From sequence record ON286974: a stretch of 64,000 nt of DNA. One strand, written 5' to 3'. Position numbers and translations under genes: made by a program. Numbering within the stretch: the stretch's first letter is position 1; every line of letters starts with the position of its first letter. The DNA comes from Escherichia phage W115. Positions 1 through 64,000 of the stretch are shown one piece after another. The notes under the pieces were generated by a model. That model was not told the origin of the DNA and searched no databases. It was given only the letters and a program-made list of their open reading frames with translations.

Positions 1-1106
1 GTGCAATCACTATATTTTTCTTCCGCTGCCGCGATTGTCTCCAGATCTTTGGCGTACTTGCTGGTTGAATAAACTTCTCGGTTACGCCACTCTAACCCAG
101 CCTCATTGAATTTAACAATCTCGTCAAATACCCACCATCCAATGTAGATAAATGAAGTTTTGCGCCACGGGATCGGGTGTACGTAACGAAACATTTTAAC
201 AACTTCCATTGAACATTTTCTACTTGTACTTGTTGCAACTTCTACTGTTTCATCTTCGATCTGTTGATATAGTTTAGCAACACACCAGAATTTGGCTGTG
301 TCATCGTAAGTAGCACTCTCTTTGAACAGATGACCGTCTGGAGTGATAGAAAATCCTTCCAGTGCTTCGCCAACCTCACTACCGATCAGAGTCGGTGACA
401 TTTGCCCTTCGCGCTGCAAATACCAGTTATATTTGATCGTCAAATTAGGCATACCGCTAGAATCGCCTACAATGTTCTCTGACACAACATAATTAAGTAA
501 GATCTCATTACCTAGTGCCACGGTCTTTGATTCCACTACATCCTGATCTACGTTCATTGTTGCCAGCATGATTTTAGTCGATGCGCTATCGGCTGAATCT
601 TCCGACTCACCCCACACTTTTACAGTATACACGCCGTTTTTATCTGCTGTAAATTTTTGGATCGTAATATCCTGTGTTGTGTCTATAACGTCTTCGCCCT
701 TACTCCAACTATAATGTAGTTCATAGTTGTCTGCTGGAGTCTTCCCACCAGAAAATTTTACTGTTGCATGTAATTCTACGTCTGTTTGTGATGATACGTA
801 GAAATGCTGCGGTTCGGTGATATTTACGATTAATTCAGCTTCTTCCATGAGGAAAACTTCAGATTCTACTGATTCCATCGTATCGGTATCCTGTACCGTT
901 ACTTTATAGCTACCCGCATTTTCACTTGTTGCACCTACTACAGATAGCGTAGCTGTGCTATTTTCATGTGGTTGGTCGTCTTTTGTCCATGTATATGTCA
1001 AATTGCTGGGTAATGGTTCGTCACCCGCTACAGTCGCCGTTAAGGTGAAACCATCTCCAGCAAGAAAACATCTTTTGTCAGATTTAATTGATACTGTGAA
1101 AGTCAT
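1..1106 (-). CDS. hoc: Hoc-like outer capsid decoration protein, 3' end beyond window start
   Basis: Minus-strand ORF starting ATG at 1106 (MTFTVSIK...), running off the window edge; hand translation shows repeated Ig-like segments and C-terminal YVHPIPWRKTSFIYIGWWVFDEIV resembling the T4 Hoc capsid-binding region; position next to inh/uvsW as in T4. Confidence 0.6.
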   Translation of the reverse strand, partial: MTFTVSIKSDKRCFLAGDGFTLTATVAGDEPLPSNLTYTWTKDDQPHENSTATLSVVGATSENAGSYKVTVQDTDTMESVESEVFLMEEAELIVNITEPQHFYVSSQTDVELHATVKFSGGKTPADNYELHYSWSKGEDVIDTTQDITIQKFTADKNGVYTVKVWGESEDSADSASTKIMLATMNVDQDVVESKTVALGNEILLNYVVSENIVGDSSGMPNLTIKYNWYLQREGQMSPTLIGSEVGEALEGFSITPDGHLFKESATYDDTAKFWCVAKLYQQIEDETVEVATSTSRKCSMEVVKMFRYVHPIPWRKTSFIYIGWWVFDEIVKFNEAGLEWRNREVYSTSKYAKDLETIAAAEEKYSDC

Positions 1107-1275
1107 ATAAAGCCACTCCCATAGAAAATCCGAATTTAATTAATTGAAATAGTTGATTGCCATCAACCAGATAACCATTGCGAGATTCCAATACATGAGT
1201 ATTAGAATAGTGATGCAACGAGGCCGAAATAGTATCGATCTCGTCTGGGTATTTGTTCTGTTTGATGTAATACAT
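1084..1275 (-). CDS. hypothetical 63-aa ORF overlapping hoc start
   Basis: Track ORF; overlaps hoc start by about 20 nt; no clear RBS examined; may be spurious or a remnant. Confidence 0.2.
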   Translation of the reverse strand: MYYIKQNKYPDEIDTISASLHHYSNTHVLESRNGYLVDGNQLFQLIKFGFSMGVALYDFHSIN

Positions 1276-1371
1276 TGATTTTGTTAGACATGTAGTATCC
1301 TCTTTTTAATTGCATAACGGAACTACAATTAAAATTATAACAAATATTTCACAACTTTTATCACCCAAAAA

Positions 1372-2097
1372 TTACTTGAGTGTGTGGAATTGGCTGTGTT
1401 TAGTCTCTCGCACCTTGACAGACCCATCGCGTTTGATATAATAGATCAGCGACTTGAGGGTGTCGTGTACATACGCGTGCGGGAAACGTTCTGGATACTT
1501 CTTCCAATCTGGAGTATTAACGATCCAGTCGAAAATCCACCACGGGCAGGAGTAGTAACCACGACCGCCACCGATCAAGCAAATGGTCGGACGGAAGCCA
1601 GTAAGATCGCAAAATGAATCAGTGTCATGTGCTGGGGAACGATGCTCTGCTTCGTTAGAGAAAATGTTGGCTACCGGAGATTCCACTTTAACTTCCGGTG
1701 CTTCTTCAACATCTGACTTAACTTCTTCGACCACTGGTTCAACTGCCGGAGATTCTTCTTTTGTTTCTTCAATGACGATCTCAGGTTCTTTCATTGCTTC
1801 AACCAGAGACGGATCAACTTCGTCGAATACCACTTTATCATCTGCGGTGTCTGCTGCCAGAATAAGATCGTTAATACTGGTTCCTTCTGCCGGAGTTTCT
1901 TCTTCCATTTCGGAAGCCAGTTTAGTTAATTCTGTTTCTACGAACTCGATCATGTTCTCTAGCGAGAGCGTCTTTTTGACCTTTATATCAAATTGTTTTG
2001 CGTAGTCCGCTAATTCTGTTTTAGCGGCTTTCTGTGATTCTTTGTCGTCGGACGCCGCAATAGCGCGGAGTTCTTCGAAATATTCTTTATCAAACAT
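1372..2097 (-). CDS. inh: Inh-like protein (hoc-adjacent), acidic linker plus C-terminal WW motif
   Basis: 241-aa ORF between hoc and uvsW as in T4; Glu/Pro-rich middle; C-terminal YYSCPWWIFDWIV resembles the Hoc C-terminal WWVFDEIV motif. Confidence 0.45.
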   Translation of the reverse strand: MFDKEYFEELRAIAASDDKESQKAAKTELADYAKQFDIKVKKTLSLENMIEFVETELTKLASEMEEETPAEGTSINDLILAADTADDKVVFDEVDPSLVEAMKEPEIVIEETKEESPAVEPVVEEVKSDVEEAPEVKVESPVANIFSNEAEHRSPAHDTDSFCDLTGFRPTICLIGGGRGYYSCPWWIFDWIVNTPDWKKYPERFPHAYVHDTLKSLIYYIKRDGSVKVRETKHSQFHTLK

Positions 2098-2123
2098 GTT
2101 ATTCTCCTGATTGGGGGTGTTTG

Positions 2124-2131
2124 TATAAATA
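2124..2131 (+). promoter_or_regulatory. T4-type late promoter box TATAAATA upstream of uvsW
   Basis: Exact TATAAATA about 37 nt upstream of the uvsW ATG. Confidence 0.45.
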
Positions 2132-2167
2132 TTTGTATACTGTATTTATTGAGTGAGGCTATTCGCT

Positions 2168-3670
2168 ATGCAAGATATTAAAATTCACTTTCTGAACTAC
2201 TCCCATGTTCAAATTGAATGTAGCGATTCAATTTTATTAGAAATGCGAGATTATTTTAGTTTTGAAGTCGAGGGAGCGCGGTTTCAAAAAAGATTTAAGT
2301 ATGGTGGATGGGATGGGCGTATTCGTCTTTTAGATTACAACGGAAAGCTGCCAATCGGCCTAACTAAAACCGTGGGAATCTTCGCTAAAAATATGGGCTA
2401 TAGCGTATGGGTAGATCCTCGCTTATTCGAAAAAGAACAAGTTACAGAAGAAGAAATTACAAAATGGTGTAATGACTTAGAATTATATTCCGGTGCTAAC
2501 AGGATCACCCCGCATTGGTATCAATCAAAGGCCGTCTTTGAAGGTATTCATCATAAACGCCGTATGTTAGTTTTGCCTACGTCCGCTGGTAAATCTGCGA
2601 TTGCTTGTATGTTGTCTCGTTGGTACTTAGAGAACTACGAAGGGAAAGTGTTGATCATCGTTCCTACCACGTCGCTAGTGCTGCAAATGCGTGATGACTT
2701 TGTTGATTATCGCCAGTTTCCTTATGAAGCAATTCATACTATCATGAGCGGTACTAGTAAACACGTAGGTGATCGCCTGATCGTTGTTAGTACGTGGCAA
2801 TCTGCATGTAAACAACCTCGTGAGTGGTTCCAACAATTCGGGATGGTTATTGTTGACGAATGTCATAAAGCCACTGCTAAAAACCTGCTAAACATCGTTA
2901 CTGATATGGATCATTGCCAATTTAAGATCGGCATGACTGGTTCCCCTCGTGACGGGAAAGCTAACATGATGCAGTATGTCGGGCTTTTCGGTGATATTTC
3001 TAAGATCGTGAGTATTGACCGCCTGATGGAAGAAGGTCAGGTGACAAAACTGAAAATTAACTGTCTTTTCCTTCGTTATACCGATGAGGAATGTAGCGCG
3101 GTTAAGGGGCGAGAATATGCGGAAGAGATCAAGTATATTACGTCTAACCCACGACGAAATAAGTTTGCTTGTAATTTGGCGCTAAAACTCGCTAAGAAGG
3201 GCGAAAACGTATTCCTGATGTTCCGCAATACTAAGCACGGAAAACTTATGTATGACGCGTTACAGAAGGTACACGACAAGGTTTATTATATTGACGGTGG
3301 AGTTAAGACAGAAGAACGTGATGAATTTAAGAAAATGGCGGAGGGTGACACCGGGATCATTTGTGTTGCGTCTTATGGTGTGTTCTCTACTGGTGTTTCA
3401 ATTAAGAATTTGCACCATGTTATTTTCGGTCATCCAGTGAAGGAATCAACTATCGTTCGTCAGAGTATCGGTCGTGCATTGCGCAAACATGGTTCTAAGG
3501 ATATTGCAACGGTCTGGGATCTTATAGATCATCTGGCGGTGAAGACAAAGAGCAAGAATGCTAAGAAACAGTTTAGTCACCTTAATTATGCTCTTAAACA
3601 TGCCCTTGAAAGAATAAAAATTTACAACACCGACCGATTTGAATATGTCACGAAAACCATCGAGATTTAA
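2168..3670 (+). CDS. uvsW: UvsW DNA/RNA helicase
   Basis: Strong similarity to T4 UvsW along the length (MQDIKIHF..., LPTSAGKS Walker A, DECH box, VWDLIDH); track ORF begins at an upstream GTG, ATG at 2168 matches the T4 N-terminus. Confidence 0.9.
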   Translation: MQDIKIHFLNYSHVQIECSDSILLEMRDYFSFEVEGARFQKRFKYGGWDGRIRLLDYNGKLPIGLTKTVGIFAKNMGYSVWVDPRLFEKEQVTEEEITKWCNDLELYSGANRITPHWYQSKAVFEGIHHKRRMLVLPTSAGKSAIACMLSRWYLENYEGKVLIIVPTTSLVLQMRDDFVDYRQFPYEAIHTIMSGTSKHVGDRLIVVSTWQSACKQPREWFQQFGMVIVDECHKATAKNLLNIVTDMDHCQFKIGMTGSPRDGKANMMQYVGLFGDISKIVSIDRLMEEGQVTKLKINCLFLRYTDEECSAVKGREYAEEIKYITSNPRRNKFACNLALKLAKKGENVFLMFRNTKHGKLMYDALQKVHDKVYYIDGGVKTEERDEFKKMAEGDTGIICVASYGVFSTGVSIKNLHHVIFGHPVKESTIVRQSIGRALRKHGSKDIATVWDLIDHLAVKTKSKNAKKQFSHLNYALKHALERIKIYNTDRFEYVTKTIEI

Positions 3671-3713
3671 TAAATAGGGGCTTTAATGCCCCTTTATTCT
3701 ACGGAGATTAAAA

Positions 3714-3950
3714 ATGATTAGCTTTAAACGTTTTTTGGTTGAGGCCGCTATTGACGGTTTCATGCGTAAGATTTATTCTTGTAATACTATCGAGGGATTA
3801 AATGAACTTGAGGCATATTATGAGAAGCGCAAGAAAGAAACAGAATTGAAACCTGCTGATGATATTTCGATCCGTGATGCCATCGCTGGACGCCGTAAGC
3901 AATTGGAAGCGGACAACGAGCCAGAAGATGAGCCGGAAGAGGATTTTTAA
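3714..3950 (+). CDS. UvsW.1-like small acidic protein
   Basis: 78-aa ORF immediately downstream of uvsW, same position and size as T4 uvsW.1. Confidence 0.5.
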   Translation: MISFKRFLVEAAIDGFMRKIYSCNTIEGLNELEAYYEKRKKETELKPADDISIRDAIAGRRKQLEADNEPEDEPEEDF

Positions 3951-3956
3951 GATATA

Positions 3957-3985
3957 AAAAAGCCCCATCATTGATGGGGCAAAAT
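3957..3985. terminator. bidirectional rho-independent terminator between convergent uvsW.1 and uvsY.-2
   Basis: Hairpin gccccatca/tgatggggc flanked by A-run upstream and A/T-rich tract downstream. Confidence 0.6.
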
Positions 3986-4013
3986 AAACCAATTAAAATC
4001 GGTTATCAACAAA

Positions 4014-4190
4014 TTACATTAACAGCATTGTTTGCTCTACGAGTTGTTCTTGTTCTTCGCCGTTCGCATCTTCACTAATCGAACGTTCTGTTACTAGCTG
4101 TAAGCAGTAGCCAGTGTGAACAACGCCGTTTTCTGTCTGGACGGATAACGCATCCTCGACAGGTTGTTTACAACAAATACAGATTTTCAT
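4014..4190 (-). CDS. UvsY.-2-like small Cys-containing protein (58 aa)
   Basis: Unlisted sub-60-aa ORF MKICICCKQPVEDALSVQTENGVVHTGYCLQ... directly upstream of uvsY. Confidence 0.45.
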   Translation of the reverse strand: MKICICCKQPVEDALSVQTENGVVHTGYCLQLVTERSISEDANGEEQEQLVEQTMLLM

Positions 4191-4211
4191 AAAAATTCCT
4201 CCTGCATGTAT

Positions 4212-4619
4212 TTAGCGACCAGATTCCAGCATACGCAATTCTATAGCATTCTTGATCGCAAAGCCACGAGATTTAACGATATCAAGTGCGCGACCAGCGA
4301 AATCCATTACCATCTGGTAATATGCAATTTTCGTATCAAGCGGTAAGATCTCGTCGTCTGCTGCCATGACAACTTTCAATTCTGATTTCTCATATTCAGC
4401 ACGACACCAGTCATCACTACGGTTAGTGTAAAAGTCAAGACGATTTTTCATAGCCTTTTTCTTTTTAGCCTCAAGAGCAATCGTCTCTCTTTTCGCCTCG
4501 CTGTAAATCCTTAACCACTTTGAGTATACTACCGGATTATTCAGCGCCTCCCATTGCAACTTAGTCGCATCGATCTTCATGTCAGCTTCTAATTGTTCTT
4601 TCAAATCGTTTAGGTCCAT
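4212..4619 (-). CDS. uvsY: UvsY recombination mediator
   Basis: 135 aa; clear similarity to T4 UvsY (LQWEALNN..YSKWL, KSRGFAIK). Confidence 0.85.
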   Translation of the reverse strand: MDLNDLKEQLEADMKIDATKLQWEALNNPVVYSKWLRIYSEAKRETIALEAKKKKAMKNRLDFYTNRSDDWCRAEYEKSELKVVMAADDEILPLDTKIAYYQMVMDFAGRALDIVKSRGFAIKNAIELRMLESGR

Positions 4620-4666
4620 AATATCCCCTTATTCACACTAAGACCTATATCATATCACACACAAAA

Positions 4667-5053
4667 TCACTTTGCAAGTCTTATGCGTAGTTGTTCAAGA
4701 TCATCTGGGTTATCTATTACTGAAAAGTAGATTGATACTATGATTGAGTTATCGTCGTACTGCGGAGTTACTTCTACTGTCAGGTTTCGGACCCGTGGTT
4801 CATAGTTTCGGATCGCCTCATTGATGTTTTTTGATAAGGTATCCACCGTCAGTGGGTTCATGTTCTCAAACAGTGATTTATTGAGATCGCATCCAAACAG
4901 TGGATCAAATGGACGAGATCCCTTGCGAGTAGTCACGATCAGTAGAATAGAATCTTTAACCGCTTTAATCCCTATGTTCTTTTTAACGTCGTTATTCCAC
5001 GATCTGGATATATTGAGATCCAAATCAGTATACATCTGATTAATAGTTGCCAT
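4667..5053 (-). CDS. 25: baseplate wedge protein gp25
   Basis: Similarity to T4 gp25 (TTRKGSRPFDP.FGCDL, RNYEPR, FSVIDNPDD); start re-assigned to ATG at 5053 with GAGG RBS. Confidence 0.85.
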   Translation of the reverse strand: MATINQMYTDLDLNISRSWNNDVKKNIGIKAVKDSILLIVTTRKGSRPFDPLFGCDLNKSLFENMNPLTVDTLSKNINEAIRNYEPRVRNLTVEVTPQYDDNSIIVSIYFSVIDNPDDLEQLRIRLAK

Positions 5054-5061
5054 GTTATACC

Positions 5062-5691
5062 TCAAAGAATTTTAAGGAAACTGGATAGACCTGATAATGA
5101 ATATACACCAGATTCCCCGCATTCGCACTTGATCGGTACTGCCAGCGTGATTTGATTTCTTGTTAGCTCGTCGATCACTTCTTCCACTTTATCCGTGGTA
5201 AGCATATCCAGCACGCGGTCAAAGTCCTGTGCGTTCAGGTCGTCTATATTGAATTGCTGATCGCCGATCACGATATATTCGATACATGCAATTACCATCT
5301 GCATAATATCAACATCTTCTGTAAACTTAGGTTGACGAAATTTGATTTTTACTTGCCCTAAGTCCAGAATATACGGTTCAACTTCTGGTATCTGTGTGCG
5401 TGAAACATCAAGAGAGTATACTTTCTCTTTATTGCATACACCACACACCCAAGTAGCATCAATTTTCATCTTATTGAGGCTGTGACACCATAAGAGAAGA
5501 AAAATATATTCTGCTTCGCATTTCTCTAGCTCTAATGCATTGATCCCCGTACATTCATGTATGATCTCTATAACAACCTCTGACAGCTTGCCAGTCTCTT
5601 TTGCTGCTACCAGTTTTTGAAATTCGCCGAAGGTGAAAGCACGGGCGTGTATCAACTTTTCGCCTAATTGGATCTTGAAAAAGTATTGCAT
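5062..5691 (-). CDS. 26: baseplate hub subunit gp26
   Basis: 209 aa; position upstream of gp25 and divergent from gp51 as in T4. Confidence 0.7.
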   Translation of the reverse strand: MQYFFKIQLGEKLIHARAFTFGEFQKLVAAKETGKLSEVVIEIIHECTGINALELEKCEAEYIFLLLWCHSLNKMKIDATWVCGVCNKEKVYSLDVSRTQIPEVEPYILDLGQVKIKFRQPKFTEDVDIMQMVIACIEYIVIGDQQFNIDDLNAQDFDRVLDMLTTDKVEEVIDELTRNQITLAVPIKCECGESGVYSLSGLSSFLKIL

Positions 5692-5733
5692 AATAAAACA
5701 CCCTTTATAAACACATAGAATTATTTAGTATTT

Positions 5734-5741
5734 TATAAATA
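5734..5741 (+). promoter_or_regulatory. T4-type late promoter box TATAAATA upstream of gene 51
   Basis: Exact TATAAATA about 21 nt upstream of the gp51 ATG. Confidence 0.45.
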
Positions 5742-5761
5742 CCCGAAAGGGGGATTATACC

Positions 5762-6532
5762 ATGAATATTATCCGAATAAAACTACCGGAAGGTGTGCAG
5801 AGATTTAAACCATTCACGGTAAAAGATTATAGAGATTTCCTTCTGGTGTCAACTGAAATTAAGATGAATCCAGAAGAAGAACAAACGATTCTTGATGAGC
5901 TATTAGAAGAAATATATCCAGACGTAGATCCGGCATTTCGTGAATATATTTTCCTGAATGTCTTTACTAGTTCAATTGGTAAAACTAAGATACCGCTTTG
6001 TTTTACTTGCCCGACTTGCAACAAAGAAAGAAGAATGTTGCTTAACTTACAGGTTGAAGCACTAAAACCAATCGTTCTAGAGGCCGCAGGGCTTAAAATA
6101 ACTTTCCGGTATGTTAAACCATCAACCGACTATGCAAAAACGTTTCTGGATGCGATAGAGCGTGTATCTGATGGTATTAATGACTATCTATGGACTGAAT
6201 TGCCGGAAGAAGTTAGAGAACAGGTTATCGATTCAATCTCATTTTCTGAATTTGAAGAAGTTGTTAAGCAGATGCACACAATCAAGATCGAACAAAAGAT
6301 ATCTTGTTGTGAGAGTCATGACCTGAAATACATAGGTCTTCTTCCATTATTCAAATTGTTGTTGAATCCAGATGAGTTATTCATCTTTTATCGAATAAAC
6401 CATCTATTGGCAAAATCAAATTATTCTATCAGTGATCTTATGGACATGTTACCCGTCGAGAGAAACATTGCACTGACACTGGTCGAGAAAGACGTAAAAG
6501 AGGCAAACAATGCAAAGAACGGGGTTTCCTAA
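5762..6532 (+). CDS. 51: baseplate hub assembly protein gp51
   Basis: 256 aa; first gene of the conserved 51-27-28-29-48-54 block; CxxC pairs. Confidence 0.65.
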   Translation: MNIIRIKLPEGVQRFKPFTVKDYRDFLLVSTEIKMNPEEEQTILDELLEEIYPDVDPAFREYIFLNVFTSSIGKTKIPLCFTCPTCNKERRMLLNLQVEALKPIVLEAAGLKITFRYVKPSTDYAKTFLDAIERVSDGINDYLWTELPEEVREQVIDSISFSEFEEVVKQMHTIKIEQKISCCESHDLKYIGLLPLFKLLLNPDELFIFYRINHLLAKSNYSISDLMDMLPVERNIALTLVEKDVKEANNAKNGVS

Positions 6533-7619
6533 TGTCTCAATAAAACTTTATCAGGATTATGAGGCATTTCTAAATCATCGCTTTATAGAATTGGGTGCTA
6601 CCTTTGTTACAATGACTCTGCGTGATTCGATTCGTGGGGTGAACGAAGGATTGTTGCAATTCTATGATAATAAGGCGATGCATACAAAATTAAACGGGAG
6701 AGAGATCATTCAGATTTCGCTATCCACTGCTAATACAGATGAAGTGTTTAACCGAATCTATGGGATCTCTCATAGTAATGTAACAATTGACCAAAAATCC
6801 GACAACATTTTAACATTCCAGTTAAAGAGCTATCACGAATCATTAAACCTTAAATTTTCTCGCTCATTGACAAATAACGCGGTTAATAACGTAACTAGCA
6901 TGATTGATGCCATCTATAAGGAAGTTCCTTTATGGAAACCTACTATAAAGGGTGATAACGTTGTTATTCCTCGTTGTCCGTGGGTTAGTACCATAAATGA
7001 CTATATGGATTTTGTGAGGGCATACGGGCAAAGCGTAGAAACCGAGTCTTTCGTGTATTGCTGGGAAGATTTTGATGGTATAACGATCGCTGGACACGAT
7101 ACAATATTAAAAAATGAGCCAATACCAGCTATAATCTGTGAGCCTAGACTCATGGGGCAGTTTATTGATATGTCGCCTAATCTGATGGTTTTTAATTTCG
7201 AGTGGCAGACTAAGAGCAATGCTAAAGTTAAAAATTCATTTAGCAATGTAACATACACAACTATTGATTTTGTTACTAAGCAGTATAATAAAATTATTGT
7301 TGGTAATGGGGATAACATTGCACACTTTGCTCATGGTGGCGCTTATGGCGATTTAACTTATAAGAATGCGTTTTTGGAAGGTTCTAAACTTGCCACAATA
7401 GAACAATATGATTCATATGCTACCGCCGTGTGTCACGGTAATTTTTCGTTGCGCCCCGGTATGGTTATTCGATTCTTTGATGAGAAGCAACAAGCACGCA
7501 ATGATTTTATTGTTGACGAAGTTGTGCATGAAATTAGCCGAGAGCAATCATTAACTCACCTGTATATGATCGGTAACAGCGAAGAATTACAGGAAGTCAA
7601 ATTTGAAGGTAAGATATAA
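6510..7619 (+). CDS. 27: baseplate hub subunit gp27
   Basis: 369 aa; synteny and N-terminal similarity to T4 gp27 (GFPNVSIKLY). Confidence 0.7.
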   Translation: MQRTGFPNVSIKLYQDYEAFLNHRFIELGATFVTMTLRDSIRGVNEGLLQFYDNKAMHTKLNGREIIQISLSTANTDEVFNRIYGISHSNVTIDQKSDNILTFQLKSYHESLNLKFSRSLTNNAVNNVTSMIDAIYKEVPLWKPTIKGDNVVIPRCPWVSTINDYMDFVRAYGQSVETESFVYCWEDFDGITIAGHDTILKNEPIPAIICEPRLMGQFIDMSPNLMVFNFEWQTKSNAKVKNSFSNVTYTTIDFVTKQYNKIIVGNGDNIAHFAHGGAYGDLTYKNAFLEGSKLATIEQYDSYATAVCHGNFSLRPGMVIRFFDEKQQARNDFIVDEVVHEISREQSLTHLYMIGNSEELQEVKFEGKI

Positions 7620-8137
7620 TGACAGAAACTAAACCTATGTTAAAATTTGTTGTTCCTGTAAAAAAATTAGAGATAAACGGGAAACATATCAAGATCCCAA
7701 AAATGGGGATTAAGCAACATCGATTATTAAAAGATGTTCGTAGCTGTGATGAAACATTAAAGATTCTTCTTGATTCAATCTGTCCTGGGTTAAACGCTGC
7801 CGAGTCTGAATTGGTTATGCTTAACCTTTGTGCGTTTAATGGTAAGTGTCTGGAAGAAAAAGATGGTCTTAAGCTGTCTGATGTGTATATTTGTACAGAG
7901 ACTGAATTTACTTTAAATGGTAAAGTCTTTAAATTTAAAAATCCAATGTATACTTCTGACCCCATTATCGATGACGCTGATTTCTTGAGTCATCATTATC
8001 ACGATCCTAGTGTAGACTTCCATGATTTCCCAGCTTTTATTATGGATTGGGCTACAGGATTAAGAAAAACTATTGCACTGGATACACCGGAAGGTACTAT
8101 CTATGGTGGAATTAACATATTGGATCGCCTATCATGA
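7619..8137 (+). CDS. 28: baseplate hub distal subunit gp28
   Basis: 172 aa; synteny; overlapping stop/start with gp27. Confidence 0.65.
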   Translation: MTETKPMLKFVVPVKKLEINGKHIKIPKMGIKQHRLLKDVRSCDETLKILLDSICPGLNAAESELVMLNLCAFNGKCLEEKDGLKLSDVYICTETEFTLNGKVFKFKNPMYTSDPIIDDADFLSHHYHDPSVDFHDFPAFIMDWATGLRKTIALDTPEGTIYGGINILDRLS

Positions 8138-9867
8138 ATGACGCATTAACATCATTTCGCGGGATGCGCAAGGAAGCGGAAGAAAACCCGATTGATAAAC
8201 TTAACAAATTAGATAAACTTGATTCTATTGATAATTTGCAAGCCGCTACCGAATTGGTGGCGGAGACAGTAGAACAAAAATCTAATGAAGTTGTTGGTGC
8301 GGTAGAGGATAACACCGCAGCCAATGAATTGACGGCAGAGAATACCCAATCTACCGCTGGCAATACCCAAAAAACTTATGAAGAATTGCAAAAACTCAAT
8401 AATTTCTCTTCTCAGATGAATGAGAAATTACGTGGTTTTGGTGTTATGATGGAACGTAGATTTGGTGTTGTCAGTAAAATGGCTAGCGGTATTGGTGCGA
8501 TTGAAGAAGCACTGAAAAAACCGGAACAACCGCAAACAATGCCATCACCTCAGCCAGTTTTGCCTACTGTGCCGGAACAGCCTAATAATGACAACTATCA
8601 AGGTCTTCCAAAGAAAAAACCAGATGTTGAGGAACGGAAGAAAAAGAACGCCACAGATAAGCGTAATGCAGATTCTATGGAAAATCTTCTTAAAGTTGTT
8701 CGTGGAGGATTTAAAGAAACCATAGGTATCTCTAATAAGGTCTTAGGGATGTTATTTAAGATCACCTTGACCGCTATGGCAGAAGCCGCAAAATGGGGCG
8801 CTATTTTGATGGGTATTGTTTTTGCCATCGACACCCTTATGATTCATTTCAGATATTGGAGTGATTTATTCGAAACAAAATTCGATGAATTTATGGATAA
8901 GGCCGGAGAATGGGCTGGTCCTATTAGCGATATTTTAACTACTGTTCGTCAGGTTCGAGATTATTGGTCTAAAGGCGAATATGGGGAGTTAATTAAATCT
9001 CTTGTTATGGGTATTGGTGATGCATTCTATAAAACCTTTATCCAACTTGATCGAATTATCACTACTGGTATTGCTAAAATTCTTCGCATGATCCCTGGTA
9101 TGGGTGATTATGCCGATAAGTTAGAATATGGTGCTTTAAAATCTGCTGTCGCTCAAGGCTATACGCCAAATGAAAGAGAACTCGAATTAATGGATAAGAT
9201 CGAGTCTGAACACGAAGAAGACAAATATGGAGAGCGCACAGGATGGACAGGAAAAGCCCGTGATATTGGCGAAGCTATTGGGGATTCTATTAAGGATAAA
9301 GTTAACGAAGGTCTTGTTAGTCTGGGCTGGAGAGATCAAAAGGATGTTGACGCAGAGAAACGACAAGAAGAATTAAAACGCGGGGAATATAAGTCTGTTT
9401 CTGCTGAACAACGATCTGCTAGTCGTAAACTTAGAATTAAAAGCGAGGGCGCGATCAATAATATTAATGAAGTTATGGAGAATTTGAGCGGTGACTATGA
9501 CAAAGAAAGAATGGGAGAGTTGAAAAAGGATATTGATGTTTACCGTGAGCAAGTTCAAGATCCTACATTAGTTGAAAGTGATCGTTCTCAGTTAGAGCGT
9601 CTTATTGAAAAATTTGATGAGATGTATGCTGATAAAACTAAGGGTGTGGTTCCAACTAATCCTGTTCCTGCAACTGAAACGGAAACAGCAAAACAAGCGG
9701 AACGCACTGAACAAATGCAGAAACAAGCTGCAATCCAGCAACAAACGACAAATCAGACCTCAAACGTAAATAATACACAAATTGTAACAAACAATAGAAC
9801 TATTAAACAGGGTGCACCAACAACTAGAATTGATGCTCCCGGTACAATTAATATGGGGAACTTTTAA
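8134..9867 (+). CDS. 29: baseplate hub / tail length determinator gp29
   Basis: 577 aa; synteny; coiled-coil and hydrophobic internal segment. Confidence 0.7.
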   Translation: MNDALTSFRGMRKEAEENPIDKLNKLDKLDSIDNLQAATELVAETVEQKSNEVVGAVEDNTAANELTAENTQSTAGNTQKTYEELQKLNNFSSQMNEKLRGFGVMMERRFGVVSKMASGIGAIEEALKKPEQPQTMPSPQPVLPTVPEQPNNDNYQGLPKKKPDVEERKKKNATDKRNADSMENLLKVVRGGFKETIGISNKVLGMLFKITLTAMAEAAKWGAILMGIVFAIDTLMIHFRYWSDLFETKFDEFMDKAGEWAGPISDILTTVRQVRDYWSKGEYGELIKSLVMGIGDAFYKTFIQLDRIITTGIAKILRMIPGMGDYADKLEYGALKSAVAQGYTPNERELELMDKIESEHEEDKYGERTGWTGKARDIGEAIGDSIKDKVNEGLVSLGWRDQKDVDAEKRQEELKRGEYKSVSAEQRSASRKLRIKSEGAINNINEVMENLSGDYDKERMGELKKDIDVYREQVQDPTLVESDRSQLERLIEKFDEMYADKTKGVVPTNPVPATETETAKQAERTEQMQKQAAIQQQTTNQTSNVNNTQIVTNNRTIKQGAPTTRIDAPGTINMGNF

Positions 9868-10925
9868 TGAAAATTAGTGTTATCAATGATGCCGTTGATA
9901 GCTTTAAAGCGGGGGTTAAAACCTCCGCTGGTTTTACCTCAAAAAATAAAGGGAAAACATTAACCGCTCAATTCCCCGCTGAACGTGCTAGCGGTAATGA
10001 TGCTAGCGGTTATTATATCAACGACTTATATAATAATGGTCTGTTATTCACTGCATACGATTATACATCTCGTACTACTGGTTCGTTGCGTGATTTCAGG
10101 AAAAAGAAAAATGTTGCTAGCGGTTTTGGTGGTAGCGTTAATATCGCTGGTTTTGATTTAAATTTGGGTGGGAGAAATGCTGCATTTGACCGAGAGGCAA
10201 TTGCTAATATTCTTCTTCCTCGTAGTCAATCTGACGTTGACGCTGCTAGCCATAAGTTTAATGATGTTGGTGAATCTGTTATTTCTCGCGGTGGTGGTAC
10301 TTTAGGCGGTGCTCTTTCTAATATGGCATCTACTGCCGTTTTTGGTGGTATCGAAAGTATTACTGGTGGATACCTTGCCGATCACGGTGAACAGATTTAT
10401 AATACTGCGCGAAGCATGTATGCTGGTGCTGACGCACGAACTAAAAACTACGTATGGCATCTAACCCCACGTAGTATTGAAGACCTTCGCAATATTCTGA
10501 TCATATACGAAACGTTTTTAGAGTTGTCTTATGGGTCTAGTGGTATTTCCAGCACCGCAAAAGAATTAAAAGCGGAAGTTGATGCGTGGTATAAAAATAC
10601 ACTATTGAGAAAATCCACCCCAGAGGAAGCGAAGAGAAATGATACTCTGTTTGAAGGGATCACCGATTTTCTATCAAACGCAATTACTGTATCTAACCCG
10701 ACAATATGGATGATCTCTAACTTCGGCAAGCGTACATCGTTTGAAGGGCGTAGCGATGCATTTGGTCCCGCTCAGATCTCAAGTGTACGTCTGGACAAGT
10801 CGCCTGATGGTAAGTTTAATGGCCTTGCTATTTCTCCTAACTTGCCTAGTACATTTGTTCTGGAAGTATCATTTAGAGAGATCTTGACACTTTCCCGTGG
10901 TACTATATTTGGGAGTGTGGTATAA
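9867..10925 (+). CDS. 48: baseplate tail-tube junction protein gp48
   Basis: 352 aa; synteny. Confidence 0.7.
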   Translation: MKISVINDAVDSFKAGVKTSAGFTSKNKGKTLTAQFPAERASGNDASGYYINDLYNNGLLFTAYDYTSRTTGSLRDFRKKKNVASGFGGSVNIAGFDLNLGGRNAAFDREAIANILLPRSQSDVDAASHKFNDVGESVISRGGGTLGGALSNMASTAVFGGIESITGGYLADHGEQIYNTARSMYAGADARTKNYVWHLTPRSIEDLRNILIIYETFLELSYGSSGISSTAKELKAEVDAWYKNTLLRKSTPEEAKRNDTLFEGITDFLSNAITVSNPTIWMISNFGKRTSFEGRSDAFGPAQISSVRLDKSPDGKFNGLAISPNLPSTFVLEVSFREILTLSRGTIFGSVV

Positions 10926-11857
10926 TGTTTGATTTAAATGATTTTAACGAACAAGCCGCTAACCTTGACTTTCAGCGATCTAACTTATTCAGCGTGGCAT
11001 TTGCCACCACTCCAAGTAATAAGACACAAGCGATCCTAGAAAGTATGGGCGGTGCGGTATATGATATTATACCAAATGCATTAAATGACTATTTCGGGAT
11101 TACTCGTGGTGATTATACTGACGCATTAACAAATCTTGCTGTACAGGGTGTTAGGCGTGCTGTTGATTCATCCGGTGTCAAAAAGTATCTTTTAGGTGCA
11201 ATGTCATCCCGCGTAGTTCAATCTCTTCTGGGGCAATTTGATGTTGGTACATATGCGCTTGACTGGTTCAATATGGCATATAAGACAAGCGGTCTTCTGG
11301 TGTATGCTGTTAAGGTTCCAGAAAACAGATTGAATTATGAAATGGACCGTAACCACAATGCGCCAAACATTCGAATTACCGGACGTGATTTTGATCCGCT
11401 TGTATTGAGCTTTAGAATGGACTCTAGCGCATCAAACTATAGAGCAATGCAGGATTGGGTTAACTCAGTAGAAGACCCCGTGACAGGGCTTCGTGCGCTT
11501 CCTGTTGACGTTGAAGCAGATATTCAGGTTAACTTACATAACCGAATGGGAGTTCCTCACACAATCATGATGTTTAATGGTTGTGTTCCTGTTGGTGTGA
11601 GTGCACCGGAATTAACCTATGAAAACAACAACGAAATTACAACATTCGATGTTACTTTTGCGTATAGGACTATGCAAACTGGTGCTGTAGGAGAGCAAGC
11701 CGCGCGAGAATGGATTGAGGATAAGGCAATAAACGCAATAACAAACACTTTCGGCAATAATTTACTTGATAGTGGGTTATCTGCTGCTGGTAATGCTTTA
11801 TCGCGTCTAAATGGCGTTGGTGGGCGTGTGGTGAATACTGTCACTAACTGGTTCTGA
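10925..11857 (+). CDS. 54: baseplate tail-tube initiator gp54
   Basis: 310 aa; synteny; followed by terminator. Confidence 0.7.
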   Translation: MFDLNDFNEQAANLDFQRSNLFSVAFATTPSNKTQAILESMGGAVYDIIPNALNDYFGITRGDYTDALTNLAVQGVRRAVDSSGVKKYLLGAMSSRVVQSLLGQFDVGTYALDWFNMAYKTSGLLVYAVKVPENRLNYEMDRNHNAPNIRITGRDFDPLVLSFRMDSSASNYRAMQDWVNSVEDPVTGLRALPVDVEADIQVNLHNRMGVPHTIMMFNGCVPVGVSAPELTYENNNEITTFDVTFAYRTMQTGAVGEQAAREWIEDKAINAITNTFGNNLLDSGLSAAGNALSRLNGVGGRVVNTVTNWF

Positions 11858-11866
11858 TAAGCGAAA

Positions 11867-11893
11867 GGCGGGGATTATCCCCGCCTTTTTATT
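11867..11893. terminator. bidirectional rho-independent terminator after gp54 / after lipoprotein gene
   Basis: Hairpin ggcgggg-attat-ccccgcc followed by T-run; A-run on the other side. Confidence 0.7.
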
Positions 11894-12374
11894 TTGCTAA
11901 ATCATTGCAATATTTTAGTGCCTTAGTTTGAAATTCTGCGCTGTTAAGTTCTTCATAACGGTCATAATCACCGTTTAATGCTGCCTTTCTTGCTTCTTGC
12001 TCTATCTGCATGTCAGACATGATAATACAGCGATCCCGCGCTTTCATCTTCTCAAGTTGTATAGACTCTTCTTTCTGCTTGCGCAATTCTTCTTGACGCT
12101 TCTTTTCTTCTTGTGCTTTCTCTTCCCGCGCTTCTTTGATTGCCTCCTTGAACATCTGCGTTTGTGGTGCTAAACCAACTTTAACTCGATCTACGTCTCG
12201 ACGTTCCATTTTAGAAATAAAGCATGATTCGATCTGATCATCACTTGCATATGCTGCTTTACATTCACGAAGCAAGAAAACCGGATCTGATTTAGCATTC
12301 ATCATAGCTTCCATGTTGGCACAACCAGTAAGCATGAATGCAGCCGCAAGACCAATCAGTTTAATCATTTTCAT
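11889..12374 (-). CDS. predicted lipoprotein with coiled-coil, function unknown
   Basis: 161 aa; N-terminal signal peptide with lipobox LTGC; Lys/Glu-rich helix; start overlaps stop of upstream ART gene (ATGA). Confidence 0.55.
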   Translation of the reverse strand: MKMIKLIGLAAAFMLTGCANMEAMMNAKSDPVFLLRECKAAYASDDQIESCFISKMERRDVDRVKVGLAPQTQMFKEAIKEAREEKAQEEKKRQEELRKQKEESIQLEKMKARDRCIIMSDMQIEQEARKAALNGDYDRYEELNSAEFQTKALKYCNDLAK

Positions 12375-13195
12375 TTAGTCACCTCACCGAAAATTGTAAA
12401 TTGTCTACGATTCTCATCGCCGAAAGATTCTACTACGTCGTTTACCTTGACGCAAGTCCCGCGCGGTAAAATTACTTCACATTCGCAAGGGTTCCATGCA
12501 ATGGACCCAACAACAAAACCTTTATGATCTTTTACATCAATCACCCATGATACATTACAAGAATGTTGCATCTTTCCGGTCACGGATTCATATCGATTCT
12601 CACAATAAAGGCTAGTGCTGTTTGATAGCCAGCCTCCAAAGATGATCGGTGTCATGCTGGTCGATACAAAGTTTTTAAAGGTAAATTCCTTATCTTCAAT
12701 AATACGCTCTATTGTCTGAATGTCAAGATGTTGACCTCGATAAAGAGTACCGTTTAACTTTTCGGTTTTATCCATGACGCAATCCATCAAATCAACAATT
12801 TCTGATATCTCGTCGGTCATGTCCTCTTCCCCTAAGAGAGCACCATTTACCCATTCGTATTGTTCAGACACATAATCACAGATTGCATTATATTCTGCTG
12901 GGGTTATGTTGTTATGTTTGTAATGTTTGAATACATTATCTCCAAAGTCTTCGGAATGTACTTCATACATCACATTAATGATTTTCTTGACAAATCCATA
13001 ATCTTGCGTCTCGCGCTCAAGGAAGCGGATAACCTTCACATAATCATCAAAGTTAATCTGATCGCTGATCATCTCAGTGATCATGTAACCATTAATCCCC
13101 TCAATGTCATATGTTTCGATGTAATTATCCATACGTTCCATCATTGATTCGCGTGATTCTTCTGAAAGACGAAAATCCTGTAATTGTTTGAACAT
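12371..13195 (-). CDS. Alt-family ADP-ribosyltransferase paralog (short form)
   Basis: 274 aa; R-S-E motifs TLYRGQ, FVSTS, ECEVILPRG matching those in the adjacent 683-aa Alt; GGGAGG RBS. Confidence 0.65.
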   Translation of the reverse strand: MFKQLQDFRLSEESRESMMERMDNYIETYDIEGINGYMITEMISDQINFDDYVKVIRFLERETQDYGFVKKIINVMYEVHSEDFGDNVFKHYKHNNITPAEYNAICDYVSEQYEWVNGALLGEEDMTDEISEIVDLMDCVMDKTEKLNGTLYRGQHLDIQTIERIIEDKEFTFKNFVSTSMTPIIFGGWLSNSTSLYCENRYESVTGKMQHSCNVSWVIDVKDHKGFVVGSIAWNPCECEVILPRGTCVKVNDVVESFGDENRRQFTIFGEVTK

Positions 13196-13216
13196 TTTAA
13201 ACCTCCCATATAACAG

Positions 13217-13250
13217 AAAACGGGGCTAGTATAAAACTAGTCCCCGTTTG
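13217..13250 (-). terminator. rho-independent terminator downstream of alt
   Basis: Long hairpin aaacggggctagt-ataaa-actagtccccgttt. Confidence 0.6.
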
Positions 13251-13273
13251 AGTCAACCATTATTTCTTAAAAA

Positions 13274-15325
13274 TTACATTTTAAATTTATCTGGCATTGC
13301 GTCTACAGATACCAGATCAGCGATAAGCTGACGTAGAGTTGCCTTATCTGCTTTCTTACGTTCGGTTTTAGCTTCGCTAATGAAGCTGGAGAAAGACAGG
13401 TCAGAAGCAGGTTTAACAACACCTTCACGGATGAATGCATCACCGTCCGCGATCATCTCGCCAGATTCTTGTAATGCTGCCAGTTCATTTTTGTTCATAA
13501 TATGTGCCTCAATGTAATAAGTTTCTTGTGAATCCGTCGATGCCGTAGCACGAGTTACCGTATCAAAGGATAACACAACACCGCGAGGAAGTAAAATCTC
13601 GCATTCTTTGTAAGCAAATGCTTTGTTACCTACTGGCAACACAGGGATGTTTTCCGCGCCAGCAATGGAGAAAGCAACATTAGCGCCACCTTCACCGCGA
13701 GAGCCAGCCATAGAATCAACACCAGCAACGGCACTAGCCACGTTTGCATTCCAGCCGCCAAAAATGTTAGGTTCAAGGGAAGTGCTCACATAGTTTTTAA
13801 AGTAAAACGCTTTTTGCTTACGTGCAGTTTCCCACATTTGCGACCGGAAGTCCATACCACGATACAGAATAGTACCCGGATCAAGTTTAACGCCATAGTT
13901 GGAGAAGGCATTATCCAGTGCATCGCACATCTTGACCAATTCTTCTGGATCTGCGATGCCTTCAAACTCTTCCAGCTTACGGTCGGTTAGGAAGTTGTTC
14001 ATATTGATGTATGCTGCATCGGCATATTCGCTCAACACAAAACCTTCCGCGCCCGGCAGATCAAGATCAATATCTGCCATCATTTCACCCATGTTGCTAG
14101 CAATTGCTTCAAACATACCGGAAGCAACATTACGTAGGGCATCGGTTTTAATCTGGGTGATATGACTACGCAGCATTTCAGCTTTTACATCTGCTGGCAT
14201 AGACTGGTCTACTCGATCCATTGCCAGGGCGGTGATCTTGTTTTCGAATACTTCCTCGCTCATGATTTCTTTTAAGCGTTTGATTGATGCTGCGATAACT
14301 TCCGCAGACAACGGATCATATTGATCCTGAACTTTTACCAGTTCGCTTACTGCGTATTTTGCATCGGCTTCGCTTTCAAAAATAGTACGCATGAAACCAT
14401 AGCGAGTGATAATATCACTTGTCCAGTCATTCAGAGAACGGGCGGTTGAACGTTCTAAGGCTTGACGGTCAATCAGAGTATTAAACTGTTTCTTAGGTTC
14501 TGCTTCGGTGATATCTTCTTCCGGTTTAAGATTAATTTTTTCTGGATGATTCACATAGTCGCTGTTATAGGTCGCTTGAGTTTTCAGCATTTCTTCTTTA
14601 GTCAAACGAGATTTAGCCGCTACGCGTTGTTCTGCTTCCGAGTTTCGTTCTTCTTCTGACACAAGACTAGCCGCATACGCCTCATCTTTAGTCAGAGATT
14701 CACCAGTAGCCTTAGATACCCAGCGATCACCTAAATCACTTTCTACTTTAGTGAACAAGGATTCATCAAGTTTAATCCCTTTAATCTTATCAATCGCCAT
14801 CCCGCGACGCTTGACAACAACTAAAGCGATCTTTTTGCTGGTCATTACTTCCTGCTGGAATACTTCAAACTTCGGTGTACGACGCACCAAACGCTCTATA
14901 ACGCGCTTAACCAGTTCGGTCTTACCTTTCATGCGGGATACGTTAAAACGGAACATAACAGCGTCTAATTGCGCTTTACGGGCTGTTTCCATAACCACAT
15001 CAAAAGCACTTGCCATAACTGCAATCGGGTTATCTCCTAGACCATTTTTAAGCTGTACAATACGACCGCTTTTGTTCATTTCGCACAGTACAACATGTGC
15101 GGTCTTGTCACCCATACGAATGATTTTAGGTGTTTTGTTGGTGAAGTTACAAAGACGGACAATCACATCTTTATCGCGTGTCTGTACTGCAAAAAGCTGT
15201 TTAGGATTCTGCTTAGGCTTTAAGCACTGTACCGGAGCAATACTACCAAAGTTTTCTTCCTCTTCCGTCAACAGCCATTTCTCGAAAGATTCAATCATTA
15301 GATCGTCGATTTCTAAGTTAAACAT
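13274..15325 (-). CDS. alt: Alt ADP-ribosyltransferase (capsid-packaged)
   Basis: 683 aa, same size as T4 Alt; C-terminal ART motifs LYRG, YVSTS, YKECEILLPRG; location after gene 54. Confidence 0.8.
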   Translation of the reverse strand: MFNLEIDDLMIESFEKWLLTEEEENFGSIAPVQCLKPKQNPKQLFAVQTRDKDVIVRLCNFTNKTPKIIRMGDKTAHVVLCEMNKSGRIVQLKNGLGDNPIAVMASAFDVVMETARKAQLDAVMFRFNVSRMKGKTELVKRVIERLVRRTPKFEVFQQEVMTSKKIALVVVKRRGMAIDKIKGIKLDESLFTKVESDLGDRWVSKATGESLTKDEAYAASLVSEEERNSEAEQRVAAKSRLTKEEMLKTQATYNSDYVNHPEKINLKPEEDITEAEPKKQFNTLIDRQALERSTARSLNDWTSDIITRYGFMRTIFESEADAKYAVSELVKVQDQYDPLSAEVIAASIKRLKEIMSEEVFENKITALAMDRVDQSMPADVKAEMLRSHITQIKTDALRNVASGMFEAIASNMGEMMADIDLDLPGAEGFVLSEYADAAYINMNNFLTDRKLEEFEGIADPEELVKMCDALDNAFSNYGVKLDPGTILYRGMDFRSQMWETARKQKAFYFKNYVSTSLEPNIFGGWNANVASAVAGVDSMAGSRGEGGANVAFSIAGAENIPVLPVGNKAFAYKECEILLPRGVVLSFDTVTRATASTDSQETYYIEAHIMNKNELAALQESGEMIADGDAFIREGVVKPASDLSFSSFISEAKTERKKADKATLRQLIADLVSVDAMPDKFKM

Positions 15326-15365
15326 TTTATATCCTCTAGTTGATAACCTATAAACCTATATTTAT

Positions 15366-15392
15366 GAAAAAGGGGCTTAACGCCCCCATTTA
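15366..15392 (-). terminator. rho-independent terminator
   Basis: Hairpin ggggc-ttaac-gcccc with U-run on the minus-strand transcript. Confidence 0.5.
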
Positions 15393-15605
15393 TTATAATG
15401 CACCATCGAGCAATTGCTCTAAGGTGTATCCTGAATAGTCTTTTTCAATCAGGGTATATTTTCCTACTCGTTTAATACAGCCACGCATTTCAACGTATTC
15501 TGCGTAGTTGATGGTGCGAGTTGTTCCATCTTCCAGTAATGCAGTACCGATTTCGTTAATGCGGTCATAAGTTACGTCGGTAATGATGATTTCGATGTTA
15601 GCCAT
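15393..15605 (-). CDS. hypothetical small protein (70 aa)
   Basis: Track ORF with AGGAG RBS and own early promoter. Confidence 0.5.
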   Translation of the reverse strand: MANIEIIITDVTYDRINEIGTALLEDGTTRTINYAEYVEMRGCIKRVGKYTLIEKDYSGYTLEQLLDGAL

Positions 15606-15641
15606 TTGATACTCCTTAGTAGTTCGTTTCGGTATGGGTGT

Positions 15642-15670
15642 ATTATGATATACACCATCTGTTATGTCAA
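15642..15670 (-). promoter_or_regulatory. sigma70-type early promoter (TTGACA-17-CATAAT)
   Basis: Read on minus strand: GTTGACA, 17-nt spacer, CATAAT, upstream A-rich tract. Confidence 0.55.
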
Positions 15671-15676
15671 CAACTT

Positions 15677-15856
15677 TTAGAACATTTTTGAAATTAATTC
15701 TGCTTTGATTTCGCAGAGAACATCTAAAGATTTCTCGTCACCCGCTTTTGCTGCTTCTGCTTGCATTTTTGAAATGGCTTCAATGTCAGTGCAATTATAA
15801 GCCGCTTGAACTTTAGCGATTGCGATGATTGCCGATTCGATGGTTAAGTTTTTCAT
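15677..15856 (-). CDS. hypothetical small protein (59 aa)
   Basis: Unlisted ORF MKNLTIESAIIAIAKVQAAYNC... with GGAGAA RBS downstream of a PeSL promoter. Confidence 0.45.
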   Translation of the reverse strand: MKNLTIESAIIAIAKVQAAYNCTDIEAISKMQAEAAKAGDEKSLDVLCEIKAELISKMF

Positions 15857-15888
15857 GTTTGATTCTCCTTTCGTTTCGGTATGTGTGC

Positions 15889-15918
15889 ATTATAGGGGAT
15901 CACCGATCCCCCTGTCAA
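15889..15918 (-). promoter_or_regulatory. PeSL-type early promoter (stem-loop between -35 and -10)
   Basis: TTGACA then palindrome GGGGATCGGTGATCCCC then TATAAT on the minus strand. Confidence 0.6.
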
Positions 15919-15925
15919 CAATTTT

Positions 15926-16444
15926 TTAGTTATTTTTTAATTGCTCATCTTGCAATAGGGCAATCACATGCTGGCGATGTTCTTCCGATTGAGGCACACC
16001 GAAAAAGTTTGTTTTGTAGAAATACTCTAATCGGTCTTCTCGTGTGCTCTCTTCCATCATGATCGCGGGTAGTCCGAGATTTCGGAAACGTCGCTTTTCT
16101 GCTGGCGTAAAATCACTGTAATACAACATAGAATCATCATTACCAGCAATGCTAAACTCATCCTTCATAAAGGAGAATATTGCGTTTAAACGCTGTTTAC
16201 CGTCCACGATTTCGATCTCATAGCGAGAGCCATCATCAATCTTAGCCATTGCGATAGCACCAACCGGAAAATCATTAATCAGGTTTTCGATAAACATACG
16301 TTTGTTTTCGGTGTCCCATACCAAAGGACGCTGATAATCTGGGTTCATGTTGATATAGCCATCTTCTAACCATGCATCATAAACAGAGATGACAAAGTTT
16401 TTAGTATTGGTATAGTAACGGCGTTTAGGCGTTAAACGGTTCAT
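15926..16444 (-). CDS. DUF262/ParB-like N-terminal domain protein
   Basis: Motifs NPDYQRPLVWD and IVDGKQRL typical of the DUF262 (GmrSD N-terminal / ParB-like) fold; start re-assigned to ATG 16444 with AGGAGA RBS, 1 nt after upstream stop. Confidence 0.5.
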   Translation of the reverse strand: MNRLTPKRRYYTNTKNFVISVYDAWLEDGYINMNPDYQRPLVWDTENKRMFIENLINDFPVGAIAMAKIDDGSRYEIEIVDGKQRLNAIFSFMKDEFSIAGNDDSMLYYSDFTPAEKRRFRNLGLPAIMMEESTREDRLEYFYKTNFFGVPQSEEHRQHVIALLQDEQLKNN

Positions 16445-16445
16445 G

Positions 16446-16778
16446 TTATAGTCTCCTGAATGGATCATCACGTAAATCAATATCTTTTAAGAACTCATCC
16501 CATGAATGGCGGATATTGTTCTTAATTCTCCAGATAAGAGCAGGGATTGAACGCTCTCCCATCTGGAAGTATGGATCATATGATCCGTATGCCCAATATG
16601 CTACTACAATTCCACAATCAGCGCAATAGTATTCTATTTCACTTGCTGGCGACCAAAGTCCATCAATATGATCGGTGATCTTGCTTTCGATGTTATGGCT
16701 ATGACAATCAGGGCAACGGATGCAATGACCTTGTTTATCGTAATTTGACGTTAGCGAATACTTAAACAATCTCATCAT
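16446..16778 (-). CDS. Cys/His-rich zinc-ribbon protein
   Basis: 110 aa with CIRCPDCHSH ... CADCG; ATGA start/stop overlap with upstream gene. Confidence 0.5.
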   Translation of the reverse strand: MMRLFKYSLTSNYDKQGHCIRCPDCHSHNIESKITDHIDGLWSPASEIEYYCADCGIVVAYWAYGSYDPYFQMGERSIPALIWRIKNNIRHSWDEFLKDIDLRDDPFRRL

Positions 16779-17491
16779 AGATCCTTATTGGCTTCAAATA
16801 CTGCCTTTGCGAATCCTCGCGGGGTAAGTGACCTGATAGTCTTTGTTCTGGTTCCTTTCCCGCCTAGCTTAGAATGCTGTTTACTGTACCCTTTATTAAT
16901 CTGCAACGGTTTCTTTTCTGGCATTATAAAGCCTTGTCCGGTCCATAAGCAAGTCTTTTTTGGGTACATATCACGGGCGGCAATATACTCAGGAAACGTA
17001 GGATGTTTATCATCTTCCGGCAAATAACCGCCATATTCCCACGGATGGAACATGTAATCAGGCTTACGCCACATGCTAGAGATAACGCTTACAGGATTCT
17101 CTATCATGTATGGAACTCCTAGCCATTCACCCAAATAAGCGGTTATTTTAGCTGCCCGTACATCATGAACTTGAATCAATGGTCCTTGTTCTCGTTTCTT
17201 TCGTTCAAAGTGCGCAGCGCCACTAACAGCTAAATTGGTGCACGGTGGGAATGCAAAGATAATATCCGGTTTCCCCCATTCAAGGTCCATTGCTCTTTCC
17301 AGCCAGTTCAAATCAATCCAGGTGTTTACATAGGTAATGTTTTGATGTTCAAATCTGGTATTATATTTTTTGTATGTACCGTGGTCGGCGTCATCCGCAT
17401 TAAAGCAGACTACCTTATGACCTGCTTTAGCCCATTCTAGCCCCATTATCCCCGATCCGTCAAAGTTGCAGAATATTAATTTTTGTTTCAT
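16775..17491 (-). CDS. compact cytosine-C5 methyltransferase-like protein (putative)
   Basis: 238 aa; motif I-like FCNFDGSGIMG, ADDADHGTYKKYN, motif IV-like FAFPPC, ENP (ENV-like), C-terminal RSLTPRGFAKA resembling motif IX; no obvious target-recognition domain. Confidence 0.45.
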   Translation of the reverse strand: MKQKLIFCNFDGSGIMGLEWAKAGHKVVCFNADDADHGTYKKYNTRFEHQNITYVNTWIDLNWLERAMDLEWGKPDIIFAFPPCTNLAVSGAAHFERKKREQGPLIQVHDVRAAKITAYLGEWLGVPYMIENPVSVISSMWRKPDYMFHPWEYGGYLPEDDKHPTFPEYIAARDMYPKKTCLWTGQGFIMPEKKPLQINKGYSKQHSKLGGKGTRTKTIRSLTPRGFAKAVFEANKDL

Positions 17492-17733
17492 ATACGCCCC
17501 TTTAATCCAACACAGATTTTAGAAGGTTCTTTGCCGTGCCACATTAAGTAAATTCCGTTAGTACGGCCTTGTTTTGTATATGATTCTTTTCTGATCTTCT
17601 TATAGTGTCGTGCTTCCTCAGCCGATTGTTTAGAATGTCGATCATAAAGGAAGAGGAACAAAGGCCACCCATTAGCGACCTTAATGCAGTTATTCAAAAA
17701 TTCCTTATTTCGTTTAATTAATTTTCTTTTCAC
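17488..17733 (-). CDS. hypothetical basic protein (81 aa)
   Basis: Track ORF; GTG start overlapping upstream stop (GTGA); part of the coupled operon. Confidence 0.4.
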   Translation of the reverse strand: MKRKLIKRNKEFLNNCIKVANGWPLFLFLYDRHSKQSAEEARHYKKIRKESYTKQGRTNGIYLMWHGKEPSKICVGLKGRI

Positions 17734-17981
17734 GCTGCCCCCATTGGTTTGATAGTAACAGAATCTAAAAGACCTTTGTTAGCCAGTTCGCGGCAAGTTT
17801 TCAGATCCGCAACTTCCCAGCCAGCCGCAATCAGGTTATCAATCAGGCTGTTAGCAATTTCTTCGCTCATGAAAGAGCACTGTTTGCCGATGGTGTAGCG
17901 TACACGCTGTAATTTCAGTTTACGGAAGCCTTTAACGTTCAGGTCTTTAGCGATTTTCTTTGCGGTTTCGATGTTAGCCAT
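17730..17981 (-). CDS. hypothetical protein (83 aa), first gene of the coupled operon
   Basis: Track ORF with AGGAGA RBS directly downstream of a PeSL promoter. Confidence 0.5.
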   Translation of the reverse strand: MANIETAKKIAKDLNVKGFRKLKLQRVRYTIGKQCSFMSEEIANSLIDNLIAAGWEVADLKTCRELANKGLLDSVTIKPMGAA

Positions 17982-18021
17982 TGTTTGATTCTCCTAAGTG
18001 GTATCTCGTCTTGATGGTTGT

Positions 18022-18050
18022 ATTGTAGGGGAGTTATCCTCCCCTGTCAA
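18022..18050 (-). promoter_or_regulatory. PeSL-type early promoter
   Basis: TTGACA, palindrome AGGGGAGGATAACTCCCCT, TACAAT on minus strand. Confidence 0.55.
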
Positions 18051-18064
18051 CACTTTTTATAAAA

Positions 18065-18232
18065 TTATTTGTTAATTTCTGGTGCGTTGCTCGGATAGTA
18101 ACCTTCTTTAACACCCAGATATTTTGCAACCATCCCTACAATCTTCTGTGCTACTACAATGTCAAATTTCAGATAATCTTCGCCGTGGGTTTCAATGATA
18201 TATGCTTCACATGCTGCTTTAGTCTCGAACAT
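18065..18232 (-). CDS. hypothetical 55-aa protein, copy 1 of a duplicated gene
   Basis: MFETKAACEAYIIETHGEDYLKFDIVVAQKIVGMVAKYLGVKEGYYPSNAPEINK; near-identical DNA copy at 21852..22019. Confidence 0.5.
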   Translation of the reverse strand: MFETKAACEAYIIETHGEDYLKFDIVVAQKIVGMVAKYLGVKEGYYPSNAPEINK

Positions 18233-18265
18233 TTTGATTCTCCTATTTCGTTTCGGTATGTGTGT

Positions 18266-18295
18266 AGTATAGGGGATCTCCCGATCCCCGTCAAC
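18266..18295 (-). promoter_or_regulatory. PeSL-type early promoter
   Basis: TTGACG, palindrome GGGGATCGGGAGATCCCC, TATACT. Confidence 0.5.
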
Positions 18296-18308
18296 AACTT
18301 TTTTAAAA

Positions 18309-18590
18309 TTATTCGTGATTAGTTTCGATGTTATACATTTTGCACCAGTTCAGCCAATCACCCAGATCCTGATAGTTGATGCTTTTATCTGCTGCCATCG
18401 TTTTTGTCTTGATACCCATATGTGCGTTATGAGTAAGCATTTTTACAGTGAACTCAATTTTATCGCCTTTAGCTTTAACATCAACCAGTTTGGTCCACTG
18501 GCTACCAGCGCCGCGAATGTTCATACCAACGATGTTTCCGATGTATGCTTCTTTGTTTTTCAGGATTTCGGTTGCTTTGATGAATTTCAT
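18309..18590 (-). CDS. hypothetical protein (93 aa)
   Basis: Track ORF with GGAGAA RBS and upstream PeSL promoter. Confidence 0.5.
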   Translation of the reverse strand: MKFIKATEILKNKEAYIGNIVGMNIRGAGSQWTKLVDVKAKGDKIEFTVKMLTHNAHMGIKTKTMAADKSINYQDLGDWLNWCKMYNIETNHE

Positions 18591-18663
18591 TTTTGATTCT
18601 CCAGTTCGTTTCGGTATGGGTGTATTATGCTATGTTCTTACTTTGGTGTCAACAACTTTTTTT

Positions 18664-18933
18664 TTAGATATTTTCAGAAATAAATTTTAAAACTTGACGT
18701 AAATGTTTCTCATCTTTGATAGTTGCCGGAAGTTCTTCTTTTACTTCCTGTGCAAGATAGATATTTCCGTTCCAAGTGAAAGATCCGTCTTCGTTTACTC
18801 GATAGCTGAACATCCACTCGCAATCATTTTCGATTTCATATACACACAGAAGGGTGTAATCGTTAAAGCTATTGATTTCAATGTCGAAGCCGTGACGTTT
18901 TGCAAAGTTGGTAGTGGTTTTAGTCAGTGCCAT
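18664..18933 (-). CDS. hypothetical protein (89 aa)
   Basis: Track ORF with AGGAGAA RBS and upstream promoter cassette. Confidence 0.5.
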   Translation of the reverse strand: MALTKTTTNFAKRHGFDIEINSFNDYTLLCVYEIENDCEWMFSYRVNEDGSFTWNGNIYLAQEVKEELPATIKDEKHLRQVLKFISENI

Positions 18934-19024
18934 TGTTTGATTCTCCTAAGTGGTATCTCGTTTCGATGTGTGTATTATGCTATGGGCGTGATCTGGTGTC
19001 AACAACTTTTTTAAATTTTTGGAA

Positions 19025-19050
19025 ATAAAAAGCCGACACTAAGGTCGGCA
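19025..19050 (-). terminator. rho-independent terminator (gccgac-actaag-gtcggc family)
   Basis: Hairpin plus U-run on minus transcript; same hairpin recurs at 19529-19554. Confidence 0.55.
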
Positions 19051-19053
19051 CAT

Positions 19054-19308
19054 TTAAAAATTCTTGCTATATATGCAAGCCTCATAATCTAGAGGATGAC
19101 CGCCAATCCTACCAGGCTTAATATTCCAACCGCATCGATATTTGCTGACCATGCTAACCGTTTCGGTTCTTAGAGCATTTCTTTGCAAATCATACCCCCT
19201 AAATTCTTGTCTATAAGGACAGTCCGCTTTGCAAGTTGGTGGTTCTACGTCATTTAGCGGGTCAGAAGCAGTTGGCTTTATTATCAATTCTTTGTTTGCA
19301 ATAATCAT
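19054..19308 (-). CDS. hypothetical Cys-rich protein (84 aa)
   Basis: Start re-assigned to ATG 19308 (MIIANKELI...); four Cys. Confidence 0.4.
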   Translation of the reverse strand: MIIANKELIIKPTASDPLNDVEPPTCKADCPYRQEFRGYDLQRNALRTETVSMVSKYRCGWNIKPGRIGGHPLDYEACIYSKNF

Positions 19309-19441
19309 AAGCACATCCCATTGAAGACAATTTAACATCTTCGCAATAAGTGTTGAATCCGTCAAATACAATCACTTCGTATTTGACTCCATCGGCGATA
19401 GCTTTTACTTTATACCATCCATGCTTGTATAAAATCTTCAT
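19262..19441 (-). CDS. hypothetical Cys-containing protein (59 aa)
   Basis: Start re-assigned to ATG 19441 after GAGGGAAA RBS; overlaps next gene. Confidence 0.4.
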   Translation of the reverse strand: MKILYKHGWYKVKAIADGVKYEVIVFDGFNTYCEDVKLSSMGCAYDYCKQRIDNKANCF

Positions 19442-19528
19442 CTTTATTTCCCTCAATCTCGTTTCGATGTGTGTATTATGCTATAGGCTAGACCAGGTTG
19501 TCAACAACTTTTTTAAAATTTTATGCAA

Positions 19529-19554
19529 TAAAAAAGCCGACACTAAGGTCGGCT
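19529..19554 (-). terminator. rho-independent terminator (second copy of gccgac-actaag-gtcggc hairpin)
   Basis: Identical stem to 19032-19049 with U-run. Confidence 0.55.
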
Positions 19555-19561
19555 AATAAAA

Positions 19562-19870
19562 TCATTTAGACAAATAATCTTTCAGTGCAATCCGGTCGGC
19601 ATGTTCCGGCGTTACGTCAATCGCAATCACTTTAACTCGTGCTTTCTTGCGACCTGGGTTTTCTCGTAACCAGTGCTCATGACCGTGAACATTTTTATAC
19701 TGCGATGCTTCTTCGAAGGTACGGATCGGACCTGGGTAATCAGCGTAAAGGATCTCTAGATCTTCGGTGATGTAAAAATATACATCGTAATTGCTGTTCT
19801 CTAGTTTAAGCAGAGACTTTCGGAACATTGGGAGATTTTCGCGGGTAAATTCAAAGATATTATCTTTCAT
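19562..19870 (-). CDS. HxHW/VIAVDV small-protein family member A
   Basis: 102 aa; YFYITEDLEILYADY ... HGHEHW ... VIAIDV. Confidence 0.5.
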   Translation of the reverse strand: MKDNIFEFTRENLPMFRKSLLKLENSNYDVYFYITEDLEILYADYPGPIRTFEEASQYKNVHGHEHWLRENPGRKKARVKVIAIDVTPEHADRIALKDYLSK

Positions 19871-19894
19871 AGTATTATCCTCAATAGTTGGATG

Positions 19895-19916
19895 AAAAGG
19901 GGGGCTTAACGCCCCG
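19895..19916 (-). terminator. rho-independent terminator (ggggc-ttaac-gcccc family)
   Basis: Same hairpin core as 15372-15386. Confidence 0.45.
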
Positions 19917-19920
19917 TATA

Positions 19921-20208
19921 TTAAAACAGTCCTTCCTGTACACCGTAGTAGAGTTCATCGCTGATAATTTCATTAATGCGACGGTGTGCATATTCCTGAT
20001 TTGCGAAGTTATCAGCAAGTTCTACTTTAGTTTCTCCGTCATGAGTCCATTTAGTGATAACTTTACCATCTGCAAATTTGAAGTTGAACTCTTTAGCTAC
20101 TGCATCGCGTACCAGACGTGCGAACTTGTTATTACGGATTGCATTATCGGTTTCGTGTGCAGCGTGAGCGAATTTGTTAACTTTCAGAGTGATAGTAATG
20201 TATGCCAT
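19921..20208 (-). CDS. hypothetical protein (95 aa), paralog of 23218..23529
   Basis: Shares RLVRDAVAKEFNFK / REVRKALAKEFNTK segment with the 23218 gene. Confidence 0.5.
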   Translation of the reverse strand: MAYITITLKVNKFAHAAHETDNAIRNNKFARLVRDAVAKEFNFKFADGKVITKWTHDGETKVELADNFANQEYAHRRINEIISDELYYGVQEGLF

Positions 20209-20289
20209 AATTTGATTCTCCTAGTTAGAAAGTGTATCTCGTTTCGATGGGTGTATTATGCTATACACCCTCTCGCGTGTCAACACTTT

Positions 20290-20568
20290 TTATAAAATAA
20301 TTTTTTGATATTTTTCTATGATGTTTGTGTAATCCACATCAACCGCTATCACCGTTGCTTCGAATCCACCGTTTAGCCAATGGCTATGGTCATGATCGTG
20401 AAAGAAACCAAGACCAGTACGAAGACCTTCTTTATATTCGGCGCGTACATTTAGATCATCATCGATAAACAGATAAAACCATGAATTTTTACTAGGATTG
20501 ATGATACAACCTTTCAGATTAGGGAGAATATCACGACTAAGAATAAACTTATCACCTACTTTGAACAT
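20290..20568 (-). CDS. HxHW/VIAVDV small-protein family member B
   Basis: FYLFIDDDLNV ... HDHDHSHW ... VIAVDV; start re-assigned to ATG 20568 (GAGGA RBS). Confidence 0.5.
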   Translation of the reverse strand: MFKVGDKFILSRDILPNLKGCIINPSKNSWFYLFIDDDLNVRAEYKEGLRTGLGFFHDHDHSHWLNGGFEATVIAVDVDYTNIIEKYQKIIL

Positions 20569-20572
20569 AATA

Positions 20573-20893
20573 TTAGTCCTCATTTATAAGGTCAAACCAA
20601 TTGTTTTTCGCATAATGCTTAATGCGTGCTTGATCTGCTTCCGCTGGTGATAGATTCCATGCAACCACTACAACTTCTGACGCATCGTCATCCGTTTCTG
20701 ATACCCAATGATTGTGATTCATACAGTTATTTGCGATCGAGTGAGCAAATGATTTCATCACTGGAGACGTATAATCATAGTAACGGATTTTCAGATTTTC
20801 ATCAACGTACAAATAGATCGTATAAGGTTTATATTCAGTAACCAGTAACAGACAGTTACGCAATTCTGGGAAAATCTTTTTAGTTAATTTCAT
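20573..20893 (-). CDS. HxHW/VIAVDV small-protein family member C (divergent)
   Basis: IYLYVDENLKI ... NHNHW ... VVVVAW; start re-assigned to ATG 20893. Confidence 0.45.
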   Translation of the reverse strand: MKLTKKIFPELRNCLLLVTEYKPYTIYLYVDENLKIRYYDYTSPVMKSFAHSIANNCMNHNHWVSETDDDASEVVVVAWNLSPAEADQARIKHYAKNNWFDLINED

Positions 20894-20894
20894 T

Positions 20895-21113
20895 TTATAA
20901 TCCTCGGTCGCGGCTATAGTACACGGTACGCCATACAATTTCATGTTTCGTGTCGCTCCAGCACACGATCTCATTTACTCTTAAATCTTTGTTATCAACA
21001 AAAGATGAACATTGTGACGCTTCTTTCATCATTTTATCTGCTGTTTTCTCATCAAATACAGCACAGATTTCTTTATACACTCGATAATCTTTGAATTGAC
21101 TCTGAATACCCAT
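20895..21113 (-). CDS. hypothetical protein, paralog of 21073..21336
   Basis: Shared pattern KxYxxIxxV...AxKMMxxASxCxSF with the next gene; start re-assigned to internal ATG. Confidence 0.4.
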   Translation of the reverse strand: MGIQSQFKDYRVYKEICAVFDEKTADKMMKEASQCSSFVDNKDLRVNEIVCWSDTKHEIVWRTVYYSRDRGL

Positions 21114-21336
21114 AATTAACACCATTCCAACCAATTGTTTTTGAGAAAACGTTTATCCACTGTTGAGTGTAACATGTTTCTTTCCATGATACAATACGAG
21201 TAGAATAATGGTTTTTGTTTCCAGAAAAGGACGGGCATTTTGATGCATCTTCCATCATCTTTTCGGCGAACTCTGGTGCGTATACTCGCAGGATCTGTTG
21301 ATATGCTTTGTATTCTTTAAATTTGCTCATAATCAT
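21073..21336 (-). CDS. hypothetical protein, paralog of 20895..21113
   Basis: 87 aa; same motif pattern. Confidence 0.4.
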   Translation of the reverse strand: MIMSKFKEYKAYQQILRVYAPEFAEKMMEDASKCPSFSGNKNHYSTRIVSWKETCYTQQWINVFSKTIGWNGVNYGYSESIQRLSSV

Positions 21337-21595
21337 TCACTACCTTATCAGCTTCTTTTGTTGTTTTTACATCAACTGCGATAACTCGTAAAGGTTCGTC
21401 ATGGTTCCACCAGTGGTCATGAATATCAGCTTGTGATTTATCACCAAAGGAATCACGAATATCATTTTTACATTTATAGCTAATGTGACCTTCATAGTCA
21501 ACATAAAGGTAATTATCGAAAATCGGCGTTTTTAAGATCATACCGAAAAATCTTTCTTTGTGTGTCTTATCCAGCGTTGCAGTAATTCGCATCAT
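21317..21595 (-). CDS. HxHW/VIAVDV small-protein family member D
   Basis: YLYVDYEGHISY ... HDHWW ... VIAVDV. Confidence 0.5.
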   Translation of the reverse strand: MMRITATLDKTHKERFFGMILKTPIFDNYLYVDYEGHISYKCKNDIRDSFGDKSQADIHDHWWNHDEPLRVIAVDVKTTKEADKVVNDYEQI

Positions 21596-21607
21596 AATAT
21601 ATTCCTC

Positions 21608-21787
21608 TTAGAAAGGGATGGTCATTTCTTGAGCTTGTACATTCTCGTTAGGATTAAACTTCATCCAGCCGATATTGTCTACCAGCATATGCACATTTTT
21701 ATCATATCCTACGTGAGTAGTCAACACTAAATGTGCTTTATCTTCAATGATGAGTTCCATGTACTTCTGAACTTCGATAGCTTTCAT
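21608..21787 (-). CDS. hypothetical small protein (59 aa)
   Basis: Unlisted ORF MKAIEVQKYMELIIEDKAHLVLTTHVGYDKNVHMLVDNIGW... behind a PeSL promoter. Confidence 0.4.
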   Translation of the reverse strand: MKAIEVQKYMELIIEDKAHLVLTTHVGYDKNVHMLVDNIGWMKFNPNENVQAQEMTIPF

Positions 21788-21851
21788 TTTGATTCTCCGT
21801 TTGTTGTCTTGATGGGAGTATCTTACTACTCCCTTTAATCATTGTCAACTA

Positions 21852-22019
21852 TTATTTGTTAATTTCTGGTGCGTTGCTCGGATAGTAACCTTCTTTAACA
21901 CCAAGATATTTTGCAACCATTCCGGTGATCTTCTGTGCTACTACGATATCGAATTTCAGGTAGTCTTCACCGTGGTTTGCTACAATGTACGCTTCGCATT
22001 CTGCTTTAGTCTGGAACAT
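21852..22019 (-). CDS. hypothetical 55-aa protein, copy 2 of duplicated gene
   Basis: MFQTKAECEAYIVANHGEDYLKFDIVVAQKITGMVAKYLGVKEGYYPSNAPEINK; track ORF extends upstream through the promoter. Confidence 0.5.
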   Translation of the reverse strand: MFQTKAECEAYIVANHGEDYLKFDIVVAQKITGMVAKYLGVKEGYYPSNAPEINK

Positions 22020-22053
22020 TTTTGATTCTCCTATATCTCGTTGGTATGTGTGC

Positions 22054-22082
22054 ATTATAGGGGATCGGTGATCCCCTGTCAA
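22054..22082 (-). promoter_or_regulatory. PeSL-type early promoter
   Basis: TTGACA, palindrome GGGGATCACCGATCCCC, TATAAT. Confidence 0.6.
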
Positions 22083-22087
22083 CAACT

Positions 22088-22381
22088 TTATAATGCTTTA
22101 TATGCGTATTTCATAAATTTGTCTGCCACTTCATTGGCATGTTCAGATTCTACGCCTGATTCGAGAACAATAGCTAGGTCGGTTTCGTCATTCCCGCCGT
22201 ACCAATGATTTGATGTTCGATTTTTTTCAATTGGAAATTGGTCACTTTTATCTGTGCGACAAAATACATCTAAATGCTCGTCGATGTAAAAGATCCAATC
22301 TTCATAAAGAATAACGGTATTAGCAAGATTTTTATTGCCTTCAACGAAAGGTTCGGCTACAAACAAATTAGTATGTTCCAT
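22088..22381 (-). CDS. HxHW/VIAVDV small-protein family member E (divergent)
   Basis: IFYIDEHLDVF ... SNHW ... LAIVLE; start re-assigned to ATG 22381. Confidence 0.4.
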   Translation of the reverse strand: MEHTNLFVAEPFVEGNKNLANTVILYEDWIFYIDEHLDVFCRTDKSDQFPIEKNRTSNHWYGGNDETDLAIVLESGVESEHANEVADKFMKYAYKAL

Positions 22382-22397
22382 AGTATTTTCCTCAAAA

Positions 22398-22574
22398 TTA
22401 TACAGCTTCGTAAACTTCCCAATGTCCAACACCAGCACGCTTAACGAAAAGGTTTTCTTTGATGTTATTCATAAACGTCTGGATGGATTTAATGCGGTTT
22501 GAAGGTTTCCATTCTTCGTTTGCATTGCGTCGATACATCATAACATTACCAGTTCGCTTATATTCAGCAACCAT
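22398..22574 (-). CDS. hypothetical small protein (58 aa)
   Basis: Start re-assigned to ATG 22574 after GAGGATAA RBS. Confidence 0.35.
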   Translation of the reverse strand: MVAEYKRTGNVMMYRRNANEEWKPSNRIKSIQTFMNNIKENLFVKRAGVGHWEVYEAV

Positions 22575-22646
22575 TTTAAGACCACACATAATATTATCCT
22601 CAATTTGTGGGAGAGTATTACCCCTCCCAATGATTGTTATGTTATA

Positions 22647-22949
22647 TCACACAAAATGGCGTGTCAATGCTTCTTTTGCGGTTCCGCTAAGATTCTCGAT
22701 CTCTCCTGGCATAACATCAACCGCAAGAACTTCTACAACATCCTCTGATCCTAACCAGTGAGTATGACCTTTGTAGAACTTGATATCCCATTTATCGCTA
22801 TCGCTAGCCCACCACACATCACCGTCGATAAAGTTGATGTAAAGCACACTACGCCACATTGAATTAATTACTTTCAATACTGCGCCTTTCATCTCTTCCA
22901 CGGTGTGGTCTTCCATTTTGAAGACCTCGCCTACCTTAACTTTTGCCAT
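22647..22949 (-). CDS. HxHW/VIAVDV small-protein family member F
   Basis: LYINFIDGDVWW ... GHTHW ... VLAVDV. Confidence 0.5.
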   Translation of the reverse strand: MAKVKVGEVFKMEDHTVEEMKGAVLKVINSMWRSVLYINFIDGDVWWASDSDKWDIKFYKGHTHWLGSEDVVEVLAVDVMPGEIENLSGTAKEALTRHFV

Positions 22950-22966
22950 TTAGTCACCTCTCTTTA

Positions 22967-23146
22967 TTACATAACAATCACGCCAGCCGTTGAAAGTTGA
23001 TGTTTCAACTGAGCATTTTCTGCTACCGTCAAATCAATGATTTCTTGTGACGCTGCAATCATATAGCCATTGGTGATATTGTTTTGCATCAGTTCAATGG
23101 TTTCTTCGTTGTAGCGGATTTTAGCGATGATTTCGTTGAAGTTCAT
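22967..23146 (-). CDS. hypothetical small protein (59 aa)
   Basis: True start MNFNEIIAKIRYNEE...; upstream MLTGDHRSP... of the track ORF is promoter sequence. Confidence 0.4.
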   Translation of the reverse strand: MNFNEIIAKIRYNEETIELMQNNITNGYMIAASQEIIDLTVAENAQLKHQLSTAGVIVM

Positions 23147-23180
23147 AATTGATTCTCCTAGTTCGTTTCGGTATGTGTGT

Positions 23181-23209
23181 AGTATAGGGGATCGGTGATC
23201 CCCTGTCAA
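23181..23209 (-). promoter_or_regulatory. PeSL-type early promoter
   Basis: TTGACA, palindrome GGGGATCACCGATCCCC, TATACT. Confidence 0.55.
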
Positions 23210-23217
23210 CAACTTTT

Positions 23218-23529
23218 TTAAAGTTTTTCCATGATAACGGTCATAATTATATCTTCTGCGCGAGCGGTCAGATTATCAGCGTCAGCATGTGGGCGGTTGG
23301 TTGTTACAGAGATAACACCGTTGCGCACTGGTTTGATGTTGATATCAAGATGATCCGCGAAACGTTCGCCAGTTACAGAATGAATTTTGGTGTTAAATTC
23401 TTTTGCCAGTGCCTTGCGAACTTCACGAATCAGGGTAGCGTTTTTCAGTTGGTTCTCCGCGCTCATGGTCTTCTGGGTGTTCATGGTTCCGTCGAAGTCA
23501 ATCATTGGCAGCGTTACGATGTATTTCAT
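23218..23529 (-). CDS. hypothetical protein (103 aa), paralog of 19921..20208
   Basis: True start MKYIVTLPM...; shared REVRKALAKEFN segment. Confidence 0.45.
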   Translation of the reverse strand: MKYIVTLPMIDFDGTMNTQKTMSAENQLKNATLIREVRKALAKEFNTKIHSVTGERFADHLDINIKPVRNGVISVTTNRPHADADNLTARAEDIIMTVIMEKL

Positions 23530-23615
23530 TTTTGATTCTCCGTTTAAGAAAGTGTGTTTCGTTTTGATGTGTGTAGTATAGGGGATCACCGATCCCCTGT
23601 CAACAACTTTTTGAA

Positions 23616-24092
23616 TTATTTTTCTTGATGCTCGCGATCGTACTTTTCGAAATAAAATTCTACTGGCTGGTCGTGGATTGACAGCAAGCCAAAGCGTTTA
23701 GCCGCTCGCAATCCCATATTGCGCTGAATGTACTTCTGGAAGTTCTCGCGTATACACTTACGCCAGGATTCTAAGCCCATGCAGCTTTTATAAAGATTGC
23801 ATTGCACACATGCCGGATTCATGTTATCAAGTATATCATGCTCCGGTTTATGCATTCCTACAACCTTATACTTCCACGATCCATCATCATTACGGGCAAT
23901 TCGTCCATTTTCATCATAGACAACCTTTGAGCGTCGTAATACTGGTTTGATATGGTCTGCGTGCCAGCGATCCCCTAGTTCCTCGCCACAATAGGCACAA
24001 CGTCCACCGTATTTCATTTTCAGGATCTGACGTTGCTCTTTCTTTGACAATTTTTTAGGTTTAGGGGCTTTCGCCCCTTCATTATCACACAT
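23616..24092 (-). CDS. HNH endonuclease
   Basis: 158 aa; CAYCGEEL...HADHIKP...NMNPACVQCNLYK (HNH with Zn-binding Cys pairs); immediately downstream of DNA ligase. Confidence 0.65.
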   Translation of the reverse strand: MCDNEGAKAPKPKKLSKKEQRQILKMKYGGRCAYCGEELGDRWHADHIKPVLRRSKVVYDENGRIARNDDGSWKYKVVGMHKPEHDILDNMNPACVQCNLYKSCMGLESWRKCIRENFQKYIQRNMGLRAAKRFGLLSIHDQPVEFYFEKYDREHQEK

Positions 24093-25587
24093 CGAATACC
24101 TCTTTTACTGTATTTGCAGCGGTCTTGTCGTAGCGAATACGTTTGATGATTGGGAGAAATAAAGAGAACTCCGGTTCATCTTCTTTACGTGATTTGCTGC
24201 GGATATACCCGTTGCATGTCATCTCAATAACTTTTCCAATCAGGTTATGACGGTCAGCCCATAACATTTCTCGGTCGAGTTCATTTCGACGATCGAACGG
24301 AATTACACGTTCAGTACCATCATCACCTTTTTCGGTTGTAGTGTCGGTTAATCCCGATCCGGTGTTAGTCATCATTCGTCCGCACGCACTACGGACAGTA
24401 AAACCGCCTACCTTATTGGGGTCTTTACTATGCGGATATACATCAACAATTTCCGCGTCGAAGTCAATCACTTCTTTAAATTTAACCTGATCTTTACTAC
24501 GGCGATCTTCAAATACACCATGTAAATTTTTAAGGATAATACCTTCTAATCCCATGTTTACATAGCGATGATATACTTCGCGAGCTTCGTCGATGTTGTT
24601 AACTACAGTATTTTCGATTATCTGAACACGAGGATCGTTAAGTTCTTCAACAATCTGTTTTAGTTCTTCGAATCGATCTTTATATTGCTTCGTTGCTTTC
24701 TCGTTTCCGTAATACACATCACGGTCGATAACATCCCAGACAGTGTAAACAATACATTGGGCTTCTTCTTTTGGAATAGTTCCTTTAAGTGATTTGTTGA
24801 GTATACCATTTCCGGTCTGACGATCTGCAACAACGGATTCTTTCACTGCTTCCGCTACTGGCGTTAATGGCATTTCCTCTTCTTCAAATATCCATGACAG
24901 AGTACCATCATAAACGCTTTCAACGAAGTTCTGCGCTGGTGTTTGCGAAAGGGTAGGCATATATACCAATTCGCCATCTAGAACAATTCCACGGCCTCGT
25001 AGACGCTCTAAAACCGCAAACAAATCATCAAGCCCTTGATAGGTATTACCTGAGCGGGTATAGATTGCTAATGTTTCCCCGTCAATATCAGCCATACCAC
25101 GAGCGCCATCGCTTTTAAGTTGTGCATACGCCGGATACTTGATATTAGCAATAGTCTTATCAGAACATGACGATGCAAGGTGGCACGGTTGCTGAGGGAT
25201 CAGTTTCTTCCATACCTTGTTTGCGGTGGTAGCGGAACAACCGCATTCCAGATCACGATTCAGGACCATCATTGCAACTTTAGCATCATCCTCTGACAAG
25301 CAAGTCAGAGTATCGGTAACTAGCTGTAATGCTGCATTACCAGTTACTTGACGCGTGGCAAGTTTATTTTTAAAGACCTGTAATGCACCGGATAAAGACA
25401 ATACAGACGAATAGCGAGACGGTTTATCGTATTTCTTTACGCCAAACGTAACCTGTTTGCAATATGCCAGATAAAAGCATTCTTTCAGCGTTTCATTGCT
25501 CGCGGATTCTTTCAGAATCTTTTCTTTCAGCGATGTTTTGTCTGTTGCTGCAAGCTGGTTAATGATATTAAGAATTGACATTTTCAC
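24085..25587 (-). CDS. 30: ATP-dependent DNA ligase
   Basis: 500 aa; similarity to T4 DNA ligase incl. adenylation motif KSDGAR, DGELVY, EGIILK, FKEVID. Confidence 0.85.
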   Translation of the reverse strand: MKMSILNIINQLAATDKTSLKEKILKESASNETLKECFYLAYCKQVTFGVKKYDKPSRYSSVLSLSGALQVFKNKLATRQVTGNAALQLVTDTLTCLSEDDAKVAMMVLNRDLECGCSATTANKVWKKLIPQQPCHLASSCSDKTIANIKYPAYAQLKSDGARGMADIDGETLAIYTRSGNTYQGLDDLFAVLERLRGRGIVLDGELVYMPTLSQTPAQNFVESVYDGTLSWIFEEEEMPLTPVAEAVKESVVADRQTGNGILNKSLKGTIPKEEAQCIVYTVWDVIDRDVYYGNEKATKQYKDRFEELKQIVEELNDPRVQIIENTVVNNIDEAREVYHRYVNMGLEGIILKNLHGVFEDRRSKDQVKFKEVIDFDAEIVDVYPHSKDPNKVGGFTVRSACGRMMTNTGSGLTDTTTEKGDDGTERVIPFDRRNELDREMLWADRHNLIGKVIEMTCNGYIRSKSRKEDEPEFSLFLPIIKRIRYDKTAANTVKEVFDV

Positions 25588-26047
25588 CTCGTTTTGTTAA
25601 ACGTTCACGAATATCATTGAGGATACTACAAAATTCCGATTCAGTCAATATAGTCTTTAACGGATCAGTTCCACCTATGCTATGACGTAATTTCTTATTT
25701 CCGGTAGCAAGTAATGCTTTACAAAATTCTGGGTTATTCCGTGCCATCGTAACAAATGCCAGATGTACCAGTCTGTAATAATGCTCACTCATTCGATGAA
25801 TCGGGCGACCCTGAAAATATAACATGTGATTCTCAATCTTTTCAGTTCTTCCGGTTCTTTTTGCTTTGCCACCGTGCATCAAAAAGATTTCTCTTTGTCT
25901 CTGAGGGTTCTTAAATCTTAGCCCCTGTAAAAATCCTTCTGTGCTGTTAATATCGCAGCCAAATAAACGGAATGGTCTTTTATTGAAATTACTCAATTCA
26001 CCCGATGGATAAGGTCCACCCGCATAGATATCAATTTCAGAAGTCAT
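25568..26047 (-). CDS. NADAR (YbiA/DUF1768)-like protein, putative ADP-ribose processing enzyme
   Basis: 159 aa; IDIYAGGPYPSGELSNF...PF...STEGFLQGLRF matches the N-terminal NADAR signature (SNF...STEH.FQ..KF). Confidence 0.45.
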   Translation of the reverse strand: MTSEIDIYAGGPYPSGELSNFNKRPFRLFGCDINSTEGFLQGLRFKNPQRQREIFLMHGGKAKRTGRTEKIENHMLYFQGRPIHRMSEHYYRLVHLAFVTMARNNPEFCKALLATGNKKLRHSIGGTDPLKTILTESEFCSILNDIRERLTKRGENVNS

Positions 26048-26222
26048 TGAAACTAATCTCGCTAATCAGAGAGAACGGATCATAATCGTCATTAGGAATA
26101 TCGATAGTAATCGAATGAGGATTTACCCATACACCAAACTGGTCTTCTTCGGTGAATACTTCGGTATGGATTTCGTGGATGTTTACATTCATAGTTTTCA
26201 TAATAAATTCCTTAATAATCAA
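26037..26222 (-). CDS. hypothetical small protein (61 aa)
   Basis: Track ORF between gp31 and NADAR-like gene. Confidence 0.3.
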   Translation of the reverse strand: MIIKEFIMKTMNVNIHEIHTEVFTEEDQFGVWVNPHSITIDIPNDDYDPFSLISEISFNDF

Positions 26223-26244
26223 TAACTTACAAAATCATATAGCC

Positions 26245-26272
26245 AAAATATAGGCGGGATTATTTCCCGCCG
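26245..26272 (-). terminator. rho-independent terminator downstream of gene 31
   Basis: Hairpin ggcggga-ttatt-tcccgcc with U-run. Confidence 0.6.
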
Positions 26273-26282
26273 TTTAAAATCA

Positions 26283-26606
26283 TTAACCGTAAACTACCAC
26301 AATATTCTGTTTGTGCGTTACAGTCCATTTCAGGTCGATCTCTTCTTCCTTCTTAACGCCGTTAATAACGTCTGGATGAGGAACTTTATTCATCTTGCCA
26401 TGTGGCAGTAGAACAGTTTTACCCAGCAATTCTTTATCTACCGTCTCGCCAATATCAATAATCTTACCTACCAGCGGAATCTCGCCCATAGTGCGCTTTT
26501 GCTCAATAATGATCCCCATAGAGCTTTTTACTTCTGTCCCTGCGCTTTCTGCTTTAGCTTCAATGATCACATAGTCACCAAGTGCTTTAGGAGTTTTAAC
26601 GGTCAT
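26283..26606 (-). CDS. 31: gp31 co-chaperonin (GroES-like)
   Basis: 107 aa; similarity to T4 gp31 (GDYVIIEA, mobile loop, VPHP). Confidence 0.75.
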   Translation of the reverse strand: MTVKTPKALGDYVIIEAKAESAGTEVKSSMGIIIEQKRTMGEIPLVGKIIDIGETVDKELLGKTVLLPHGKMNKVPHPDVINGVKKEEEIDLKWTVTHKQNIVVVYG

Positions 26607-26647
26607 AATTTTATTACCTCTTCAAATCAATACAGTTTAATGATGAA

Positions 26648-26968
26648 TTATTTATAAATTTCGACGATCTGCGCTGGAGTCAGCCCGTCTACATTAATCA
26701 GACTATCAAGCCCAAAACTACGGAAACCTTCAACTGCAATTTCATATACTGGCAAAGATGTTTCTGATTCTTTACGCGGTTTTTCAACATTCGGAACTAA
26801 CCACTTTTCGTATGTTTCAAACGGCATCAGTGCCGGATCTCGCGTGGCGATCATCTCACGGACAGTACCATCTTTCTTAGTAAACTGCAAAGAGTGAGTA
26901 CCGACCGAAAACATTTTCTTTAGTGCTTCACGAAGTGCGATATTATCAACTTGTTCAGTCATTATCAA
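26648..26968 (-). CDS. hypothetical protein (106 aa)
   Basis: Track ORF between cd and gene 31. Confidence 0.4.
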   Translation of the reverse strand: MIMTEQVDNIALREALKKMFSVGTHSLQFTKKDGTVREMIATRDPALMPFETYEKWLVPNVEKPRKESETSLPVYEIAVEGFRSFGLDSLINVDGLTPAQIVEIYK

Positions 26969-27461
26969 TACCCTTCAAATCAGTCAATAATGCTTTTGGA
27001 ATACGAGTAACCGTAATGTCGGCTTTATCCAAAATATCAGCCCAATCACGCCCACCATTTCGATCATATGTGTCGCAATAGTATAGATGTTTAATACCAC
27101 TGTTTGCAATTGCTTTAGCGCAATCTGGACACGGTGAAGCAGTACACCACATACTAGCGCCTTCAATCGATACACCGCTACGGGCAGCAAACAAAATAGC
27201 ATTTAATTCAGCATGGATCTCGTTTTTCTGTGACCATGCACTATGTTCTGGTCGTTTTTCTGGGATCATTTTTCCGTCATCATCCAGCCAACCGCTTTTA
27301 TGTGCATGACAGCTACAATTTACTTGCCCTGCTGGAGTGCCATTAAATCCAGTAGAAATGATTCGCCCGTCTTTTTCGATCAGTGCGCCTACCTTCCACG
27401 AAACGCATTTAGAGTTCTTTGCGATTAGATAAGCGATCTGCATGTAAGTTTGTGACAACAT
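26955..27461 (-). CDS. cd: dCMP deaminase
   Basis: 168 aa; zinc-binding HAE ... PCPDC cytidine/deoxycytidylate deaminase signature. Confidence 0.8.
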   Translation of the reverse strand: MLSQTYMQIAYLIAKNSKCVSWKVGALIEKDGRIISTGFNGTPAGQVNCSCHAHKSGWLDDDGKMIPEKRPEHSAWSQKNEIHAELNAILFAARSGVSIEGASMWCTASPCPDCAKAIANSGIKHLYYCDTYDRNGGRDWADILDKADITVTRIPKALLTDLKGIDND

Positions 27462-27482
27462 AATATAATCCTCACATATTAA

Positions 27483-27686
27483 TTAACCGTATACGCGAAA
27501 GTATTCTACTGATCCGTCGCTATACTGTTTTACATTGAATGTATTCACGCCATGATCATTGCTCATAATGACATACACACTGCGACGCTCATCACTAAAC
27601 GGGTTAACTGGTGCTGGTTCAATTTCAACATTAAAACCACGTTTAGCAAGTGCTTCGCCTAATTGCTTGAGTTTATCGGTAAACAT
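27483..27686 (-). CDS. hypothetical small protein (67 aa)
   Basis: Track ORF downstream of pseT. Confidence 0.4.
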   Translation of the reverse strand: MFTDKLKQLGEALAKRGFNVEIEPAPVNPFSDERRSVYVIMSNDHGVNTFNVKQYSDGSVEYFRVYG

Positions 27687-28585
27687 TAAAAGTCTCCGTA
27701 GTTAACCTGAAAACATTCTACACCAATTGAGCGATACATGTCAACCACTTGATCACGGTCATCTACTGCCAAAACAACATGATATCGCGGTGCAATTTCA
27801 GAGAAGAAAATCTCTTTCTTTACTTCATGATCAGGACGACGATCATTAGTTTCACGTTGAAAGTGATCACTAGGTTCAATACCCTGTTCACGCAACCATT
27901 GCAGAGTATCTTCTTCGCAAACATCCTCACGACCTGAGCATGTAATGATACGATAGCCATTATCACGATACAGTTTAAGCATTTCGATCACTTGCGGACG
28001 TGGTTTATCTTCTTTGACCTTTGTCCAGTCAAACGGATGACGACCGCCCTTATCCGCTAATGTTCCATCAATATCAAAGATCACTGCCTTTGGCAGCATA
28101 GTATTCGGTTTGTATACTTCTTGACCCATATATTCCTGCATCAGATAAAATTGGTTGCGCAAATGAGAAAGTGGAATTGCTTTCTCGCCGCGATAGAAAT
28201 TACGTTTCTTTAGTGTCTCAAATGATTCATTGAACACTTGTTCAGTATACACCGCGTTAAATTCTTTTGCAAGTTCTTTGTAGAATACACGATGTTTTTC
28301 TTTCAGGTTGGTATCGGAGATAATGATACTCAATCCGCGTGATAGAGTCTCACGAGCAATCATTCTCTGAATAGACTCTACCAGCTTTTCTTTTTCCTTA
28401 GTATACTTGTATTTCAAATGTGAGTAAACACCAAACAACATAAGACGAAGATCATCACGATTCACATTACGATAATTACTAAACCGTTTACATGTTTCCA
28501 TCGCCCATGTAGTTTTACCGGACCCAGAACAACCAACGGTTAAAATCACTTCACATTTCGGCATTATTTCTCCTTCGGTTTGCAC
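27686..28585 (-). CDS. pseT: polynucleotide 5'-kinase / 3'-phosphatase
   Basis: 299 aa; Walker A GCSGSGKTT at N-terminus and HAD motif DIDGTLADK, as in T4 Pnk. Confidence 0.85.
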   Translation of the reverse strand: MQTEGEIMPKCEVILTVGCSGSGKTTWAMETCKRFSNYRNVNRDDLRLMLFGVYSHLKYKYTKEKEKLVESIQRMIARETLSRGLSIIISDTNLKEKHRVFYKELAKEFNAVYTEQVFNESFETLKKRNFYRGEKAIPLSHLRNQFYLMQEYMGQEVYKPNTMLPKAVIFDIDGTLADKGGRHPFDWTKVKEDKPRPQVIEMLKLYRDNGYRIITCSGREDVCEEDTLQWLREQGIEPSDHFQRETNDRRPDHEVKKEIFFSEIAPRYHVVLAVDDRDQVVDMYRSIGVECFQVNYGDF

Positions 28586-28896
28586 CGTTCCTCATTAAGT
28601 TCTTTTCGATAATAACACATGATCAACTTACTTTCAAGTGTATATCTCTTAATATCCGCAAGCCAGACTCTGAATTTTTGGGAGTCCTCCCACGACATAG
28701 AAACTCTAGGTTTACCGTCTATTGTATCAACTTTCAGGTCAATGTCAACTTTTTCTATTGGTGCTGGTAGTGGAGGATGTAATTTCGGTTCCTGTGAATA
28801 ATGGTCCATTGTACACGAAGAAAGCGCAAATACAATAGGCACAGCGAAGACATGGATTATGGCGGTCTGAAAATTCTTATGTGCTTTCTTAAACAT
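28564..28896 (-). CDS. o-spanin (outer-membrane lipoprotein, Rz1-like)
   Basis: Signal peptide MFKKAHKNFQTAIIHVFAVPIVFALSSC with lipobox, Pro-rich mature part; track ORF extends to 29016, start ambiguous. Confidence 0.5.
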   Translation of the reverse strand: MFKKAHKNFQTAIIHVFAVPIVFALSSCTMDHYSQEPKLHPPLPAPIEKVDIDLKVDTIDGKPRVSMSWEDSQKFRVWLADIKRYTLESKLIMCYYRKELNEERCKPKEK

Positions 28897-29012
28897 CCAG
28901 TGTATCACGAAAATTGAAAACACCATCAGGATAATAATGCTTGCACCTATCCACAGATAATCAACCAGATTAAAATTGCTTATCTGCTCTTGTGTAGACA
29001 ATATTTCTATGC

Positions 29013-29336
29013 TCATTTAGTAGCCTCCCTTAACTCTTCGGTAAACTCCTTAAATGAATCATTAAGCTGTTTCTCTACCAACTTGGGTTTTTGTGCTACT
29101 ACATAGCCTCGTGTAGCGTCTTTCATTGCTTTGTTTTGTTCTTCTGCAAACTTAGTTCTTATTCCGTACATCTCCTTTTGTAGTGAGTCTACGACCTTCA
29201 TCTTTTCATCGGTCTTTTTCTTATACTCTGTAAATTCCCGATTCAGTCGATCTACCTCCTTTTTATTTTCCCACCACATATTGCCACCTACCCCTAGCAA
29301 CACAGAGATGATAACAATGTATATCAGCTTTGACAT
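29013..29336 (-). CDS. i-spanin (inner-membrane, Rz-like)
   Basis: N-terminal TM helix MSKLIYIVIISVLLGV followed by Lys/Glu-rich coiled coil; adjacent to lipoprotein partner, position between rnlA and pseT as for T4 pseT.3/pseT.2. Confidence 0.55.
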   Translation of the reverse strand: MSKLIYIVIISVLLGVGGNMWWENKKEVDRLNREFTEYKKKTDEKMKVVDSLQKEMYGIRTKFAEEQNKAMKDATRGYVVAQKPKLVEKQLNDSFKEFTEELREATK

Positions 29337-29350
29337 ATTACCCCCAACGA

Positions 29351-29375
29351 CAAAAGGCGGGGAACTAGCCCCGCT
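29351..29375 (-). terminator. rho-independent terminator downstream of rnlA
   Basis: Hairpin gcgggg-aactag-ccccgc with U-run. Confidence 0.55.
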
Positions 29376-29380
29376 TATTA

Positions 29381-30550
29381 TTACCAATCAATCTTATCAG
29401 CCGGAATCAGTTTCTTATAATTCCGTAGATAGTAAGTTTTCATTGAATCCAGAATACGGTCATAATCAAGACCATCAAATGCAATCATCAGACACATGAA
29501 AATATATGCTTGTGCATCACCATGTTTACGTGATTCGATAGTCGCATTGGATGCATATGTCTTTCTGTCTTCTCCCGCGTGTGCGTTATAAAATTCTGTT
29601 GCTGTCGTGAAGGCATTGCGAAGAATAGACCTGAATGCCTCCTCGAATAGCTCGATTCGTTCCAGTGCTTCCGGTTCGCCTTCATATGCAGCACGCAAAT
29701 CATCGGTTTCGCTTTCTACGACATAGTAGATCAGATTATTAGGAAACATCGATGTGTTTTTAATGTTATGCACACCAATATACCATTCACTCTTCACTTT
29801 GAACATTTGACCGTCTTTAGTGCGTGCAACAATTCCTTCGATACCTTCTGCGGTCCGAACTTCATCAAGAATATTGCTAAAACGCGCTGAATCAACCTGT
29901 AACGCATTTACCAGATGAGGACGTAGGATTGCGTCAGCAAATAGCATTTGATGCGGTACGTACTCTCCTGTGACGTTATGGCGTACATTCAGAAGTGTTA
30001 GCGACGGTTCAGAATATTCTACAACAATTCGGTTGCTGGGTGCTGTATATTCAAAGTTGAAAGTATAATCAGACCCAATATCAGCAATCTTAGCGCGTAG
30101 ATCCGCATACTTCTCTGAATACAGAAGACCGTTTGCTCTCTCTGCCTGGCTTGAGTACAAGGCCGCTTTAGACTTCAACTGAACATAGCCGTTATCAATG
30201 TAGGTGCTTACTAGACTACCGTCCATTTTGTCCATGACCATTTCCACATCTTCCGGCTTAAAGCGAGCGCGATCATTCTCGCCTAAATTAAAAAACTTCT
30301 CCATAGGACGAGATGCAATGCGGACCGGACGACCTTTATCGTCAATTTCAAACATGATCCCGCGACACTCTAACGCATCTGGTTTATTCCACATTTCCGG
30401 TTTGCTCAAGTACAGATAACTAAAAATGCGCATACGGGTTTGCATCGCCGTAATTTCATCTTTGTAATAGAACGTATCAGATCCGTCACATAGTGCCATC
30501 AGATTTTTGAACAATGCTAAAACTTTTTTGTTGTTTTCTTTTGTTGACAT
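29381..30550 (-). CDS. rnlA: RNA ligase 1
   Basis: 389 aa; similarity to T4 Rnl1 (ALECRGIMFE, RPMEKFFNL, nucleotidyl-lysine motif KMDGSL). Confidence 0.85.
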   Translation of the reverse strand: MSTKENNKKVLALFKNLMALCDGSDTFYYKDEITAMQTRMRIFSYLYLSKPEMWNKPDALECRGIMFEIDDKGRPVRIASRPMEKFFNLGENDRARFKPEDVEMVMDKMDGSLVSTYIDNGYVQLKSKAALYSSQAERANGLLYSEKYADLRAKIADIGSDYTFNFEYTAPSNRIVVEYSEPSLTLLNVRHNVTGEYVPHQMLFADAILRPHLVNALQVDSARFSNILDEVRTAEGIEGIVARTKDGQMFKVKSEWYIGVHNIKNTSMFPNNLIYYVVESETDDLRAAYEGEPEALERIELFEEAFRSILRNAFTTATEFYNAHAGEDRKTYASNATIESRKHGDAQAYIFMCLMIAFDGLDYDRILDSMKTYYLRNYKKLIPADKIDW

Positions 30551-30947
30551 AATTTGTGTTCCATTCTGGTTTAAATTTGGTGATCAAAACAGGTTCTTCG
30601 ATATCGGCAGTGCTTATAATATCCTTACCCGTTGGATTCTCGATGTACAACTCAAAGCACTGTCGGTAATAGAATGTTACTGTCTTACCTTCCTCTAGCG
30701 CCTTATGAATATTCTTACTCTTGCGAGTATCCGCTGTTGGTGTTTGTCTGTTAATGCTAGTCCGGTAATAATTGATCCGCTTTCTGAGATTGACAGTCTG
30801 ACCAATGTATACCAGTTCATCATCAACAACAATAGCGTAAAGAACATTTAAACGGTTCTTCTGAGGCGGCAGAATCACATCACCATCTTTACACTCTAAA
30901 CATGAATATTTAACGAATCCATAGTTTTCTATTAGCTCATTAATCAT
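30486..30947 (-). CDS. denA: endonuclease II (GIY-YIG)
   Basis: 153 aa; VLYAIVVDDELVYIGQTVNLRKRINYYRT nearly identical in pattern to T4 EndoII GIY-YIG core. Confidence 0.8.
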   Translation of the reverse strand: MINELIENYGFVKYSCLECKDGDVILPPQKNRLNVLYAIVVDDELVYIGQTVNLRKRINYYRTSINRQTPTADTRKSKNIHKALEEGKTVTFYYRQCFELYIENPTGKDIISTADIEEPVLITKFKPEWNTNYVNKRKQQKSFSIVQKSDGTM

Positions 30948-30967
30948 TATCCTTTCCTCACGTCACA

Positions 30968-30991
30968 ACAAAGGCGGGATTTCTCCCGCCC
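30968..30991 (-). terminator. rho-independent terminator
   Basis: Hairpin ggcggga-tttc-tcccgcc with U-run. Confidence 0.55.
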
Positions 30992-30997
30992 ACCTTA

Positions 30998-31396
30998 TTA
31001 ACTTTCCAGAATATCGCGAGCTTCGTTACGCTCCTTGATGATTTTCAGGACAAATTCCAGTTTTTCTTTGTTCAGTGTTCCGTTTTCCATTGCTTCTTTG
31101 ACGGTAAACACTCCGCCACCTTGCCCGTATACAGTGACAGTGATTTCACCTAACATCGTGGTATGAAAACCGCCAATTTTCGGTGATTCGAAAGAAACAA
31201 TTACCTCGCGAACAGTATTACCGTCGTTGATTTCTGAGAGGGTAATGTCGTTTTTGTAGGCGGTTGCTTTAACCATACGGATCAGCATAGTCTGATCTGG
31301 GGAGATGGTCATTTTGTCCATTGCATGTTGCAATGCAGCGTAACCGAAAACTTTAACGAAGTCCAGAACATCTTTGCGAGTTTGAAATTTAATCAT
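30998..31396 (-). CDS. hypothetical protein (132 aa)
   Basis: Track ORF with GGAG RBS and upstream PeSL promoter. Confidence 0.5.
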   Translation of the reverse strand: MIKFQTRKDVLDFVKVFGYAALQHAMDKMTISPDQTMLIRMVKATAYKNDITLSEINDGNTVREVIVSFESPKIGGFHTTMLGEITVTVYGQGGGVFTVKEAMENGTLNKEKLEFVLKIIKERNEARDILES

Positions 31397-31466
31397 CTTG
31401 GTACTCCTTAGTTGTTTTGGTGTGGGAGTATCTTACTACTCCCGTGATATGCTGTCAACTGCTTTT

Positions 31467-31616
31467 TTATGCAACCGCAAACATCAACATTTGAACATTC
31501 TTGGCTGTCTGGCTTTCAAAGTTCTGACATTCTTTGATAATGTCCTCTACTTTCTCGCCGGAGATCTCCGCGTAAGTTTCGATTGCCATTTTCAGTACCG
31601 CGTCAAAGTTGTTCAT
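31467..31616 (-). CDS. hypothetical small protein (49 aa)
   Basis: Unlisted ORF MNNFDAVLKMAIETYAEISGEKVEDIIKECQNF... behind a PeSL promoter. Confidence 0.35.
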   Translation of the reverse strand: MNNFDAVLKMAIETYAEISGEKVEDIIKECQNFESQTAKNVQMLMFAVA

Positions 31617-31683
31617 TTGATTCTCCTTAAAGTGTATTTCGTTTCGATGGGGGTATATTACTACCCCCGTTTCATGCTGTCAA

Positions 31684-31902
31684 CTACTTTTTAATGACAA
31701 GTTCGAATTTTGCTACCTTGCGTCCTCGTTTATTGAAAGCAACCCACGGACGGTTTTCAATGTAGAACAATTCTTCACCAATAATGAATACTGGCTGATT
31801 GTAAAGGCGACCCATCAGGTCACGCTGGCGAATGGTAGTAGATTCGTATACTTCGCCTACTACAAAGTGTTTGCTGATAGAGTCGGTGCAAGTAAATTTC
31901 AT
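31684..31902 (-). CDS. hypothetical protein (72 aa)
   Basis: Track ORF with GGAGAA RBS and PeSL promoter. Confidence 0.45.
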   Translation of the reverse strand: MKFTCTDSISKHFVVGEVYESTTIRQRDLMGRLYNQPVFIIGEELFYIENRPWVAFNKRGRKVAKFELVIKK

Positions 31903-31970
31903 TTTGATTCTCCTTTGTTTTCTTGATGGGAGTATCTTACTACCCCCCGTTATTCAGTGTCAACTACTTT

Positions 31971-32189
31971 TTACTTGTTGTATTCATTCCACCACTGGGT
32001 GAGCTTATCAATTATTTTTGTGTTTCTATCCAACTTCTCCCACCGTTTTCTAGGGTTTATCAACCGGAATAGGTAAGGTGTACTTGTTAAGTGAACTCGG
32101 TCAATGTAGTGATTGATGTACTGCTTTTCGATTCTAAGTTTCATCTTTTTACGATGAAAATATGCAATGACTTGTTCTTCTGTTTCCAT
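31971..32189 (-). CDS. hypothetical basic protein (72 aa)
   Basis: Track ORF with GGAGGAA RBS and PeSL promoter. Confidence 0.45.
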   Translation of the reverse strand: METEEQVIAYFHRKKMKLRIEKQYINHYIDRVHLTSTPYLFRLINPRKRWEKLDRNTKIIDKLTQWWNEYNK

Positions 32190-32289
32190 ATGTTCCTCCG
32201 TTTCGATGGGTGCATTATGCTATACCCCGATCCGATTGTCAACACCCAATAACAAAAAAGTCGCCACTATGGGCGACTTTGAACAAACA

Positions 32290-32766
32290 TTAATCATGAC
32301 CGTGATTTGCAATATCCGCTCGCGTCTTATCTTTGTGATTTCCTACGTCAAAGACACGATAACCATTTTCACGCAAAACTTTAATCACTTCTGGGTTATC
32401 CTCAAAGACTCCGACAACTTCATCTTTATCAAAGGATTTAATTACCTCTAATTTTATGTGATAGTCTTTACGGGAATCGGTACGGCCTCTCATAAAGATT
32501 TTATCAAAACACACCCCGTTAGAAATTAACCAATCAATTGTTTCCATGTAAGCATGTGAACTTCGTCCGGTGAGGATGTAAATCAAATGCCCGTTGTCGG
32601 AAAGAGCATTAATAACACGAATTACATCGTAAATGGGGGAATCACCCCCACATGCCTTGTTATATTCGATCCATGACTCGACTTTATCAAGATTTTCAGT
32701 TGGCATCTTTGCTAGTCGATGCGTTGGATCTGTGATCGTAAAATCTAAATCGACAAAATATATCAT
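32290..32766 (-). CDS. HAD-family phosphatase (possible nucleotidase)
   Basis: 158 aa; motif I DLDFT, motif II TGR, C-terminal FEDN; start overlaps nrdB stop (ATGA). Confidence 0.5.
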   Translation of the reverse strand: MIYFVDLDFTITDPTHRLAKMPTENLDKVESWIEYNKACGGDSPIYDVIRVINALSDNGHLIYILTGRSSHAYMETIDWLISNGVCFDKIFMRGRTDSRKDYHIKLEVIKSFDKDEVVGVFEDNPEVIKVLRENGYRVFDVGNHKDKTRADIANHGHD

Positions 32767-33923
32767 AGATATTTCCCGAATCGGTTGTAGTCATCGTCTG
32801 TTAAATCGGTATTAACCTGAGATACCAGATACATAATCTCTACTTCCTGCGCTGCATTCTGTACTTCGTCAGAGTTCAACCATTTACGCATCCACGGTAA
32901 CGGATGACGACGAACACTAAACGGGCTTTTCAGTCCGGCAGCACGCATACGGGAATCTGCCAGGTATTCTACATAGGTTTTCAGAATTTCCGGTGACAGG
33001 TTAGGAATTGCCCCCATTGCGAATAGGTGGTCTACCCATTCTTTTTCTTGCTCGACAACATCCAGAAAGATTTTCGTTGCTTCGCCTTCAAGTTCTTCCG
33101 CAATCTGTTTCCACTCATCACCATCAACCCCCGTTTGCCATTGACGAATAATGTATTGTGTGCCTTTTAAGTGAAGTTGTTCATCACGCGCAATAAATTT
33201 CATGATCTTCGCGTTACCTTCCAGTAAACCACGTTCGGCAAAGCTGAAAGTACATGCAAAGGACACATAAAAACGAATTGCTTCCAGTGCATTGACGCAG
33301 TGTGCACACAGATAAATCGAAGCCATCAGATCTCGTTTTGTATCTTCAAAAAATCTTCTTGCATCATCTAATGCTGTCTGGTCGTCTCGTTCTTCCCAAT
33401 AACGGAGATCTTCTTTTGCATTCTCATACTTACGAATCCAATAAAGAACATCATCATAATATTTCCCGATAGATTCCGCTCGCTTCATGATAGCAGGGTT
33501 ATCGATGATCTGGTCGAACTCACTAGCCGGATCAATGAAACAGTTACGCATAATGTGTGTATAGCTTCGGCTATGAATTGTTTCGCTGAATGTCCATGTT
33601 TGCAACCATGTATCGAGAGTTGGATCAGATACAATTGGACCAAATGCTGCGGACGGTGCGCGACCTTGAATAGAATCAAGTAATGTCTGATACTTCAAGT
33701 TTTCTGTGAAGAAACGCTTTTCGACGTCACCCATATTAAGATATTGAATGCGGTCAGTTGCAAGCGAGATCTCTTCTGGACGCCAGAAAAATGACAATTG
33801 CTTTTCGATCAGTTCTTCAAATACTTGATGACGCTGAATATCATAGCGAGCGATACCCAACCCACTACCCAGAAACATTGGTTCGTTCATAATATCAACA
33901 TGTTCGCGGTTAAATACGCTCAT
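32763..33923 (-). CDS. nrdB: ribonucleotide reductase small subunit
   Basis: 386 aa; strong similarity to T4 NrdB (FFWRPEE, SETIHSRSYTHI, RDEQLHLKGTQYI); uninterrupted. Confidence 0.9.
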   Translation of the reverse strand: MSVFNREHVDIMNEPMFLGSGLGIARYDIQRHQVFEELIEKQLSFFWRPEEISLATDRIQYLNMGDVEKRFFTENLKYQTLLDSIQGRAPSAAFGPIVSDPTLDTWLQTWTFSETIHSRSYTHIMRNCFIDPASEFDQIIDNPAIMKRAESIGKYYDDVLYWIRKYENAKEDLRYWEERDDQTALDDARRFFEDTKRDLMASIYLCAHCVNALEAIRFYVSFACTFSFAERGLLEGNAKIMKFIARDEQLHLKGTQYIIRQWQTGVDGDEWKQIAEELEGEATKIFLDVVEQEKEWVDHLFAMGAIPNLSPEILKTYVEYLADSRMRAAGLKSPFSVRRHPLPWMRKWLNSDEVQNAAQEVEIMYLVSQVNTDLTDDDYNRFGKYL

Positions 33924-33938
33924 TAATTCACCTCACTA

Positions 33939-34106
33939 TCACTTTTTAACACAAAAGAACTTAGTATTTCTGTTTATTTCGCTATCCTGCTGCAATTCCT
34001 GCACAGCTTCAAAACAATTTTGATATGATGAAAACTCTACGCTGGTAACAGTTCCTTTATTATATACGCCTACGCTAACGGAAAGCAATAACCATAATGT
34101 AGCCAT
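33939..34106 (-). CDS. hypothetical small hydrophobic protein (55 aa), paralog 1
   Basis: Unlisted ORF MATLWLLLSVSVGVYNKG...; TAATG overlap with paralog 2. Confidence 0.4.
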   Translation of the reverse strand: MATLWLLLSVSVGVYNKGTVTSVEFSSYQNCFEAVQELQQDSEINRNTKFFCVKK

Positions 34107-34279
34107 TAGTTCACCTTTTGTTTTTCAACGCAATATAGATTCATAAAGCGTTTATTGTCTTCGCGGATAATCTCGCGAACTTTAACGCAATCCTGCTTTG
34201 TTGCAAACTCAATGCTTGACATATTTCCGTAATTATACATTGAATTGCTGATTGCAATCAATAACCATACAGTAGCCAT
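34106..34279 (-). CDS. hypothetical small hydrophobic protein (57 aa), paralog 2
   Basis: Unlisted ORF MATVWLLIAISNSMYNYG...; TAATG overlap with upstream gene. Confidence 0.4.
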   Translation of the reverse strand: MATVWLLIAISNSMYNYGNMSSIEFATKQDCVKVREIIREDNKRFMNLYCVEKQKVN

Positions 34280-34446
34280 TATCCTACAACCTCAAAACAT
34301 TTATCATCAGGAAGAATCGCCCATTCTACACCGTATTCATCCTCGACGTAGTAGCAAGTCCCATCATGTCGAGCATCATATTCATCACCAACAACAAAGC
34401 TATCAGCTAGCTCAAAATCTACAGCAACACATTTTAATTTGGTCAT
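34279..34446 (-). CDS. hypothetical small protein (55 aa)
   Basis: True start MTKLKCVAVDF... after RBS; the track ORF N-terminus is promoter sequence. Confidence 0.4.
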   Translation of the reverse strand: MTKLKCVAVDFELADSFVVGDEYDARHDGTCYYVEDEYGVEWAILPDDKCFEVVG

Positions 34447-34514
34447 AATAAAATACTCACTTGTTTTTGATGGTTGTATTATAGCGGGGATTTCTCCCCG
34501 CGTCAACACTTATT

Positions 34515-36758
34515 TTACAGCTTGCAAGATGAGCACTCGCTAGCGTCTTCCGTACCATCAGCACCGTCGCGAACGTTCGCATAATACAGGGTTTTCAGAC
34601 CGTAATATTGAGCAAACAACATATCATCTAACACATCAGCAATATCGACTTTACCAGTCTTATAAGTGCTTGGATCGTATGATGTATTGGAACTAATCGC
34701 CTGATCCACAAACTTCTGCATGATCGCTGCCAGTGTCAGATAAGGCTTGTTACCTTTCTTGATCAGTGTCCAAAGCAGGTCAATAACATCAGCATTATTC
34801 TCTACGTTCGGAATAACCTGATTAAATTGCCCTTCTTTCGATCCTTTAACCGATACAATCCCGCGAGGCGGTTCAATACCATTTGTGCTGTTAGACACCT
34901 GAGAGGACGACTCACAAGGCATCAGAGCCGAAAGCGTACTATTACGAATGCCATATTTTTTCAGGTCTTCGCGCAGTTCTTCCCAATCCATCTCATACAC
35001 CGGATCAACCAGTTCATCTACTGTCTTTTTGTACCAGTCGATAGGCAGTTCACCGCGACCATAACGTGTTTCGTGCATCAGTTCGCAAGCACCCTTCTCT
35101 TTTGCTAGCTGCACACTAGCTTTAATCAGAGCATATTGCAAGCGTTCAAACGTTTTATGCGTAAACTCGCTAGCGTCTTCATATGTGAAGAAATTATCCG
35201 CGAGATACGATGCAAAGTTAGTCACCCCAACACCCAGAGAGCGACGTTTTTTGGCTGTCAGAGCTTGCTCTACAGGATAATCCTGATAATCTAACAGGTT
35301 GTCAAGTGCACGCACCATAACCATAGCAATGCGTTCTACTTCTTCCATGTTTTCGATATCGAAATTACCTAAAACATATGCTGCCAAAGTACATAGGCTG
35401 ATCTCTGAATCATCACGACCCATCGGTTTTGTTGGCAGAGCAATTTCACAACACAGGTTAGATTGTTTAATCGGTGCTACATTACGAATAAACGCCCCGT
35501 GATTGTTCATGTTGTCTGTGAACGTTGGGTAGATTCGACCAGTGTTAAAACGTTCAATTGCCACCGCTAAAAACAGGTCTTCGGCTTTAACACGAGTTTT
35601 ACGAACACTCGGATCTTTTTCCAGTTTTTCGTAAAGCTGACGGAAACCTTCCTCATCTCGGAAGTATAGATCCCACAACAAGCCACCTGCAACATCTGGA
35701 CTAAACAGAGTAATGTAATCCCGTTTAAGGAATCGCTCTACCATCAGGTTATTAATCTGTACGCCGTAATCAAGATGACGAATGCGGTTATCTTCTACCC
35801 CTTTGTTATTCTTTAACACAATCAGACTTTCAAACTCTAAATGCCACATTGGGTAATAGAGAGTCGCCGCCCCGCCACGAATACCGCCTTGTGAGCATGA
35901 CTTAACGGCAGTCTGAAAATGTTTCCAGAATGGGATAACGCCAGTATGACGAACTTCACCATGCCCGATCTTAGATCCTTCCGCGCGAATCATGCCAGCG
36001 TTGATACCGATACCAGCACGCTTGCTAATATACTTAATGATTGCATTTGCGGTTTCATTAATACCCTGCAATGAGTCATCACTTTCAATCACCACACACG
36101 AACTAAATTGGCGTGTTGGGGTACGCACACCTGCCATAATCGGAGTAGGCAGAGAGATTTGCTTATTCGCAACAGCATTATAAAAATCAATCACATGTTC
36201 AAGTCGATTTTCTGTCTCTTCTTGATGCAAGCACATACCGATCAGCATATACGCAAATTGCGGTGTTTCGATGATTTTCTTAGTGCTGCGATCCTGAACA
36301 AGATATTTCTCTTTTAACTGCATCGCACCAGCATAGGTCATTTTAAAATCAAGTTTATGGTCGATGAATTTCTCCAGATATTCCACTTCTTCACGGGAAT
36401 ATTTTTGCAGAATTTCGCGATCATATTTTCCGGTTTCAATATTACGCTCAATATGGCTGTAAAAATCAATCGGTTGGAATTGACCGTATACTGATTTACG
36501 AAGCGCGAACATTGCAAGGTTACTTGCTACATATTGATAATCGGGTGTTTCGACAGTAATGTTATCTGCTGCGACCTTAATCAATACTTTCTGGATATCA
36601 TTGGTAGACATACCTTCTGTCAGAAGTGGTTCAACCATATCAAACAATTCATATGGATCAACGTTATGACCTTCGGCTGCCGCTTCCAGAATTTTCATTA
36701 CTTTTTCTTTTTCAAACGGAACAGTCAGACCGGAAGACTTAACAACATTTTTAATCAT
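34515..36758 (-). CDS. nrdA: ribonucleotide reductase large subunit
   Basis: 747 aa; ATP-cone N-terminus, catalytic NLCCEIALPT, C-terminal Cys pair; similarity to T4 NrdA. Confidence 0.9.
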   Translation of the reverse strand: MIKNVVKSSGLTVPFEKEKVMKILEAAAEGHNVDPYELFDMVEPLLTEGMSTNDIQKVLIKVAADNITVETPDYQYVASNLAMFALRKSVYGQFQPIDFYSHIERNIETGKYDREILQKYSREEVEYLEKFIDHKLDFKMTYAGAMQLKEKYLVQDRSTKKIIETPQFAYMLIGMCLHQEETENRLEHVIDFYNAVANKQISLPTPIMAGVRTPTRQFSSCVVIESDDSLQGINETANAIIKYISKRAGIGINAGMIRAEGSKIGHGEVRHTGVIPFWKHFQTAVKSCSQGGIRGGAATLYYPMWHLEFESLIVLKNNKGVEDNRIRHLDYGVQINNLMVERFLKRDYITLFSPDVAGGLLWDLYFRDEEGFRQLYEKLEKDPSVRKTRVKAEDLFLAVAIERFNTGRIYPTFTDNMNNHGAFIRNVAPIKQSNLCCEIALPTKPMGRDDSEISLCTLAAYVLGNFDIENMEEVERIAMVMVRALDNLLDYQDYPVEQALTAKKRRSLGVGVTNFASYLADNFFTYEDASEFTHKTFERLQYALIKASVQLAKEKGACELMHETRYGRGELPIDWYKKTVDELVDPVYEMDWEELREDLKKYGIRNSTLSALMPCESSSQVSNSTNGIEPPRGIVSVKGSKEGQFNQVIPNVENNADVIDLLWTLIKKGNKPYLTLAAIMQKFVDQAISSNTSYDPSTYKTGKVDIADVLDDMLFAQYYGLKTLYYANVRDGADGTEDASECSSCKL

Positions 36759-36826
36759 ATTACCTCACTTCATATTTTAGCAGGAACAAGTTTATCCTCC
36801 ATATTGGGGGCTTTCGCCCCCTTTGT

Positions 36827-38047
36827 TTATACTGCCATTTGAGCGGTGATGGCTGGATGGCTTTGATAGTTGTGAATTTTAAAGTCTTTCGGAGTTTTTG
36901 TCAATACCTCATCTAAAGATTTAAATTCCGGCAACTCAATTGTTGGTTTATCAAACGGAACACGGCTTAACTGTTCCATGACTTGATCAAAATGGTTTTT
37001 GTAAATGTGAGTATCTCCACCAGAGAAAATCAGTTCTCCTACCTCAAGATCACACATTTTCGCTATGATGTGAGTTAACAGCGCATAGCTGGCAACATTA
37101 AAGGGCAAGCCCAAAAAGCTGTCTACGCTTCGCTGAAACCACATACAAGACAGTTTACCTTCATTGACGTAGAATTGTACGAACGGATGACATACACCCA
37201 ATACAGCATTATGTGTTCCTTGTACGTTCCATGAGTCAATAATGATCCGGCGATCCGTTGGATTGTTTTTAATTTGTTCGATCACATTTTGTAACTGGTC
37301 TTCCCAAATCTTCGGGCGATAGACATATTCTTCATCGTCTTTAGTGCTTGATGTGTCTACGTCCATACTAACAAACATCGTGGTATCCGGTGCTATAATA
37401 TCCCCACCCAGATAATCACTATCAAGCAGATAACCGAAATAACCGTCATCTACCCATTCCTGGAATCCCCACAAGCAATATGCATCATTAACAAAATTAG
37501 ATTGAGTCTTCCAGTGGTCTGCTACCAGAATATAATCAAACTCTTCATAACGCATACCACGCCAGATAGCACATAAACGGTCTTCTGTTTCATTGGTTGG
37601 CGTAAAGTCTTCTACCCACGGGTGTTTAAATGTATGTGTATATTTGCTCTTAACGCGCTTAATTTTGATTTCACCGTGTGGATGAATCGGTTTGCGTCGC
37701 CATGCCATGCCATACATATTGCCGACATTATAACCATTGAATCGCAAAGGATTCTTTTCTTTCATATCAAGACAGTTGCCGCGCCAAATGTCGAAGGCTT
37801 CTTCGTCAAACTTACCGCGTGTAATTTCCTGTAAGCGACGGCGGTCAAGTGATCCCTCCATAAACCATAGCAACTCGCCAATTATAGAGGCTGTAGCCAT
37901 CTTTTTGGTGGTCAGTAATGGAAAACCCTTGCTTAAATCAATTCGCATCTCTGCGCCGAATTTAGAGAGCGTACCTACCCCCGTGCGGTCTTCACGAGGC
38001 CAGCCATTATCAAGAACATCACGCAACAGTTTCAAATATTCTTTCAT
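36827..38047 (-). CDS. td: thymidylate synthase with large internal insertion
   Basis: 406 aa; N-terminal DRTGVGT, active-site region LGVCHPFVQFY, C-terminal FSGGDTHIY; about 110 extra residues inserted relative to T4 Td. Confidence 0.8.
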   Translation of the reverse strand: MKEYLKLLRDVLDNGWPREDRTGVGTLSKFGAEMRIDLSKGFPLLTTKKMATASIIGELLWFMEGSLDRRRLQEITRGKFDEEAFDIWRGNCLDMKEKNPLRFNGYNVGNMYGMAWRRKPIHPHGEIKIKRVKSKYTHTFKHPWVEDFTPTNETEDRLCAIWRGMRYEEFDYILVADHWKTQSNFVNDAYCLWGFQEWVDDGYFGYLLDSDYLGGDIIAPDTTMFVSMDVDTSSTKDDEEYVYRPKIWEDQLQNVIEQIKNNPTDRRIIIDSWNVQGTHNAVLGVCHPFVQFYVNEGKLSCMWFQRSVDSFLGLPFNVASYALLTHIIAKMCDLEVGELIFSGGDTHIYKNHFDQVMEQLSRVPFDKPTIELPEFKSLDEVLTKTPKDFKIHNYQSHPAITAQMAV

Positions 38048-38288
38048 CCCACATCACCTTTTTCTTGTTGATTGCTTTCTTACGCAGTTTTGCTACTGTC
38101 TCGTCAATATCGATAAAGACAACGCCACGGTCGAATACAGTTGCAGGTCTTGAGATATCGCTATTTTCTTGCACAGGAAGCCATGATGCGCTCGCTTCAT
38201 CATAGAGATATTGTAAACCGTAATAATCTACGGCTACTGCGTAGTTTTCACTGGTAGCCGTCCATAATTGAATAATACCGACTTTCAT
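38019..38288 (-). CDS. hypothetical protein (89 aa)
   Basis: Start re-assigned to ATG 38288 (MKVGIIQLW...), TAATG overlap with upstream mini-ORF; overlaps td start. Confidence 0.4.
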   Translation of the reverse strand: MKVGIIQLWTATSENYAVAVDYYGLQYLYDEASASWLPVQENSDISRPATVFDRGVVFIDIDETVAKLRKKAINKKKVMWDERIFETVA

Positions 38289-38380
38289 TATTGTTCCCGT
38301 CCGCAATGTAAGCACCGACTACCAGCAAACATCAAAGATTCACCACAATGTTTGCACTCATAATCTGTCAGAATTTTCAT
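38288..38380 (-). CDS. zinc-ribbon mini-protein (30 aa)
   Basis: Unlisted ORF MKILTDYECKHCGESLMFAGSRCLHCGREQ; starts 1 nt after frd stop (TAACATG). Confidence 0.35.
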   Translation of the reverse strand: MKILTDYECKHCGESLMFAGSRCLHCGREQ

Positions 38381-38381
38381 G

Positions 38382-38951
38382 TTACGCCTTCTTACGTTCT
38401 AAAATTTGTTCGCTGATCAGGTAATCATCAAGGAAGTAATTATGTTCTTCTTTGGTTGCAAAGTCAAAATATAATTCCTGAATCATTTCCTTAGAGATTC
38501 CAACATCATATTCAAATGGATCGTTGACCCCTGAACGTTGAACATACGTTAACACAATACGGTCCGCAAAGTCAACCGCTTTTTCAATCAGGGAAGGTCC
38601 GCCGATAACACTTACCAAACCTTGCGTTTTCTCTAGGGCTTTTAACAGATCCTTCAATTCAATTCCAGTATACACATCAGGTTGGTCGCCGTTTTTAGCT
38701 TTCGGTTCTGGCTTGCTGGTATCGGTACTAATAACCACATTCAAACGTCCCCAAAGTGCTTTAGGCAGACTTTCAAAGGTATTACGTCCCATTACTACCG
38801 CAGCAAAATCAACCTCGCCAATAGTGCGGATTTTAAAGTTTTCCATATCTTTTTTGATTGGACGCCCCCACGGTAAACCGCCTTTAAAACCAAAAGCCCA
38901 ATTTTCATCCGACATTTTAGTGTCACCAATCGCAAATACACATTGAATCAT
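38382..38951 (-). CDS. frd: dihydrofolate reductase
   Basis: 189 aa; DHFR-like pattern (AIGDTK, LPWGRP, GRNTFESLP, VIGGPSL). Confidence 0.8.
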   Translation of the reverse strand: MIQCVFAIGDTKMSDENWAFGFKGGLPWGRPIKKDMENFKIRTIGEVDFAAVVMGRNTFESLPKALWGRLNVVISTDTSKPEPKAKNGDQPDVYTGIELKDLLKALEKTQGLVSVIGGPSLIEKAVDFADRIVLTYVQRSGVNDPFEYDVGISKEMIQELYFDFATKEEHNYFLDDYLISEQILERKKA

Positions 38952-38966
38952 AATATAAATCTCCTA

Positions 38967-39296
38967 TCAAATCAGTTTAAAGAAGTTTTCGTTTACATTT
39001 TCTTCGGTGATTGCTGTCTTAAATTCTTGACCGTTATCCGGTGTGATGAAATAACGGTCAGAATAATCACGATAACGTTTTAAGTGAGATACACCAACAT
39101 TAACACCATTTTCCCAAAAACGAAAGGTAATCATTTTTGGTTCATATCGATAGTCGCTGGTTAACACAGTACCATCACCGCGACGGGCTTCATAAACCGT
39201 AATACATTCACGATTAGCGGCTTTTAGGCATTCTTCAATAGTGCCACATGAGATAATACTTACTTTTTCATCTACGATTTGTTCTACAGTCCACAT
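38967..39296 (-). CDS. hypothetical protein (109 aa)
   Basis: True start MWTVEQIVDEK... after GAGAGGA RBS; track N-terminus is promoter. Confidence 0.45.
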   Translation of the reverse strand: MWTVEQIVDEKVSIISCGTIEECLKAANRECITVYEARRGDGTVLTSDYRYEPKMITFRFWENGVNVGVSHLKRYRDYSDRYFITPDNGQEFKTAITEENVNENFFKLI

Positions 39297-39343
39297 AATA
39301 TAATCCTCTCTTTGTTTCGATATGTACATTATACACTATTGCG

Positions 39344-40360
39344 TTACGCTGTCAACTCTTTTTCAAAAGTTTTTACGATATACATGATAGTGCTCAATTC
39401 AGACGGCGCGACTGTTTCTGTGTAGCCATCCGGCATATCTTCTTTTGAGATATAGGAAGTTTTACCTTTCATCGCTTCCTTGATCTTGTTCTCTAATTCT
39501 AAGATCTTTTGACCGTCTTGTAAAGTCAATTCATAAAAGATCTCGTGGTCGAATTTAGATTTCGCTGATTGGTTTCTCATTCGTTCTTGTGTTGTTAAAT
39601 TGGTTATTCCAAATTTGATTCCATAAAAACATGATTTTTTAATTAGTTTTTGAATGTATAGTGTTCCGTGTTTTAAAGTGTTGTATCCAAATCTAGCACA
39701 ACTTGAACATCTATTTCCTGATAGAAACCCGTTAATTGTTGGTGTAAATGTATGACCATTACAACATTGCAATTTTAATTTTGTTGTATTTCCTTTCCAT
39801 TCACCTATAAATCCATTGAATAGTATGTTTTCTTTATCAAAGATTGGTTTAATTCTAATAATATAGTCATCTTTGGGTATTGATTTTAATTCTTTCAGTT
39901 TTAACCGGTAGCATTCTTGGCAGCGTCTTCCATTTTTGAAATTGTTAATTGTTGGTGTAAATGTATGTCCATTACAACATTGTAGATTTAATTTTGTCGA
40001 TGACCTTTTCCATTCACCTATAAATCCATTGAATAGTATGTTTTCTTTATCAAAGATTGGAGTTAACTTATGTAGATGTTCATCTTCCGAAAAAGATTTC
40101 ATCCTTCCATTCTTTATGTCTGCACATTTATGACAGCGATTTCCAGCGTTGAAATTGTTAATTGTTATTGTAAATGTATGACCATTACAACATTGCAATT
40201 TTAATTTTGTTGTATTTCCTTTCCATTCACCTATAAATCCAATAAACTTTATATTTTCTTTAAAGAATGTTGGTTTTAATTCTTCGTAGTAATTCACTGG
40301 AGATTTTGAATTGTGAGCTTTTCTAACCCATTCAATCTCATGTGCTTGACGTACTAACAT
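39344..40360 (-). CDS. protein with three tandem Cys-rich repeats (putative Zn-binding), function unknown
   Basis: Three repeats of about 70 aa, FDKENILFNGFIGEWK...TKL.LQCCNGHTFT.TINNF..G.RC..C; start re-assigned to ATG 40360 after GGAGGATAA RBS. Confidence 0.55.
   Translation of the reverse strand: MLVRQAHEIEWVRKAHNSKSPVNYYEELKPTFFKENIKFIGFIGEWKGNTTKLKLQCCNGHTFTITINNFNAGNRCHKCADIKNGRMKSFSEDEHLHKLTPIFDKENILFNGFIGEWKRSSTKLNLQCCNGHTFTPTINNFKNGRRCQECYRLKLKELKSIPKDDYIIRIKPIFDKENILFNGFIGEWKGNTTKLKLQCCNGHTFTPTINGFLSGNRCSSCARFGYNTLKHGTLYIQKLIKKSCFYGIKFGITNLTTQERMRNQSAKSKFDHEIFYELTLQDGQKILELENKIKEAMKGKTSYISKEDMPDGYTETVAPSELSTIMYIVKTFEKELTA
39720..40280. repeat. three tandem DNA repeats of about 210-215 bp inside the Cys-rich repeat gene
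   Basis: Near-identical stretches around 39730-39850, 39945-40060 and 40155-40275. Confidence 0.6.
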
Positions 40361-40443
40361 AATTTTATCCTCCGTTGTTTCTATGGGTGCATTATACATT
40401 ACCACATCAGCATGTCAATACATTTTCATAAAATTTTAGGCAA

Positions 40444-40471
40444 TAAAAAAAGCCTCCCCGAAGGAAGGCTT
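40444..40471 (-). terminator. rho-independent terminator downstream of gene 32
   Basis: Hairpin agcctccc-cgaa-ggaaggct with U-run. Confidence 0.55.
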
Positions 40472-40480
40472 TAAAATTCA

Positions 40481-41455
40481 TTACATCCCTAACAGAGCGT
40501 CAAGATCATCCAGATCAGAAGCGGAGGAAGTACCGCCACCCAGATCCAGCGATGCCATCAGGTCATCAGCGGAAGAATCTAACGCCGTGCTAGCTGCGTT
40601 AATACCAACTACAGTGCTAGCTGCGTTAATACCAGAATCGAATGCATTCATCTGTGCGTCAAAATCGTCAAGCTGGCTGTTAATCGCTGCCGCAGCACTG
40701 GAAGCCGCAGCACCAGCTACCATAGAAACGCCCATAGTTTTCTTAAATTTGGTTTCCAGTTCATCGAACGGTTTAAACTGGCTAGGCGCTACAATCTCAC
40801 TCAGGTCAACCATGTTTTCCATCAGATATTTCTGATATGCTTCGTCTTCAATTTTCGGAAGCTGTGATTGCTGCATGAAACGAGAATCATCATAGTTCTG
40901 GTGTTTATCAACCTTCTTAGCTTTCAGGAGGAAGTTAGCACCGGAGAACACACAAGTTACATCTACCGGAACTTCGCCCATGTCGGTATTCACGTTCACC
41001 ATTGCAACGATCTTATCATAAATTTTCTGACCGAAGCGGAATTTGAATACCTTACCTTCATTTTCTGGTGCTTGAGGATCTTTCAGTACCAGAATGTTTG
41101 CGTAGTAAGACGCTTTACGCTTAATCAGTTGCCATTCGGTTTTATCGGTATTGTACAGGTCTTTTTCGTTAATATATTTGCACACAGGGCAAGAATCAAA
41201 ATCACCGTGGGTGCTGGAGCAGTTTTCCCAATACCATTTGCCATTAACTTTGAAGGAATGGTTTACCAGTTTCACAATCGGCAGACCGTCTTCTGTCTTC
41301 GACGGCAGGAAGCGAATCAGGGCTTCACCGTTACCTGCTGCATCAGTCTTAATCTTCCACTCTTTCGGATCTTCTTTGGAGAAACCGTTGCCACCTTTCA
41401 GTGCGGCCAGTTGAGCTTGCAGTTTGGAAGAATCTTGGCGTTTAAACATATTCAC
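40481..41455 (-). CDS. 32: gp32 single-stranded DNA-binding protein
   Basis: 324 aa; strong similarity to T4 gp32 (IRFLPSK, zinc site CSSTHGD...[10 protein letters not shown], acidic C-terminus). Confidence 0.9.
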
Positions 41456-41485
41456 TATTCCTTCTTTTGATTGATTTACTAGACT

Positions 41486-41513
41486 ATTATACAGATTTAA
41501 ATTTACTTGTCAA
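41486..41513 (-). promoter_or_regulatory. sigma70-type promoter upstream of gene 32 (TTGACA-16-TATAAT)
   Basis: Read on minus strand; overlaps the 3' end of gene 59. Confidence 0.5.
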
Positions 41514-42190
41514 CTATTTGTTTCGGCTTTTAATTGAGATATTTCTTTACACTCTTTAACTACTTTAACAAATAATGCTCTTGCTTTTGCGGCGTCAATA
41601 ACAAGTAGTTTCTTGTACGCCTTCATTTTAACACTATAAGTTTGCCAAATCAAGTCTTTGGCTACCTTGTCGTGTTCGTCGATTATATTTAGAAAGCTAT
41701 CTAACAACATAAACGACTCAAACGATATAATCCGATTTTGCAGTAGTTTAAAGATACCGCTAGTTTCGGTTGCGGGATTATATGTAATTAGCTCTTTAAG
41801 AGTAACCCCGCGTTTCTCTGAGAAGTATACAAGACTTTTAATGTCATCGTCAAATCTTGTTGCTGCATCGGTTATCTTTCCTATGTATTCCATATAAAAG
41901 CCGTATGCGTCAACATCAGTGATTTCACCTACCCATGCATCGGTATTAGCTACCAGATTGCTTAGGAATAGGAAGTATAATTCTCTTAGATTGTACTTTT
42001 CCGCTAATTTTGCGAAATAATACTTATCTCTGCGTTTATTGAATGCGGCATCAGACAACCGCATCCTCCAATTGTATTTTACGCAATCATAACGCCCGTT
42101 CATGTGAGCTTTCATCATGCAATATAACATATACACAGATTTAGCATTAATTCGCATATCTGGATCTGGAGGAAGACGGTTTCTGATCAT
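41510..42190 (-). CDS. 59: gp59 helicase loader
   Basis: 226 aa; similarity to T4 gp59 (KYNWRMR.SDAA..KRRDKY, FLSNLVAN.DAW, FESFMLLDSFLNIID). Confidence 0.85.
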   Translation of the reverse strand: MIRNRLPPDPDMRINAKSVYMLYCMMKAHMNGRYDCVKYNWRMRLSDAAFNKRRDKYYFAKLAEKYNLRELYFLFLSNLVANTDAWVGEITDVDAYGFYMEYIGKITDAATRFDDDIKSLVYFSEKRGVTLKELITYNPATETSGIFKLLQNRIISFESFMLLDSFLNIIDEHDKVAKDLIWQTYSVKMKAYKKLLVIDAAKARALFVKVVKECKEISQLKAETNS

Positions 42191-42199
42191 ACATACCCC

Positions 42200-42469
42200 T
42201 TAAATATCGAGAGTGTTGGTCGGTTCGTCGATCACTCCCTTCCTGAGCGTTCTATTTACTATACATTCTTGTGTGATCTTGTCAATAATGGACACCGGAA
42301 TATACTTCTGATAGTGACCATATTCGATAGAGTTTTCCTCTACAAACTGCGTTGTCGCTTCAAGATAAGTCAATCCCTCTTCAACAACCAGTTTTTCGAT
42401 TGCAAGACCGTTTGCTGTTTTATTCGCGGCTTTTACCGCATGTTCATTAAGCATTGAACACCCGATCAT
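42200..42469 (-). CDS. 33: gp33 late transcription co-activator
   Basis: 89 aa; LTYLEATTQFVEENSI matches T4 gp33 core. Confidence 0.7.
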   Translation of the reverse strand: MIGCSMLNEHAVKAANKTANGLAIEKLVVEEGLTYLEATTQFVEENSIEYGHYQKYIPVSIIDKITQECIVNRTLRKGVIDEPTNTLDI

Positions 42470-42722
42470 AGAGTTCTACCGCTTCGTCGCGTTCTGCTTC
42501 GAAGGTTTCGCGCTGTTGCTGGTGATACAGTTTAAACAGAATGCCCCACATTTTACCATCTACGCCTAATTCTTCTTTAGCACGCTGTTTGATCTCTTTG
42601 ATCTTATCGCCATATGCTTCTTGAATGGTTTTCTGATCGCTGGCTTCTTTAATCAGTTGTGCCAGGGTATTTCCGTGTACATTTTCGTCAAATACTACTT
42701 TTTCTTTTTTCTGTTCAGTCAT
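42447..42722 (-). CDS. dsbA: DsbA double-stranded DNA-binding protein
   Basis: 91 aa; similarity to T4 DsbA (ELGVDGKM, LYH, FEAE..E.VELYD.VF). Confidence 0.75.
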   Translation of the reverse strand: MTEQKKEKVVFDENVHGNTLAQLIKEASDQKTIQEAYGDKIKEIKQRAKEELGVDGKMWGILFKLYHQQQRETFEAERDEAVELYDRVFNA

Positions 42723-42726
42723 AATA

Positions 42727-43326
42727 TTAACCCTCTTTAGTAATTAATTGAAAACCACGTTCAGCTTTTGATATTTCGCTAGGACTTAAATCGTCACCAA
42801 CATATTCTAGCATCATTTCTCGGATAATGTCAAGTGCTTTTTCATCACCTGATTTTAACTCGAACTCAAGTTCATAATGAGCAGTGTCGCCCAATCCTTC
42901 GCCTACTTTGCCATAATAGAAAGTGTCTTTGCACATTTCCACTATACCACAACCCATATCTAGAGTCAATGACTTGCGATATGTCATTACTTGCATTATT
43001 GTAGTGATATAGTCGGAGTTTACCCCTAGACTATCAATAAAATGGACGAACTCATCCCAATTTGAAAATGTCATTTCCTCGCGGTTGAATAGTCCAGATT
43101 CATTATCACCCATTTTGACCATGATCTCTGATTTTCTACAGTCAAGTCGTGCATAAATTCCTTTTTGACGTAGCGCATGATCTTCGGTATCATAATAAAA
43201 TTCGTGTTTTAATATGTTATCTCGGTCTAAGAGATTGTACCCGTCATACATTACCACCCACAAATCACAGATGGTTTCGACGCCAATTTGTGAGTGTGCA
43301 TAGTATTTTAATTCAAGTTCTTTCAT
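42727..43326 (-). CDS. CYTH-like (triphosphate tunnel metalloenzyme) domain protein
   Basis: 199 aa; N-terminal ELELK (ExExK) motif and C-terminal YELEFELK acidic motif typical of CYTH/CyaB/ThTPase; inserted between dsbA and rnh. Confidence 0.45.
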   Translation of the reverse strand: MKELELKYYAHSQIGVETICDLWVVMYDGYNLLDRDNILKHEFYYDTEDHALRQKGIYARLDCRKSEIMVKMGDNESGLFNREEMTFSNWDEFVHFIDSLGVNSDYITTIMQVMTYRKSLTLDMGCGIVEMCKDTFYYGKVGEGLGDTAHYELEFELKSGDEKALDIIREMMLEYVGDDLSPSEISKAERGFQLITKEG

Positions 43327-43336
43327 GTGTCAACCC

Positions 43337-44284
43337 TTAGAACTCACCAATTTTCTGTAACATTTTAACTAACGCATTTGTTACAAAATAGTTATAAATT
43401 TTACCGCGTGGTGCTGGTTTAGATTTCTCCCATGCTAACAAAATTTCATATTCGATGTTATCAGGAATAAATTCAAAATCAATAAGTTCGCGGTTTTCGT
43501 CAAAGCGTCGTGCTTCTTCCTCTGTCATCAAAGACTTTGGATCTTCGGCATCGAAAATTTGCTCTAACCATTTGGTTGCAATTGGTTTAGCTCGTTCTCC
43601 TTCCAGTCGTGAGATAATGAAATCACTACGGCACTTGATCGAAGCTACACCGTCTTTTGCGTCACCCTTAACACATTTTACCATAAGGTCTTTGTAAGGG
43701 CTACCATATTTGCATTTCTTCCATGCTTTCTGTACTGGTGCCCACTGTTTCACATTTTTGTATTTGTGCAACTGTGTGTAGTCACCATCGCCGGAGTTGA
43801 TTAGCACCTGGCGACCTTCTACAGAAAACTTTTTAGTTAATACAGCGATTATATCATCCGCTTCAACTTTGTCAACCTTAATAACGTGATAAGGCATGTT
43901 CTCTTTAAACTCTTCGGTGATCTTATTGATCGCAGCAAAGATCATCTCCCAATCACGCGGATCTGCGTCTCGTTTTTCCTTACGGTTGCGTTTATAGTAA
44001 GGTGCGATATCACGTCGCCAGTAACCTTTGCTTGAATCAAAGGCAAGTACCGTAATTGGGTATTGCTCTTTGAATTTTGTCATATTATAACGCATGGTGT
44101 CAAGAATAAGATGACGAATCATGCCTTCATTAATAGGATCTTCCGGTTTAAAGGTATGCGAGATAGTAGCAATCATAAGCTGCGACATATCAATCAAATG
44201 CACACCTTCCGGCAGTTTATCTTCTGGATCATCGAAGAAATCATTAAGTGTAGCGGTAGTTTTTGTAAATGGGTTATACGTCAT
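43337..44284 (-). CDS. rnh: RNase H / 5'-3' flap exonuclease
   Basis: 315 aa; FEN-type N-terminus (HLIDMSQL), position before gene 34 as in T4. Confidence 0.75.
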   Translation of the reverse strand: MTYNPFTKTTATLNDFFDDPEDKLPEGVHLIDMSQLMIATISHTFKPEDPINEGMIRHLILDTMRYNMTKFKEQYPITVLAFDSSKGYWRRDIAPYYKRNRKEKRDADPRDWEMIFAAINKITEEFKENMPYHVIKVDKVEADDIIAVLTKKFSVEGRQVLINSGDGDYTQLHKYKNVKQWAPVQKAWKKCKYGSPYKDLMVKCVKGDAKDGVASIKCRSDFIISRLEGERAKPIATKWLEQIFDAEDPKSLMTEEEARRFDENRELIDFEFIPDNIEYEILLAWEKSKPAPRGKIYNYFVTNALVKMLQKIGEF

Positions 44285-44286
44285 AA

Positions 44287-44472
44287 TTAAGTTCTCTCCA
44301 CTCTCACAACAACATATTCGCCAAACGAGTTAGATACTTCACGATCATACCCGTATTTCTCCATAACTCGCAGAATTGCATTGTTTAATTCGGCACGGAA
44401 ATAATTGTAATCCTTATCAGGGATTCTGTCAACTACCCATTTTGCACCTTCTGACAAATCAACTTTAACCAT
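44287..44472 (-). CDS. hypothetical small protein (61 aa)
   Basis: Track ORF directly upstream of rnh. Confidence 0.4.
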   Translation of the reverse strand: MVKVDLSEGAKWVVDRIPDKDYNYFRAELNNAILRVMEKYGYDREVSNSFGEYVVVRVERT

Positions 44473-44510
44473 AATATATCATCCTCTTTTGTTTCTATCA
44501 AGCCTTATTT

Positions 44511-44518
44511 TATAAATA
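44511..44518 (+). promoter_or_regulatory. T4-type late promoter box TATAAATA upstream of gene 34
   Basis: Exact TATAAATA about 29 nt upstream of gp34 ATG; AAGGAG RBS. Confidence 0.5.
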
Positions 44519-44546
44519 TGAACATACTATAAAAGGAGACCCAATA

Positions 44547-47500
44547 ATGGCAGATTTTTCTCAACATTTCAAGGCCACATTTGGCTTTGACGCTGGTAAT
44601 GAAAAGGTCGTCAATGTAGCATTGGCTGATAAGAATGTCAACACCGATGCGGTCAACGTTGAATTTTTCAATTACCATAATGGTATTACTCAGTATGACA
44701 CAACTCGCGGTTATGATCAATACGGAACTACAATCTATCAAAACCGTCCGTATTATGCAAAAGAAGATATCACAAAGCCAGCAGGTGATTTTGACCCGAC
44801 TAAATGGCAAGCACTGCGCACGGACCCACGTTGGGATTATATTGCAGCAACTTCCGGTGATACTCCTTTAAAGTCTGGTGATTATATCGCAGCAGATGGT
44901 CAATTTGCAAACTTGACTTTCTCTATGCCAACTAAACCAGCAGAGGGAGACACTATAACAGTAAAAGATATCGGTGGCAAGTGTGGTGTTAACGAATTAT
45001 CGTTCTTGAGTACAGGACATGAGTTTTACCATAATGGTAATGTATATAACAGAAAATGGTATTGCACTACCCCGTATGCAATGAACTATTTCATCTTTGT
45101 TCGGAATCGTTGGCATGTTTATCAGACAGGAACAGAGCCACGCGGTGTGTACGCACAGCCAGCGATTGATGCTATTCAAATGCAGAATGGTGATCAGGTA
45201 TTTCGTCGTAGTTCGTTGGGTAATATTACCTTAGTGCTTCCTAAGTTTGCCAACAATGGCGACATGATCCAGACTACAGACCTTGACGGATTAACCGCAA
45301 CCAACCACGTTACGGTTAAAGTTCATGAGCACGCAGAAGAACAATCAATTGGCACGTCCGGTCTAAAAGAGATTATCGGTAAGCGTAGCGGTCATGGTGT
45401 ATTCATCTTTGACAAGACGGAAAACTTATGGCGTTTGTGGGATGGTGATCAGTCTGTTCGTCTTAAACCGATCATCAATGACACTCGCTTGCAACCTAAT
45501 AGCTATGTTGCTGTATTTGGTGGTCGTGATGTTACTCTGACGCTGCCGACCAATGTCGAGCCGGGTGATCGTATTCAAGTTTCTATGCAGTATATGCACG
45601 GAAACCAGACTTGCCGAATCATTACCTCAGAAGAGGATACAAAAATCCTTATGCAGAAAAACATGGTTCAGTTTCCTAAGCGTAGCGAGTACCCATTCAA
45701 TGGGACCGATACATGGACTGGAGTGTCTGAATTGTCTTTCAACGCTGCAAATGATTATGTACCTTATCTGGAGTTCTCTTATTCAGAAGGTGATGATGGT
45801 AAGAAATACTGGTTGGTGGCACATGCTCACCCGATTGTAGAACGAGTAGATCCGACTCGTAAAGATCGTGTTGGTGTAATTGCACTGGCTACCCAGACTG
45901 AAACGAATAAAAACCATGAAGAGAATCCTAGCGACGAAGTTGCTGTAACACCAAAAATGCTGGCTAATAAAACAGCCAACGAAACTCGACGCGGTATTGC
46001 TCGCATTGCGACTCAAGCGGAAACGCATCAAGATACTGGTTCCAACTTCCTGGATGATGTTATCGTTACACCCAAAAAGTTAAATGACTGTGTTGCTACC
46101 GAAGCCCGTCGTGGTGTGATGGAAATTGCAACCCAGCACGAAACCAATGAAGGTTTAGACGATACCCGCGCTATTACTCCTAAGAAATTAGAAGAACGTC
46201 GCGCTTCCGAAGATCTAGCTGGTATTGCTGAAATTGTTCAGGCTGGCGGTAGTGCTGCCGCTCGACGTGGCGAAGCTGGTACAGGGATCTATAACATCAA
46301 CGACCATGCTAAAATTGTTACGCCACAAAACATCAACGAAGTCAAGGCGACCGAAACTTCCCGTGGTGTTGGCTATCTGGCAACTGACGCGGAAGTGCAA
46401 GGGGCTACAGAATCAACCCCGCAAGATGCTTTACTAATCACGACTCGCACGCTAACGAAACGTACTGCTACCGAATCGCGCACTGGTATCGCTGAAATTG
46501 CAACTCAGGAAGAAACAAACTTAGGTCAAAGTGATAACCATATCATCACGCCTAAAAAGCTGCATACTCGCCGCGCAACTGAAACTTTACATGGTTTAGC
46601 AGAAATTGCAACTCAACCGGAGTTTGACGCAGGTCGTGACGATTCTCGCATTTCTACCCCATTGAAGATTAAAACCTTCTTTGAGAATGCACAGCGTTTG
46701 AAAGTAGATCCGACTCAGGGGCTTAACCTTACTGGTGATTTGTGGCAAGGTATCATGATCAGCGGTCTGGATGCAACCGAAGACACAAAAGGTGTCGCTA
46801 AAGTTGCTACTACTCAGCTTACTGACGCTGGTCAAGATGATACTACAATCATCACGCCTAAAAAGCTGCAAGGCAAAAAGGCCACCGAAGGTAAAGAAGG
46901 CATTATCCGAGTTGGTACTCAAGCCGAAACCGTGGCTGGTATTATGGACAATGTAGCAATTTCTCCGAAGAACTTCAAATATGTTGTTCAGACAGAGGAT
47001 ACATGGAAAGCAACCGAAGCGCGTCGTGGATTCTTGAAAGTTGCTACTCAGGAAAACTGTTTTGTTGGTGATAATCTGCAAGGTTCTACTCAAGAACTAG
47101 GAAACTACCAGCATGACGGAATTGCTGTTACCCCTAAAGGATTAAACTACGCACTTGCTAATTTCTTACCTAAGATGGCAACCGCTCAGAATAGTTTGAA
47201 ATTGGGTAACGTAGAGGCCTCTAAATGGGCGCGTAGAGACATTGACCAGACCATTGAGAGCAATTACACGTTTAATAAAAACGTTAACGTGAAGGGCGAT
47301 TTAGAGTGCTTAAAATCTGGTTCCTTTGAAACTCTGTCTGTGACTAAGAACTCGACCGATGTTCCGAGTAATGGTCATCTGGTGTTGGGTGAGCGTGGAG
47401 TTGACGGTCACACCGGAATTACTCTGCATGGCACAACCGCATCGGAAGGCATGAAAAACTCTTGGTCTATTATCGTTGGTGGTACTGGAACAGCGCAAGT

Positions 47501-48287
47501 TGTTGATAGTGATGCTATCGCTTTCGGTAAAATCAATGATGGTGGAGTCGTTGAGCATTACGCCTTTGCTATGAAACACAATGGCGACGCGACAGCATAT
47601 AGAGACTTTATTGCAGGTCGTAACCTGTATGCGAAACAAGGCGGTTTATACATTGTTGACCAGTCTAATCCGGCAATGACTCGTTCCCCAGATGGTATGC
47701 TGAATATCGGTCACGGTGGAAGTGTTAACATCAAGGCAGGGCATCAAACGTTAACTACAGAGATCGCCGGACAGAAATATCAGATCGTACACGCAGGAAA
47801 CGCTGACGAAGTTCTTAACCGTCAGTTTGTTAAGAATGCTGGCGATACAATGGTCGGTAAGCTGACTATGGATAATGCGCCTATTGTTTCTGTTAAGCAT
47901 GAAGCTAGCGCGGCAACCGCTCCGGCAATCGGTAACATCGGTTTCTGGAATATGCGAGTTACTACCCAGAACATCAAAGAAACTTATCCAGAGAAGAAAA
48001 ACGGTACTCTGATGCAATGGGGTACTGACGCGGACGGGCTTACCCAGCTTTGGTCCCCTGATGGTACTCATAAACATTATATCCGTTCCGGTACTGGTGG
48101 TCAATGGACCGCATGGGGTGAAATTTACACCAAACAGAATAAGCCTACCGCTCAGGAAATCGGGGCAGTAGTTGCAGAAGGTGGTTTAATGAACTCTATG
48201 ACGGTTCGTGATTGGATCAAAGTTGGTAATGTTAAAATCATCGCCAATAATCTGACTCGTACCGTAGACTTTATCTGGGAAGACTAA
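44547..48287 (+). CDS. 34: long tail fibre proximal subunit gp34
   Basis: 1246 aa; N-terminus similar to T4 gp34; repeated ATQ.E motifs. Confidence 0.85.
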   Translation: MADFSQHFKATFGFDAGNEKVVNVALADKNVNTDAVNVEFFNYHNGITQYDTTRGYDQYGTTIYQNRPYYAKEDITKPAGDFDPTKWQALRTDPRWDYIAATSGDTPLKSGDYIAADGQFANLTFSMPTKPAEGDTITVKDIGGKCGVNELSFLSTGHEFYHNGNVYNRKWYCTTPYAMNYFIFVRNRWHVYQTGTEPRGVYAQPAIDAIQMQNGDQVFRRSSLGNITLVLPKFANNGDMIQTTDLDGLTATNHVTVKVHEHAEEQSIGTSGLKEIIGKRSGHGVFIFDKTENLWRLWDGDQSVRLKPIINDTRLQPNSYVAVFGGRDVTLTLPTNVEPGDRIQVSMQYMHGNQTCRIITSEEDTKILMQKNMVQFPKRSEYPFNGTDTWTGVSELSFNAANDYVPYLEFSYSEGDDGKKYWLVAHAHPIVERVDPTRKDRVGVIALATQTETNKNHEENPSDEVAVTPKMLANKTANETRRGIARIATQAETHQDTGSNFLDDVIVTPKKLNDCVATEARRGVMEIATQHETNEGLDDTRAITPKKLEERRASEDLAGIAEIVQAGGSAAARRGEAGTGIYNINDHAKIVTPQNINEVKATETSRGVGYLATDAEVQGATESTPQDALLITTRTLTKRTATESRTGIAEIATQEETNLGQSDNHIITPKKLHTRRATETLHGLAEIATQPEFDAGRDDSRISTPLKIKTFFENAQRLKVDPTQGLNLTGDLWQGIMISGLDATEDTKGVAKVATTQLTDAGQDDTTIITPKKLQGKKATEGKEGIIRVGTQAETVAGIMDNVAISPKNFKYVVQTEDTWKATEARRGFLKVATQENCFVGDNLQGSTQELGNYQHDGIAVTPKGLNYALANFLPKMATAQNSLKLGNVEASKWARRDIDQTIESNYTFNKNVNVKGDLECLKSGSFETLSVTKNSTDVPSNGHLVLGERGVDGHTGITLHGTTASEGMKNSWSIIVGGTGTAQVVDSDAIAFGKINDGGVVEHYAFAMKHNGDATAYRDFIAGRNLYAKQGGLYIVDQSNPAMTRSPDGMLNIGHGGSVNIKAGHQTLTTEIAGQKYQIVHAGNADEVLNRQFVKNAGDTMVGKLTMDNAPIVSVKHEASAATAPAIGNIGFWNMRVTTQNIKETYPEKKNGTLMQWGTDADGLTQLWSPDGTHKHYIRSGTGGQWTAWGEIYTKQNKPTAQEIGAVVAEGGLMNSMTVRDWIKVGNVKIIANNLTRTVDFIWED

Positions 48288-48320
48288 TTAAAGGGGGCGA
48301 AAGCCCCCTATGGGGTTATT

Positions 48321-49460
48321 ATGACACAAGATATAGAATTACGCAATACTGGAATTAGGTTTGCGCATTTCGACGAAGACTCTGCGACATTTACCAGCAT
48401 TTCAGAAAATAACTCTGTGATGTATAAGCTGGAAGTGCGCGGATCTAATGCGGATTCTACCAAACCAGCAAGGATTAGATTTAATGGAGTGGAGATCGTT
48501 GGCACTGGCTATGAAAATGGCCTAAATTTTAAAGTTCTTACTCCAACTGGACAACTACACGAAGAAAAGGTATTCTATGGTCGCGGTGCTGTTTTGGCAA
48601 TGCGTGATTATCTTTCTTTGCTGAAAGGTGACTATATCATTGCGATGGCAACGCATGGAGAATTGTTTGCAGATCCGATAAGTGATGTTGTATTTTCTAA
48701 GATGGGATCTGTATCATTCCCGAATCACATTTTGCTACAGCAAATGCCTCGTGTATCCTATGCAGCAATTTATTCTACTAAAATGGGTAAAATTGTGTGC
48801 GAAGGGATGCAAGCGACCAACGGGGAAGGACAAGATTCATCTATACAAATTGAGAAGGTTTATGATACTATAGATGATCTTGCTATAACAGGAACACCAC
48901 AACGATTTTTAGATTATCCGGTTGAGTATGTTAGCGAAGATGCCGAACATTTCGAGCTAATACAATGGCCTCATGATGAGACCAGCGCCCCACTTGAGGA
49001 TTTTAACATAAAGGCAGGTGACAAACTATCAATATCCTTTGAATTGTTCCGTGATAGTGCCGCAGCCGCAGCCAACGTAACAGCGCGTTTCTATCACAAC
49101 TACTTCACCGATGGACAATATCAAACTGGTGTTCGATACAATGCCAGCAAAAAAGACCAATGGGAAAAGTTTGAAGCCGTCTATACCGTACCGGAAGGAG
49201 TTGATAGTGTAGTAACTGGTTGTATCAGATATCCAACCAACTCCAATGAAGGTATTGTTAAAATTAGAAACATACTAATAACGCCGATCAGTGGAGTCGT
49301 CAAAACTACTGGTCCTACTTCATTTGGTGTTAATGGTGTTAGAACAACTCATATTCAGGATAACGGTGATTTTACTAACCCTGTAATGAGTCTTCTTAAA
49401 CTACCCAGAGATAATAAACACATCACATCCAACAACTTTAAAGAGTTCGATGTTGATTAA
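48321..49460 (+). CDS. 35: long tail fibre hinge protein gp35
   Basis: 379 aa; synteny; FGVNGVR motif. Confidence 0.7.
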   Translation: MTQDIELRNTGIRFAHFDEDSATFTSISENNSVMYKLEVRGSNADSTKPARIRFNGVEIVGTGYENGLNFKVLTPTGQLHEEKVFYGRGAVLAMRDYLSLLKGDYIIAMATHGELFADPISDVVFSKMGSVSFPNHILLQQMPRVSYAAIYSTKMGKIVCEGMQATNGEGQDSSIQIEKVYDTIDDLAITGTPQRFLDYPVEYVSEDAEHFELIQWPHDETSAPLEDFNIKAGDKLSISFELFRDSAAAAANVTARFYHNYFTDGQYQTGVRYNASKKDQWEKFEAVYTVPEGVDSVVTGCIRYPTNSNEGIVKIRNILITPISGVVKTTGPTSFGVNGVRTTHIQDNGDFTNPVMSLLKLPRDNKHITSNNFKEFDVD

Positions 49461-49470
49461 CATTTTTAAC

Positions 49471-49500
49471 AAGCCGATCCATGTGGTCGGCTTTATTTTT
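49471..49500 (+). terminator. rho-independent terminator after gene 35
   Basis: Hairpin agccgatcc-atg-tggtcggct followed by T-run. Confidence 0.6.
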
Positions 49501-49620
49501 ATACAGTTGGTTAAATTGTAACCAAAACGAAGAAAGATCTTTAGAATAATAGAAATTTGTTTCGGTTAAAAATTAGTCAGTGCCTACGGCACGTCGCGAA
49601 GCGATATTTTGTTAACATTC

Positions 49621-49628
49621 TATAAATA
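49621..49628 (+). promoter_or_regulatory. T4-type late promoter box TATAAATA upstream of gene 36
   Basis: Exact TATAAATA about 34 nt upstream of gp36 ATG. Confidence 0.5.
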
Positions 49629-49661
49629 CTCGGAACTATAACTAATTTTTGAGGTTACTTT

Positions 49662-51152
49662 ATGGCAGATTTGAAATATGGATCTACTGTAGGTGGATCG
49701 CCCATTTGGACGCAAGGAAACTTGACGATCCAGCCAGCGGGGGATCAGCTTTTCTACAAAGGTCATAAAATCTATACCGCTTTTGATAGACCTTCGGCTA
49801 CCGATTTTGATGCTGTTAGTGCATCCGAAGGTGGCACATTTCAAAAGCAAGTTCATTTCGAGGAAGGTTTAAGCGTAGGTAGCGCATCGGCTGGAGAAAC
49901 CAAAAAGAATGGTATCTTTAAAGGGCAGAGTGACGCTGCTAATTTTGACGGCGTAAGCTGGGGTTTGCATTCATGGAAGTCAATCGGCTTTGTTAATGCC
50001 CGTGATGGCGTTATCATGGCGTATATTGACACCACAACGGGCGAATTTAAGTCTAAAGGGACTATCGAAGGGACAACCATTAAAGATACAGGTCAACGCG
50101 TCTATAGCCCTGTTAATAAACCAACGAATAATGATTTGGATTTAGTTTCCCGTCGCGGTGATACTCTCACAGGAACATATAATTTAAACACTGTCACTGT
50201 TAAACTATCGGTTGATTCGAAATTAATTGCAAGGGAACGTGATTTAATTAATTTTGATGCGACTAAGATCTATTATGGTAACGTTCTTGATACGTTGGTC
50301 TTCCGAAGTAAAGATGAGCCTACCATTTTTGTTAATGGCAAAGAAGGTCGTTTTTATCACACCAACAATAAACCAACTAAAGCCGATGTTGGACTAGGTA
50401 ATGTCACCAATGATGCACAGGTTAAACGTGCTGGTGATATTATGGAAGGTAACTTGCAAGCGCCTAGAATGTTGGCGACAAACGATCCTGCTGGTCCTAA
50501 TGAATTGGTTCGTTTGAGCTACTTTGAGAGAAAATCAATGGTAGCAAATCCAACCATCATTGGAAACGTTGATTGGAACACTCTTATTAATCGCGGTATC
50601 TATCGTGTGGAAAATGCTGGGTCGGGTACTAATAAACCGTCTGATAGCTATTATAACGGCGTTTTGATGGTATATCGCCCAGAAGATGCGGTCGGTACTC
50701 GTCGAATTGTTCAGGTGTATTATCCTGAATCTATTGACCATCCGATGTGCTGGCGTTCGTGTTCTAATGAATCATGGACTGCATGGAACTATGTAGATCA
50801 CCGTAAATTAGCCGATATTCGCTATGTTAACGTAACTGGCGATACCATGACAGGACCGTTAACTGTTCCGGCTGCAAATGGCGTTAGAACAGCTAAAACT
50901 AACTATAACGGGGATAACTGTTATGCGGCGTTAAGCGGTGCTGATGGTACTGCTATGATTCACCGCATTAGTGATATTAAAGGGACCGAAAAGCTGGGGA
51001 TCACCCACGACTCAAAGGTCGTGTTTTTCCGTTCTAGAAACAATACTCAAACCGTGGACCGCTATCAGCTTTATCATGAAGGTAATAAACCTACTCCGGC
51101 TGATGTTGGAGCGGTTCCACTTAATGCGGTGATTGATTTTGGTACTTTCTAA
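49662..51152 (+). CDS. 36: long tail fibre distal connector gp36 (enlarged)
   Basis: 496 aa; N-terminus MADLKYGSTVGGSPIWTQGN like T4 gp36 but more than twice as long. Confidence 0.7.
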   Translation: MADLKYGSTVGGSPIWTQGNLTIQPAGDQLFYKGHKIYTAFDRPSATDFDAVSASEGGTFQKQVHFEEGLSVGSASAGETKKNGIFKGQSDAANFDGVSWGLHSWKSIGFVNARDGVIMAYIDTTTGEFKSKGTIEGTTIKDTGQRVYSPVNKPTNNDLDLVSRRGDTLTGTYNLNTVTVKLSVDSKLIARERDLINFDATKIYYGNVLDTLVFRSKDEPTIFVNGKEGRFYHTNNKPTKADVGLGNVTNDAQVKRAGDIMEGNLQAPRMLATNDPAGPNELVRLSYFERKSMVANPTIIGNVDWNTLINRGIYRVENAGSGTNKPSDSYYNGVLMVYRPEDAVGTRRIVQVYYPESIDHPMCWRSCSNESWTAWNYVDHRKLADIRYVNVTGDTMTGPLTVPAANGVRTAKTNYNGDNCYAALSGADGTAMIHRISDIKGTEKLGITHDSKVVFFRSRNNTQTVDRYQLYHEGNKPTPADVGAVPLNAVIDFGTF

Positions 51153-51156
51153 TTTT

Positions 51157-51182
51157 AGCGGGGATTATCTCCCCGCTTTTCT
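51157..51182 (+). terminator. rho-independent terminator after gene 36
   Basis: Hairpin gcgggga-ttatc-tccccgc followed by T-run. Confidence 0.6.
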
Positions 51183-51222
51183 AAATAATATTATTCTAAT
51201 AACCGTTTAAGGATTTTATAAA

Positions 51223-54138
51223 ATGGCAGATTTAAGCAGAATCCAATTTAAACGCACTAGCACTAAAGGTCGTAAACCGGATGCTAGTACGATGAATCCG
51301 GGGGAATTGGCAATCAACCTTGCGGATCAATATCTTCTTACTAAAAATGATTCCGGTGATATTATCAATTTAAGTTGTCCTCCGGTGTATGACCGCGATG
51401 TTACAATGGCGGGTAAGGTTAAAGGTAATAATTATATCTTAGGTAAAACCGCCAACTATCTGGAAGATCAGACAGCGCGAGATCTTAACTATTTTGGTGC
51501 TTTCCGTACCAATGGTCTTGATGGTTTTCTCGAACTCACGCTAAACGTTCCTCATTCTTCTGGTGTTCAGCATGGTCGAGGATTTACTTTCCAGTATGGA
51601 CACACAGGAAACCGTGTAGAAACTTATGGTTATAATAAAGAAGGACAAAAAGCATTTAGTTATAAAATGTATCACGAAGGTGATAAACCAACTCCAGGAG
51701 AATTGAACGTCTATAGCAAACAAGAAATTGACAGAATGTTTATTAAAAACGTTAAAATGTCTGTTCCTTCCGGTGACGCAACTCGTGGTTACTTTAAGAT
51801 CGCGACCGCAATGATTCCGCAGAATGGTCGAATGGCATTTTTACGGATTTACGGCGGAAACGGATATAATGTTAACTCCTACGATCAGGTGGATTTCCTT
51901 GAAATTGTGATTCGTGGTGGTAATAATAACCCTAAAGGTGTTAGTATTGCTGCATATCGTCGTAATTCTTTGAACGTCCATGAAGTATTTGCAATTAATA
52001 CTTCCGGTGATAACTATGACATTTATGTTAACTATGGTCGTTACACCGATAACGTTATTGTAGAGTTTGGAAAAACTGTTGATGTTGCATTGACTGTTCA
52101 TGATGTTCCTGAATTTTCGGCGACTAAACCAGCAACCGGAACTAAATTTGATGCTCGTGTTATTACAATGTTCAACACCGAAAACAAAGCCGGAACGTTG
52201 ATGTTTGATAATAACGGTCAAGGAACGTATGATATTATCAGCTTGAATAACTCGACTGATAGCAATAAAAAATATCTTCGTAAGTTTCGTAGCAAATCCG
52301 CAGAAACAATATGGCATGAAGTTGTCGAGGGTAGCGTATATCGTTTAGCTACGGGCGTTACTGATCAGTCAGACCAACTAAAAATTGATTTTAATGGGGT
52401 TACTGTAAATCGTCTTTTCGTTAAGGGAAATAATGCTATCAGAATGGAGCGTAGAGACGGACAAAGTAATTACCTAGAATTTTATGATTATCGTTCCGGT
52501 GCTAACCGCCGTCAAGGTTATCTAGGATATGGTGACGGTACTACTAACACCGTACAGTTAGTAAATGAATTAACGGAAGGTACTAACTCATTACGACTGG
52601 ATGATACTGGTCAGGTTACGCTGTCAGTAGGCAAAACAAAAATTGTATATACCAACGGACAATATTATTCCGCTAACTCTGATGCATTCCGTATGATTTA
52701 CGGCAATTATGGCGCATTCTGGCGAAATGATGGTCAAAAAGTATATTTGTTGTCTACTGCCGAAAATGATCGTTTTGGTGGATGGAACGGCAACCGACCA
52801 TTCATTTACGACCTGTCAACTGGTAAAGTTACTTTAGGTGGCGACGGTAACGAAGGCGCATTAGTTCTCGAAAGAGATAGCCGTGCGGCTAGATTTGCAG
52901 GTGACATTTATGTCGGTAACGGGATGTTAACCTTTGATGCTGGGCGATTAAATTCTCGTGATTACTTCCGATTTAATCATTGGGGCGATAGCAATAACGC
53001 TCGTGATAACATCTTACAGCTTGACGATAGCAAGGGTGCTCATTTTACCACTGAACGTACTTTAGCAACTGGTGCAATTAAAACTAAATTCTTCGGTGAT
53101 TTGGAATCTGCTGGTCAAATTAAATGGGGTAAAGGGACCGCCACATCTACGTTTAATATACGTGTGTGGGGTGCTGATGCTCGTAAACAGGTGTTTGAGT
53201 GTGCTGATGAAAGCGGTTGGCATTGGTATACCCAACGTCCGGGCGGTCCAGATACTTCTGCAATTGAGTTTGTCATCAATGGTACTGTTAAACCTCAAGC
53301 AATCCACACTGGCGGTAATATCACGCTTAACGGTGCTGATATTGAATTTAAACGAAGCGGTAACAAGCATTTATGGTTTAGAGATCCGAACGGCTTAGAG
53401 TTGGGTCTGTTGTACTGCGATGATGCTGGTGTTATGCGTATTCGTGGGGAGAAATCGACCGAAGTATGGAAATTCTCAGCAAAACAGATTCATCTGGAAA
53501 CTGGTACTGCCGGAAATGGTGTAGGCTTGCTTCGTGGTGCTGTAGGTGGTGGCGCATGGACTCAATGGCGAGATCGTGGCACTGGCTTGCAGGTTGATTG
53601 TCAGCAATCTGAAAACTCAGCGCATAACGTATGGAGAGCTACGCATCAAGGAAAATACCACATCGCGGCAATGGGTGTACACGTTCCTGGTGGTACTATC
53701 GGAAATGCTATGGTGCGTATTCACGTACACGATGCAACTTTTGACTTTAGCGCAACTGGTGATTTCCAAGCAGGTCGTAACGGTAATTTTAACGATGTGT
53801 ACATTCGTTCTGATGCTCGCCTGAAAATCAATAAGGAAGAGTATAAAGAGAATGCTACCGATAAAGTTAATCGCTTGACGGTATACACCTATGACAAGGT
53901 TAAATCTTTAAGTGACCGTACTGTCATTGCTCATGAAGTTGGTATTATTGCTCAGGATCTTGAGAAAGAATTGCCAGAAGCAGTAAAAACCTCGAAGATC
54001 GGCGACGGTGATACACCAGAAGAGATCTTAACAATTTCTAACTCTGCTGTCAACGCTCTTTTAATTAAGGCGTTTCAGGAAATGAGCGAAGAATTGAAAG
54101 CCGTTAAAGCTGAACTAGCGGAACTTAAAAAGAATTAA
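51223..54138 (+). CDS. 37: long tail fibre distal subunit gp37 with C-terminal intramolecular chaperone domain
   Basis: 971 aa; N-terminus like T4 gp37; C-terminal 107 aa carry SDARLKINKEEY...GIIAQDLEKELPEAV...coiled-coil typical of the self-cleaving chaperone (peptidase S74-type) domain. Confidence 0.8.
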   Translation: MADLSRIQFKRTSTKGRKPDASTMNPGELAINLADQYLLTKNDSGDIINLSCPPVYDRDVTMAGKVKGNNYILGKTANYLEDQTARDLNYFGAFRTNGLDGFLELTLNVPHSSGVQHGRGFTFQYGHTGNRVETYGYNKEGQKAFSYKMYHEGDKPTPGELNVYSKQEIDRMFIKNVKMSVPSGDATRGYFKIATAMIPQNGRMAFLRIYGGNGYNVNSYDQVDFLEIVIRGGNNNPKGVSIAAYRRNSLNVHEVFAINTSGDNYDIYVNYGRYTDNVIVEFGKTVDVALTVHDVPEFSATKPATGTKFDARVITMFNTENKAGTLMFDNNGQGTYDIISLNNSTDSNKKYLRKFRSKSAETIWHEVVEGSVYRLATGVTDQSDQLKIDFNGVTVNRLFVKGNNAIRMERRDGQSNYLEFYDYRSGANRRQGYLGYGDGTTNTVQLVNELTEGTNSLRLDDTGQVTLSVGKTKIVYTNGQYYSANSDAFRMIYGNYGAFWRNDGQKVYLLSTAENDRFGGWNGNRPFIYDLSTGKVTLGGDGNEGALVLERDSRAARFAGDIYVGNGMLTFDAGRLNSRDYFRFNHWGDSNNARDNILQLDDSKGAHFTTERTLATGAIKTKFFGDLESAGQIKWGKGTATSTFNIRVWGADARKQVFECADESGWHWYTQRPGGPDTSAIEFVINGTVKPQAIHTGGNITLNGADIEFKRSGNKHLWFRDPNGLELGLLYCDDAGVMRIRGEKSTEVWKFSAKQIHLETGTAGNGVGLLRGAVGGGAWTQWRDRGTGLQVDCQQSENSAHNVWRATHQGKYHIAAMGVHVPGGTIGNAMVRIHVHDATFDFSATGDFQAGRNGNFNDVYIRSDARLKINKEEYKENATDKVNRLTVYTYDKVKSLSDRTVIAHEVGIIAQDLEKELPEAVKTSKIGDGDTPEEILTISNSAVNALLIKAFQEMSEELKAVKAELAELKKN

Positions 54139-54180
54139 GGAAAAATCCCAGGGAAGGGAAACTACTAAGGAGAAACGGCT

Positions 54181-54420
54181 ATGGTCTATAATATCGTCAT
54201 TGGTGCTTTGTCTAGTTTCGGAATGAAACTATTATCAAAGTTAATTAGTGAAAAGATGCTCACTAAAATTTTCTTCTACTGCGCTCGTCGTCTTGCGGCC
54301 TATACCAATACGCCAATTGATGATCGTTTTGTGGAAGAACTTTATAAGGAGTTTAATAAAGATCAATCAGAAGATAGCAACGAGCAAGATAAACCTAGTG
54401 ATAGTCAAGTACCTAAATAA
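54181..54420 (+). CDS. hypothetical small protein (79 aa) at the position of gene 38
   Basis: Strong TAAGGAG RBS; hydrophobic N-terminus, acidic C-terminus. Confidence 0.45.
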   Translation: MVYNIVIGALSSFGMKLLSKLISEKMLTKIFFYCARRLAAYTNTPIDDRFVEELYKEFNKDQSEDSNEQDKPSDSQVPK

Positions 54421-54453
54421 GAGTACACTGTCATAGTTATCTTAGGGCATTAT

Positions 54454-55110
54454 ATGCAAGTTTCTGAAAAAGAGAAAGACTTTGCTATCTCAAATGTCCT
54501 GCGCGCTATTTTCACAACTAAAAGCACGGAGTTGCTCGTACTTCGTGTTTTTGCTGCCGTCGTGTTGTCCATATTAGCATTTGTCGTTTATAGTAAAAAC
54601 GAGTTATTTGCGCTTTATAAAGAGACTCGTTATGAGACTTATGCTCACGTTCTCCAGGTAGAGAAAGACCGCAATTTTGATAATGCAGCACAGGAGCAGT
54701 TACAGATAGTTCATGTGTCGGCTGATGCCGATTTTTCTGCTGTTTTTAGTTTTCGTCCGAAAAACCTAAACTATTTTGTTGATTTGGTGGCATATGAAGG
54801 AAAGCTACCGCACACAATCGATGAAAAAAATTTAGGCGGATTCCCTATCAATAAAACGAGTGAAGAATATCGTAGGCATCTTTTAGGTAAATCATATTTT
54901 ACCGATAAAGATTTCCAGTATATTCCATCAAGAGAAAAGAAATTAGAGAATATCGATATAGGTTTCATGTATTCTTGTCCTATATTCAATCTCGATAATG
55001 TCTATTCTGGTAGTATCGCCATTGCATGGAGGAATAAACCAGATATTGACATTGAGAATTTAGATACTCTTTGCAATCAATCTGCCAGAATCCTCGGAAG
55101 GATTAGATAA
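54454..55110 (+). CDS. t: holin
   Basis: 218 aa; single N-terminal TM and periplasmic domain with strong similarity to T4 holin T (LQIVHVSADADFSAVFSFRPKNLNYFVDLVAYEGKLP, ARILGR). Confidence 0.9.
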   Translation: MQVSEKEKDFAISNVLRAIFTTKSTELLVLRVFAAVVLSILAFVVYSKNELFALYKETRYETYAHVLQVEKDRNFDNAAQEQLQIVHVSADADFSAVFSFRPKNLNYFVDLVAYEGKLPHTIDEKNLGGFPINKTSEEYRRHLLGKSYFTDKDFQYIPSREKKLENIDIGFMYSCPIFNLDNVYSGSIAIAWRNKPDIDIENLDTLCNQSARILGRIR

Positions 55111-55116
55111 CTTAAA

Positions 55117-55149
55117 AGGGGAAGCCTTTCGGCCTCCCCTTCTTTTTTA
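55117..55149. terminator. bidirectional rho-independent terminator after t
   Basis: Hairpin ggggaagcc-tttc-ggcctcccc with T-run; A-run on other side. Confidence 0.65.
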
Positions 55150-55395
55150 TTGGCGCATAGAAGCCCCTGAATCACATTTTGACGCTGTATGATGAAAACA
55201 TGTAGCGTACCAGTCATCGGCTTGTTTGTCTTCGTCAGAAAACGCGTAATTTCGTTGTATACCGTTTTCTACTTTGACCAGTGCGATAGCTGTTTCTGGA
55301 AGATCAATCAATCGGACAAAATCGCCATCTTCCCATTCTACACGAGCAATATCATAGCCCATCTCAAAGTATACAATCGCTTGTTCTAATTTCAT
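55147..55395 (-). CDS. DUF2829-like small protein (Tad2-like candidate)
   Basis: 82 aa; N-terminal LEQAIVYFEMGYDIARVEW and C-terminal KQADDW resemble the DUF2829 signature. Confidence 0.4.
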   Translation of the reverse strand: MKLEQAIVYFEMGYDIARVEWEDGDFVRLIDLPETAIALVKVENGIQRNYAFSDEDKQADDWYATCFHHTASKCDSGASMRQ

Positions 55396-55721
55396 TCTGG
55401 AAACTTCCCGTAAACATTCTCTGCCAACTTACGTGCATCTTTTACAATATCTTTCATGTAATGGCTATAATTTTTAGCTAAATCAATGATGCAATCAACA
55501 AAGAAGTAATAGCGTCGCAGTGCTACCAGCTCAACATCTTCAAGATGACCATTTTCCCCAATCGCTGAAATATGTTTAAATTCCTTTCGGATCGCGTCCA
55601 TCGCTACATTAACTTCTTTTATAATATCTTTCGTATTATATGCACCTCGACTAATCAAAATTTTGGTTAGGTCTTCTGCTTTTTCGTGAAAGTTGTCAAT
55701 TTCAAACTCGATCATAATCAC
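55392..55721 (-). CDS. hypothetical protein (109 aa), paralog of 55830..56162
   Basis: Both proteins share the architecture and the C-terminal ENVYGKF/ENIFGKF motif. Confidence 0.45.
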   Translation of the reverse strand: MIMIEFEIDNFHEKAEDLTKILISRGAYNTKDIIKEVNVAMDAIRKEFKHISAIGENGHLEDVELVALRRYYFFVDCIIDLAKNYSHYMKDIVKDARKLAENVYGKFPE

Positions 55722-55829
55722 CTCTCATAATTTCACGCTGTTGTGTCAACATTTTTTCGTGGTTTGCTAATTCTATACATTGTAATAGCATAACCAGTGC
55801 AATTTTCAATGATTCATCATCTTTCATAA

Positions 55830-56162
55830 TCAAAATTTACCGAAAATATTCTCTGTCATAATTCTTGCTTCGTCGATTATTTTCGTCATGTTCATGGTGT
55901 AGTTATGATCATTTAGTGCCTTAATGACAACGAGCAAGGAATCTAAAAACACTCGATACCGGGTATATTCTACGCTATTTGTGAATACCGATGTTTTCTC
56001 TACTTTATCGATCAGATAGCCTAAAGCCGATAGCGCCTCGTTTACTTCCCTTGTTACTTTATCGGCGCTAAACAACACCGGATAAAGACGCGGTGTGATT
56101 AACCGCGCTGCCTCTTTCAATTCGGTCGCTTTCCATGATTCATATTTGTCATAGTTAAACAT
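55830..56162 (-). CDS. hypothetical protein (110 aa), paralog of 55392..55721
   Basis: See paralog. Confidence 0.45.
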   Translation of the reverse strand: MFNYDKYESWKATELKEAARLITPRLYPVLFSADKVTREVNEALSALGYLIDKVEKTSVFTNSVEYTRYRVFLDSLLVVIKALNDHNYTMNMTKIIDEARIMTENIFGKF

Positions 56163-56174
56163 TGTATAATCTCC

Positions 56175-56507
56175 TTACAGATGAAAACCTGTTACGATCA
56201 CCGCATCGATCATACCGCTAGGAATAAACGGTTCGCCCTCTTTTATTTCAACTTTGAATTGATGCCATTTCGCTAATACTTCTTCCGGTACACCCAGCGA
56301 TTCGGCGTCTGCTTTAGTTTCATCCATAATCCAACTAGGCTGCATGAGAGCATAGTTTACATAGTCCATTTCTGGGGTCATGTCATCAATGTTAATATAT
56401 TTGCAGTTGACGCGTTTCAGAATTTCAAATTCTTTATTGTCAACCTGTACCATGTATAATTCAGTAGTTTCTGGAATCAGTTCCCACACAATCAGTACAT
56501 TTTTCAT
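56175..56507 (-). CDS. hypothetical protein (110 aa)
   Basis: Track ORF. Confidence 0.4.
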   Translation of the reverse strand: MKNVLIVWELIPETTELYMVQVDNKEFEILKRVNCKYINIDDMTPEMDYVNYALMQPSWIMDETKADAESLGVPEEVLAKWHQFKVEIKEGEPFIPSGMIDAVIVTGFHL

Positions 56508-56515
56508 AGTTCACC

Positions 56516-56884
56516 TCACTTAACAAAGATTTTCTTTAATGCTTTCAGGATCGTTGCTTCCGGCGCTTCTTCCGGTGGAGGAAGCAATTCTACCACTTCC
56601 TCTTCCAACTCGATATAGTCTACCAGATATTCTACATAGAATGCAAGTGCTTCCATGAAATTAGATGCTACATCCGATTCACCACAAGCGCCTACATGCA
56701 TTGTATAAACATCACTGCGATCAAGTTTGTGGATGCTTCCCAGATAGTTTCGGTTATACCAGACTTCCCACACTTTCAGCTTTCCGGTTTTGGTTGCTGT
56801 TTTATAATCGGTTTCGTAATGATGCAATTGACGTTGCAAATCATTGATAATAACACATTTTTCGTAATTGTTTTGAATTTCCAT
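56516..56884 (-). CDS. hypothetical protein (122 aa)
   Basis: Track ORF. Confidence 0.4.
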   Translation of the reverse strand: MEIQNNYEKCVIINDLQRQLHHYETDYKTATKTGKLKVWEVWYNRNYLGSIHKLDRSDVYTMHVGACGESDVASNFMEALAFYVEYLVDYIELEEEVVELLPPPEEAPEATILKALKKIFVK

Positions 56885-56894
56885 GATGTAATCC

Positions 56895-57086
56895 TCACTT
56901 ATCGTTAAGAAGTTCTAAAACTTTCTGTCGTACTTTGTCAATATTAGTTGATTCAAAAACTGTACGGTATCCCCAGCTTTGACCGTATGAGCGGTTGCAA
57001 TCTCCATATCCCCATTGTTCAACCTGGTAGTATTCAAGGAATGGATGCTGCCGAACTATGATACCATCGCGATTAAAAATTACCAT
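56895..57086 (-). CDS. hypothetical small protein (63 aa)
   Basis: Track ORF. Confidence 0.35.
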   Translation of the reverse strand: MVIFNRDGIIVRQHPFLEYYQVEQWGYGDCNRSYGQSWGYRTVFESTNIDKVRQKVLELLNDK

Positions 57087-57109
57087 AATATAATCCTCAC
57101 GTCAACAAC

Positions 57110-57403
57110 TTATTTTCGGTTGTGGTCGCGATATGTTTTAAAATATCCCTCGTACCACGGTAAAATATCTGGATTTTTACCACTATACAGACCTTTAACC
57201 ATCATGTCAATAAGGCCATCTGGTGTCTGATAGTTTCCAGCTTTTATAAGCTCTCTGATTAAAATCTCTCTGTATATGTCTTTCGGATCTTCGTAATCAA
57301 CTTGTATTGTGGTTGTGGTTGTGGTCTCATTCAATTTGGTTTCTGGAGTATCTCGCATTGCATCCCACCAATCTTTTGTGACCTTCATGTTATTGAATTG
57401 CAT
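57110..57403 (-). CDS. hypothetical protein (97 aa)
   Basis: Track ORF with Thr-rich linker. Confidence 0.4.
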   Translation of the reverse strand: MQFNNMKVTKDWWDAMRDTPETKLNETTTTTTIQVDYEDPKDIYREILIRELIKAGNYQTPDGLIDMMVKGLYSGKNPDILPWYEGYFKTYRDHNRK

Positions 57404-57414
57404 AATTTAACCTC

Positions 57415-58173
57415 TTACTTGCAAACGTATTGATCTACATCAATTGCGCCACCGAATGTAGGATGACGTTTTTCAAATCGAATAGTTCCGTCGTTTGGTT
57501 CGAAAACGGAGTATTCATATAGATCTTTCTTGCCAACATTCTTATAAAACCCGCCTTTAGTCATAACGGTTTCTTGTACGTTTGCTTTGTGTACGTTGTA
57601 TTCATCAATGTATACAAAATCAACCATCTTCCCATTTTTAATGGTTACTTTAAGATCCCCTGGCTGGTTTCCATATTTTGCATACAGTGGAGCCTCTTTA
57701 ATTTTGGTGGAAATTCCATCTTTCATACTCCACTCATAACGAACGGTGCATTGATAGGTAAAAGTTTCAACCTTCGGTTCTTCCACCACTTTTTCTTCCT
57801 GTTTCGGTTGTTCTTCGTCAACCTTCACGGAAGTCTCTGAATCGCTTTCTGACGCGGTCTCTTCTTTAGGTAATACATTCATCAAGTTTTGGATTTGAGC
57901 GTTGTATACAGCCTCCAGTGGCTGAATCTGCCCGATATTGATCATTGTATCACGAACAGTTTTATTCCAGTTGCGTTGCTCTTGTTTCAGAGACGGATCA
58001 ATCTTAACAGCTTTAACATATACTTCATGAAGTTTAGAGTCCAGTGCGGAGATAGACTCATTAGAACAAATAAACTTCTCTGATTTGGTAGTAGCTTTAG
58101 CGCAATCAAAGGACGCAGCGTTAGCACCGAAAGCAGTAGCAGAAAGAACGATAGCAGCGATAATGTTTTTCAT
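57415..58173 (-). CDS. secreted protein with LprI-like (DUF1311) N-terminal domain
   Basis: 252 aa; signal peptide MKNIIAAIVLSATAFGANA; FDCAKATTKSEKFICSNESISALDSKLHEVY ... QEQRNW pattern of DUF1311; acidic linker; Cys-flanked beta-rich C-terminal domain. Confidence 0.5.
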   Translation of the reverse strand: MKNIIAAIVLSATAFGANAASFDCAKATTKSEKFICSNESISALDSKLHEVYVKAVKIDPSLKQEQRNWNKTVRDTMINIGQIQPLEAVYNAQIQNLMNVLPKEETASESDSETSVKVDEEQPKQEEKVVEEPKVETFTYQCTVRYEWSMKDGISTKIKEAPLYAKYGNQPGDLKVTIKNGKMVDFVYIDEYNVHKANVQETVMTKGGFYKNVGKKDLYEYSVFEPNDGTIRFEKRHPTFGGAIDVDQYVCK

Positions 58174-58242
58174 AATATATTCCTCAGTGTTTTGTCTTGA
58201 TGGGAGTATCTTACTACTCCCTTAATCCGGTGTCAACTATTT

Positions 58243-58398
58243 TTAAATTTCTTCTACAGTAAAGTCTTCAATGTTATTGTGCTCGGAGAACGTTGCCAGA
58301 CCAGCATTCCATGCATCATCCTCAGAGAAGAATACACCGTAACGTTCATATCCTTTAGCGCCTTCAAATTTAACCATTAATTTGTGAGTATGTTTCAT
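58243..58398 (-). CDS. hypothetical small protein (51 aa)
   Basis: True start MKHTHKLMVKF...; track N-terminus is PeSL promoter. Confidence 0.35.
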   Translation of the reverse strand: MKHTHKLMVKFEGAKGYERYGVFFSEDDAWNAGLATFSEHNNIEDFTVEEI

Positions 58399-58468
58399 TT
58401 TGATTCTCCTTCGTTGTCTTGATGAGTTCATTGTAGGGGATCGCCGATCCCCTGTCAACAACTATTTT

Positions 58469-58681
58469 TTAATTTTTACCCGCTCGTGCATTAATACGCA
58501 TTTTCTGAATAGCCATGATCTGGCTTACTGCTTCTTCTTTACGTTCTTGCGTGATAACGTGACCAGATTCCGCAAACTCTCCCGCAACTTCTTCTACGAT
58601 CTCGCGAACTTGAGAACGTCCAAAGATGCGGTTTCCTTCGTAGCTCATAAACTCGGTTACTACTTGCTCGATAGATTTCAT
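58469..58681 (-). CDS. hypothetical protein (70 aa)
   Basis: Track ORF with GGAGAA RBS. Confidence 0.4.
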   Translation of the reverse strand: MKSIEQVVTEFMSYEGNRIFGRSQVREIVEEVAGEFAESGHVITQERKEEAVSQIMAIQKMRINARAGKN

Positions 58682-58747
58682 GTGATTCTCCTTTCGTTTC
58701 GGTGTGGGAGTATGTTAATACTCCCATTTCTTTACGTCAACCAGTTT

Positions 58748-58990
58748 TTAGAAATTTTTCGCTTCTTCTTCGGTCATCATCACCGCGCATTCGTGCATAA
58801 CTTTGAAAACCGGGTCAATCATATCGAATGCTTCGCTGGACAGTTTACGAGAAGCGATTTTGATTGCTTCAACGTCTTCTACTACAGGAACAAAAACAGT
58901 TTTCAGTTCGTCGAGCACGGCAGCTTCTTTTTCATTCAGGAAGATCCCAGCGTCGTACAGTGCAACTTCGATAACATTAACTTTAACCAT
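58748..58990 (-). CDS. hypothetical protein (80 aa)
   Basis: True start MVKVNVIEVALYDAG... after GGAGGAAATAAAA RBS. Confidence 0.4.
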   Translation of the reverse strand: MVKVNVIEVALYDAGIFLNEKEAAVLDELKTVFVPVVEDVEAIKIASRKLSSEAFDMIDPVFKVMHECAVMMTEEEAKNF

Positions 58991-59030
58991 TTTTATTTCC
59001 TCCAGTTCGTTTCGGTATGGGAGTATAATA

Positions 59031-59255
59031 CTACCGATGACCTTTGGCGTCAACTGCTTTTTTATTATTTTCGTGAAAATTTTTCGTCGCCTCATGTGCT
59101 TTTCGCTGGGCTTCTTGTTGTGCTTGCTGGCGTGCTGCCTCTTGTGAAGCCATAACGGAAGCATTTGCAGCAGTTACAGCCGCTACCATCGCTGCGGTAT
59201 TAGCATTTACAGTACATGCACTAGCCAGCAAAGCAATTGCAATCATTTTCTTCAT
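59031..59255 (-). CDS. small secreted/lipoprotein-like protein (74 aa)
   Basis: Signal peptide MKKMIAIALLASAC with possible lipobox; Ala/Gln-rich helix. Confidence 0.4.
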   Translation of the reverse strand: MKKMIAIALLASACTVNANTAAMVAAVTAANASVMASQEAARQQAQQEAQRKAHEATKNFHENNKKAVDAKGHR

Positions 59256-59422
59256 AGTTTCCCCTTTAGGTTATCTTCGACCTTCACCCATTCCGCGTAT
59301 TCTTGCGCGGCTACTTTTGGATTTAGTCCGTCTTCGTACATTGCTTCAAGTAATTCTTCGTCGGTGGGCTTATACCCTAGATAAGCCTTCACCTGATTTT
59401 TCCAAATTTTATACCAGTTCAT
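59252..59422 (-). CDS. hypothetical small protein (56 aa)
   Basis: True start MNWYKIWKNQVKAY... Confidence 0.35.
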   Translation of the reverse strand: MNWYKIWKNQVKAYLGYKPTDEELLEAMYEDGLNPKVAAQEYAEWVKVEDNLKGKL

Positions 59423-59426
59423 ATTA

Positions 59427-59699
59427 TCACCAGTCAAGAGCGCGTGTCTCTGCGTCTTCCCATGCTTGATCCATAACAGCCTTGAAAACATATTCTAAAG
59501 TATCATCTTTAGAGAATCCGAAGACCTTAGACGGAATATCTTCAATTGCTACTCCCGCGACTTCTGCATTACGCGCTTGGCAATAATGCAACTCTAAGTT
59601 ATCGAGATAGCGACCGCCTAATTTCTCCATATCATCCCAGCATTTCCAGTAACCTACTTTATTTGCAATCGCTAACACCTTGCTGTTTTCGTTGTTCAT
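59427..59699 (-). CDS. hypothetical protein (90 aa)
   Basis: True start MNNENSKVLAIANKVGYWKCW... after GGAGAA RBS. Confidence 0.4.
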   Translation of the reverse strand: MNNENSKVLAIANKVGYWKCWDDMEKLGGRYLDNLELHYCQARNAEVAGVAIEDIPSKVFGFSKDDTLEYVFKAVMDQAWEDAETRALDW

Positions 59700-59761
59700 C
59701 TTTGATTCTCCTTTTGTTTGGTATGTGTGTATTATGCAATGATGGATTTGTGAAGTCAACA

Positions 59762-59790
59762 ACTTTTTAAAATAAAAAAGCCGACCACAC
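59762..59790 (-). terminator. rho-independent terminator
   Basis: Hairpin gccga-ccacacgga-tcggc preceded by A-run (U-run on minus transcript); related to the hairpin at 49471-49500. Confidence 0.55.
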
Positions 59791-59809
59791 GGATCGGCTT
59801 AATAATCAG

Positions 59810-60205
59810 TTACTTACTAAATTTCTTTTTGGCTTCGTCTACCGCATGAGATGCCAGTACCGCAGCCGCATGTGCACTTTTATCTGTGTTGCAGAGAACG
59901 CCCAGATAAACATCACGCCAAAGTTTAATCATCTCGTAGATCATATCAATATCATTTTCTTGTTTGTTGGCGATGCTATTCGTCGTTATCTGGTAAGGTA
60001 ACGGCTTGATCTGTACTGGTTCCGCCATCGGGCTAATCGGTTTCGGATCAGTCATAATAGGTGCTGTTGTGGGTGGTGTTTTCCATACGTCATTATTCCA
60101 CGGTTTAATCGTTGTATCGTAAAGTTTATAAGGATTTTTGTCTGGATTAACCATCCAGGCATGATGAGTACCCAAACCATTTGAAGTGATGCGTCGTTCA
60201 GTCAT
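59810..60205 (-). CDS. hypothetical Pro-rich protein (131 aa)
   Basis: Track ORF downstream of gene 52. Confidence 0.4.
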   Translation of the reverse strand: MTERRITSNGLGTHHAWMVNPDKNPYKLYDTTIKPWNNDVWKTPPTTAPIMTDPKPISPMAEPVQIKPLPYQITTNSIANKQENDIDMIYEMIKLWRDVYLGVLCNTDKSAHAAAVLASHAVDEAKKKFSK

Positions 60206-60407
60206 ACTTTCCCTCCAAAAATTCTTTCATCAAATAGTCTATCGTTGCTCTGTGTTCTGGTGTGTTTGTTATCTCTGCTAACTTATTCAGAGATTCAATA
60301 GTGATCCGGTTGGCTTCTTCCATAGTCTCAACGACCATTGGCACAATCTTTTTATTGTTGTACACAAATGCAATATAACCGCCTTCTGGATATTCTTTCA
60401 TAATCAA
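60198..60407 (-). CDS. hypothetical small protein (69 aa)
   Basis: Track ORF coupled to gene 52 stop. Confidence 0.4.
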   Translation of the reverse strand: MIMKEYPEGGYIAFVYNNKKIVPMVVETMEEANRITIESLNKLAEITNTPEHRATIDYLMKEFLEGKYD

Positions 60408-61765
60408 CCCTTCTTAAGTTCTTTAAGATCTTTCTTATATTCCTTCATTGCGGTCGTCTTTGTCCAATACTCATATTCACTATGATGTTTATCGGCATCT
60501 TTGACCAGTCGATCATACTCTTCTTGAGTAACGCTATACAATGGCATAGAAACTAGCTTATCGGCGTATGGACGCAGTTTTTCATGTCCATTGATGGATT
60601 GCATTACCTCGGCCTTTTTCTTGCCCTGTAGCTCGATTTCGCCCTTAATTACGCGGTCGATAAATTCAGCTTTAGCCATTGCATAATTGTATGCTTCCAG
60701 TGTTTCCGCTTGCATCAATTCAATGCGTTTATCGACATACCCTAATCGGATTTCGACGAATCGACGGATCAGATCGCTCGCTTTCTCGAATACTTCAACT
60801 AAACCACGTTCATTAACCACTACGATATTCTGGGCTACTAACTGCGTTAGTTTAAAATCCTTCATGATTTGCTCATGTCGAGCGGATTCATCTTCGCTTT
60901 TGAAATAATCGCGTTTCAGTGTTACTTCAAATCTGAATCCGTCCTTAGAGCAACGGTCATTATACGATACAATCAGATCTTTTTCTTCCAGTGCATCAAG
61001 TACCGCTACATATTCTTCACGGTCGAACTTATAAGGAACTTCTGATATTGTCAGCTTAGTCTTGCCGTTTAGTTCATATGTACCCTCAAGAATCACACCA
61101 TCGCGATCATCTCGCGGGATAACTTTACCCGTGAATTTCGGGAATTGAACACTAGGTTCTTTATCCAGTTTTCCGGCAAGTGCTAGCTCTGTGCATTCAA
61201 TGAGGCTTTCCAGTGAATGCGGTAAAATGTCAGTTTTATACCCTGTAGCAATACCACTAATACCATTAGCCAATACCATTGGCACAACTGGCAAGTAGAA
61301 CGCTGGCGGGATGTGTTCCAGATCTTCGTGCTTGGGTGCGCAATTCATATCTTTATAGATTTTAAAGAAGTTTTCATGCACGCGAGCAAAGATATAACGT
61401 GCCGCACCTGCTTTCTGGACTAAACGCGATCCGAAGTTACCTTGACCGTCAAGCAGTGGAGTATTATTGCTCCATGTATTCGCCATAAGTGATCCGGCTT
61501 CTACGGCATTAGTTTCCCCGTGGTGATAACCCAACTCGGCAACACCAGATCCAATATCTGCCATCTTACGGAATTTCTTACGGTCGCCTTTACTCTTTTG
61601 CAAAGCACATTCCATAACAAAGCGTTGCACTGGTTTAAGCCCATCTACTAATTGAGGAATCCCGCGTTCCTCGGCAGAATAGATCGCATATTCCTTAGCT
61701 TCATTATGTACAATGCTTTCAAGGCTGCGGTAAGTAACTGATTTATTCATCTTCACCTCATACAC
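60404..61765 (-). CDS. 52: DNA topoisomerase II medium subunit gp52
   Basis: 453 aa; strong similarity to T4 gp52 (KPVQRFV, GYHHGE, LLDGQGNFGSR, ARYIFAR, catalytic-Tyr region). Confidence 0.9.
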   Translation of the reverse strand: MYEVKMNKSVTYRSLESIVHNEAKEYAIYSAEERGIPQLVDGLKPVQRFVMECALQKSKGDRKKFRKMADIGSGVAELGYHHGETNAVEAGSLMANTWSNNTPLLDGQGNFGSRLVQKAGAARYIFARVHENFFKIYKDMNCAPKHEDLEHIPPAFYLPVVPMVLANGISGIATGYKTDILPHSLESLIECTELALAGKLDKEPSVQFPKFTGKVIPRDDRDGVILEGTYELNGKTKLTISEVPYKFDREEYVAVLDALEEKDLIVSYNDRCSKDGFRFEVTLKRDYFKSEDESARHEQIMKDFKLTQLVAQNIVVVNERGLVEVFEKASDLIRRFVEIRLGYVDKRIELMQAETLEAYNYAMAKAEFIDRVIKGEIELQGKKKAEVMQSINGHEKLRPYADKLVSMPLYSVTQEEYDRLVKDADKHHSEYEYWTKTTAMKEYKKDLKELKKG

Positions 61766-62120
61766 GCTTACAAATCACATTCTTTACTTTATCAGATTTA
61801 TCAGCCCAATCCAATAGCCATTTTAACGGAAGGATTGACACAATAAACGGGGCAGCAATCAAAGCAAACATGATACACCTGATAATCAGGAAAACGCAAG
61901 TGACAAAACTAGCGATAGTGATCCCGACAAAACAAAATACCATAGAAAACAGAGTAATGATATAGAAAGGCCAGAATACCCACTCCCGCATCTTAACGCC
62001 TTTGTATTCTCTGAATTGCTTAAAATCTACAAACAACTCTCGGATAGACGCGTACAGGACAGAAAAATCATCTTTCATTGCTCTGAATGAGCAATCTTCT
62101 ATTTTAGAATGACCTAGCAT
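61758..62120 (-). CDS. predicted membrane protein (120 aa)
   Basis: Two long hydrophobic segments. Confidence 0.45.
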   Translation of the reverse strand: MLGHSKIEDCSFRAMKDDFSVLYASIRELFVDFKQFREYKGVKMREWVFWPFYIITLFSMVFCFVGITIASFVTCVFLIIRCIMFALIAAPFIVSILPLKWLLDWADKSDKVKNVICKRV

Positions 62121-62122
62121 TA

Positions 62123-62416
62123 TTAACCGCCTTTAACCATTGATACAGGAATTGTTTTCTGATTTGTGTATAAGTGGCCTACTTCAATTTTTTCTTGAAT
62201 CACCACGACGTTACAATATCCACTGTCTTTAAGTTTTCTGATAATGACTCGCTTTTGTTCGTCGGTGATAGGATTGACTGTTCTCACCAATTCACCGCAA
62301 ATAATAGCACCATCTTTACAATTACCAGTAACTTTCATGCTACGACCGTGAACAACAACCACGTCACCGTAAATCACATTTTCGTCGTCGTATTTGGTAA
62401 TAACCGTGACCGTCAT
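62123..62416 (-). CDS. hypothetical protein (97 aa)
   Basis: Track ORF. Confidence 0.4.
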   Translation of the reverse strand: MTVTVITKYDDENVIYGDVVVVHGRSMKVTGNCKDGAIICGELVRTVNPITDEQKRVIIRKLKDSGYCNVVVIQEKIEVGHLYTNQKTIPVSMVKGG

Positions 62417-62430
62417 AATGTATTCCCTCT

Positions 62431-62453
62431 AAGAAAGGCCGCGCAAAGCGGCC
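62431..62453 (-). terminator. rho-independent terminator
   Basis: Hairpin ggccgc-gcaaa-gcggcc with U-run on minus transcript. Confidence 0.55.
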
Positions 62454-62461
62454 TATGTTGA

Positions 62462-62794
62462 TTATTGTTCTACAGTATAACCGTTGTTTTCAAGCCATGC
62501 AATAACAATCTTTTCGCCAATTTCATCGAGCATTTCATCAGCGCCATATTCTTTAATGAAAGTCGATGGATCATTATTGCTTACTACGTGCTGGATCACA
62601 ACATGTTCAGGAATTGCGTCTAGTAGTTCGCTATGATCATACTCATTAACGATATCTTCAACACTAACATTATTAACCAAATCAACATCATCCATAGTCA
62701 CAGTAACGCGACCGGACGGACGCAATGAATATTGGCTACTTTCAACTTCAACATGTGCACTTTCGCAAGTAACTTTCATATCAACCATAATCAA
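62462..62794 (-). CDS. hypothetical acidic protein (110 aa)
   Basis: Track ORF. Confidence 0.4.
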   Translation of the reverse strand: MIMVDMKVTCESAHVEVESSQYSLRPSGRVTVTMDDVDLVNNVSVEDIVNEYDHSELLDAIPEHVVIQHVVSNNDPSTFIKEYGADEMLDEIGEKIVIAWLENNGYTVEQ

Positions 62795-62802
62795 TTCCTC
62801 TG

Positions 62803-63804
62803 TTAGTAATGGCTAAAACCTTCGGTCACATCTTCAACCACATAGTAACGATGACAGCGCATTTTGGCATTTGCATAATCTTTCGGGATACTTACAACGT
62901 GACGCGGATCAACTTTGCATTTAATGATTCGGCCTCGTCCACCGCCATAGTGCGGAATATAGTGTTTCGCTGCAACGTGGAGGCCATTAGAGCAAGTGCG
63001 ATCATCATCTGGGTCCACGTCTTTACGCTTCATTTTAACCGTGCGACCTGGGCTATTATCAAACGTATGCGTAAAGAAATCTTTATAATCAACATCAACA
63101 CGTTTCCATGCATAGAAACAACCATCTTCCACGATCTCAATGTCGTTGTGCTCTAAGAAGTCAAATAGACGATCTACGGCCTTACGGCTAGGGTTTTTCT
63201 TGCACTTCTCAAAGAAGTTCAGATAGTGCGTATATGGCTTATTCTCTTTAATCGACTCCACAACTCGACGAGTCAGATTATTATCAAGAACAATATTATG
63301 ATAATACACAATACCATTTTCGATACGGAAAGCACCGTGATAATATACTTCAACCGCTTTCTTAATGTCAATCAGCGTAATAGCTTTGATGAAATCATTA
63401 TGTTTAATCGCTTCCAGTGCTTCATTAAAGTTAACATGTGATGGATCAGCAGTATAAACAATGTCACCACATGTAATAGTAATAAACTTAGTTGAGGCTA
63501 TGGCTACGATTTTTGAGGAAGTAGTCACGGGCTTTTTTGCGCGTTCACCGCCTTTTCCTTTACTGGTTTTACGGCGTGCTTTACGTTTTTCTAGTGCCTT
63601 ACGACCTTCCGCTACTGCGTCTTTCTGAATCAGTAATACGCGGGAAGCAGTACGACGAGATACACCAAATGCTGCCGCAAGTGCTTCGCGGGTAGTAAAC
63701 TTACCTTCACCCCACTGTTTAGCCAGTTTGATTTGTTTCGCAGAATCCAGGCATTGAACGTTACGGTCAGAGACGGTGATTTTTGCTTTAGTCATAGTAT
63801 TCAT
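62803..63804 (-). CDS. putative DNA-binding protein with N-terminal HTH and Cys/His-rich C-terminal domain
   Basis: 333 aa; N-terminus REALAAAFGVSRRTASRVL HTH-like; basic linker; C-terminal Cys/His-rich region. Confidence 0.4.
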   Translation of the reverse strand: MNTMTKAKITVSDRNVQCLDSAKQIKLAKQWGEGKFTTREALAAAFGVSRRTASRVLLIQKDAVAEGRKALEKRKARRKTSKGKGGERAKKPVTTSSKIVAIASTKFITITCGDIVYTADPSHVNFNEALEAIKHNDFIKAITLIDIKKAVEVYYHGAFRIENGIVYYHNIVLDNNLTRRVVESIKENKPYTHYLNFFEKCKKNPSRKAVDRLFDFLEHNDIEIVEDGCFYAWKRVDVDYKDFFTHTFDNSPGRTVKMKRKDVDPDDDRTCSNGLHVAAKHYIPHYGGGRGRIIKCKVDPRHVVSIPKDYANAKMRCHRYYVVEDVTEGFSHY

Positions 63805-63857
63805 TCCTCTATTAGTTGGGCGACTATCGCCGCCCGATTCACATCATTATACCAGAA

Positions 63858-63989
63858 TTACTTTGCTTCGACAACCTTGCGGATTGTGCGGTCTGATACA
63901 TTATAGATTCGTGCCAGTTCGCCTTTAGTCAAGCCGCGAGCGTATTGTTTACGGATGGTTTCTTTCTGGATAGCGGTCAGTTTAGTCAT
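63858..63989 (-). CDS. small HTH protein (43 aa)
   Basis: Unlisted ORF MTKLTAIQKETIRKQYARGLTKGELARIYNVSDRTIRKVVEAK with GAGGTG RBS; HTH-like. Confidence 0.4.
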   Translation of the reverse strand: MTKLTAIQKETIRKQYARGLTKGELARIYNVSDRTIRKVVEAK

Positions 63990-64000
63990 AATATCACCTC

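Follow-up and report, generated by a model that had tools for sequence, protein, structure and literature searches.

The described systems closest to the gene pair considered here include ADP-ribosyltransferases (ARTs) of T4-like phages. T4 Alt is a packaged NAD+:arginine ADP-ribosyltransferase, whereas T4 ModA and ModB are early, non-packaged ARTs. The phage group in which the Alt paralogue of this study occurs has been sequenced since 2003. Early, phage-encoded lipoproteins are also described, namely the superinfection-exclusion lipoproteins Llp of T5 and Cor of T1, phi80 and N15. In RB49, the gene RB49ORF183c was recognized as a paralogous duplication of alt (Nolan et al. 2006, PMC1524935). 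RB49 and phi1 also carry promoter-early stem-loop (PeSL) cassettes, 51 of them in RB49, in which a sigma70-like promoter and a G-run/C-run stem-loop are combined with an AT-rich tract in the intergenic spacer ahead of accessory genes, and which are tied to locally plastic segments (Arbiol et al. 2010, PMC2839356).

We analysed a stretch of 64,000 nucleotides of Escherichia phage W115 (ON286974), hereafter the window, which is 98-99% identical to RB49, Phi1 and GEC-3S (RB49-like Krischvirus, T4-type). The gene order is the one claimed in the original prediction. Gene 54 (10925..11857, plus strand) is followed on the minus strand by the gene of a predicted lipoprotein of 161 aa (11889..12374; PHROG 16112), a 274-aa ORF equivalent to RB49ORF183c (12371..13195), below called the short ART, and full-length alt (13274..15325; 683 aa, Pfam PF03496), its parent paralogue. 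The short ART is already known: it was described in 2006 and its ORF is named "ADP-ribosyltransferase" in RefSeq. We suggest that the slot between alt and gene 54 probably holds an early bicistronic unit, composed of a truncated alt paralogue and an unpartnered, exchangeable lipoprotein.

The short ART has the R-S-E signature and the predicted fold of Alt/Vip2-type transferases

A full R-S-E signature had been claimed for the 274-aa protein, and all three motifs are found. The catalytic R153 lies in TLYRGQ (codon 12739..12737), S178-T179-S180 in FVSTS (12664..12656) and E238-C-E240 in ECEVILPRG (12484..12476). The Pfam domain PF03496 (ADPrib_exo_Tox) agrees, with E=5.9e-16 and 58.8 bits at a cut-off of 23.4, and the PHROG profile search places the protein in PHROG 15144. 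R153, S178-T179-S180, E238 and E240 are unchanged across 10 aligned sequences with identity as low as 22%.

The protein consists of a helical N-terminal lead (~aa 1-145) and a C3/Vip2-like catalytic core. Its AF2 model (pLDDT 82.6) resembles C3bot2, Certhrax, Vis, iota Ia and CDTa (Foldseek, E~1e-10, probability 1.00). Solved R-S-E ARTs are matched in the profile-level sequence search as well, and the direct sequence search against PDB chains gave no match. Although the predicted fold is shared with the clostridial C3 exoenzymes, Vis, Certhrax, iota Ia and CDTa, the identity to them is only 13-20%. Unlike these secreted toxins, the short ART would act as an intracellular enzyme of the phage, and it has an additional N-terminal helical extension. 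Hence, profile, motifs and predicted fold all place it among the Alt/Vip2-type R-S-E ADP-ribosyltransferases. Like iota, Vis and Alt, it is expected to be specific for arginine, given the ExE form of its last motif.

The short ART is a truncated paralogue of Alt

The Alt profile phrog_802 matches the short ART with E=3.7e-45 over positions 330-602 of 674. About 330 aa are thus gone at the N-terminus, which bears out the claim that most of the Alt N-terminal region is missing. The C-terminal ~75 aa of Alt, including the conserved ...KFKM tail, are missing too. The PF26846 domain (Tevenvirinae_ADPRT) is recorded on 99%-identical Alt homologues and is absent from the record of the 274-275-aa proteins. 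The first residues of the short ARTs, on the other hand, are like the Alt N-terminus (MF.N..I). The genomic neighbourhood and the catalytic domain with its motifs (Y-R-G, S-T-S, E-x-E-V-I-L-P-R-G) are common to T4 Alt and the short ART. The description of the protein as closely matching the Alt catalytic region was therefore right about the domain but overstated the closeness: the identity to Alt of the same phage is only 36% over 109 aa (E=9e-16), and to T4 Alt 31% over 181 aa. The loop GGWLSNSTSLYCENRY between the STS and ExE motifs differs from that of T4 Alt and is conserved and specific within the short-ART subfamily, which suggests that the short ART may have its own substrate preference. 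Judged by its sequence, the protein is a truncated yet intact paralogue of Alt, not a full-length Alt orthologue.

Tandem alt paralogues or their remnants are found in the same slot in T4, T6, Ec_MI-02, CF1 and Riv-10, so that the region between alt and gene 54 is a hot spot of tandem alt duplication across T4-like phages. In T4 the slot holds the remnants alt.-1 and alt.-2, and in Moonvirus CF1 shorter, split alt copies. By analogy with these, the short ART could be a functionless, decaying product of an alt duplication. However, its reading frame is uninterrupted in 58/58 Krischvirus records, the catalytic residues are kept even in the most distant of the aligned sequences, and homologues of 272-288 aa are maintained at 41-63% identity. 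With dN/dS of 0.01-0.05 the short ART is under strong purifying selection. The selection analysis effectively refutes decay, which we regard as very improbable.

In its small size, its R-S-E type catalytic residues, its apparent early expression and its first place in a small overlapping operon, the short ART is similar to T4 ModA and ModB. Nevertheless, its branch is Alt/Vip2 and not Mod, and BLASTP detects no similarity to ModA or ModB (best E values 0.42 and 1.5). The ModB-like gene of RB49, RB49p014, is at a different locus, and no ModA-like gene was detected in RB49. Since only a ModB-like gene is present there, the short ART may possibly stand in functionally for the missing ModA.

The putative promoter of the short ART is of the early type

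The 78-nt spacer between alt and the short ART contains a composite element at 13219..13256 (minus strand), recognized from sequence, promoter scan and fold. It has a -35 box TTGACT (13256..13251), a 17-nt gap and a -10 box TATACT (13233..13228), as well as a hairpin AACGGGGACTAGT/ACTAGCCCCGTT (13248..13219) with a T run after it. The promoter reaches 10/12 matches in a scan in which promoter-like matches over the region are not above chance (12 vs 10.5). The fold z-score of the hairpin is -3.0, and the element carries a promoter annotation in GEC-3S. With its AT-rich upstream tract, it has the architecture described in PMC2839356, and by this and its place ahead of accessory genes and a locally plastic segment, the element can be classed as PeSL-like. 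No second copy of its exact sequence was found elsewhere in the window.

Upstream of alt, a terminator hairpin (15387..15371) is followed by CATAAATA (15366..15359), which matches the T4 late-promoter motif at 7/8. In contrast, the putative promoter of the short ART is, by consensus match, a sigma70 early-type one and not TATAAATA-like. The suggestion that the short ART differs from Alt in timing is thus plausible at the level of consensus motifs, with an early-type promoter and stem-loop on one side and the late-type CATAAATA of alt on the other.

The promoter type also bears on whether the short ART is packaged in the capsid and injected like Alt, which would give the phage two injected ARTs with different targets. 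The Alt-like N-terminal residues may retain a packaging signal, and the gene is near alt and adjoins virion genes. However, an early-type promoter in place of a late-type one fits poorly with packaging, as does the loss of the Alt N-terminal domain (PF26846) and of the conserved C-terminal tail, and we consider packaging unlikely. A literature search turned up no relevant virion proteome of an RB49-type phage.

The overlap with the lipoprotein gene is ordinary

As had been predicted, the stop of the 274-aa ORF overlaps the start of the 161-aa ORF. The junction reads ...ACT AAA TGA, with the overlapping ATG as ATGA at 12374..12371 on the minus strand, and a Shine-Dalgarno-like GAGGTGA lies immediately upstream of the lipoprotein start. 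The overlap is 4 nt in JK32, 011D4, Whisky and L023-L025, and 1 nt or 8 nt in the distant relatives L014 and L017. The coupling of the two genes had been called unexpected, but of the 87 pairs of adjacent same-strand genes in the window, 24 (28%) share such a start/stop overlap. We therefore read the 4-nt overlap as the usual operon compaction of T4-like phages with probable translational coupling, rather than as a partnership of the proteins. The order alt - short ART - lipoprotein, with genes overlapping or abutting, is kept where the ARTs are only 42-45% identical. Either a functional link or plain vertical inheritance would fit this conservation.

The lipoprotein represents an orphan family

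For the assignment of a lipoprotein we used the presence of a positive n-region, a hydrophobic h-region and the pattern [LVI][ASTVI][GAS]C with the Cys within the first ~15-35 residues. The N-terminus MKMIKLIGLAAAFMLTGC, read as MKMIKLIGLAAAFML-T-G-C18, combines two Lys with a hydrophobic core and an L-T-G-C lipobox. The signal peptide and lipobox occupy 12374..12324, the putative lipidated Cys18 12323..12321, and the residue at +2 is Ala. G17 and C18 are unchanged in 26-28 family members, among which the lipobox varies between LTGC, LNGC, LVGC, LFGC and MTGC. The predicted LTGC lipobox is hence present and conserved in the family, as expected of a bacterial-type lipoprotein, and UniProt calls the KFS-EC homologue "Lipoprotein". 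The +2 residue is Ala or Ser, and not Asp, in all family members, which suggests sorting to the outer membrane.

C38, C51, C116 and C156 are invariant family-wide, including members at 25-40% identity. In the AF2 model (pLDDT 88.6) the mature part is all-helical and carries a 62-residue helix rich in Glu, Lys and Arg. When the model was searched by fold in PDB and BFVD, nothing outside the family itself matched significantly; QseG appears there at E=7, which is not evidence of kinship. The only match of the family profile to PDB sequences (E=0.64) is due to chance, and the PADLOC match to PDC-M38A (E=0.0046, 14.5 bits) falls on the charged helix and is judged compositional. The NCBIfam search yielded no match. 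T4 Alt.-3, considered as a counterpart, is unrelated and lacks a signal peptide, and the literature searched for the lipoprotein yielded nothing relevant. At 50% identity, the family forms only about 10 clusters in a set of 1.84 billion proteins, and it is confined to Krischvirus-like contigs. By these searches, it is a genus-restricted orphan family of predicted outer-membrane-type lipoproteins.

The mature lipoprotein behaves as an exchangeable cassette

In a sliding profile, the nucleotide identity to sister phages drops from at least 95% to ~40% across 11892..12320 (minus strand), which is the coding part of the mature lipoprotein, and after it is back to 100% in gene 54 (phage 011D4). Between phages, protein identity is 99.6-99.7% for Alt and 97.8-99.6% for the short ART, but 26-31% for the mature lipoprotein. 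In the lipoprotein dS reaches 1.06, compared with 0.2-0.3 on either side of it. The mature lipoprotein is thus a sharply bounded cassette that is exchanged on its own and occurs in several old allele types, and this is the point that is new here. Unlike in the PeSL cassettes of RB49 and phi1, the recombination boundary falls within the coding sequence, where the signal peptide ends, rather than at the PeSL-like element. A conserved scaffold for export and disulfides is in this way combined with deeply diverged alleles, swapped among therapeutic-type coliphages that are otherwise ~99% identical. Loci of conflict or specificity typically show such a pattern.

These data also bear on the possibility that the ART works with the lipoprotein as a functional two-component module: the two could be co-regulated effectors that target one host pathway, each from its own side of the inner membrane, or one could be an effector and the other its protective or immunity partner. 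The two genes strictly co-occur in 58/58 Krischvirus records, and their adjacency with overlapping or abutting codons is kept in distant metagenomic relatives. Nevertheless, the two do not co-vary: the mature lipoprotein is swapped while the ART stays about 98-100% identical, which is hard to reconcile with a partnership. Overlaps as common as they are among neighbouring genes add little to it. The two proteins would also reside in different compartments, the ART having no signal peptide and the lipoprotein being predicted to be exported. We therefore find a module rather improbable; swapped independently, the ART and the lipoprotein are operon neighbours and not a demonstrable functional pair.

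Possible functions of the lipoprotein

The original prediction proposed a superinfection-exclusion or receptor-masking factor. A mask of the Llp/Cor type would cover the phage's own receptor, block superinfection and keep progeny off debris. The early-type operon, the predicted sorting to the outer membrane and the polymorphic alleles are consistent with it, and there is a weak match to PHROG 1119 (Cor; E=0.006). This match is limited to the signal peptide, residues 1-45, and has no scoring stretch, and past the signal peptide we see no homology to Llp or Cor. With 143 mature residues in a helical rod (model), the protein is far larger than Llp or Cor, twice as big, and its gene does not lie beside the one for a receptor-binding protein. 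Moreover, allele A is present in the Tsx users FL04 and FL15 and in the OmpA user FL20, whereas AV108, likewise an OmpA user, has allele C. The allele does not track the receptor, which argues against masking and against partnership with the ART alike, and long-tail-fibre tip mosaics are independent of the allele. Receptor masking is thus disfavoured, and we give it a slim chance. A search for co-variation of the allele with the gp37 tip showed general mosaicism only.

The periplasmic Cys residues and coiled-coil-like helices could also suit an outer-membrane spanin subunit or another lysis component. However, the canonical spanin pair is elsewhere in the window (phrog_812, 28564..28896, and phrog_739, 29013..29336), the lipoprotein gene has an early-type promoter and no adjoining i-spanin partner, and the protein has no C-terminal transmembrane segment. 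The PHROG profile search found no spanin match in the lipoprotein. A role in lysis is extremely unlikely.

As a guess of low confidence, we favour an early envelope-protective or superinfection-exclusion factor that acts otherwise than by masking the long-tail-fibre receptor. Homologues of Imm and Sp were not detected in RB49. It is conceivable, though it would be a bold guess, that the lipoprotein belongs to a new class of early phage envelope factors, anchored in the outer membrane and replacing Imm/Sp, whose several ancient, recombining allele types set an exclusion specificity between competing sibling phages, with the early, co-transcribed ART as the cytoplasmic arm of a common takeover programme. 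If the lipoprotein does mediate exclusion between related phages, this could matter in the design of phage cocktails.

Proposed sequence of events

With the sigma70-type early promoter, the short ART would be made right after infection. It would remain in the cytoplasm as an arginine-specific mono-ADP-ribosyltransferase, functionally akin to the early Mod enzymes of T4 rather than to packaged Alt. The lipoprotein would be exported, lipidated at Cys18 and, with Ala at +2, sorted to the outer membrane, where it is predicted to form an elongated helical rod held by two disulfides. The targets of the short ART, once known, would tell how T4-like phages divide the ADP-ribosylation of host takeover between injected and newly made enzymes.

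The Rfam scan of 10500..16500 returned no RNA family. The terminator scan places a bidirectional intrinsic-terminator hairpin at 11863..11889, where the lipoprotein gene and gene 54 converge, with a 12-bp stem including 7 GC pairs, which is annotated on both strands in GEC-3S.

The replacement cassette at the lipoprotein locus

The sequence features of the original prediction all hold, save for an overstated match to Alt, and its interpretation holds in part. Both predicted ORFs are present on the minus strand: the short ART, a 274-aa ADP-ribosyltransferase (ART) ORF, at 12371..13195, and a 161-aa lipoprotein ORF at 11889..12374. With alt (683 aa) and the small ORFs that follow it, they are convergent to gp29, gp48 and gp54, ordered thus on the plus strand. 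Over the region 11700..13400, nucleotide identity is 98–99% to 58 sequenced Krischvirus coliphages, among them RB49, Phi1, JSE, GEC-3S, kaaroe and G5211.

Eight isolates, including JK32, Whisky, 011D4, E26, PHB13, G37-3, AV108 and PTE-Eco09, have lipoproteins only ~30% identical to that of the window. For three of them (JK32, 011D4 and Whisky) the loci were fetched and aligned; Alt is 99.6–99.7% and the short ART 97.8–99.6% identical to the window, the mature lipoprotein only 26–31%. In the sliding profile, nucleotide identity is at least 95% along alt and the ART, drops to ~40% exactly past the signal-peptide codons (~12320) and, in 011D4, regains 100% where the terminator and gene 54 are reached. 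The mature-lipoprotein coding part (11892..12320, minus strand) is a sharply bounded cassette, limited by the signal-peptide end and the bidirectional terminator. Of the features described here, this bounded allelic cassette is the only one without a match in the literature searched.

At least three to four deeply diverged allele types, 25–50% identical to each other, occur among phages otherwise ~99% identical. The window lipoprotein (allele A) is 41% identical to that of a phage with a 47%-identical Alt, which exceeds the values for near-identical sisters. Synonymous divergence is 1.06 in the lipoprotein, where the same comparison gives 0.2–0.3 for alt and the ART. Together with a dN/dS of 0.10–0.23 inside the allele A lineage, this indicates old alleles shuffled by recombination rather than runaway positive selection. 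In the allele B phages JK32 and Whisky, divergence also affects the 3′ part of gene 54 (87% amino-acid identity versus 99% in 011D4), and the allele B recombination tract runs past the lipoprotein into this baseplate gene.

Coupling of the short ART and the lipoprotein

As predicted, the short ART stop and the lipoprotein start share ATGA, with the ribosome-binding sequence GAGGTGA just upstream. The original prediction regarded this coupling as unexpected; however, overlaps are routine in the window, joining 24 of 87 same-strand neighbour pairs on a crude gene call, six of them by 4 nt. The ATGA overlap amounts to operon compaction of the usual kind. Metagenomic relatives with ARTs only 42–45% identical keep the order alt, short ART, lipoprotein, gene 54, with junctions that overlap or abut (1 or 8 nt), hence the pair is old. 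Inside the genus the two genes have different histories: a specific partner of the ART would be expected to co-vary with it, and the lipoprotein does not.

Structure and possible role of the lipoprotein

The N-terminus MKMIKLIGLAAAFMLTGC bears out the predicted lipoprotein signal, with a charged n-region, a hydrophobic core and a lipobox. The family (PHROG 16112, unknown function) is found in Krischvirus-like genomes only and comprises 58 phage records and 46 clusters at 90% identity; at 50% identity, a set of 1.84 billion proteins contains just 10 representatives of it. Throughout it the lipobox Cys lies at position 16–24 (LTGC, LNGC, LVGC, LFGC or MTGC), the +2 residue is not Asp, and four more Cys are invariant (C38, C51, C116 and C156 in window numbering). 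The AlphaFold model is all-helical (pLDDT 88.6) with a 62-residue Glu/Lys/Arg-rich helix (residues 72–133), and a fold search of PDB and BFVD gave no resemblance outside the family. The lipoprotein is predicted to be a rod, expressed early and anchored in the outer membrane, whose ectodomain is polymorphic and recombines.

The lipoprotein is very unlikely to be a spanin; the canonical pair lies elsewhere, beside pseT, on the minus strand: the o-spanin (phrog_812, lipobox LSSC, Pro-rich) at 28564..28896 and the i-spanin (phrog_739) at 29013..29336. At its 3′ end the o-spanin gene runs into the start of the pseT-like polynucleotide kinase ORF (27686..28585). Another orphan ORF with a lipobox, 74 aa long (MKKMIAIALLASAC followed by TVNANTAAMV...) and without a PHROG match, lies at 59031..59255 (minus strand).

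The proposed receptor masking disagrees with receptor usage. Tsx is used by the Krischvirus phages FL04 and FL15 and OmpA by FL20 (PMC12032242), and all three carry the window's allele with 98–99% identity. OmpA is also the receptor of AV108 (PMC10844046), whose allele is 30% identical to the window's. Thus, one allele occurs with either receptor, and OmpA with different alleles. Long-tail-fibre tips are mosaic irrespective of the lipoprotein allele, and the sole link to Cor, a match at E=0.006, does not reach beyond the signal peptide. These observations make an Llp/Cor-like mechanism unlikely. No homologue of T4 Imm or Sp (Spackle) was detectable in RB49 (NC_005066) by tblastn; given this and the anchored rod with its polymorphic ectodomain, we suggest, with low confidence, a candidate factor for exclusion or envelope protection that would act at some stage apart from receptor binding.

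The C-terminal ~320 residues of gp37 (53137..54138, plus strand) are highly mosaic across Krischvirus (48–97% identity) and close with a conserved segment (...DARLKINKEEYKENATDKVNRL...GIIAQDLEKELPEAV...), which may be an intramolecular-chaperone-type domain. In RB49 the gp38-type adhesin gene RB49p079 is far away from gene 37.

The short ART as a truncated Alt paralogue

The predicted R-S-E signature is in place, with R153 in TLYRGQ, S178-T179-S180 in FVSTS and E238-C-E240 in ECEVILPRG, and PF03496 is matched far over threshold (E=5.9e-16). Among ten sequences, down to 22% identity, no variation is seen in the catalytic Arg, STS and ExE. The relationship to the Alt family holds, but the close match claimed was overstated: the resident Alt shares 36% identity with it across 109 residues, and T4 Alt 31% across 181. 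The short ART has its own PHROG (15144), and its entire length aligns with positions 330–602 of 674 in the Alt profile phrog_802. In the multiple alignment it lacks ~330 N-terminal residues, as claimed, and also the C-terminal tail of ~75 residues, which in full-length Alts ends with conserved ...KFKM. PF26846 (Tevenvirinae_ADPRT) is recorded for the 668–683-aa Alts and not for the 274–275-aa proteins.

The AlphaFold model (pLDDT 82.6) matches C3 exoenzymes, Vis, Certhrax, iota Ia and CDTa at E~1e-10, and a sequence-profile search also finds chains of Vip2, C3, iota and SpvB. In the C3/iota family the ExE form is borne by arginine-specific enzymes. STS and ExE are joined by a loop (residues 188–210, GGWLSNSTSLYCENRY...) of low confidence in the model; it is strongly conserved inside the short-ART subfamily, differs from that of Alt, and may be a subfamily-specific substrate-recognition element. 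Similarity to T4 ModA/ModB was not detectable. RB49 has a ModB-like gene beside srd (RB49p014; tblastn E=1e-7, NC_005066); tblastn with T4 ModA detected no homologue in that record.

The short ART is a truncated Alt paralogue described before. Nolan et al. 2006 (PMC1524935) listed its equivalent RB49ORF183c, along with 44RRORF188c and T4 alt.-1/alt.-2, as paralogous duplicates of the neighbouring alt, and RefSeq already names the gene "ADP-ribosyltransferase" in RB49, Phi1, JSE, GEC-3S and ECD7. The slot between alt and gene 54 is a general hot spot of alt copies: it contains alt.-3 beside the remnants alt.-1 and alt.-2 in T4, two full-length alts in T6 and likewise Ec_MI-02, two copies in Aeromonas phage Riv-10, and one full-length and two shorter copies in Moonvirus CF1. 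With a dN/dS of 0.01–0.05 (Nei-Gojobori, versus four relatives), the short ART is maintained and not decaying like T4 alt.-1/alt.-2.

Expression signals of the two ARTs

A spacer of 78 nt separates alt from the short ART. It contains an AT-rich tract, then TTGACT and TATACT set 17 nt apart (13256..13228); a G-run/C-run hairpin (13248..13219; fold z-score −3.0) is interleaved with these and followed by a T run. This composite (13219..13256, minus strand) of a sigma70-type early promoter and a post-alt terminator has the architecture of the promoter-early stem-loop (PeSL) elements of RB49/phi1; promoter-like matches around the locus are no more frequent than by chance. For another PeSL copy, promoter and terminator activity were demonstrated experimentally (PMC2839356), and the GEC-3S annotation marks the spacer element as a promoter.

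Upstream of alt (15359..15387, minus strand), a terminator hairpin is followed by CATAAATA, which ends 33 nt ahead of the alt ATG and matches the T4 late promoter TATAAATA at 7 of 8 positions; across the window, exact TATAAATA matches do not exceed chance frequency. The near-consensus motif suggests late expression of alt, unlike the short ART. The different timing suspected for the two ARTs is consistent with these consensus-level signals, early-type at one gene and late-type at the other, so they probably differ in timing. Most likely, the short ART acts early and in the cytoplasm.

The 184-aa ORF 15926..16480 (minus strand) has a homologue with a PF03235 (GmrSD_N/DUF262) match in two relatives; its product would be a DUF262-only protein borne by a phage, and a DNA methyltransferase gene (16775..17491) has it on its upstream side.

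Follow-up and report, generated by a model that had tools for sequence, protein, structure and literature searches.

The repeated cassettes in a 64-kb window of Escherichia phage W115 (the whole stretch of DNA analysed, 64,000 nucleotides) are the promoter-early stem-loops (PeSLs) already published for phage RB49 and its relatives, and it is highly probable that they are composite intergenic promoter, hairpin and recombination cassettes of RB49-type T4-like phages. By sequence comparison the phage is an RB49-like Krischvirus, sharing 96-97% nucleotide identity with RB49 and relatives across positions 15600-23650, and RB49 ORF185-212 is the counterpart of 15.4-24.1 kb of the window. PeSLs were first defined in RB49 and phi1 (Arbiol, Comeau, Kutateladze, Adamia and Krisch, 2010, Genome Biol Evol 2:140; PMC2839356), and the cassettes used in the promoter, terminator and mini-circle experiments of that study were taken from this RB49 counterpart. 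The published test elements PeSL206/205, PeSL211/210, ORFan192 and ORFan210 are orthologous to parts of the region: PeSL206/205 reached about 13,000 Miller units as a promoter (lacZ), the PeSL211/210 stem-loop was assayed as a terminator with activity comparable to that of rrnB T1, and ORFan192 and ORFan210 were the subjects of the mini-circle experiments (Arbiol et al., 2010). Mapping of transcript 5' ends at RB49 early promoters reportedly matched the consensus (Nolan et al., 2006, PMC1524935, citing Desplats et al., 2002). All sequence-level defining features of PeSLs are present in the cassettes of the window. Since the window is RB49-like and PeSLs were defined with cassettes of the same region, a PeSL-type early-promoter reading made earlier from the sequence only is supported and already known: a correct rediscovery, not a new element.

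An nhmmer profile built from 12 copies and run over the 64-kb window returned 24 matches (E-values 2.5e-20 to 1.8e-3), all on the minus strand and co-oriented with the genes: 12 in 15591-23615, four in 31389-32245, five in 58163-59772, and single cassettes at 34464-34517, 39304-39367 and 40355-40426 (Table 1). This motif search recovered the three minus-strand blocks where the sequence-only reading had placed them. Its count of more than twenty copies holds for the window as a whole, but only 12 belong to the interval 15642-23610 to which it was attached, and the leftmost cassette of that array extends just beyond the interval, to an ATG at 15605. At least one more PeSL-like element, at 13256 (-), was absent both from that reading and from the profile matches. 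Open reading frames beginning MLTGDHRSP had been taken, rightly, for translations of the cassette itself: those at 21852-22085 (-) and 22967-23212 (-) have as their start a TTG that closely precedes the -35 box, and their codons TTG-TTG-ACA-GGG-GAT-CAC-CGA-TCC-CCT lead in frame into the genuine genes (ATG 22019 and ATG 23146).

Table 1. PeSL cassettes and related elements of the window, with positions on the whole stretch (all on the minus strand).
Element	Position	ATG	Details
PeSL before ORF210 homologue	23517..23615 (-)	23529	-35 TTGACA 23598-23603; spacer stem-loop AGGGGATCggtGATCCCCT; -10 TATACT 23575-23580; orthologue of RB49 PeSL211/210
PeSL before ORF209 homologue	23133..23222 (-)	23146	Spacer stem-loop AGGGGATCaccGATCCCCT; -10 TATACT; gives rise to one artefactual MLTGDHRSP ORF
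Degenerate PeSL-like element before ORF207 homologue	22600..22667 (-)		TTGACA-17-TAACAT; hairpin GGGAGGGgtaataCTCTCCC, one G.T pair, downstream of -10 box
PeSL before ORF205 homologue (cassette 22082)	22005..22093 (-)	22019	Perfect TTGACA-17-TATAAT, spacer stem-loop; identical to RB49 PeSL206/205 but for the 3-nt loop; gives rise to second artefactual MLTGDHRSP ORF
PeSL before ORF204 homologue	21772..21858 (-)	21787	Stem-loop GGGAGTAgtaagaTACTCCC over -10 box TAAGAT
PeSL before ORF198 homologue	20198..20296 (-)	20208	Stem-loop GGGTGTATagcataATACACCC over -10 box CATAAT
PeSL before ORF196 homologue	19431..19554 (-)	19441	No stem inside promoter; T-run terminator hairpin AGCCGACcttagtGTCGGCT at 19535-19554, upstream of A/T tract
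PeSL before ORF194 homologue	18922..19049 (-)	18933	Promoter without internal stem; terminator hairpin GCCGACcttagtGTCGGC and T-run upstream, at 19032-19049
Cassette before ORF193 homologue	18576..18661 (-)	18590	TTGACA-17-CATAAT; conserved leader and ribosome-binding site; stem-loop not convincing
PeSL before ORF191 homologue	18218..18313 (-)	18232	Spacer stem-loop GGGGATCgggaGATCCCC; chimeric junction without RB49 ORF192 (phi1-type); crossover in stop-codon/A+T tract 18309-18313
PeSL before ORF190 homologue	17967..18063 (-)	17981	Spacer stem-loop AGGGGAGgataaCTCCCCT; -10 TACAAT
PeSL before ORF186 homologue	15846..15928 (-)	15856	TTGACA-18-TATAAT; spacer stem-loop GGGGATCggtGATCCCC
PeSL before ORF185 homologue	15591..15683 (-)	15605	Stem-loop GGTGTATatcataATACACC over -10 box CATAAT
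Extra PeSL-like element	13195..13262 (-)	13195	TTGACT-17-TATACT; -10 box covered by bulged hairpin CGGGGACUAGU...ACUAGCCCCG with UUUU after it; GGGAGG further on
Second block, four cassettes	31389..32280 (-)		-35 boxes 31458, 31683, 31963, 32242; three stems over -10 box (GGGAGTA/TACTCCC, compensatory GGGGGTA/TACCCCC, G.T variant); fourth with upstream hairpin AAAGTCGCCcatagtGGCGACTTT
Cassette	34464..34517 (-)		Spacer stem-loop GCGGGGAgaaaTCCCCGC; TTGACG-17-TATAAT; leader and ribosome-binding site diverged
Weak family member	39304..39367 (-)		E = 1.8e-3; TTGACA-16-TATAAT from sequence; no GC-rich stem
Cassette	40355..40475 (-)		TTGACA-16-TATAAT; upstream T-run terminator hairpin AAAGCCTTCCttcgGGGAGGCTTT, one T.G wobble
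Third block, five cassettes	58163..59800 (-)		-35 boxes 58236, 58458, 58740, 59053, 59759; one stem in spacer, two over -10 box, one upstream hairpin, one cassette with none

The common layout is an A/T-rich tract, TTGACA, a spacer of 16-18 nt and a -10 box, followed by a conserved leader and, before the ATG, a GGAG ribosome-binding site; the genes so driven are small ORFs of unknown function. Sigma-70 consensus scores are 10-12 of 12 for the 12 cassettes of 15591-23615. A+T content averages 80% in the 20 nt that precede the -35 box, vs 60% for the window, and in 16 cassettes the upstream gene has its stop codon 0-14 nt away from that box. A stringent promoter pattern has 5 matches vs 0.09 expected. 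The word GGAGAATCAA has exactly 14 copies on the minus strand and none on the plus strand, and with one mismatch allowed there are 19 matches vs 5.6 expected (equalled in 0 of 100 shuffles); CGAAACGA has 11 minus-strand copies and likewise none on the plus strand. Strong perfect GC-rich hairpins number 26 in the window vs 4.1 +/- 2.3 in shuffles, with 16 of them inside the cassettes, which make up 7.6% of the window. Together, the promoter-pattern and word counts and the hairpin excess exclude a chance origin of the cassettes.

The palindrome had been described as lying in the spacer, which holds for eight of the 24 cassettes; in eight others the stem lies over the -10 box, in five it is an upstream T-run terminator hairpin, and in three there is none. 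One palindrome that had been assigned to the spacer, GGGAGTAGTAAGATACTCCC, overlaps the -10 box, with TAAGAT in its loop and 3' arm. Exactly one hairpin is present at 21 of the 24 junctions, the hairpin of the five being of canonical type and just upstream of a promoter that has no stem inside it. No T-run follows the in-promoter stems, which thus do not fit the canonical intrinsic-terminator pattern, as only the upstream hairpins at 19554, 19049 and 19915 do; the terminator role of an internal stem comes from one published reporter experiment on one stem-loop (Arbiol et al., 2010). Stem families differ in sequence (GGGGATC, GGGAGTA, GGGTGTAT, GGGGAG and GCGGGGA), and pairing is preserved by compensatory double changes, both in the second block (Table 1) and in GGGTGTAT/ATACACCC vs GGGGATAT/ATATCCCC. 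Non-Watson-Crick pairs in the stems are G.T in seven cases and A.C in none, the direction that would be expected of a sense-strand RNA structure, with the asymmetry coming mostly from the upstream terminator-type hairpins and standing at only 2-3 to 0, some cases being non-independent, for internal stems.

It is unlikely, though not far-fetched, that the palindromes function chiefly as DNA, either bound by a dimeric regulator or a recombination protein, or extruded as hairpins or cruciforms that nucleases of the phage (gp49 endonuclease VII or the gp46/47 SbcCD-like nuclease) would cut to initiate exchange, with the RNA hairpin incidental. Arbiol et al. (2010) speculated that the GGGG...CCCC motif might be the target of a DNA-binding protein and mapped one mini-circle crossover within the loop, and each GGGGATC...GATCCCC stem holds two Dam GATC sites, with a Dam gene encoded by RB49. 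At orthologous and otherwise identical cassettes, the 3-nt loop also switches between ACC and its reverse complement GGT (ACC here vs GGT in RB49 for PeSL206/205; the PeSL211/210 loop is GGT here vs ACGT). This toggle, a small detail not found in the text of Arbiol et al. (2010), is a DNA-level event inside the palindrome, but short-patch gene conversion between cassettes could equally explain it. No candidate binding protein was identified, and stem mismatches are of the G.T and never the A.C type. Moreover, the stems vary in position relative to the -35 and -10 boxes and in sequence between families, with compensatory changes, which points to selection on pairing and not on a protein recognition sequence.

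Comparison of gene content with eight relatives, as the sequence-only reading had proposed, shows that indel breakpoints cluster at cassettes: 7 of 11 gene gains and losses have both ends in cassettes (null 0.19, P = 1.3e-3, in a test conditioned on gene junctions), and of the other four, three have no cassette boundaries and one has a cassette at a single end. RB49 ORF192 is absent from the window, and the lone cassette in its place (18218-18313) is a chimera of the two that flank ORF192 in RB49. ORF191 and ORF205 are a duplicated promoter-plus-gene module (89% protein identity, about 86% DNA identity including the cassette), and the array holds further paralogues (ORF198/210, ORF201/202 and the ORF197/199/200/203/208 family). 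Several near-identical cassettes, these paralogous genes and three cassettes that work without a stem could suggest duplicated strong early promoters whose stem-loops hitchhike without function, the link to indels arising merely from whole-gene indels that end intergenically. We consider this very unlikely, as compensatory double substitutions keep the stems paired, an upstream terminator replaces a missing internal stem so that nearly every junction has its one hairpin, the indel test already allows for gene junctions, and a PeSL stem-loop lowers downstream expression in a published reporter assay (Arbiol et al., 2010). Selfish, self-spreading miniature repeats (MITE- or REP-like) of secondary promoter likeness would suit the many dispersed copies with an inverted repeat and the published mini-circles holding a single chimeric cassette (Arbiol et al., 2010), but are scarcely credible given that the 24 window copies and all 122 profile matches (window plus scanned RB49-group loci) are co-oriented with transcription, each copy sits exactly between a stop codon and a ribosome-binding site with ATG, the palindrome is internal and not at the repeat ends, the junctions are homologous crossovers, no comparable array was found among the 120 IMG/VR loci listed for the 14-nt upstream/-35 word, and no transposase or integrase is found in the RB49 annotation (about 100 of 164 kb covered), as likewise reported by Arbiol et al. 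(2010).

The cassettes share with the PeSLs of RB49 and phi1 the phage group and locus, the stop codon in an A/T tract, a TTGACA-N17-TATAAT-type promoter, a variably placed G(n)-loop-C(n) stem, a Shine-Dalgarno sequence, the ATG, and ties to ORFans and indels (Arbiol et al., 2010). The arrangement without ORF192 is the one published for phi1, and differences from RB49 are at strain level only, the window being without ORF192 and ORF211. PeSLs and PmSLs of T4/PST and KVP40/nt-1 are also promoter-plus-stem-loop motifs that are concentrated in hyperplastic regions and adjoin indels, but differ in consensus (TTTACW...TAYWAT in T4/PST, TTGYVH...TAWWAT in nt-1/KVP40) and in stems (AGNA-loop-TCNT, A3-4G3-loop-C3T3-4) (Comeau, Arbiol and Krisch, 2014, Genome Biol Evol 6:1611; PMC4122927), whereas here the sigma-70 consensus is near-perfect and the stems are of the G(n)/C(n) kind, as is typical of RB49-type elements. 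Phage morons (Hendrix et al., 2000), as summarized by Arbiol et al. (2010), are similarly single accessory genes with their own promoter and terminator, but in that summary have no conserved repeat at their borders and regulatory parts not thought to mediate mobility; in the present arrays, recombination acts on the regulatory cassette itself. Integron gene cassettes, an analogy drawn by Arbiol et al. (2010), also form arrays of small promoter-dependent ORFs with imperfect palindromic sites between them and exchange through circular intermediates. Unlike integrons, the present arrays lack both an integrase and attC/attI sites, every unit has its own promoter, and exchange appears to be general homologous recombination.

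The mechanism that we propose takes promoter strength, terminator activity and mini-circles from the literature, and anatomy, strand bias, hairpin enrichment, compensatory changes, orthology and breakpoint clustering from the present analysis. Each cassette lies between two small early genes, with the upstream stop codon in an A-rich, UP-element-like tract, and its near-consensus sigma-70 promoter (TTGACA, 16-18 nt, TATAAT/TATACT/CATAAT) would be read by unmodified host RNA polymerase right upon infection. Transcripts would start a few bases beyond the -10 box with a short conserved A/C-rich leader (ACACAUACCGAAACGA...), at the end of which a strong GGAG ribosome-binding site precedes the ATG by 7-10 nt. 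The single hairpin of a junction, whether in the spacer, over the -10 box or as an upstream T-run terminator, would form the 3' end of the upstream message, attenuate or terminate read-through and probably protect that 3' end. By limiting read-through, it would keep each ORFan transcriptionally insulated. The cassettes may also enhance translation. Because the cassettes of about 90 nt are near-identical and co-oriented, the efficient homologous recombination of the phage could produce crossovers between them, with modules exchanged via circular intermediates (Arbiol et al., 2010), and these crossovers would delete, duplicate or insert whole promoter-plus-gene modules.

In the minus strand of 15500-23700, a repeated intergenic unit is readable directly, in the order A-rich tract, (G)TTGACA, spacer of 17-18 nt, -10 box (TATAAT, TATACT, CATAAT, TACAAT or TAAGAT), leader ACAC(A/C)CAT(A)CCGAAACGA..., GGAGAATCAA and ATG. 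The motif-profile search that the sequence-only reading had proposed was run with nhmmer, using 12 copies of this cassette from 15591-23615, and recovered 24 cassettes in the 64-kb window (E-values 2.5e-20 to 1.8e-3), 24 of 24 on the minus strand and in the same blocks that the reading had listed (see table). The pattern is real and highly non-random. A stringent promoter pattern has 5 matches against 0.09 expected, GGAGAATCAA has 14 exact matches on the minus strand and 0 on the plus strand (19 with one mismatch, against 5.6 expected), and strong perfect GC-rich hairpins number 26 against 4.1 +/- 2.3 in shuffles, with 16 of the 26 falling within cassettes, which make up 7.6% of the window sequence. 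These counts rule out a chance origin, and low-complexity sequence and transposon-like explanations were both rejected. A generic promoter scan yields 30 sites in total against 25.2 expected, only the top-scoring sites standing apart from chance.

No cassette was found by the profile in 44-57 kb, which corresponds to the RB49 tail-fibre genes. An Rfam search of the whole window at gathering threshold returned no match, so the leader and stems are not a curated RNA family. IMG/VR viral contigs searched with the 14-nt word AAAAGTTGTTGACA gave 120 loci, nearly all single-match, the word being too unspecific; the profile applied to these 120 loci gave isolated weak matches only (best E = 1.9e-5) and no arrays.

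The 12 cassettes of 15591-23615 match the sigma-70 consensus at 10-12 of 12 positions with 17-18 nt spacers, and the remaining 12 have TTGAC(A/G/T) with spacers of 16-18 nt. The 20 nt preceding the -35 box average 80% A+T, compared with 60% in the whole window. In 16 cassettes the upstream gene has its stop codon 0-14 nt from the -35 box; where a hairpin intervenes, the distance is 47-62 nt. A GGAG, GAGG or AGGA-type site is placed 6-10 nt ahead of the ATG in 23 of 24 cassettes, and the ORFs opened by those 23 ATGs encode 49-338 aa. ORFs beginning MLTGDHRSP had been explained as translations of the cassette itself, and this is borne out by ORFs 21852-22085(-) and 22967-23212(-), which start from a TTG slightly upstream of the -35 box and continue in frame across the cassette into true genes. 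The warning for annotators is that called ORFs run on into the cassette and so acquire spurious "MLTGDHRSP" N-termini.

At 21 of 24 junctions exactly one hairpin lies between the stop codon of the preceding gene and the start of transcription for the next, and representative cassettes have fold z-scores of -2.0 to -3.8. A palindrome in the promoter spacer had been described as a general property of the cassette; this holds for 8 of 24, while in 8 the stem overlaps the -10 box, in 5 a hairpin lies upstream and 3 are without one (cassettes are named in the table by the position of the -35 box). The stem GGGAGTAGTAAGATACTCCC belongs to the -10-overlapping class and holds the -10 box TAAGAT in its loop. 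At least one further PeSL-like element exists: 13195-13262(-) lies outside the listed blocks and is absent from both the earlier list and the profile matches; the profile missed it because its leader differs.

Other promoter-like and start signals occur in the window. Near-consensus sigma-70 promoter-like sites without the conserved leader or stem-loop are found at 41513, 42833, 42969 and 43875 (-), those at 41513 and 43875 reading TTGACA-16-TATAAT; these may be plain early promoters, some of them perhaps intragenic. Recurring ahead of intra-operon genes is a second translation-start motif, (A)TTGAGGA(T/A)AATA(C/T)TATG (19871-19920, 22382-22400 and 22590-22625), which sometimes has a GC hairpin before it (19901-19915; about 22604-22623).

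Cassettes, hairpins, repeated genes and gene presence/absence events in the window
Feature	Position in window	Strand	Detail
First block	15591-23615	-	12 cassettes (nhmmer)
Second block	31389-32245	-	4 cassettes (nhmmer)
Single cassettes	34.5, 39.3, 40.4 kb	-	One each (nhmmer)
Third block	58163-59772	-	5 cassettes (nhmmer)
Stem in spacer	-35 at 23603, 23209, 22082, 18294, 18050, 15918, 58458, 34506	-	n=8
Stem over -10 box	-35 at 21848, 20283, 15670, 58740, 58236, 31963, 31683, 31458	-	n=8
Upstream canonical T-run terminator hairpin, no internal stem	-35 at 19504, 19002, 59759, 32242, 40418	-	n=5
No convincing hairpin	-35 at 18652, 59053, 39355	-	n=3
Extra PeSL-like element	13195-13262	-	TTGACT-17-TATACT (at 13256); bulged hairpin over -10, then UUUU, GGGAGG, ATG
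Degenerate PeSL-like element	22600-22667		Stem downstream of -10 box
Stems with loop ACC	22059-22077, 23186-23204
Stems with loop GGT	23580-23598, 15895-15911
Stems with two GATC sites	15895-15911, 18272-18289, 22059-22077, 23186-23204, 23580-23598, 58435-58453
ORF197/199/200/203/208 family	19562-19870, 20290-20568, 20573-20893, 21317-21595, 22647-22949
ORF201/202 paralogue pair	20895-21113 / 21073-21330
ORF198/210 pair	19921-20208 / 23218-23529		Both match phrog_7474
Events cassette-bounded at both ends			ORF192, ORF191, ORF210, ORF186, ORF186-190 block, ORF195/196, 2.8-kb block missing in FL04
Event with one end in cassette			ORF211 (present in RB49, absent from window)
Events not cassette-bounded			ORF189.1, ORF207, extra ORF in UPWr_E1

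Promoter-early stem-loops (PeSLs) were defined in phages RB49 and phi1, with about 51 in RB49 and 52 in phi1, concentrated in hyperplastic regions (Arbiol et al., 2010; PMC2839356), and the concept was later extended to T4/PST and KVP40/nt-1 (Comeau et al., 2014; PMC4122927). In lacZ fusions, PeSL206/205 (the element between RB49 ORF206 and ORF205) has high promoter activity, about 13,000 Miller units, and the stem-loop of PeSL211/210 has terminator-like activity comparable with rrnB T1 (PMC2839356). That 5'-end mapping agrees with the RB49 early consensus is relayed second-hand by Nolan et al. (2006; PMC1524935), from Desplats et al. (2002). No later functional work on PeSLs was found in the literature searched.

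Over its full length, window 15600-23650 has 96-97% identity to Escherichia phages vB_Eco_SAP, TB34, MIZ6 and RB49; 63 records match it, and all relatives whose records were examined are Krischvirus. It matches RB49 ORF185-212, a stretch between alt and the HNH endonuclease/DNA ligase genes in which nearly all genes are annotated hypothetical. At its aligned positions cassette 22005-22093 differs from RB49 PeSL206/205 in the 3-nt loop only, and cassette 23517-23615 equals PeSL211/210 from A/T tract through ATG except the loop and one adjoining stem pair. The window elements are thus orthologous in sequence to published RB49 elements, and they carry every part of a PeSL (promoter, A/T tract with stop codon, stem-loop, and Shine-Dalgarno with ATG), in agreement with the earlier proposal of PeSL-type early promoters. 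Scanning about 100 kb of RB49 (outside 50-114 kb) gave 33 cassettes, a number not directly comparable with the published 51. What is seen here is therefore the PeSL system as already published, in an RB49-group phage and at the type locus of the system.

As expected of PeSLs, which favour hyperplastic regions and positions immediately upstream of ORFans, the cassettes gather in three blocks of small ORFs that are hypothetical in RB49 and seven relatives. Ten cassette-driven ORFs have PHROGs matches only to families of unknown function, and Pfam searches of ten region ORFs gave two matches only, GmrSD_N in the homologue of RB49 ORF187 and a weak zinc ribbon beside it, both in genes inside an operon and not directly behind a cassette. 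The products of that operon, 15926-17491(-), are a GmrSD_N (DUF262)-only protein of 172 aa, a zinc-ribbon protein and a DNA methyltransferase that is called a C-5 cytosine methylase in the annotation of relatives. MIZ4 lacks the operon together with the rest of a larger PeSL-bounded block (window 15689-17966), and the operon may be a cargo module serving anti-restriction or self-protection. The PeSL array is separated from the DNA ligase gene by an HNH endonuclease gene (RB49p212 homologue, 23616-24092(-)); RB49 ORF211, called an integron-ORF homologue in the literature, sits directly after the HNH gene and is absent from the window. Repeated genes include a five-member paralogue family (ORF197, 199, 200, 203 and 208 homologues) with the common motif H-W...V(I/L)A(V/I)DV, and two pairs (see table).

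Modular gene shuffling had been ascribed to the cassettes, with comparison to related phages proposed as a check. Window 14.8-24.8 kb was aligned to the homologous region of eight relatives (RB49, UPWr_E1, JK32, MIZ4, Brandy, Makalu, FL04 and MIZ6), revealing 11 distinct presence/absence events. In 7 of 11 both ends fall inside cassettes, the one cassette of the shorter genome aligning to the two flanking cassettes of the longer. With cassettes at 12 of 27 gene junctions, 19% of whole-gene indels ending at random junctions would be cassette-bounded on both sides; the observed 7 of 11 has P = 1.3e-3, a rough value since events were hand-counted and the FL04 alignment is messy. The comparison favours the shuffling claim, and 7/11 agrees with the published 10/14. 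In UPWr_E1 the breakpoints of the ORF207 indel fall at two copies of the second translation-start motif, not at PeSLs.

The junctions include chimeric cassettes. RB49 ORF192 is absent from the window, where a single cassette, 18218-18313, has the ORF193 3' end from RB49 PeSL193/192 and, from the A/T tract onward, equals RB49 PeSL192/191. The chimeric junction is placed at nucleotide level at 18309-18313, and this mixed origin puts the crossover in the stop-codon/A+T tract, as in the published phi1 model; phi1 likewise has a single chimeric PeSL in place of RB49 ORFan192 (PMC2839356). Circular "mini-circles" carrying ORF192 and ORF210 of RB49/phi1 are supported by inverse-PCR evidence and attributed to recombination between flanking PeSLs (PMC2839356); the ORF210 module is present in the window between cassettes 23603 and 23209 and lacking in UPWr_E1, JK32 and Brandy. 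Protein identity between the paralogous ORF191 and ORF205 homologues is 89%, and their DNA identity, about 86%, reaches into the upstream cassette (18065-18307 and 21852-22093). By this comparison they amount to a module of promoter plus gene that has been duplicated inside the array; 4 of 8 relatives lack the ORF191 copy.

Selection on the stems most likely acts on pairing in the sense-strand transcript rather than on a fixed protein-recognition sequence, as argued by their variable position, compensatory changes and G.T-only mismatches. Stem position varies relative to the promoter boxes, and an upstream terminator substitutes where the internal stem is absent. Stem sequences vary among families, yet pairing is kept by compensatory double changes (GGGAGTA/TACTCCC and GGGGGTA/TACCCCC; GGGTGTAT/ATACACCC and GGGGATAT/ATATCCCC); these are explicit examples, the stem families being in different registers with only 4-5 distinct rows per register. 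Among 42 unique hairpins (from the window, the loci of the eight relatives and a further stretch of about 90 kb of RB49), the non-Watson-Crick oppositions comprise 7 G.T and 0 A.C (nominal two-sided P = 0.016, or about 0.06 with independent events only). Most wobbles are in upstream terminator-type hairpins, and stems within the promoter alone give an underpowered 2-3 against 0. In-promoter stems have no T-run and do not match the intrinsic-terminator pattern, so that their "terminator" role derives from one published reporter assay; they could instead serve attenuation, factor-dependent termination or 3'-end protection.

Cassettes with the stem GGGGATC-NNN-GATCCCC have the loop ACC or GGT, exact reverse complements of one another, at orthologous positions. 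Ahead of ORF205, the window and MIZ4 have ACC, and RB49 (L001, 7540-7650), MIZ6, Brandy and UPWr_E1 have GGT; ahead of ORF209, seven genomes have ACC and JK32 has GGT. This toggling affects two orthologous cassettes across nine genomes of near-identical phages, with all flanking positions identical, and a text search of Arbiol et al. (2010; PMC2839356) did not find it. It may represent either loop inversion or short-patch conversion between cassettes, which the identical flanks of the cassettes make indistinguishable here. Each such stem also brings two Dam GATC sites into the promoter spacer, and RB49 encodes a Dam methyltransferase (RB49p063); it is conceivable from these sites that methylation state is linked to promoter or hairpin behaviour. 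Besides a role as RNA attenuators, the stems may repeatedly undergo hairpin events at the DNA level, a reading that we consider improbable. If the flips were true loop inversions (by cruciform or template-switch), the palindromes would extrude in vivo and could then provide an initiating lesion for shuffling or a methylation-sensitive promoter switch.

The significance of PeSLs as a concrete mechanism for the modular evolution of large lytic phages was established in 2010-2014. To this the window adds breakpoints again concentrated at cassettes, in another RB49-group genome compared with eight more recently deposited relatives, and its remaining value lies in independent breakpoint statistics, the warning on N-terminal extensions and the loop-toggling observation. 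In these phages, conserved regulatory cassettes double as expression signals and recombination linkers, so that accessory genes are gained, lost and duplicated without disrupting their neighbours.

Follow-up and report, generated by a model that had tools for sequence, protein, structure and literature searches.

The five minus-strand genes at positions 15926-17981 of the window, i.e. the whole analyzed stretch of 64,000 nucleotides from Escherichia phage W115 (record ON286974), have the appearance of a coupled modification machine. Our analysis suggests a correction: the block is probably a mosaic cassette of five early accessory genes, bounded by PeSLs and shuffled around an orphan cytosine-C5 methylase of a known type, whose members do not act as one machine. 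Flanking PeSLs, location in a hyperplastic region (HPR) and variable gene content, the features of a PeSL-bounded early cassette, are all found here. In particular, the block lies in HPR3, where PeSL-mediated shuffling has been shown experimentally; the PeSL acts both as a promoter and as a terminator, and the one between ORF190 and ORF191, which heads the block, recombines into mini-circles (PMC2839356).

The source genome is a Krischvirus, an RB49-like T4-type coliphage, and the five-gene block is common to 56 phage records at 97-98% identity. Genes g1-g5 correspond to p190, p189.1, p189, p188 and p187 of RB49, p189 being already labelled "DNA methyltransferase". The sequence-only reading had regarded the block as unrecognized, which does not hold, as RB49p187-190 are annotated and the methylase belongs to a large annotated phage family; the block is already annotated in RB49-type phages and is not new. 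The locus, in the direction of transcription, is organized as follows.

18022..18050, minus strand: PeSL early promoter heading the cassette; -35 TTGACA, 17-nt spacer with GGGGAGgataaCTCCCC (G4/C4 stem-loop), -10 TACAAT
17730..17981, minus strand: g1, RB49p190 homologue; ORF, 83 aa
17488..17733, minus strand: g2, RB49p189.1 homologue; ORF, 81 aa, GTG start overlapping the g1 stop
16775..17491, minus strand: g3, RB49p189 homologue, predicted compact Dcm-like orphan C5 methylase; ORF, 238 aa
16446..16778, minus strand: g4, RB49p188 homologue, Cys-rich, Zn-ribbon-like; ORF, 110 aa
15926..16444, minus strand: g5, RB49p187 homologue, short DUF262-only protein; ORF, 172 aa
15889..15918, minus strand: next PeSL, closing the cassette; TTGACA, 18 nt with GGGGGATCggtGATCCCC, TATAAT; drives a 59-aa gene downstream

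The arrangement of five minus-strand genes behind one PeSL promoter, as initially described, is indeed present. In the promoter scan the PeSL at 18050-18022 matches at 11 of 12 positions (the same position carries a promoter annotation in phage GEC-3S) and the one at 15918-15889 at all 12, while no promoter of similar strength was found between 18022 and 15918. An SD-like purine run precedes each of the five genes by 5-13 nt. The statement that every junction is an overlap is correct for g1/g2, g2/g3 and g3/g4 (GTGA, ATGA, ATGA) and incorrect for g4/g5, where TAAcATG leaves a 1-nt gap. Co-transcription of g1-g5 from the one PeSL promoter, as a single transcript, is plausible.

Such overlapping or 1-nt junctions, together with the shared promoter, speak for the alternative that g3, g4 and g5 act as one modification or anti-restriction device, in which, for example, the ParB-like protein loads or slides on DNA and delivers or regulates a methylase with little target-recognition domain (TRD), since start/stop coupling could reflect a stoichiometric complex. 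Still, tight junctions between unrelated genes are common in this genome. The homologous 41 kb, as annotated in RB49, contain 71 same-strand junctions, of which 19 fall between -4 and +1 nt and 27 are overlaps. Moreover, the same region contains two further runs of tight junctions, one of 5 and one of 3, the latter (cd.2-pseT-pseT.2-pseT.3) coupling polynucleotide kinase to spanin-like genes. The junction pattern of the block is unexceptional for this genome.

The central gene, g3, is predicted to encode an orphan DNA cytosine-C5 methyltransferase, a compact Dcm-like enzyme from a known phage family. The C5-methyltransferase-like motifs noted earlier in this 238-aa protein are present (FDGSG 10-14, FPPC 81-84, ENP 131-133, RSLTPRG 220-226) and, among 29 family members, invariant or nearly so: G12, S13 and G14 of motif I are at least 90% conserved, and P82, P83, C84, E131, N132, P133 and the RSL.R part of RSLTPRG show no variation. 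The protein matches PHROG 757 over residues 1-237 (E 2.1e-90); this family occurs in 1587 phage records, in 1439 of which the match covers at least 80% of g3. The database holds 7321 homologues, the best 120 of them having 219-259 aa and 56-65% identity, and an enzyme of the family is labelled "Dcm-like" in the BASEL collection. With the typical size of the compact Dcm-like family (PHROG 757) set at about 225-260 aa, the remark that the protein has almost no room for a target-recognition domain is a fair description, shared by the compact family, and carries no sign of inactivity. A Rossmann/MTase fold for 16775..17491, on which the initial assignment had been staked, was recovered by structure prediction as a C5-methylase fold (AF2 model, pLDDT 88.6, pTM 0.88). 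General models recognize the protein poorly: the Pfam PF00145 score of 15.6 bits falls short of the cut-off (22) and refers to residues 10-100 only, the NCBIfam search gave no match, and phmmer and family-profile searches of PDB sequences gave nothing better than E = 1. Because the PF00145 and solved-methylase profile searches remain below threshold, the g3 family is, by sequence, a distant branch of C5 methylases.

The closest characterized relatives come from T1-like phages. Over its full length g3 is 56% identical (E 5e-93) to the product of a 711-bp gene of KarlJaspers Bas06 (bas06_0055), annotated as "Dcm-like C5 cytosine methyltransferase". The 711-bp dcm of K42, 95.4% identical to that of Bas06, introduces 5mC into Ec86 msDNA, as determined by LC-MS; its activity needs C82/E128/K175/K176, its target is CCWGG, it triggers retron Ec86, and alone from a plasmid it methylates DNA (preprint 10.1101/2023.08.16.553469). 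In the Bas06 alignment these four residues correspond exactly to C84/E131/K178/K179 of g3. The modification or anti-restriction role proposed earlier for the block is reasonable for g3 itself. At the same time, autonomous activity of the K42 enzyme, a member of the same family, argues against a device requiring g4 and g5.

The target motif of g3 may differ from that of its relatives, as the loop preceding KLGGK reads GYSKQHSKLGGKG in g3 and DNPGWAKTGGKS in the K42/Bas06 subgroup (GYSKQH vs DNPGWA). CCWGG is 2.6-fold depleted in the window (25 sites observed vs 66 expected); we rejected this as evidence of specificity, since CCSGG, CCAAG, CAGGC and other words, including non-palindromic 5-mers, are equally depleted.

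Several published observations concern the cytosines of Krischvirus DNA. RB49 DNA is cleaved by HpaII and NheI (PMC4041780), while TB34 has canonical cytosines by HPLC and no modified nucleoside by HPLC/MS (PMC13390438). With 25 CCWGG sites in the 64 kb and a G+C content of 40%, methylation of this motif would by calculation affect about 0.2% of cytosines, and so in TB34 it could escape HPLC/MS or be ascribed to the host Dcm. Neither RB49 nor TB34 shows global cytosine modification. The lineage of E. coli B carries retron Ec86. This retron is present in BL21(DE3) (10.1101/2023.08.16.553469), and E. coli B is the usual propagation host of RB49 (PMC4041780). Growth of RB49 on this host is somewhat puzzling if its methylase targets CCWGG and triggers Ec86.

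One Krischvirus, SAP, was reported to contain 5-hmdC and its glycosylated derivatives, though Krischviruses have no known hmC synthases or glycosyltransferases (PMC13390438). This would fit participation of g3 in cytosine hypermodification, with the enzyme adding a non-methyl one-carbon unit or acting after replication to yield the hydroxymethyl and glycosyl cytosines of SAP. We consider this extremely improbable. SAP and TB34, the latter with canonical cytosines, do not differ by a single nucleotide in the operon, the DNA of RB49 with the same gene has unmodified HpaII and NheI sites (PMC4041780), and the K42 homologue yields plain 5mC (10.1101/2023.08.16.553469). The possibility that the SAP/TB34 cytosine difference maps to the operon was rejected for the same reason of identity; locally, SAP differs from TB34 and the window only by a duplicated PeSL (79 bp) downstream of g5. 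Moreover, the modification profile of SAP is that of seven Tequatrovirus phages from the same collection (PMC13390438), which would agree with a sample mix-up.

The DUF262 signature described for the last gene was borne out. The g5 protein contains DYQRPLVW, IVDGKQRL and GVPQSEEH, and scores 72.9 bits against Pfam GmrSD_N PF03235 (cut-off 33.2); Y37, Q38, R39, V42 and W43, as well as D81, G82, K83, Q84 and R85, are invariant in 8 relatives. A ParB-N/sulfiredoxin-like fold was found for 15926..16444, in line with the ParB-like fold on which the initial assignment depended, and g5 probably binds a nucleotide. Matches of g5 to sliding clamps among solved structures proved to be spurious. The protein also stands alone, as had been claimed, ending at residue 172 directly after the domain. 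The PADLOC and PHROG models that match it are 352-417 aa long and do so by their N-terminal halves only. Of the 150 nearest cluster representatives, nearly all likewise have nothing beyond the domain at their C-terminus, and no nuclease gene was found beside g5 among the window ORFs by Pfam. As g5 and nearly all its relatives have no nuclease half, it is not a GmrSD-type restriction enzyme. While the word-indexed homologue search yielded 7 matches for g5 (and for g4 only itself), at E <= 1e-30 the short DUF262-only family, clustered at 50% identity, comprises at least 71 clusters, with GVPQSEEH invariant in the C-terminal part. It is a widespread phage family.

The absence of the nuclease half in nearly all relatives, with YQR..VW, DGKQR and GVPQSEEH conserved, would be expected if g5 were a decoy of the sensor/NTPase half of GmrSD, BrxU or SspE, poisoning or outcompeting host systems that attack methylated phage DNA. 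Such a function would account for the travelling of g5 with the methylase in Krischvirus and would suit its position behind an early promoter and the recurrence of its family in the cytosine-unmodified T4-like RB43, Slopekvirus and Karamvirus. TB34 does escape BrxU restriction (PMC13390438), yet unmodified DNA explains that too. The decoy function, being purely inferential, seems to us quite unlikely: most phages carrying DUF262 have no methylase nearby, carriers of the g3 methylase family mostly lack a DUF262 gene in its vicinity, and g5 equally fits a phage-encoded exclusion or regulatory factor. Most likely, the role of g5 is independent of the methylase.

The remaining genes are small and differ in their distribution. 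The g1 protein (PHROG 14908, 1e-58) was found by tblastn in the 56 Krischvirus records only and, at 72% identity, in the metagenomic relative L014; PADLOC gives a weak match (1.9e-5) between it and the C-terminal part of RT_UG35. Judged by these searches, g1 is a small Krischvirus-restricted ORFan. The g2 protein is small and basic (PHROG 7065), and its GTG start is supported by the L014 homologue, which begins with MKRKLIKRNK at an ATG. It is present at 80% identity or more in only 48 of the 56 Krischvirus records, with distant homologues in 125 other records (Karamvirus, Dhakavirus, T5-like phages), and is dispensable in some Krischviruses. The g4 protein has the Cys pattern CxxCxxC...CxxC and belongs to PHROG 2993; Pfam Zn_Ribbon_TF scores 19.8 bits against it, below the cut-off of 29.

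Comparison of the loci shows that g1-g5 occur together only in Krischvirus and that the five genes have five different distributions. The methylase is alone in T1-like and nearly all other phages, and nucleotide similarity of the block to 532 other phage genomes is limited to the methylase segment. DUF262 homologues in RB43, Slopekvirus and prophages adjoin none of the other four genes, nor do the Zn-ribbon homologues in Felixounavirus and Nonagvirus (JenK1 in the latter), which occur without the methylase. Natural variants of the block are also observed. L014 has g1, g2, the Zn-ribbon gene, orf46 and the DUF262 gene at 56-72% identity and no methylase, its g2 being joined to the Zn-ribbon gene by an ATGA overlap; phage E26 has no g2, and g1 there overlaps the methylase gene directly; g2 is also missing from the IMG/VR contig L015. 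Single-sequence locus searches returned near-identical Krischvirus contigs only. In view of the five distributions and of the variants that lack the methylase or g2, the sequence-only reading of methylase, Zn ribbon and DUF262 protein as one obligatorily coupled device is not supported.

In favor of joint action, g3, g4 and g5 follow one another in the same order throughout the 56 Krischvirus records. Fusions of ParB domains with methylases are a known architecture, and several DUF262 genes have methylases in their vicinity: at L216/L079 a short DUF262 gene shares 8 nt with the gene of an N6_N4 methylase, with a ParB_N-N6_N4 fusion 1.1 kb downstream; in Mydovirus DP the DUF262 homologue has a PHROG 799 methylase about 1 kb upstream; and at L011 the DUF262 gene overlaps the gene of a 357-aa protein weakly similar to N6_N4. 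These pairings are few and anecdotal, and they come from unrelated loci and other methylase families.

On the other hand, L014 keeps g1, g2, g4 and g5 without the methylase, and the methylase family is found in Drexlerviridae and other phages without Zn-ribbon or DUF262 neighbors. Homologues of g1-g4 were found within 4 kb of DUF262 relatives in none of 53 other viral loci. Among 25 non-redundant loci, Pfam-confirmed methylases occur near short DUF262 genes in 2 cases within 2.5 kb and in 2 cases at 4-10 kb, a non-significant difference, with the reservation that some families, PHROG 799 for example, may escape the motif prefilter. Candidate homologues were also compared and rejected in two settings, namely T1-like phages, where the gene that follows the methylase was considered as a Zn-ribbon homologue, and Slopekvirus and RB43, where the proteins flanking the DUF262 gene were considered as Zn-ribbon or methylase homologues. 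Overall, a single g3-g4-g5 device appears unlikely. It is similarly doubtful that short DUF262-only proteins form a class of their own around DNA methylation, either as NTP-dependent DNA-loading partners of minimal orphan methylases or as decoys for GmrSD/BrxU/SspE-type nucleases, with g3-g4-g5 as one methylase-plus-protector pair.

For the mosaic cassette we propose the following scheme. Modular shuffling in hyperplastic region 3 would have assembled the cassette, and one strong early sigma-70 promoter, the PeSL, probably transcribes its five densely packed accessory genes. The g3 enzyme, made early, would methylate replicating phage DNA at a short motif, with host DNA as an incidental substrate: Cys84 of FPPC would attack the flipped-out cytosine at C6, Glu131 of ENP would protonate N3, and the methyl group of SAM would be transferred to C5. 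Methylation may then shield the unmodified-cytosine genome from C5-sensitive restriction enzymes, at the cost of making the phage visible to methylation sensors such as retron Ec86. RB49-type phages, whose cytosines are unmodified and which serve in phage therapy and defence-system screens, carry a methylase of the family that triggers Ec86/Eco1. This Dcm-like enzyme may blunt C5-sensitive restriction and should be weighed when the host range of such phages is interpreted.

The components of the block resemble known systems to different degrees. GmrSD, BrxU and SspE share with g5 the DUF262/ParB-N fold and the QR..VW and DG(Q/K)QR motifs, but g5 has no DUF1524/HNH nuclease half. The catalytic domains of DNMT3A and DNMT3B have, like g3, a short target-recognition region, at 12-17% identity; being eukaryotic, oligomeric and equipped with regulatory domains, they allow no homology-based functional transfer to g3. 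Dcm/M.EcoRII, M.HhaI and M.HaeIII share with it motif I FxGxG, motif IV PC, motif VI EN(V/P) and the IX-like R.LTPR, whereas g3 is about 90-230 residues shorter than canonical C5 methylases (PF00145), its target-recognition region is much reduced, and its family profile barely picks up M.HaeIII (E = 1). The Bas06/K42 Dcm is much closer: it belongs to the same family, has the same motifs, is an orphan without a cognate nuclease and has nearly the same length (236 vs 238 aa), but in T1-like phages (Drexlerviridae) it stands alone between small ORFs.

As a whole, the block can be compared with the PeSL + ORFan cassettes from the hyperplastic regions of RB49 and phi1 (Arbiol et al. 2010, PMC2839356). 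These mostly contain 1-4 ORFans, whereas the block consists of five genes whose junctions are overlaps and a 1-nt gap, not PeSLs, and its internal indels (g2, methylase) are located at overlapping start/stop junctions and not at PeSLs. With these cassettes it shares two flanking PeSLs, location in HPR3 and gene content that varies between close relatives.

The five minus-strand genes proposed in the sequence-only reading (g1 to g5 below) are all present, as are all the motifs quoted from their products. The block is headed and closed by PeSLs (early promoters with a stem-loop in the spacer), both positions being annotated as promoters in phage GEC-3S.

Features of the five-gene block and its borders
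18050-18022, PeSL heading the block: TTGACA and -10 promoter, G-run/C-run hairpin in the spacer
17981-17730, minus strand, g1, 83 aa
17733-17488, minus strand, g2, 81 aa
17491-16775, minus strand, g3, 238 aa, Dcm-like C5 methylase
16778-16446, minus strand, g4, 110 aa, Zn-ribbon-like
16444-15926, minus strand, g5, 172 aa, DUF262 protein
15918-15889, PeSL closing the block: TTGACA and -10 promoter, G-run/C-run hairpin in the spacer

The promoter and hairpin scan found inside the block no promoter as good as the PeSLs and no convincing terminator, the only candidates being two weak hairpins and, at 17463-17434, a sequence that agrees with the promoter at 10 of 12 positions. Three junctions are overlaps, as claimed (GTGA, ATGA and ATGA), while at the fourth (TAAcATG) the genes do not overlap but stand 1 nt apart. 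A relative with the same MKRKLIKRNK N-terminus, there starting from ATG, backs the GTG start of g2. Tight junctions are nothing unusual for this genome. Of the 71 same-strand junctions annotated in the corresponding 41 kb of RB49, 19 are equally tight (-4 to +1 nt) and 27 are overlapping. RB49 spacers fall into two classes (at most 21 nt, and 41-122 nt), the PeSLs examined here belonging to the longer one. There are further runs of tight junctions in RB49, one of five (baseplate genes) and one of three (cd.2-pseT-pseT.2-pseT.3), the latter combining a polynucleotide kinase with spanin-like genes. Therefore, the coupling argues for co-expression, as had been proposed, but not for a common function.

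The 2.5 kb around the block are matched by 56 phage genomes (at least 80% of the length, 97-98% identity), all of them Krischvirus, including RB49, Phi1, JSE, GEC-3S, TB34 and SAP. The RB49 counterparts of g1-g5 are, in this order, RB49p190, p189.1, p189, p188 and p187; RB49p189 is labelled 'DNA methyltransferase' in RefSeq, and 'Dcm' or 'putative C-5 cytosine DNA methylase' in other records. The distribution in a collection of 50,697 phage records differs for each of the five genes.

Distribution of the five genes in the phage collection
g1: 56 records; Krischvirus only
g2: 173 records; 48 Krischvirus, plus Karamvirus, Dhakavirus and T5-like phages
g3 (methylase): 1587 records; Drexlerviridae, Kagunavirus, Vequintavirinae and others
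g4 (Zn ribbon): 292 records; Krischvirus, Nonagvirus, Felixounavirus
g5 (DUF262): 327 records; Krischvirus, Pseudotevenvirus RB43, Slopekvirus, Mydovirus, prophage-like contigs

Nucleotide likeness to other phages is confined to the methylase segment (532 records, 60-80%), which suggests that the methylase gene has spread horizontally by itself. T1-like phages have the methylase with no Zn-ribbon or DUF262 gene beside it, and none of the other four genes adjoins the DUF262 gene of RB43, Matisse, a P22-like prophage fragment or metagenomic contigs. The metagenomic contig L014 lacks the methylase but has counterparts of g1 (72% identity), g2 (68%), g4 (the Zn-ribbon gene, 66%) and g5 (the DUF262 gene, 56%), with a 46-codon ORF between the last two and an ATGA overlap linking g2 to the Zn-ribbon gene. 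Phage E26 lacks g2, g1 overlapping the methylase directly, and g2 is also missing from an IMG/VR Krischvirus contig whose g1 is recombinant. The block sits in hyperplastic region 3 of RB49, where PeSL-mediated excision and insertion have been demonstrated, one documented crossover having used the PeSL between ORF190 and ORF191 that heads this block (PMC2839356). Given the separate distributions and the variants without the methylase or g2, the proposed novel device coupling methylase, Zn ribbon and DUF262 protein is unsupported. The genes already carry annotations, the methylase comes from a family that has been characterised, and their arrangement is a mosaic specific to this lineage. What remains of interest is the function of the short DUF262-only family and of the small partner proteins.

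The DUF262 signature in g5 was confirmed, Pfam GmrSD_N (DUF262) matching well above threshold. Longer models for defence systems and PHROGs (350-420 aa) align with g5 only through their N-terminal halves. Searching 1.84 billion representatives with a profile yielded 71 clusters of relatives at E <= 1e-30. The best 150 matches are 92-344 aa long (most about 160-190 or 250-300 aa), the DUF262 domain reaches the C-terminus in nearly all of them, and none has room for a full nuclease domain; thus g5 belongs to a family of short DUF262-only proteins and is not a GmrSD in decay. YQR..VW, DGKQR and the C-terminal GVPQSEEH are invariant in this family. Its members (P0122-P0276) show two architectures, the domain alone (about 160-190 aa) and the domain preceded by some 110-140 further residues (about 250-300 aa), both finishing in the invariant GVPQSEEH helix. 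The best AlphaFold model of g5 is confident (pLDDT 87.9), as the only one of the five models. The protein probably binds nucleotide and perhaps DNA; a role as decoy or as loader is speculative.

A few short DUF262 genes elsewhere have methylases of other families nearby. In locus L216, 10416-12847 (the same as L079, 4416-6847; IMGVR_UViG_3300023223_000579), a DUF262-only gene overlaps a 235-aa N6_N4 methylase gene by 8 nt, and a 437-aa fusion of ParB_N and N6_N4 methylase lies 1.1 kb downstream, so that ParB-like and methylase domains are strikingly clustered here. In Klebsiella phage DP (Mydovirus; locus L026, 4303-6513), the DUF262 homologue has a PHROG 799 'DNA methyltransferase' gene (227 aa, no Pfam match) about 1 kb upstream in the same orientation, and four small overlapping ORFs separate the two; this loosely resembles the Krischvirus arrangement, but the methylase is of a different family. 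In a further locus, L011, the DUF262 gene adjoins a gene with weak N6_N4 likeness. Among 25 non-redundant loci, taken from collections of both viral and bacterial sequences, a small sample with an insensitive motif prefilter, no significant enrichment of methylases was found near short DUF262 genes (at most 2.5 kb, 122 kb in total) compared with the far zone (4-10 kb, 265 kb in total), Pfam-confirmed methylases occurring at two loci in each. No family recurred in more than three of 23 contexts (131 neighbours). At most, short DUF262 genes may be loosely linked to methylases.

As for the small partners, g1 and g2 fall in PHROGs of unknown function, and g4 has a CxxCxxC...CxxC pattern with Zn-ribbon matches below threshold. 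The g1 product matches positions 722-785 of 938 of the PADLOC RT_UG35 (DRT) reverse-transcriptase model (E 1.9e-5), where this phage ORFan may have a small domain in common with a defence protein. In Krischviruses, g2 diverges faster than its neighbours (80-96% identity vs at least 95% for g1, g3, g4 and g5), and about 8 of 56 records lack it.

Cytosine is unmodified in RB49-type phages, HpaII and NheI cutting RB49 DNA (PMC4041780). Krischvirus SAP is reported to contain hmC and glycosylated cytosines by an unknown pathway, while TB34, 99.96% identical, has only canonical nucleosides by HPLC/MS (PMC13390438). The operon does not explain this difference, since the block is nucleotide-identical in both phages. 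Their sole difference in the aligned 2.5 kb (window 15800-18300) is a 79-bp tandem duplication of the PeSL and ribosome-binding region just downstream of g5 in SAP, absent from TB34 and the window:

OZ034687.1 (SAP) 1554-1670, window about 15857, SAP duplication between g5 and the 59-aa gene at 15856-15677

In the SAP annotation a 38-codon ORF spans it. The SAP modification report may reflect a sample mix-up or co-culture.

The Pfam C5-methylase model covers only residues 10-100 of g3 (15.6 bits vs a threshold of 22), and sequence searches reached no solved structures; PHROG 757 'DNA methyltransferase' matches over the whole length (2e-90). Homologues in the protein database number 7321, and the best 120 span 219-259 aa. 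In a 29-member alignment FxGSG, PPC, ENP, KKT, KLGGK and IRSLTPRG are invariant or almost so, and the AlphaFold model built from it is confident (pLDDT 88.6, pTM 0.88). DNMT3 enzymes have the shortest target-recognition region among C5 methylases, with which the compactness of g3, noticed already from the sequence, is consistent.

CCWGG occurs 25 times in the window, where dinucleotide shuffles predict 51 occurrences and a third-order Markov model 66; it is the most depleted of 16 NNWNN palindromes. This was rejected as a Dcm-site signal, because CCSGG (ratio 0.34), CCAAG/CTTGG (0.27) and CAGGC (0.30) are depleted as strongly.

In the BASEL collection, resistance to restriction was not related in any simple way to methylase genes of this kind (PMC8594841). 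Following the usual reasoning for orphan methylases of phages, we infer an anti-restriction role, in which g3 would be made early in infection and would shield the phage DNA from C5-sensitive restriction by methylating it at a short motif. The E. coli B lineage carries retron Ec86. RB49 was grown on E. coli B (PMC4041780); according to a preprint on the retron, Ec86 activation is a known cost of such a methylase, and BL21(DE3) carries the retron (10.1101/2023.08.16.553469). Propagation of RB49 on this lineage prompts a question, either on the specificity of g3 or on possible phage countermeasures.

The closest characterised system is that of phage K42, 95.4% identical to KarlJaspers (Bas06, Drexlerviridae, BASEL), whose 711-bp gene is annotated 'Dcm-like C5 cytosine methyltransferase'. 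In the preprint, K42 mutants escaping Ec86 have the 711-bp dcm gene disrupted, Dcm expressed by itself is toxic only with Ec86 present, 5mC appears in msDNA by LC-MS once Dcm is expressed, mutation of a CCWGG site in the msDNA stem-loop affects defence, and a C82A/E128A/K175A/K176A mutant served as control (10.1101/2023.08.16.553469). In the pairwise alignment these residues correspond to C84, E131, K178 and K179 of g3, and the Bas06 enzyme is 56% identical to g3 over the full length (E 5e-93). Judged by this likeness, g3 therefore belongs to the compact orphan C5 methylases of phages, a family with experimental support. Its target motif may be another than that of the K42 enzyme: in the loop ahead of KLGGK its subgroup has GYSKQH, where the K42/Bas06 subgroup has DNPGWA.
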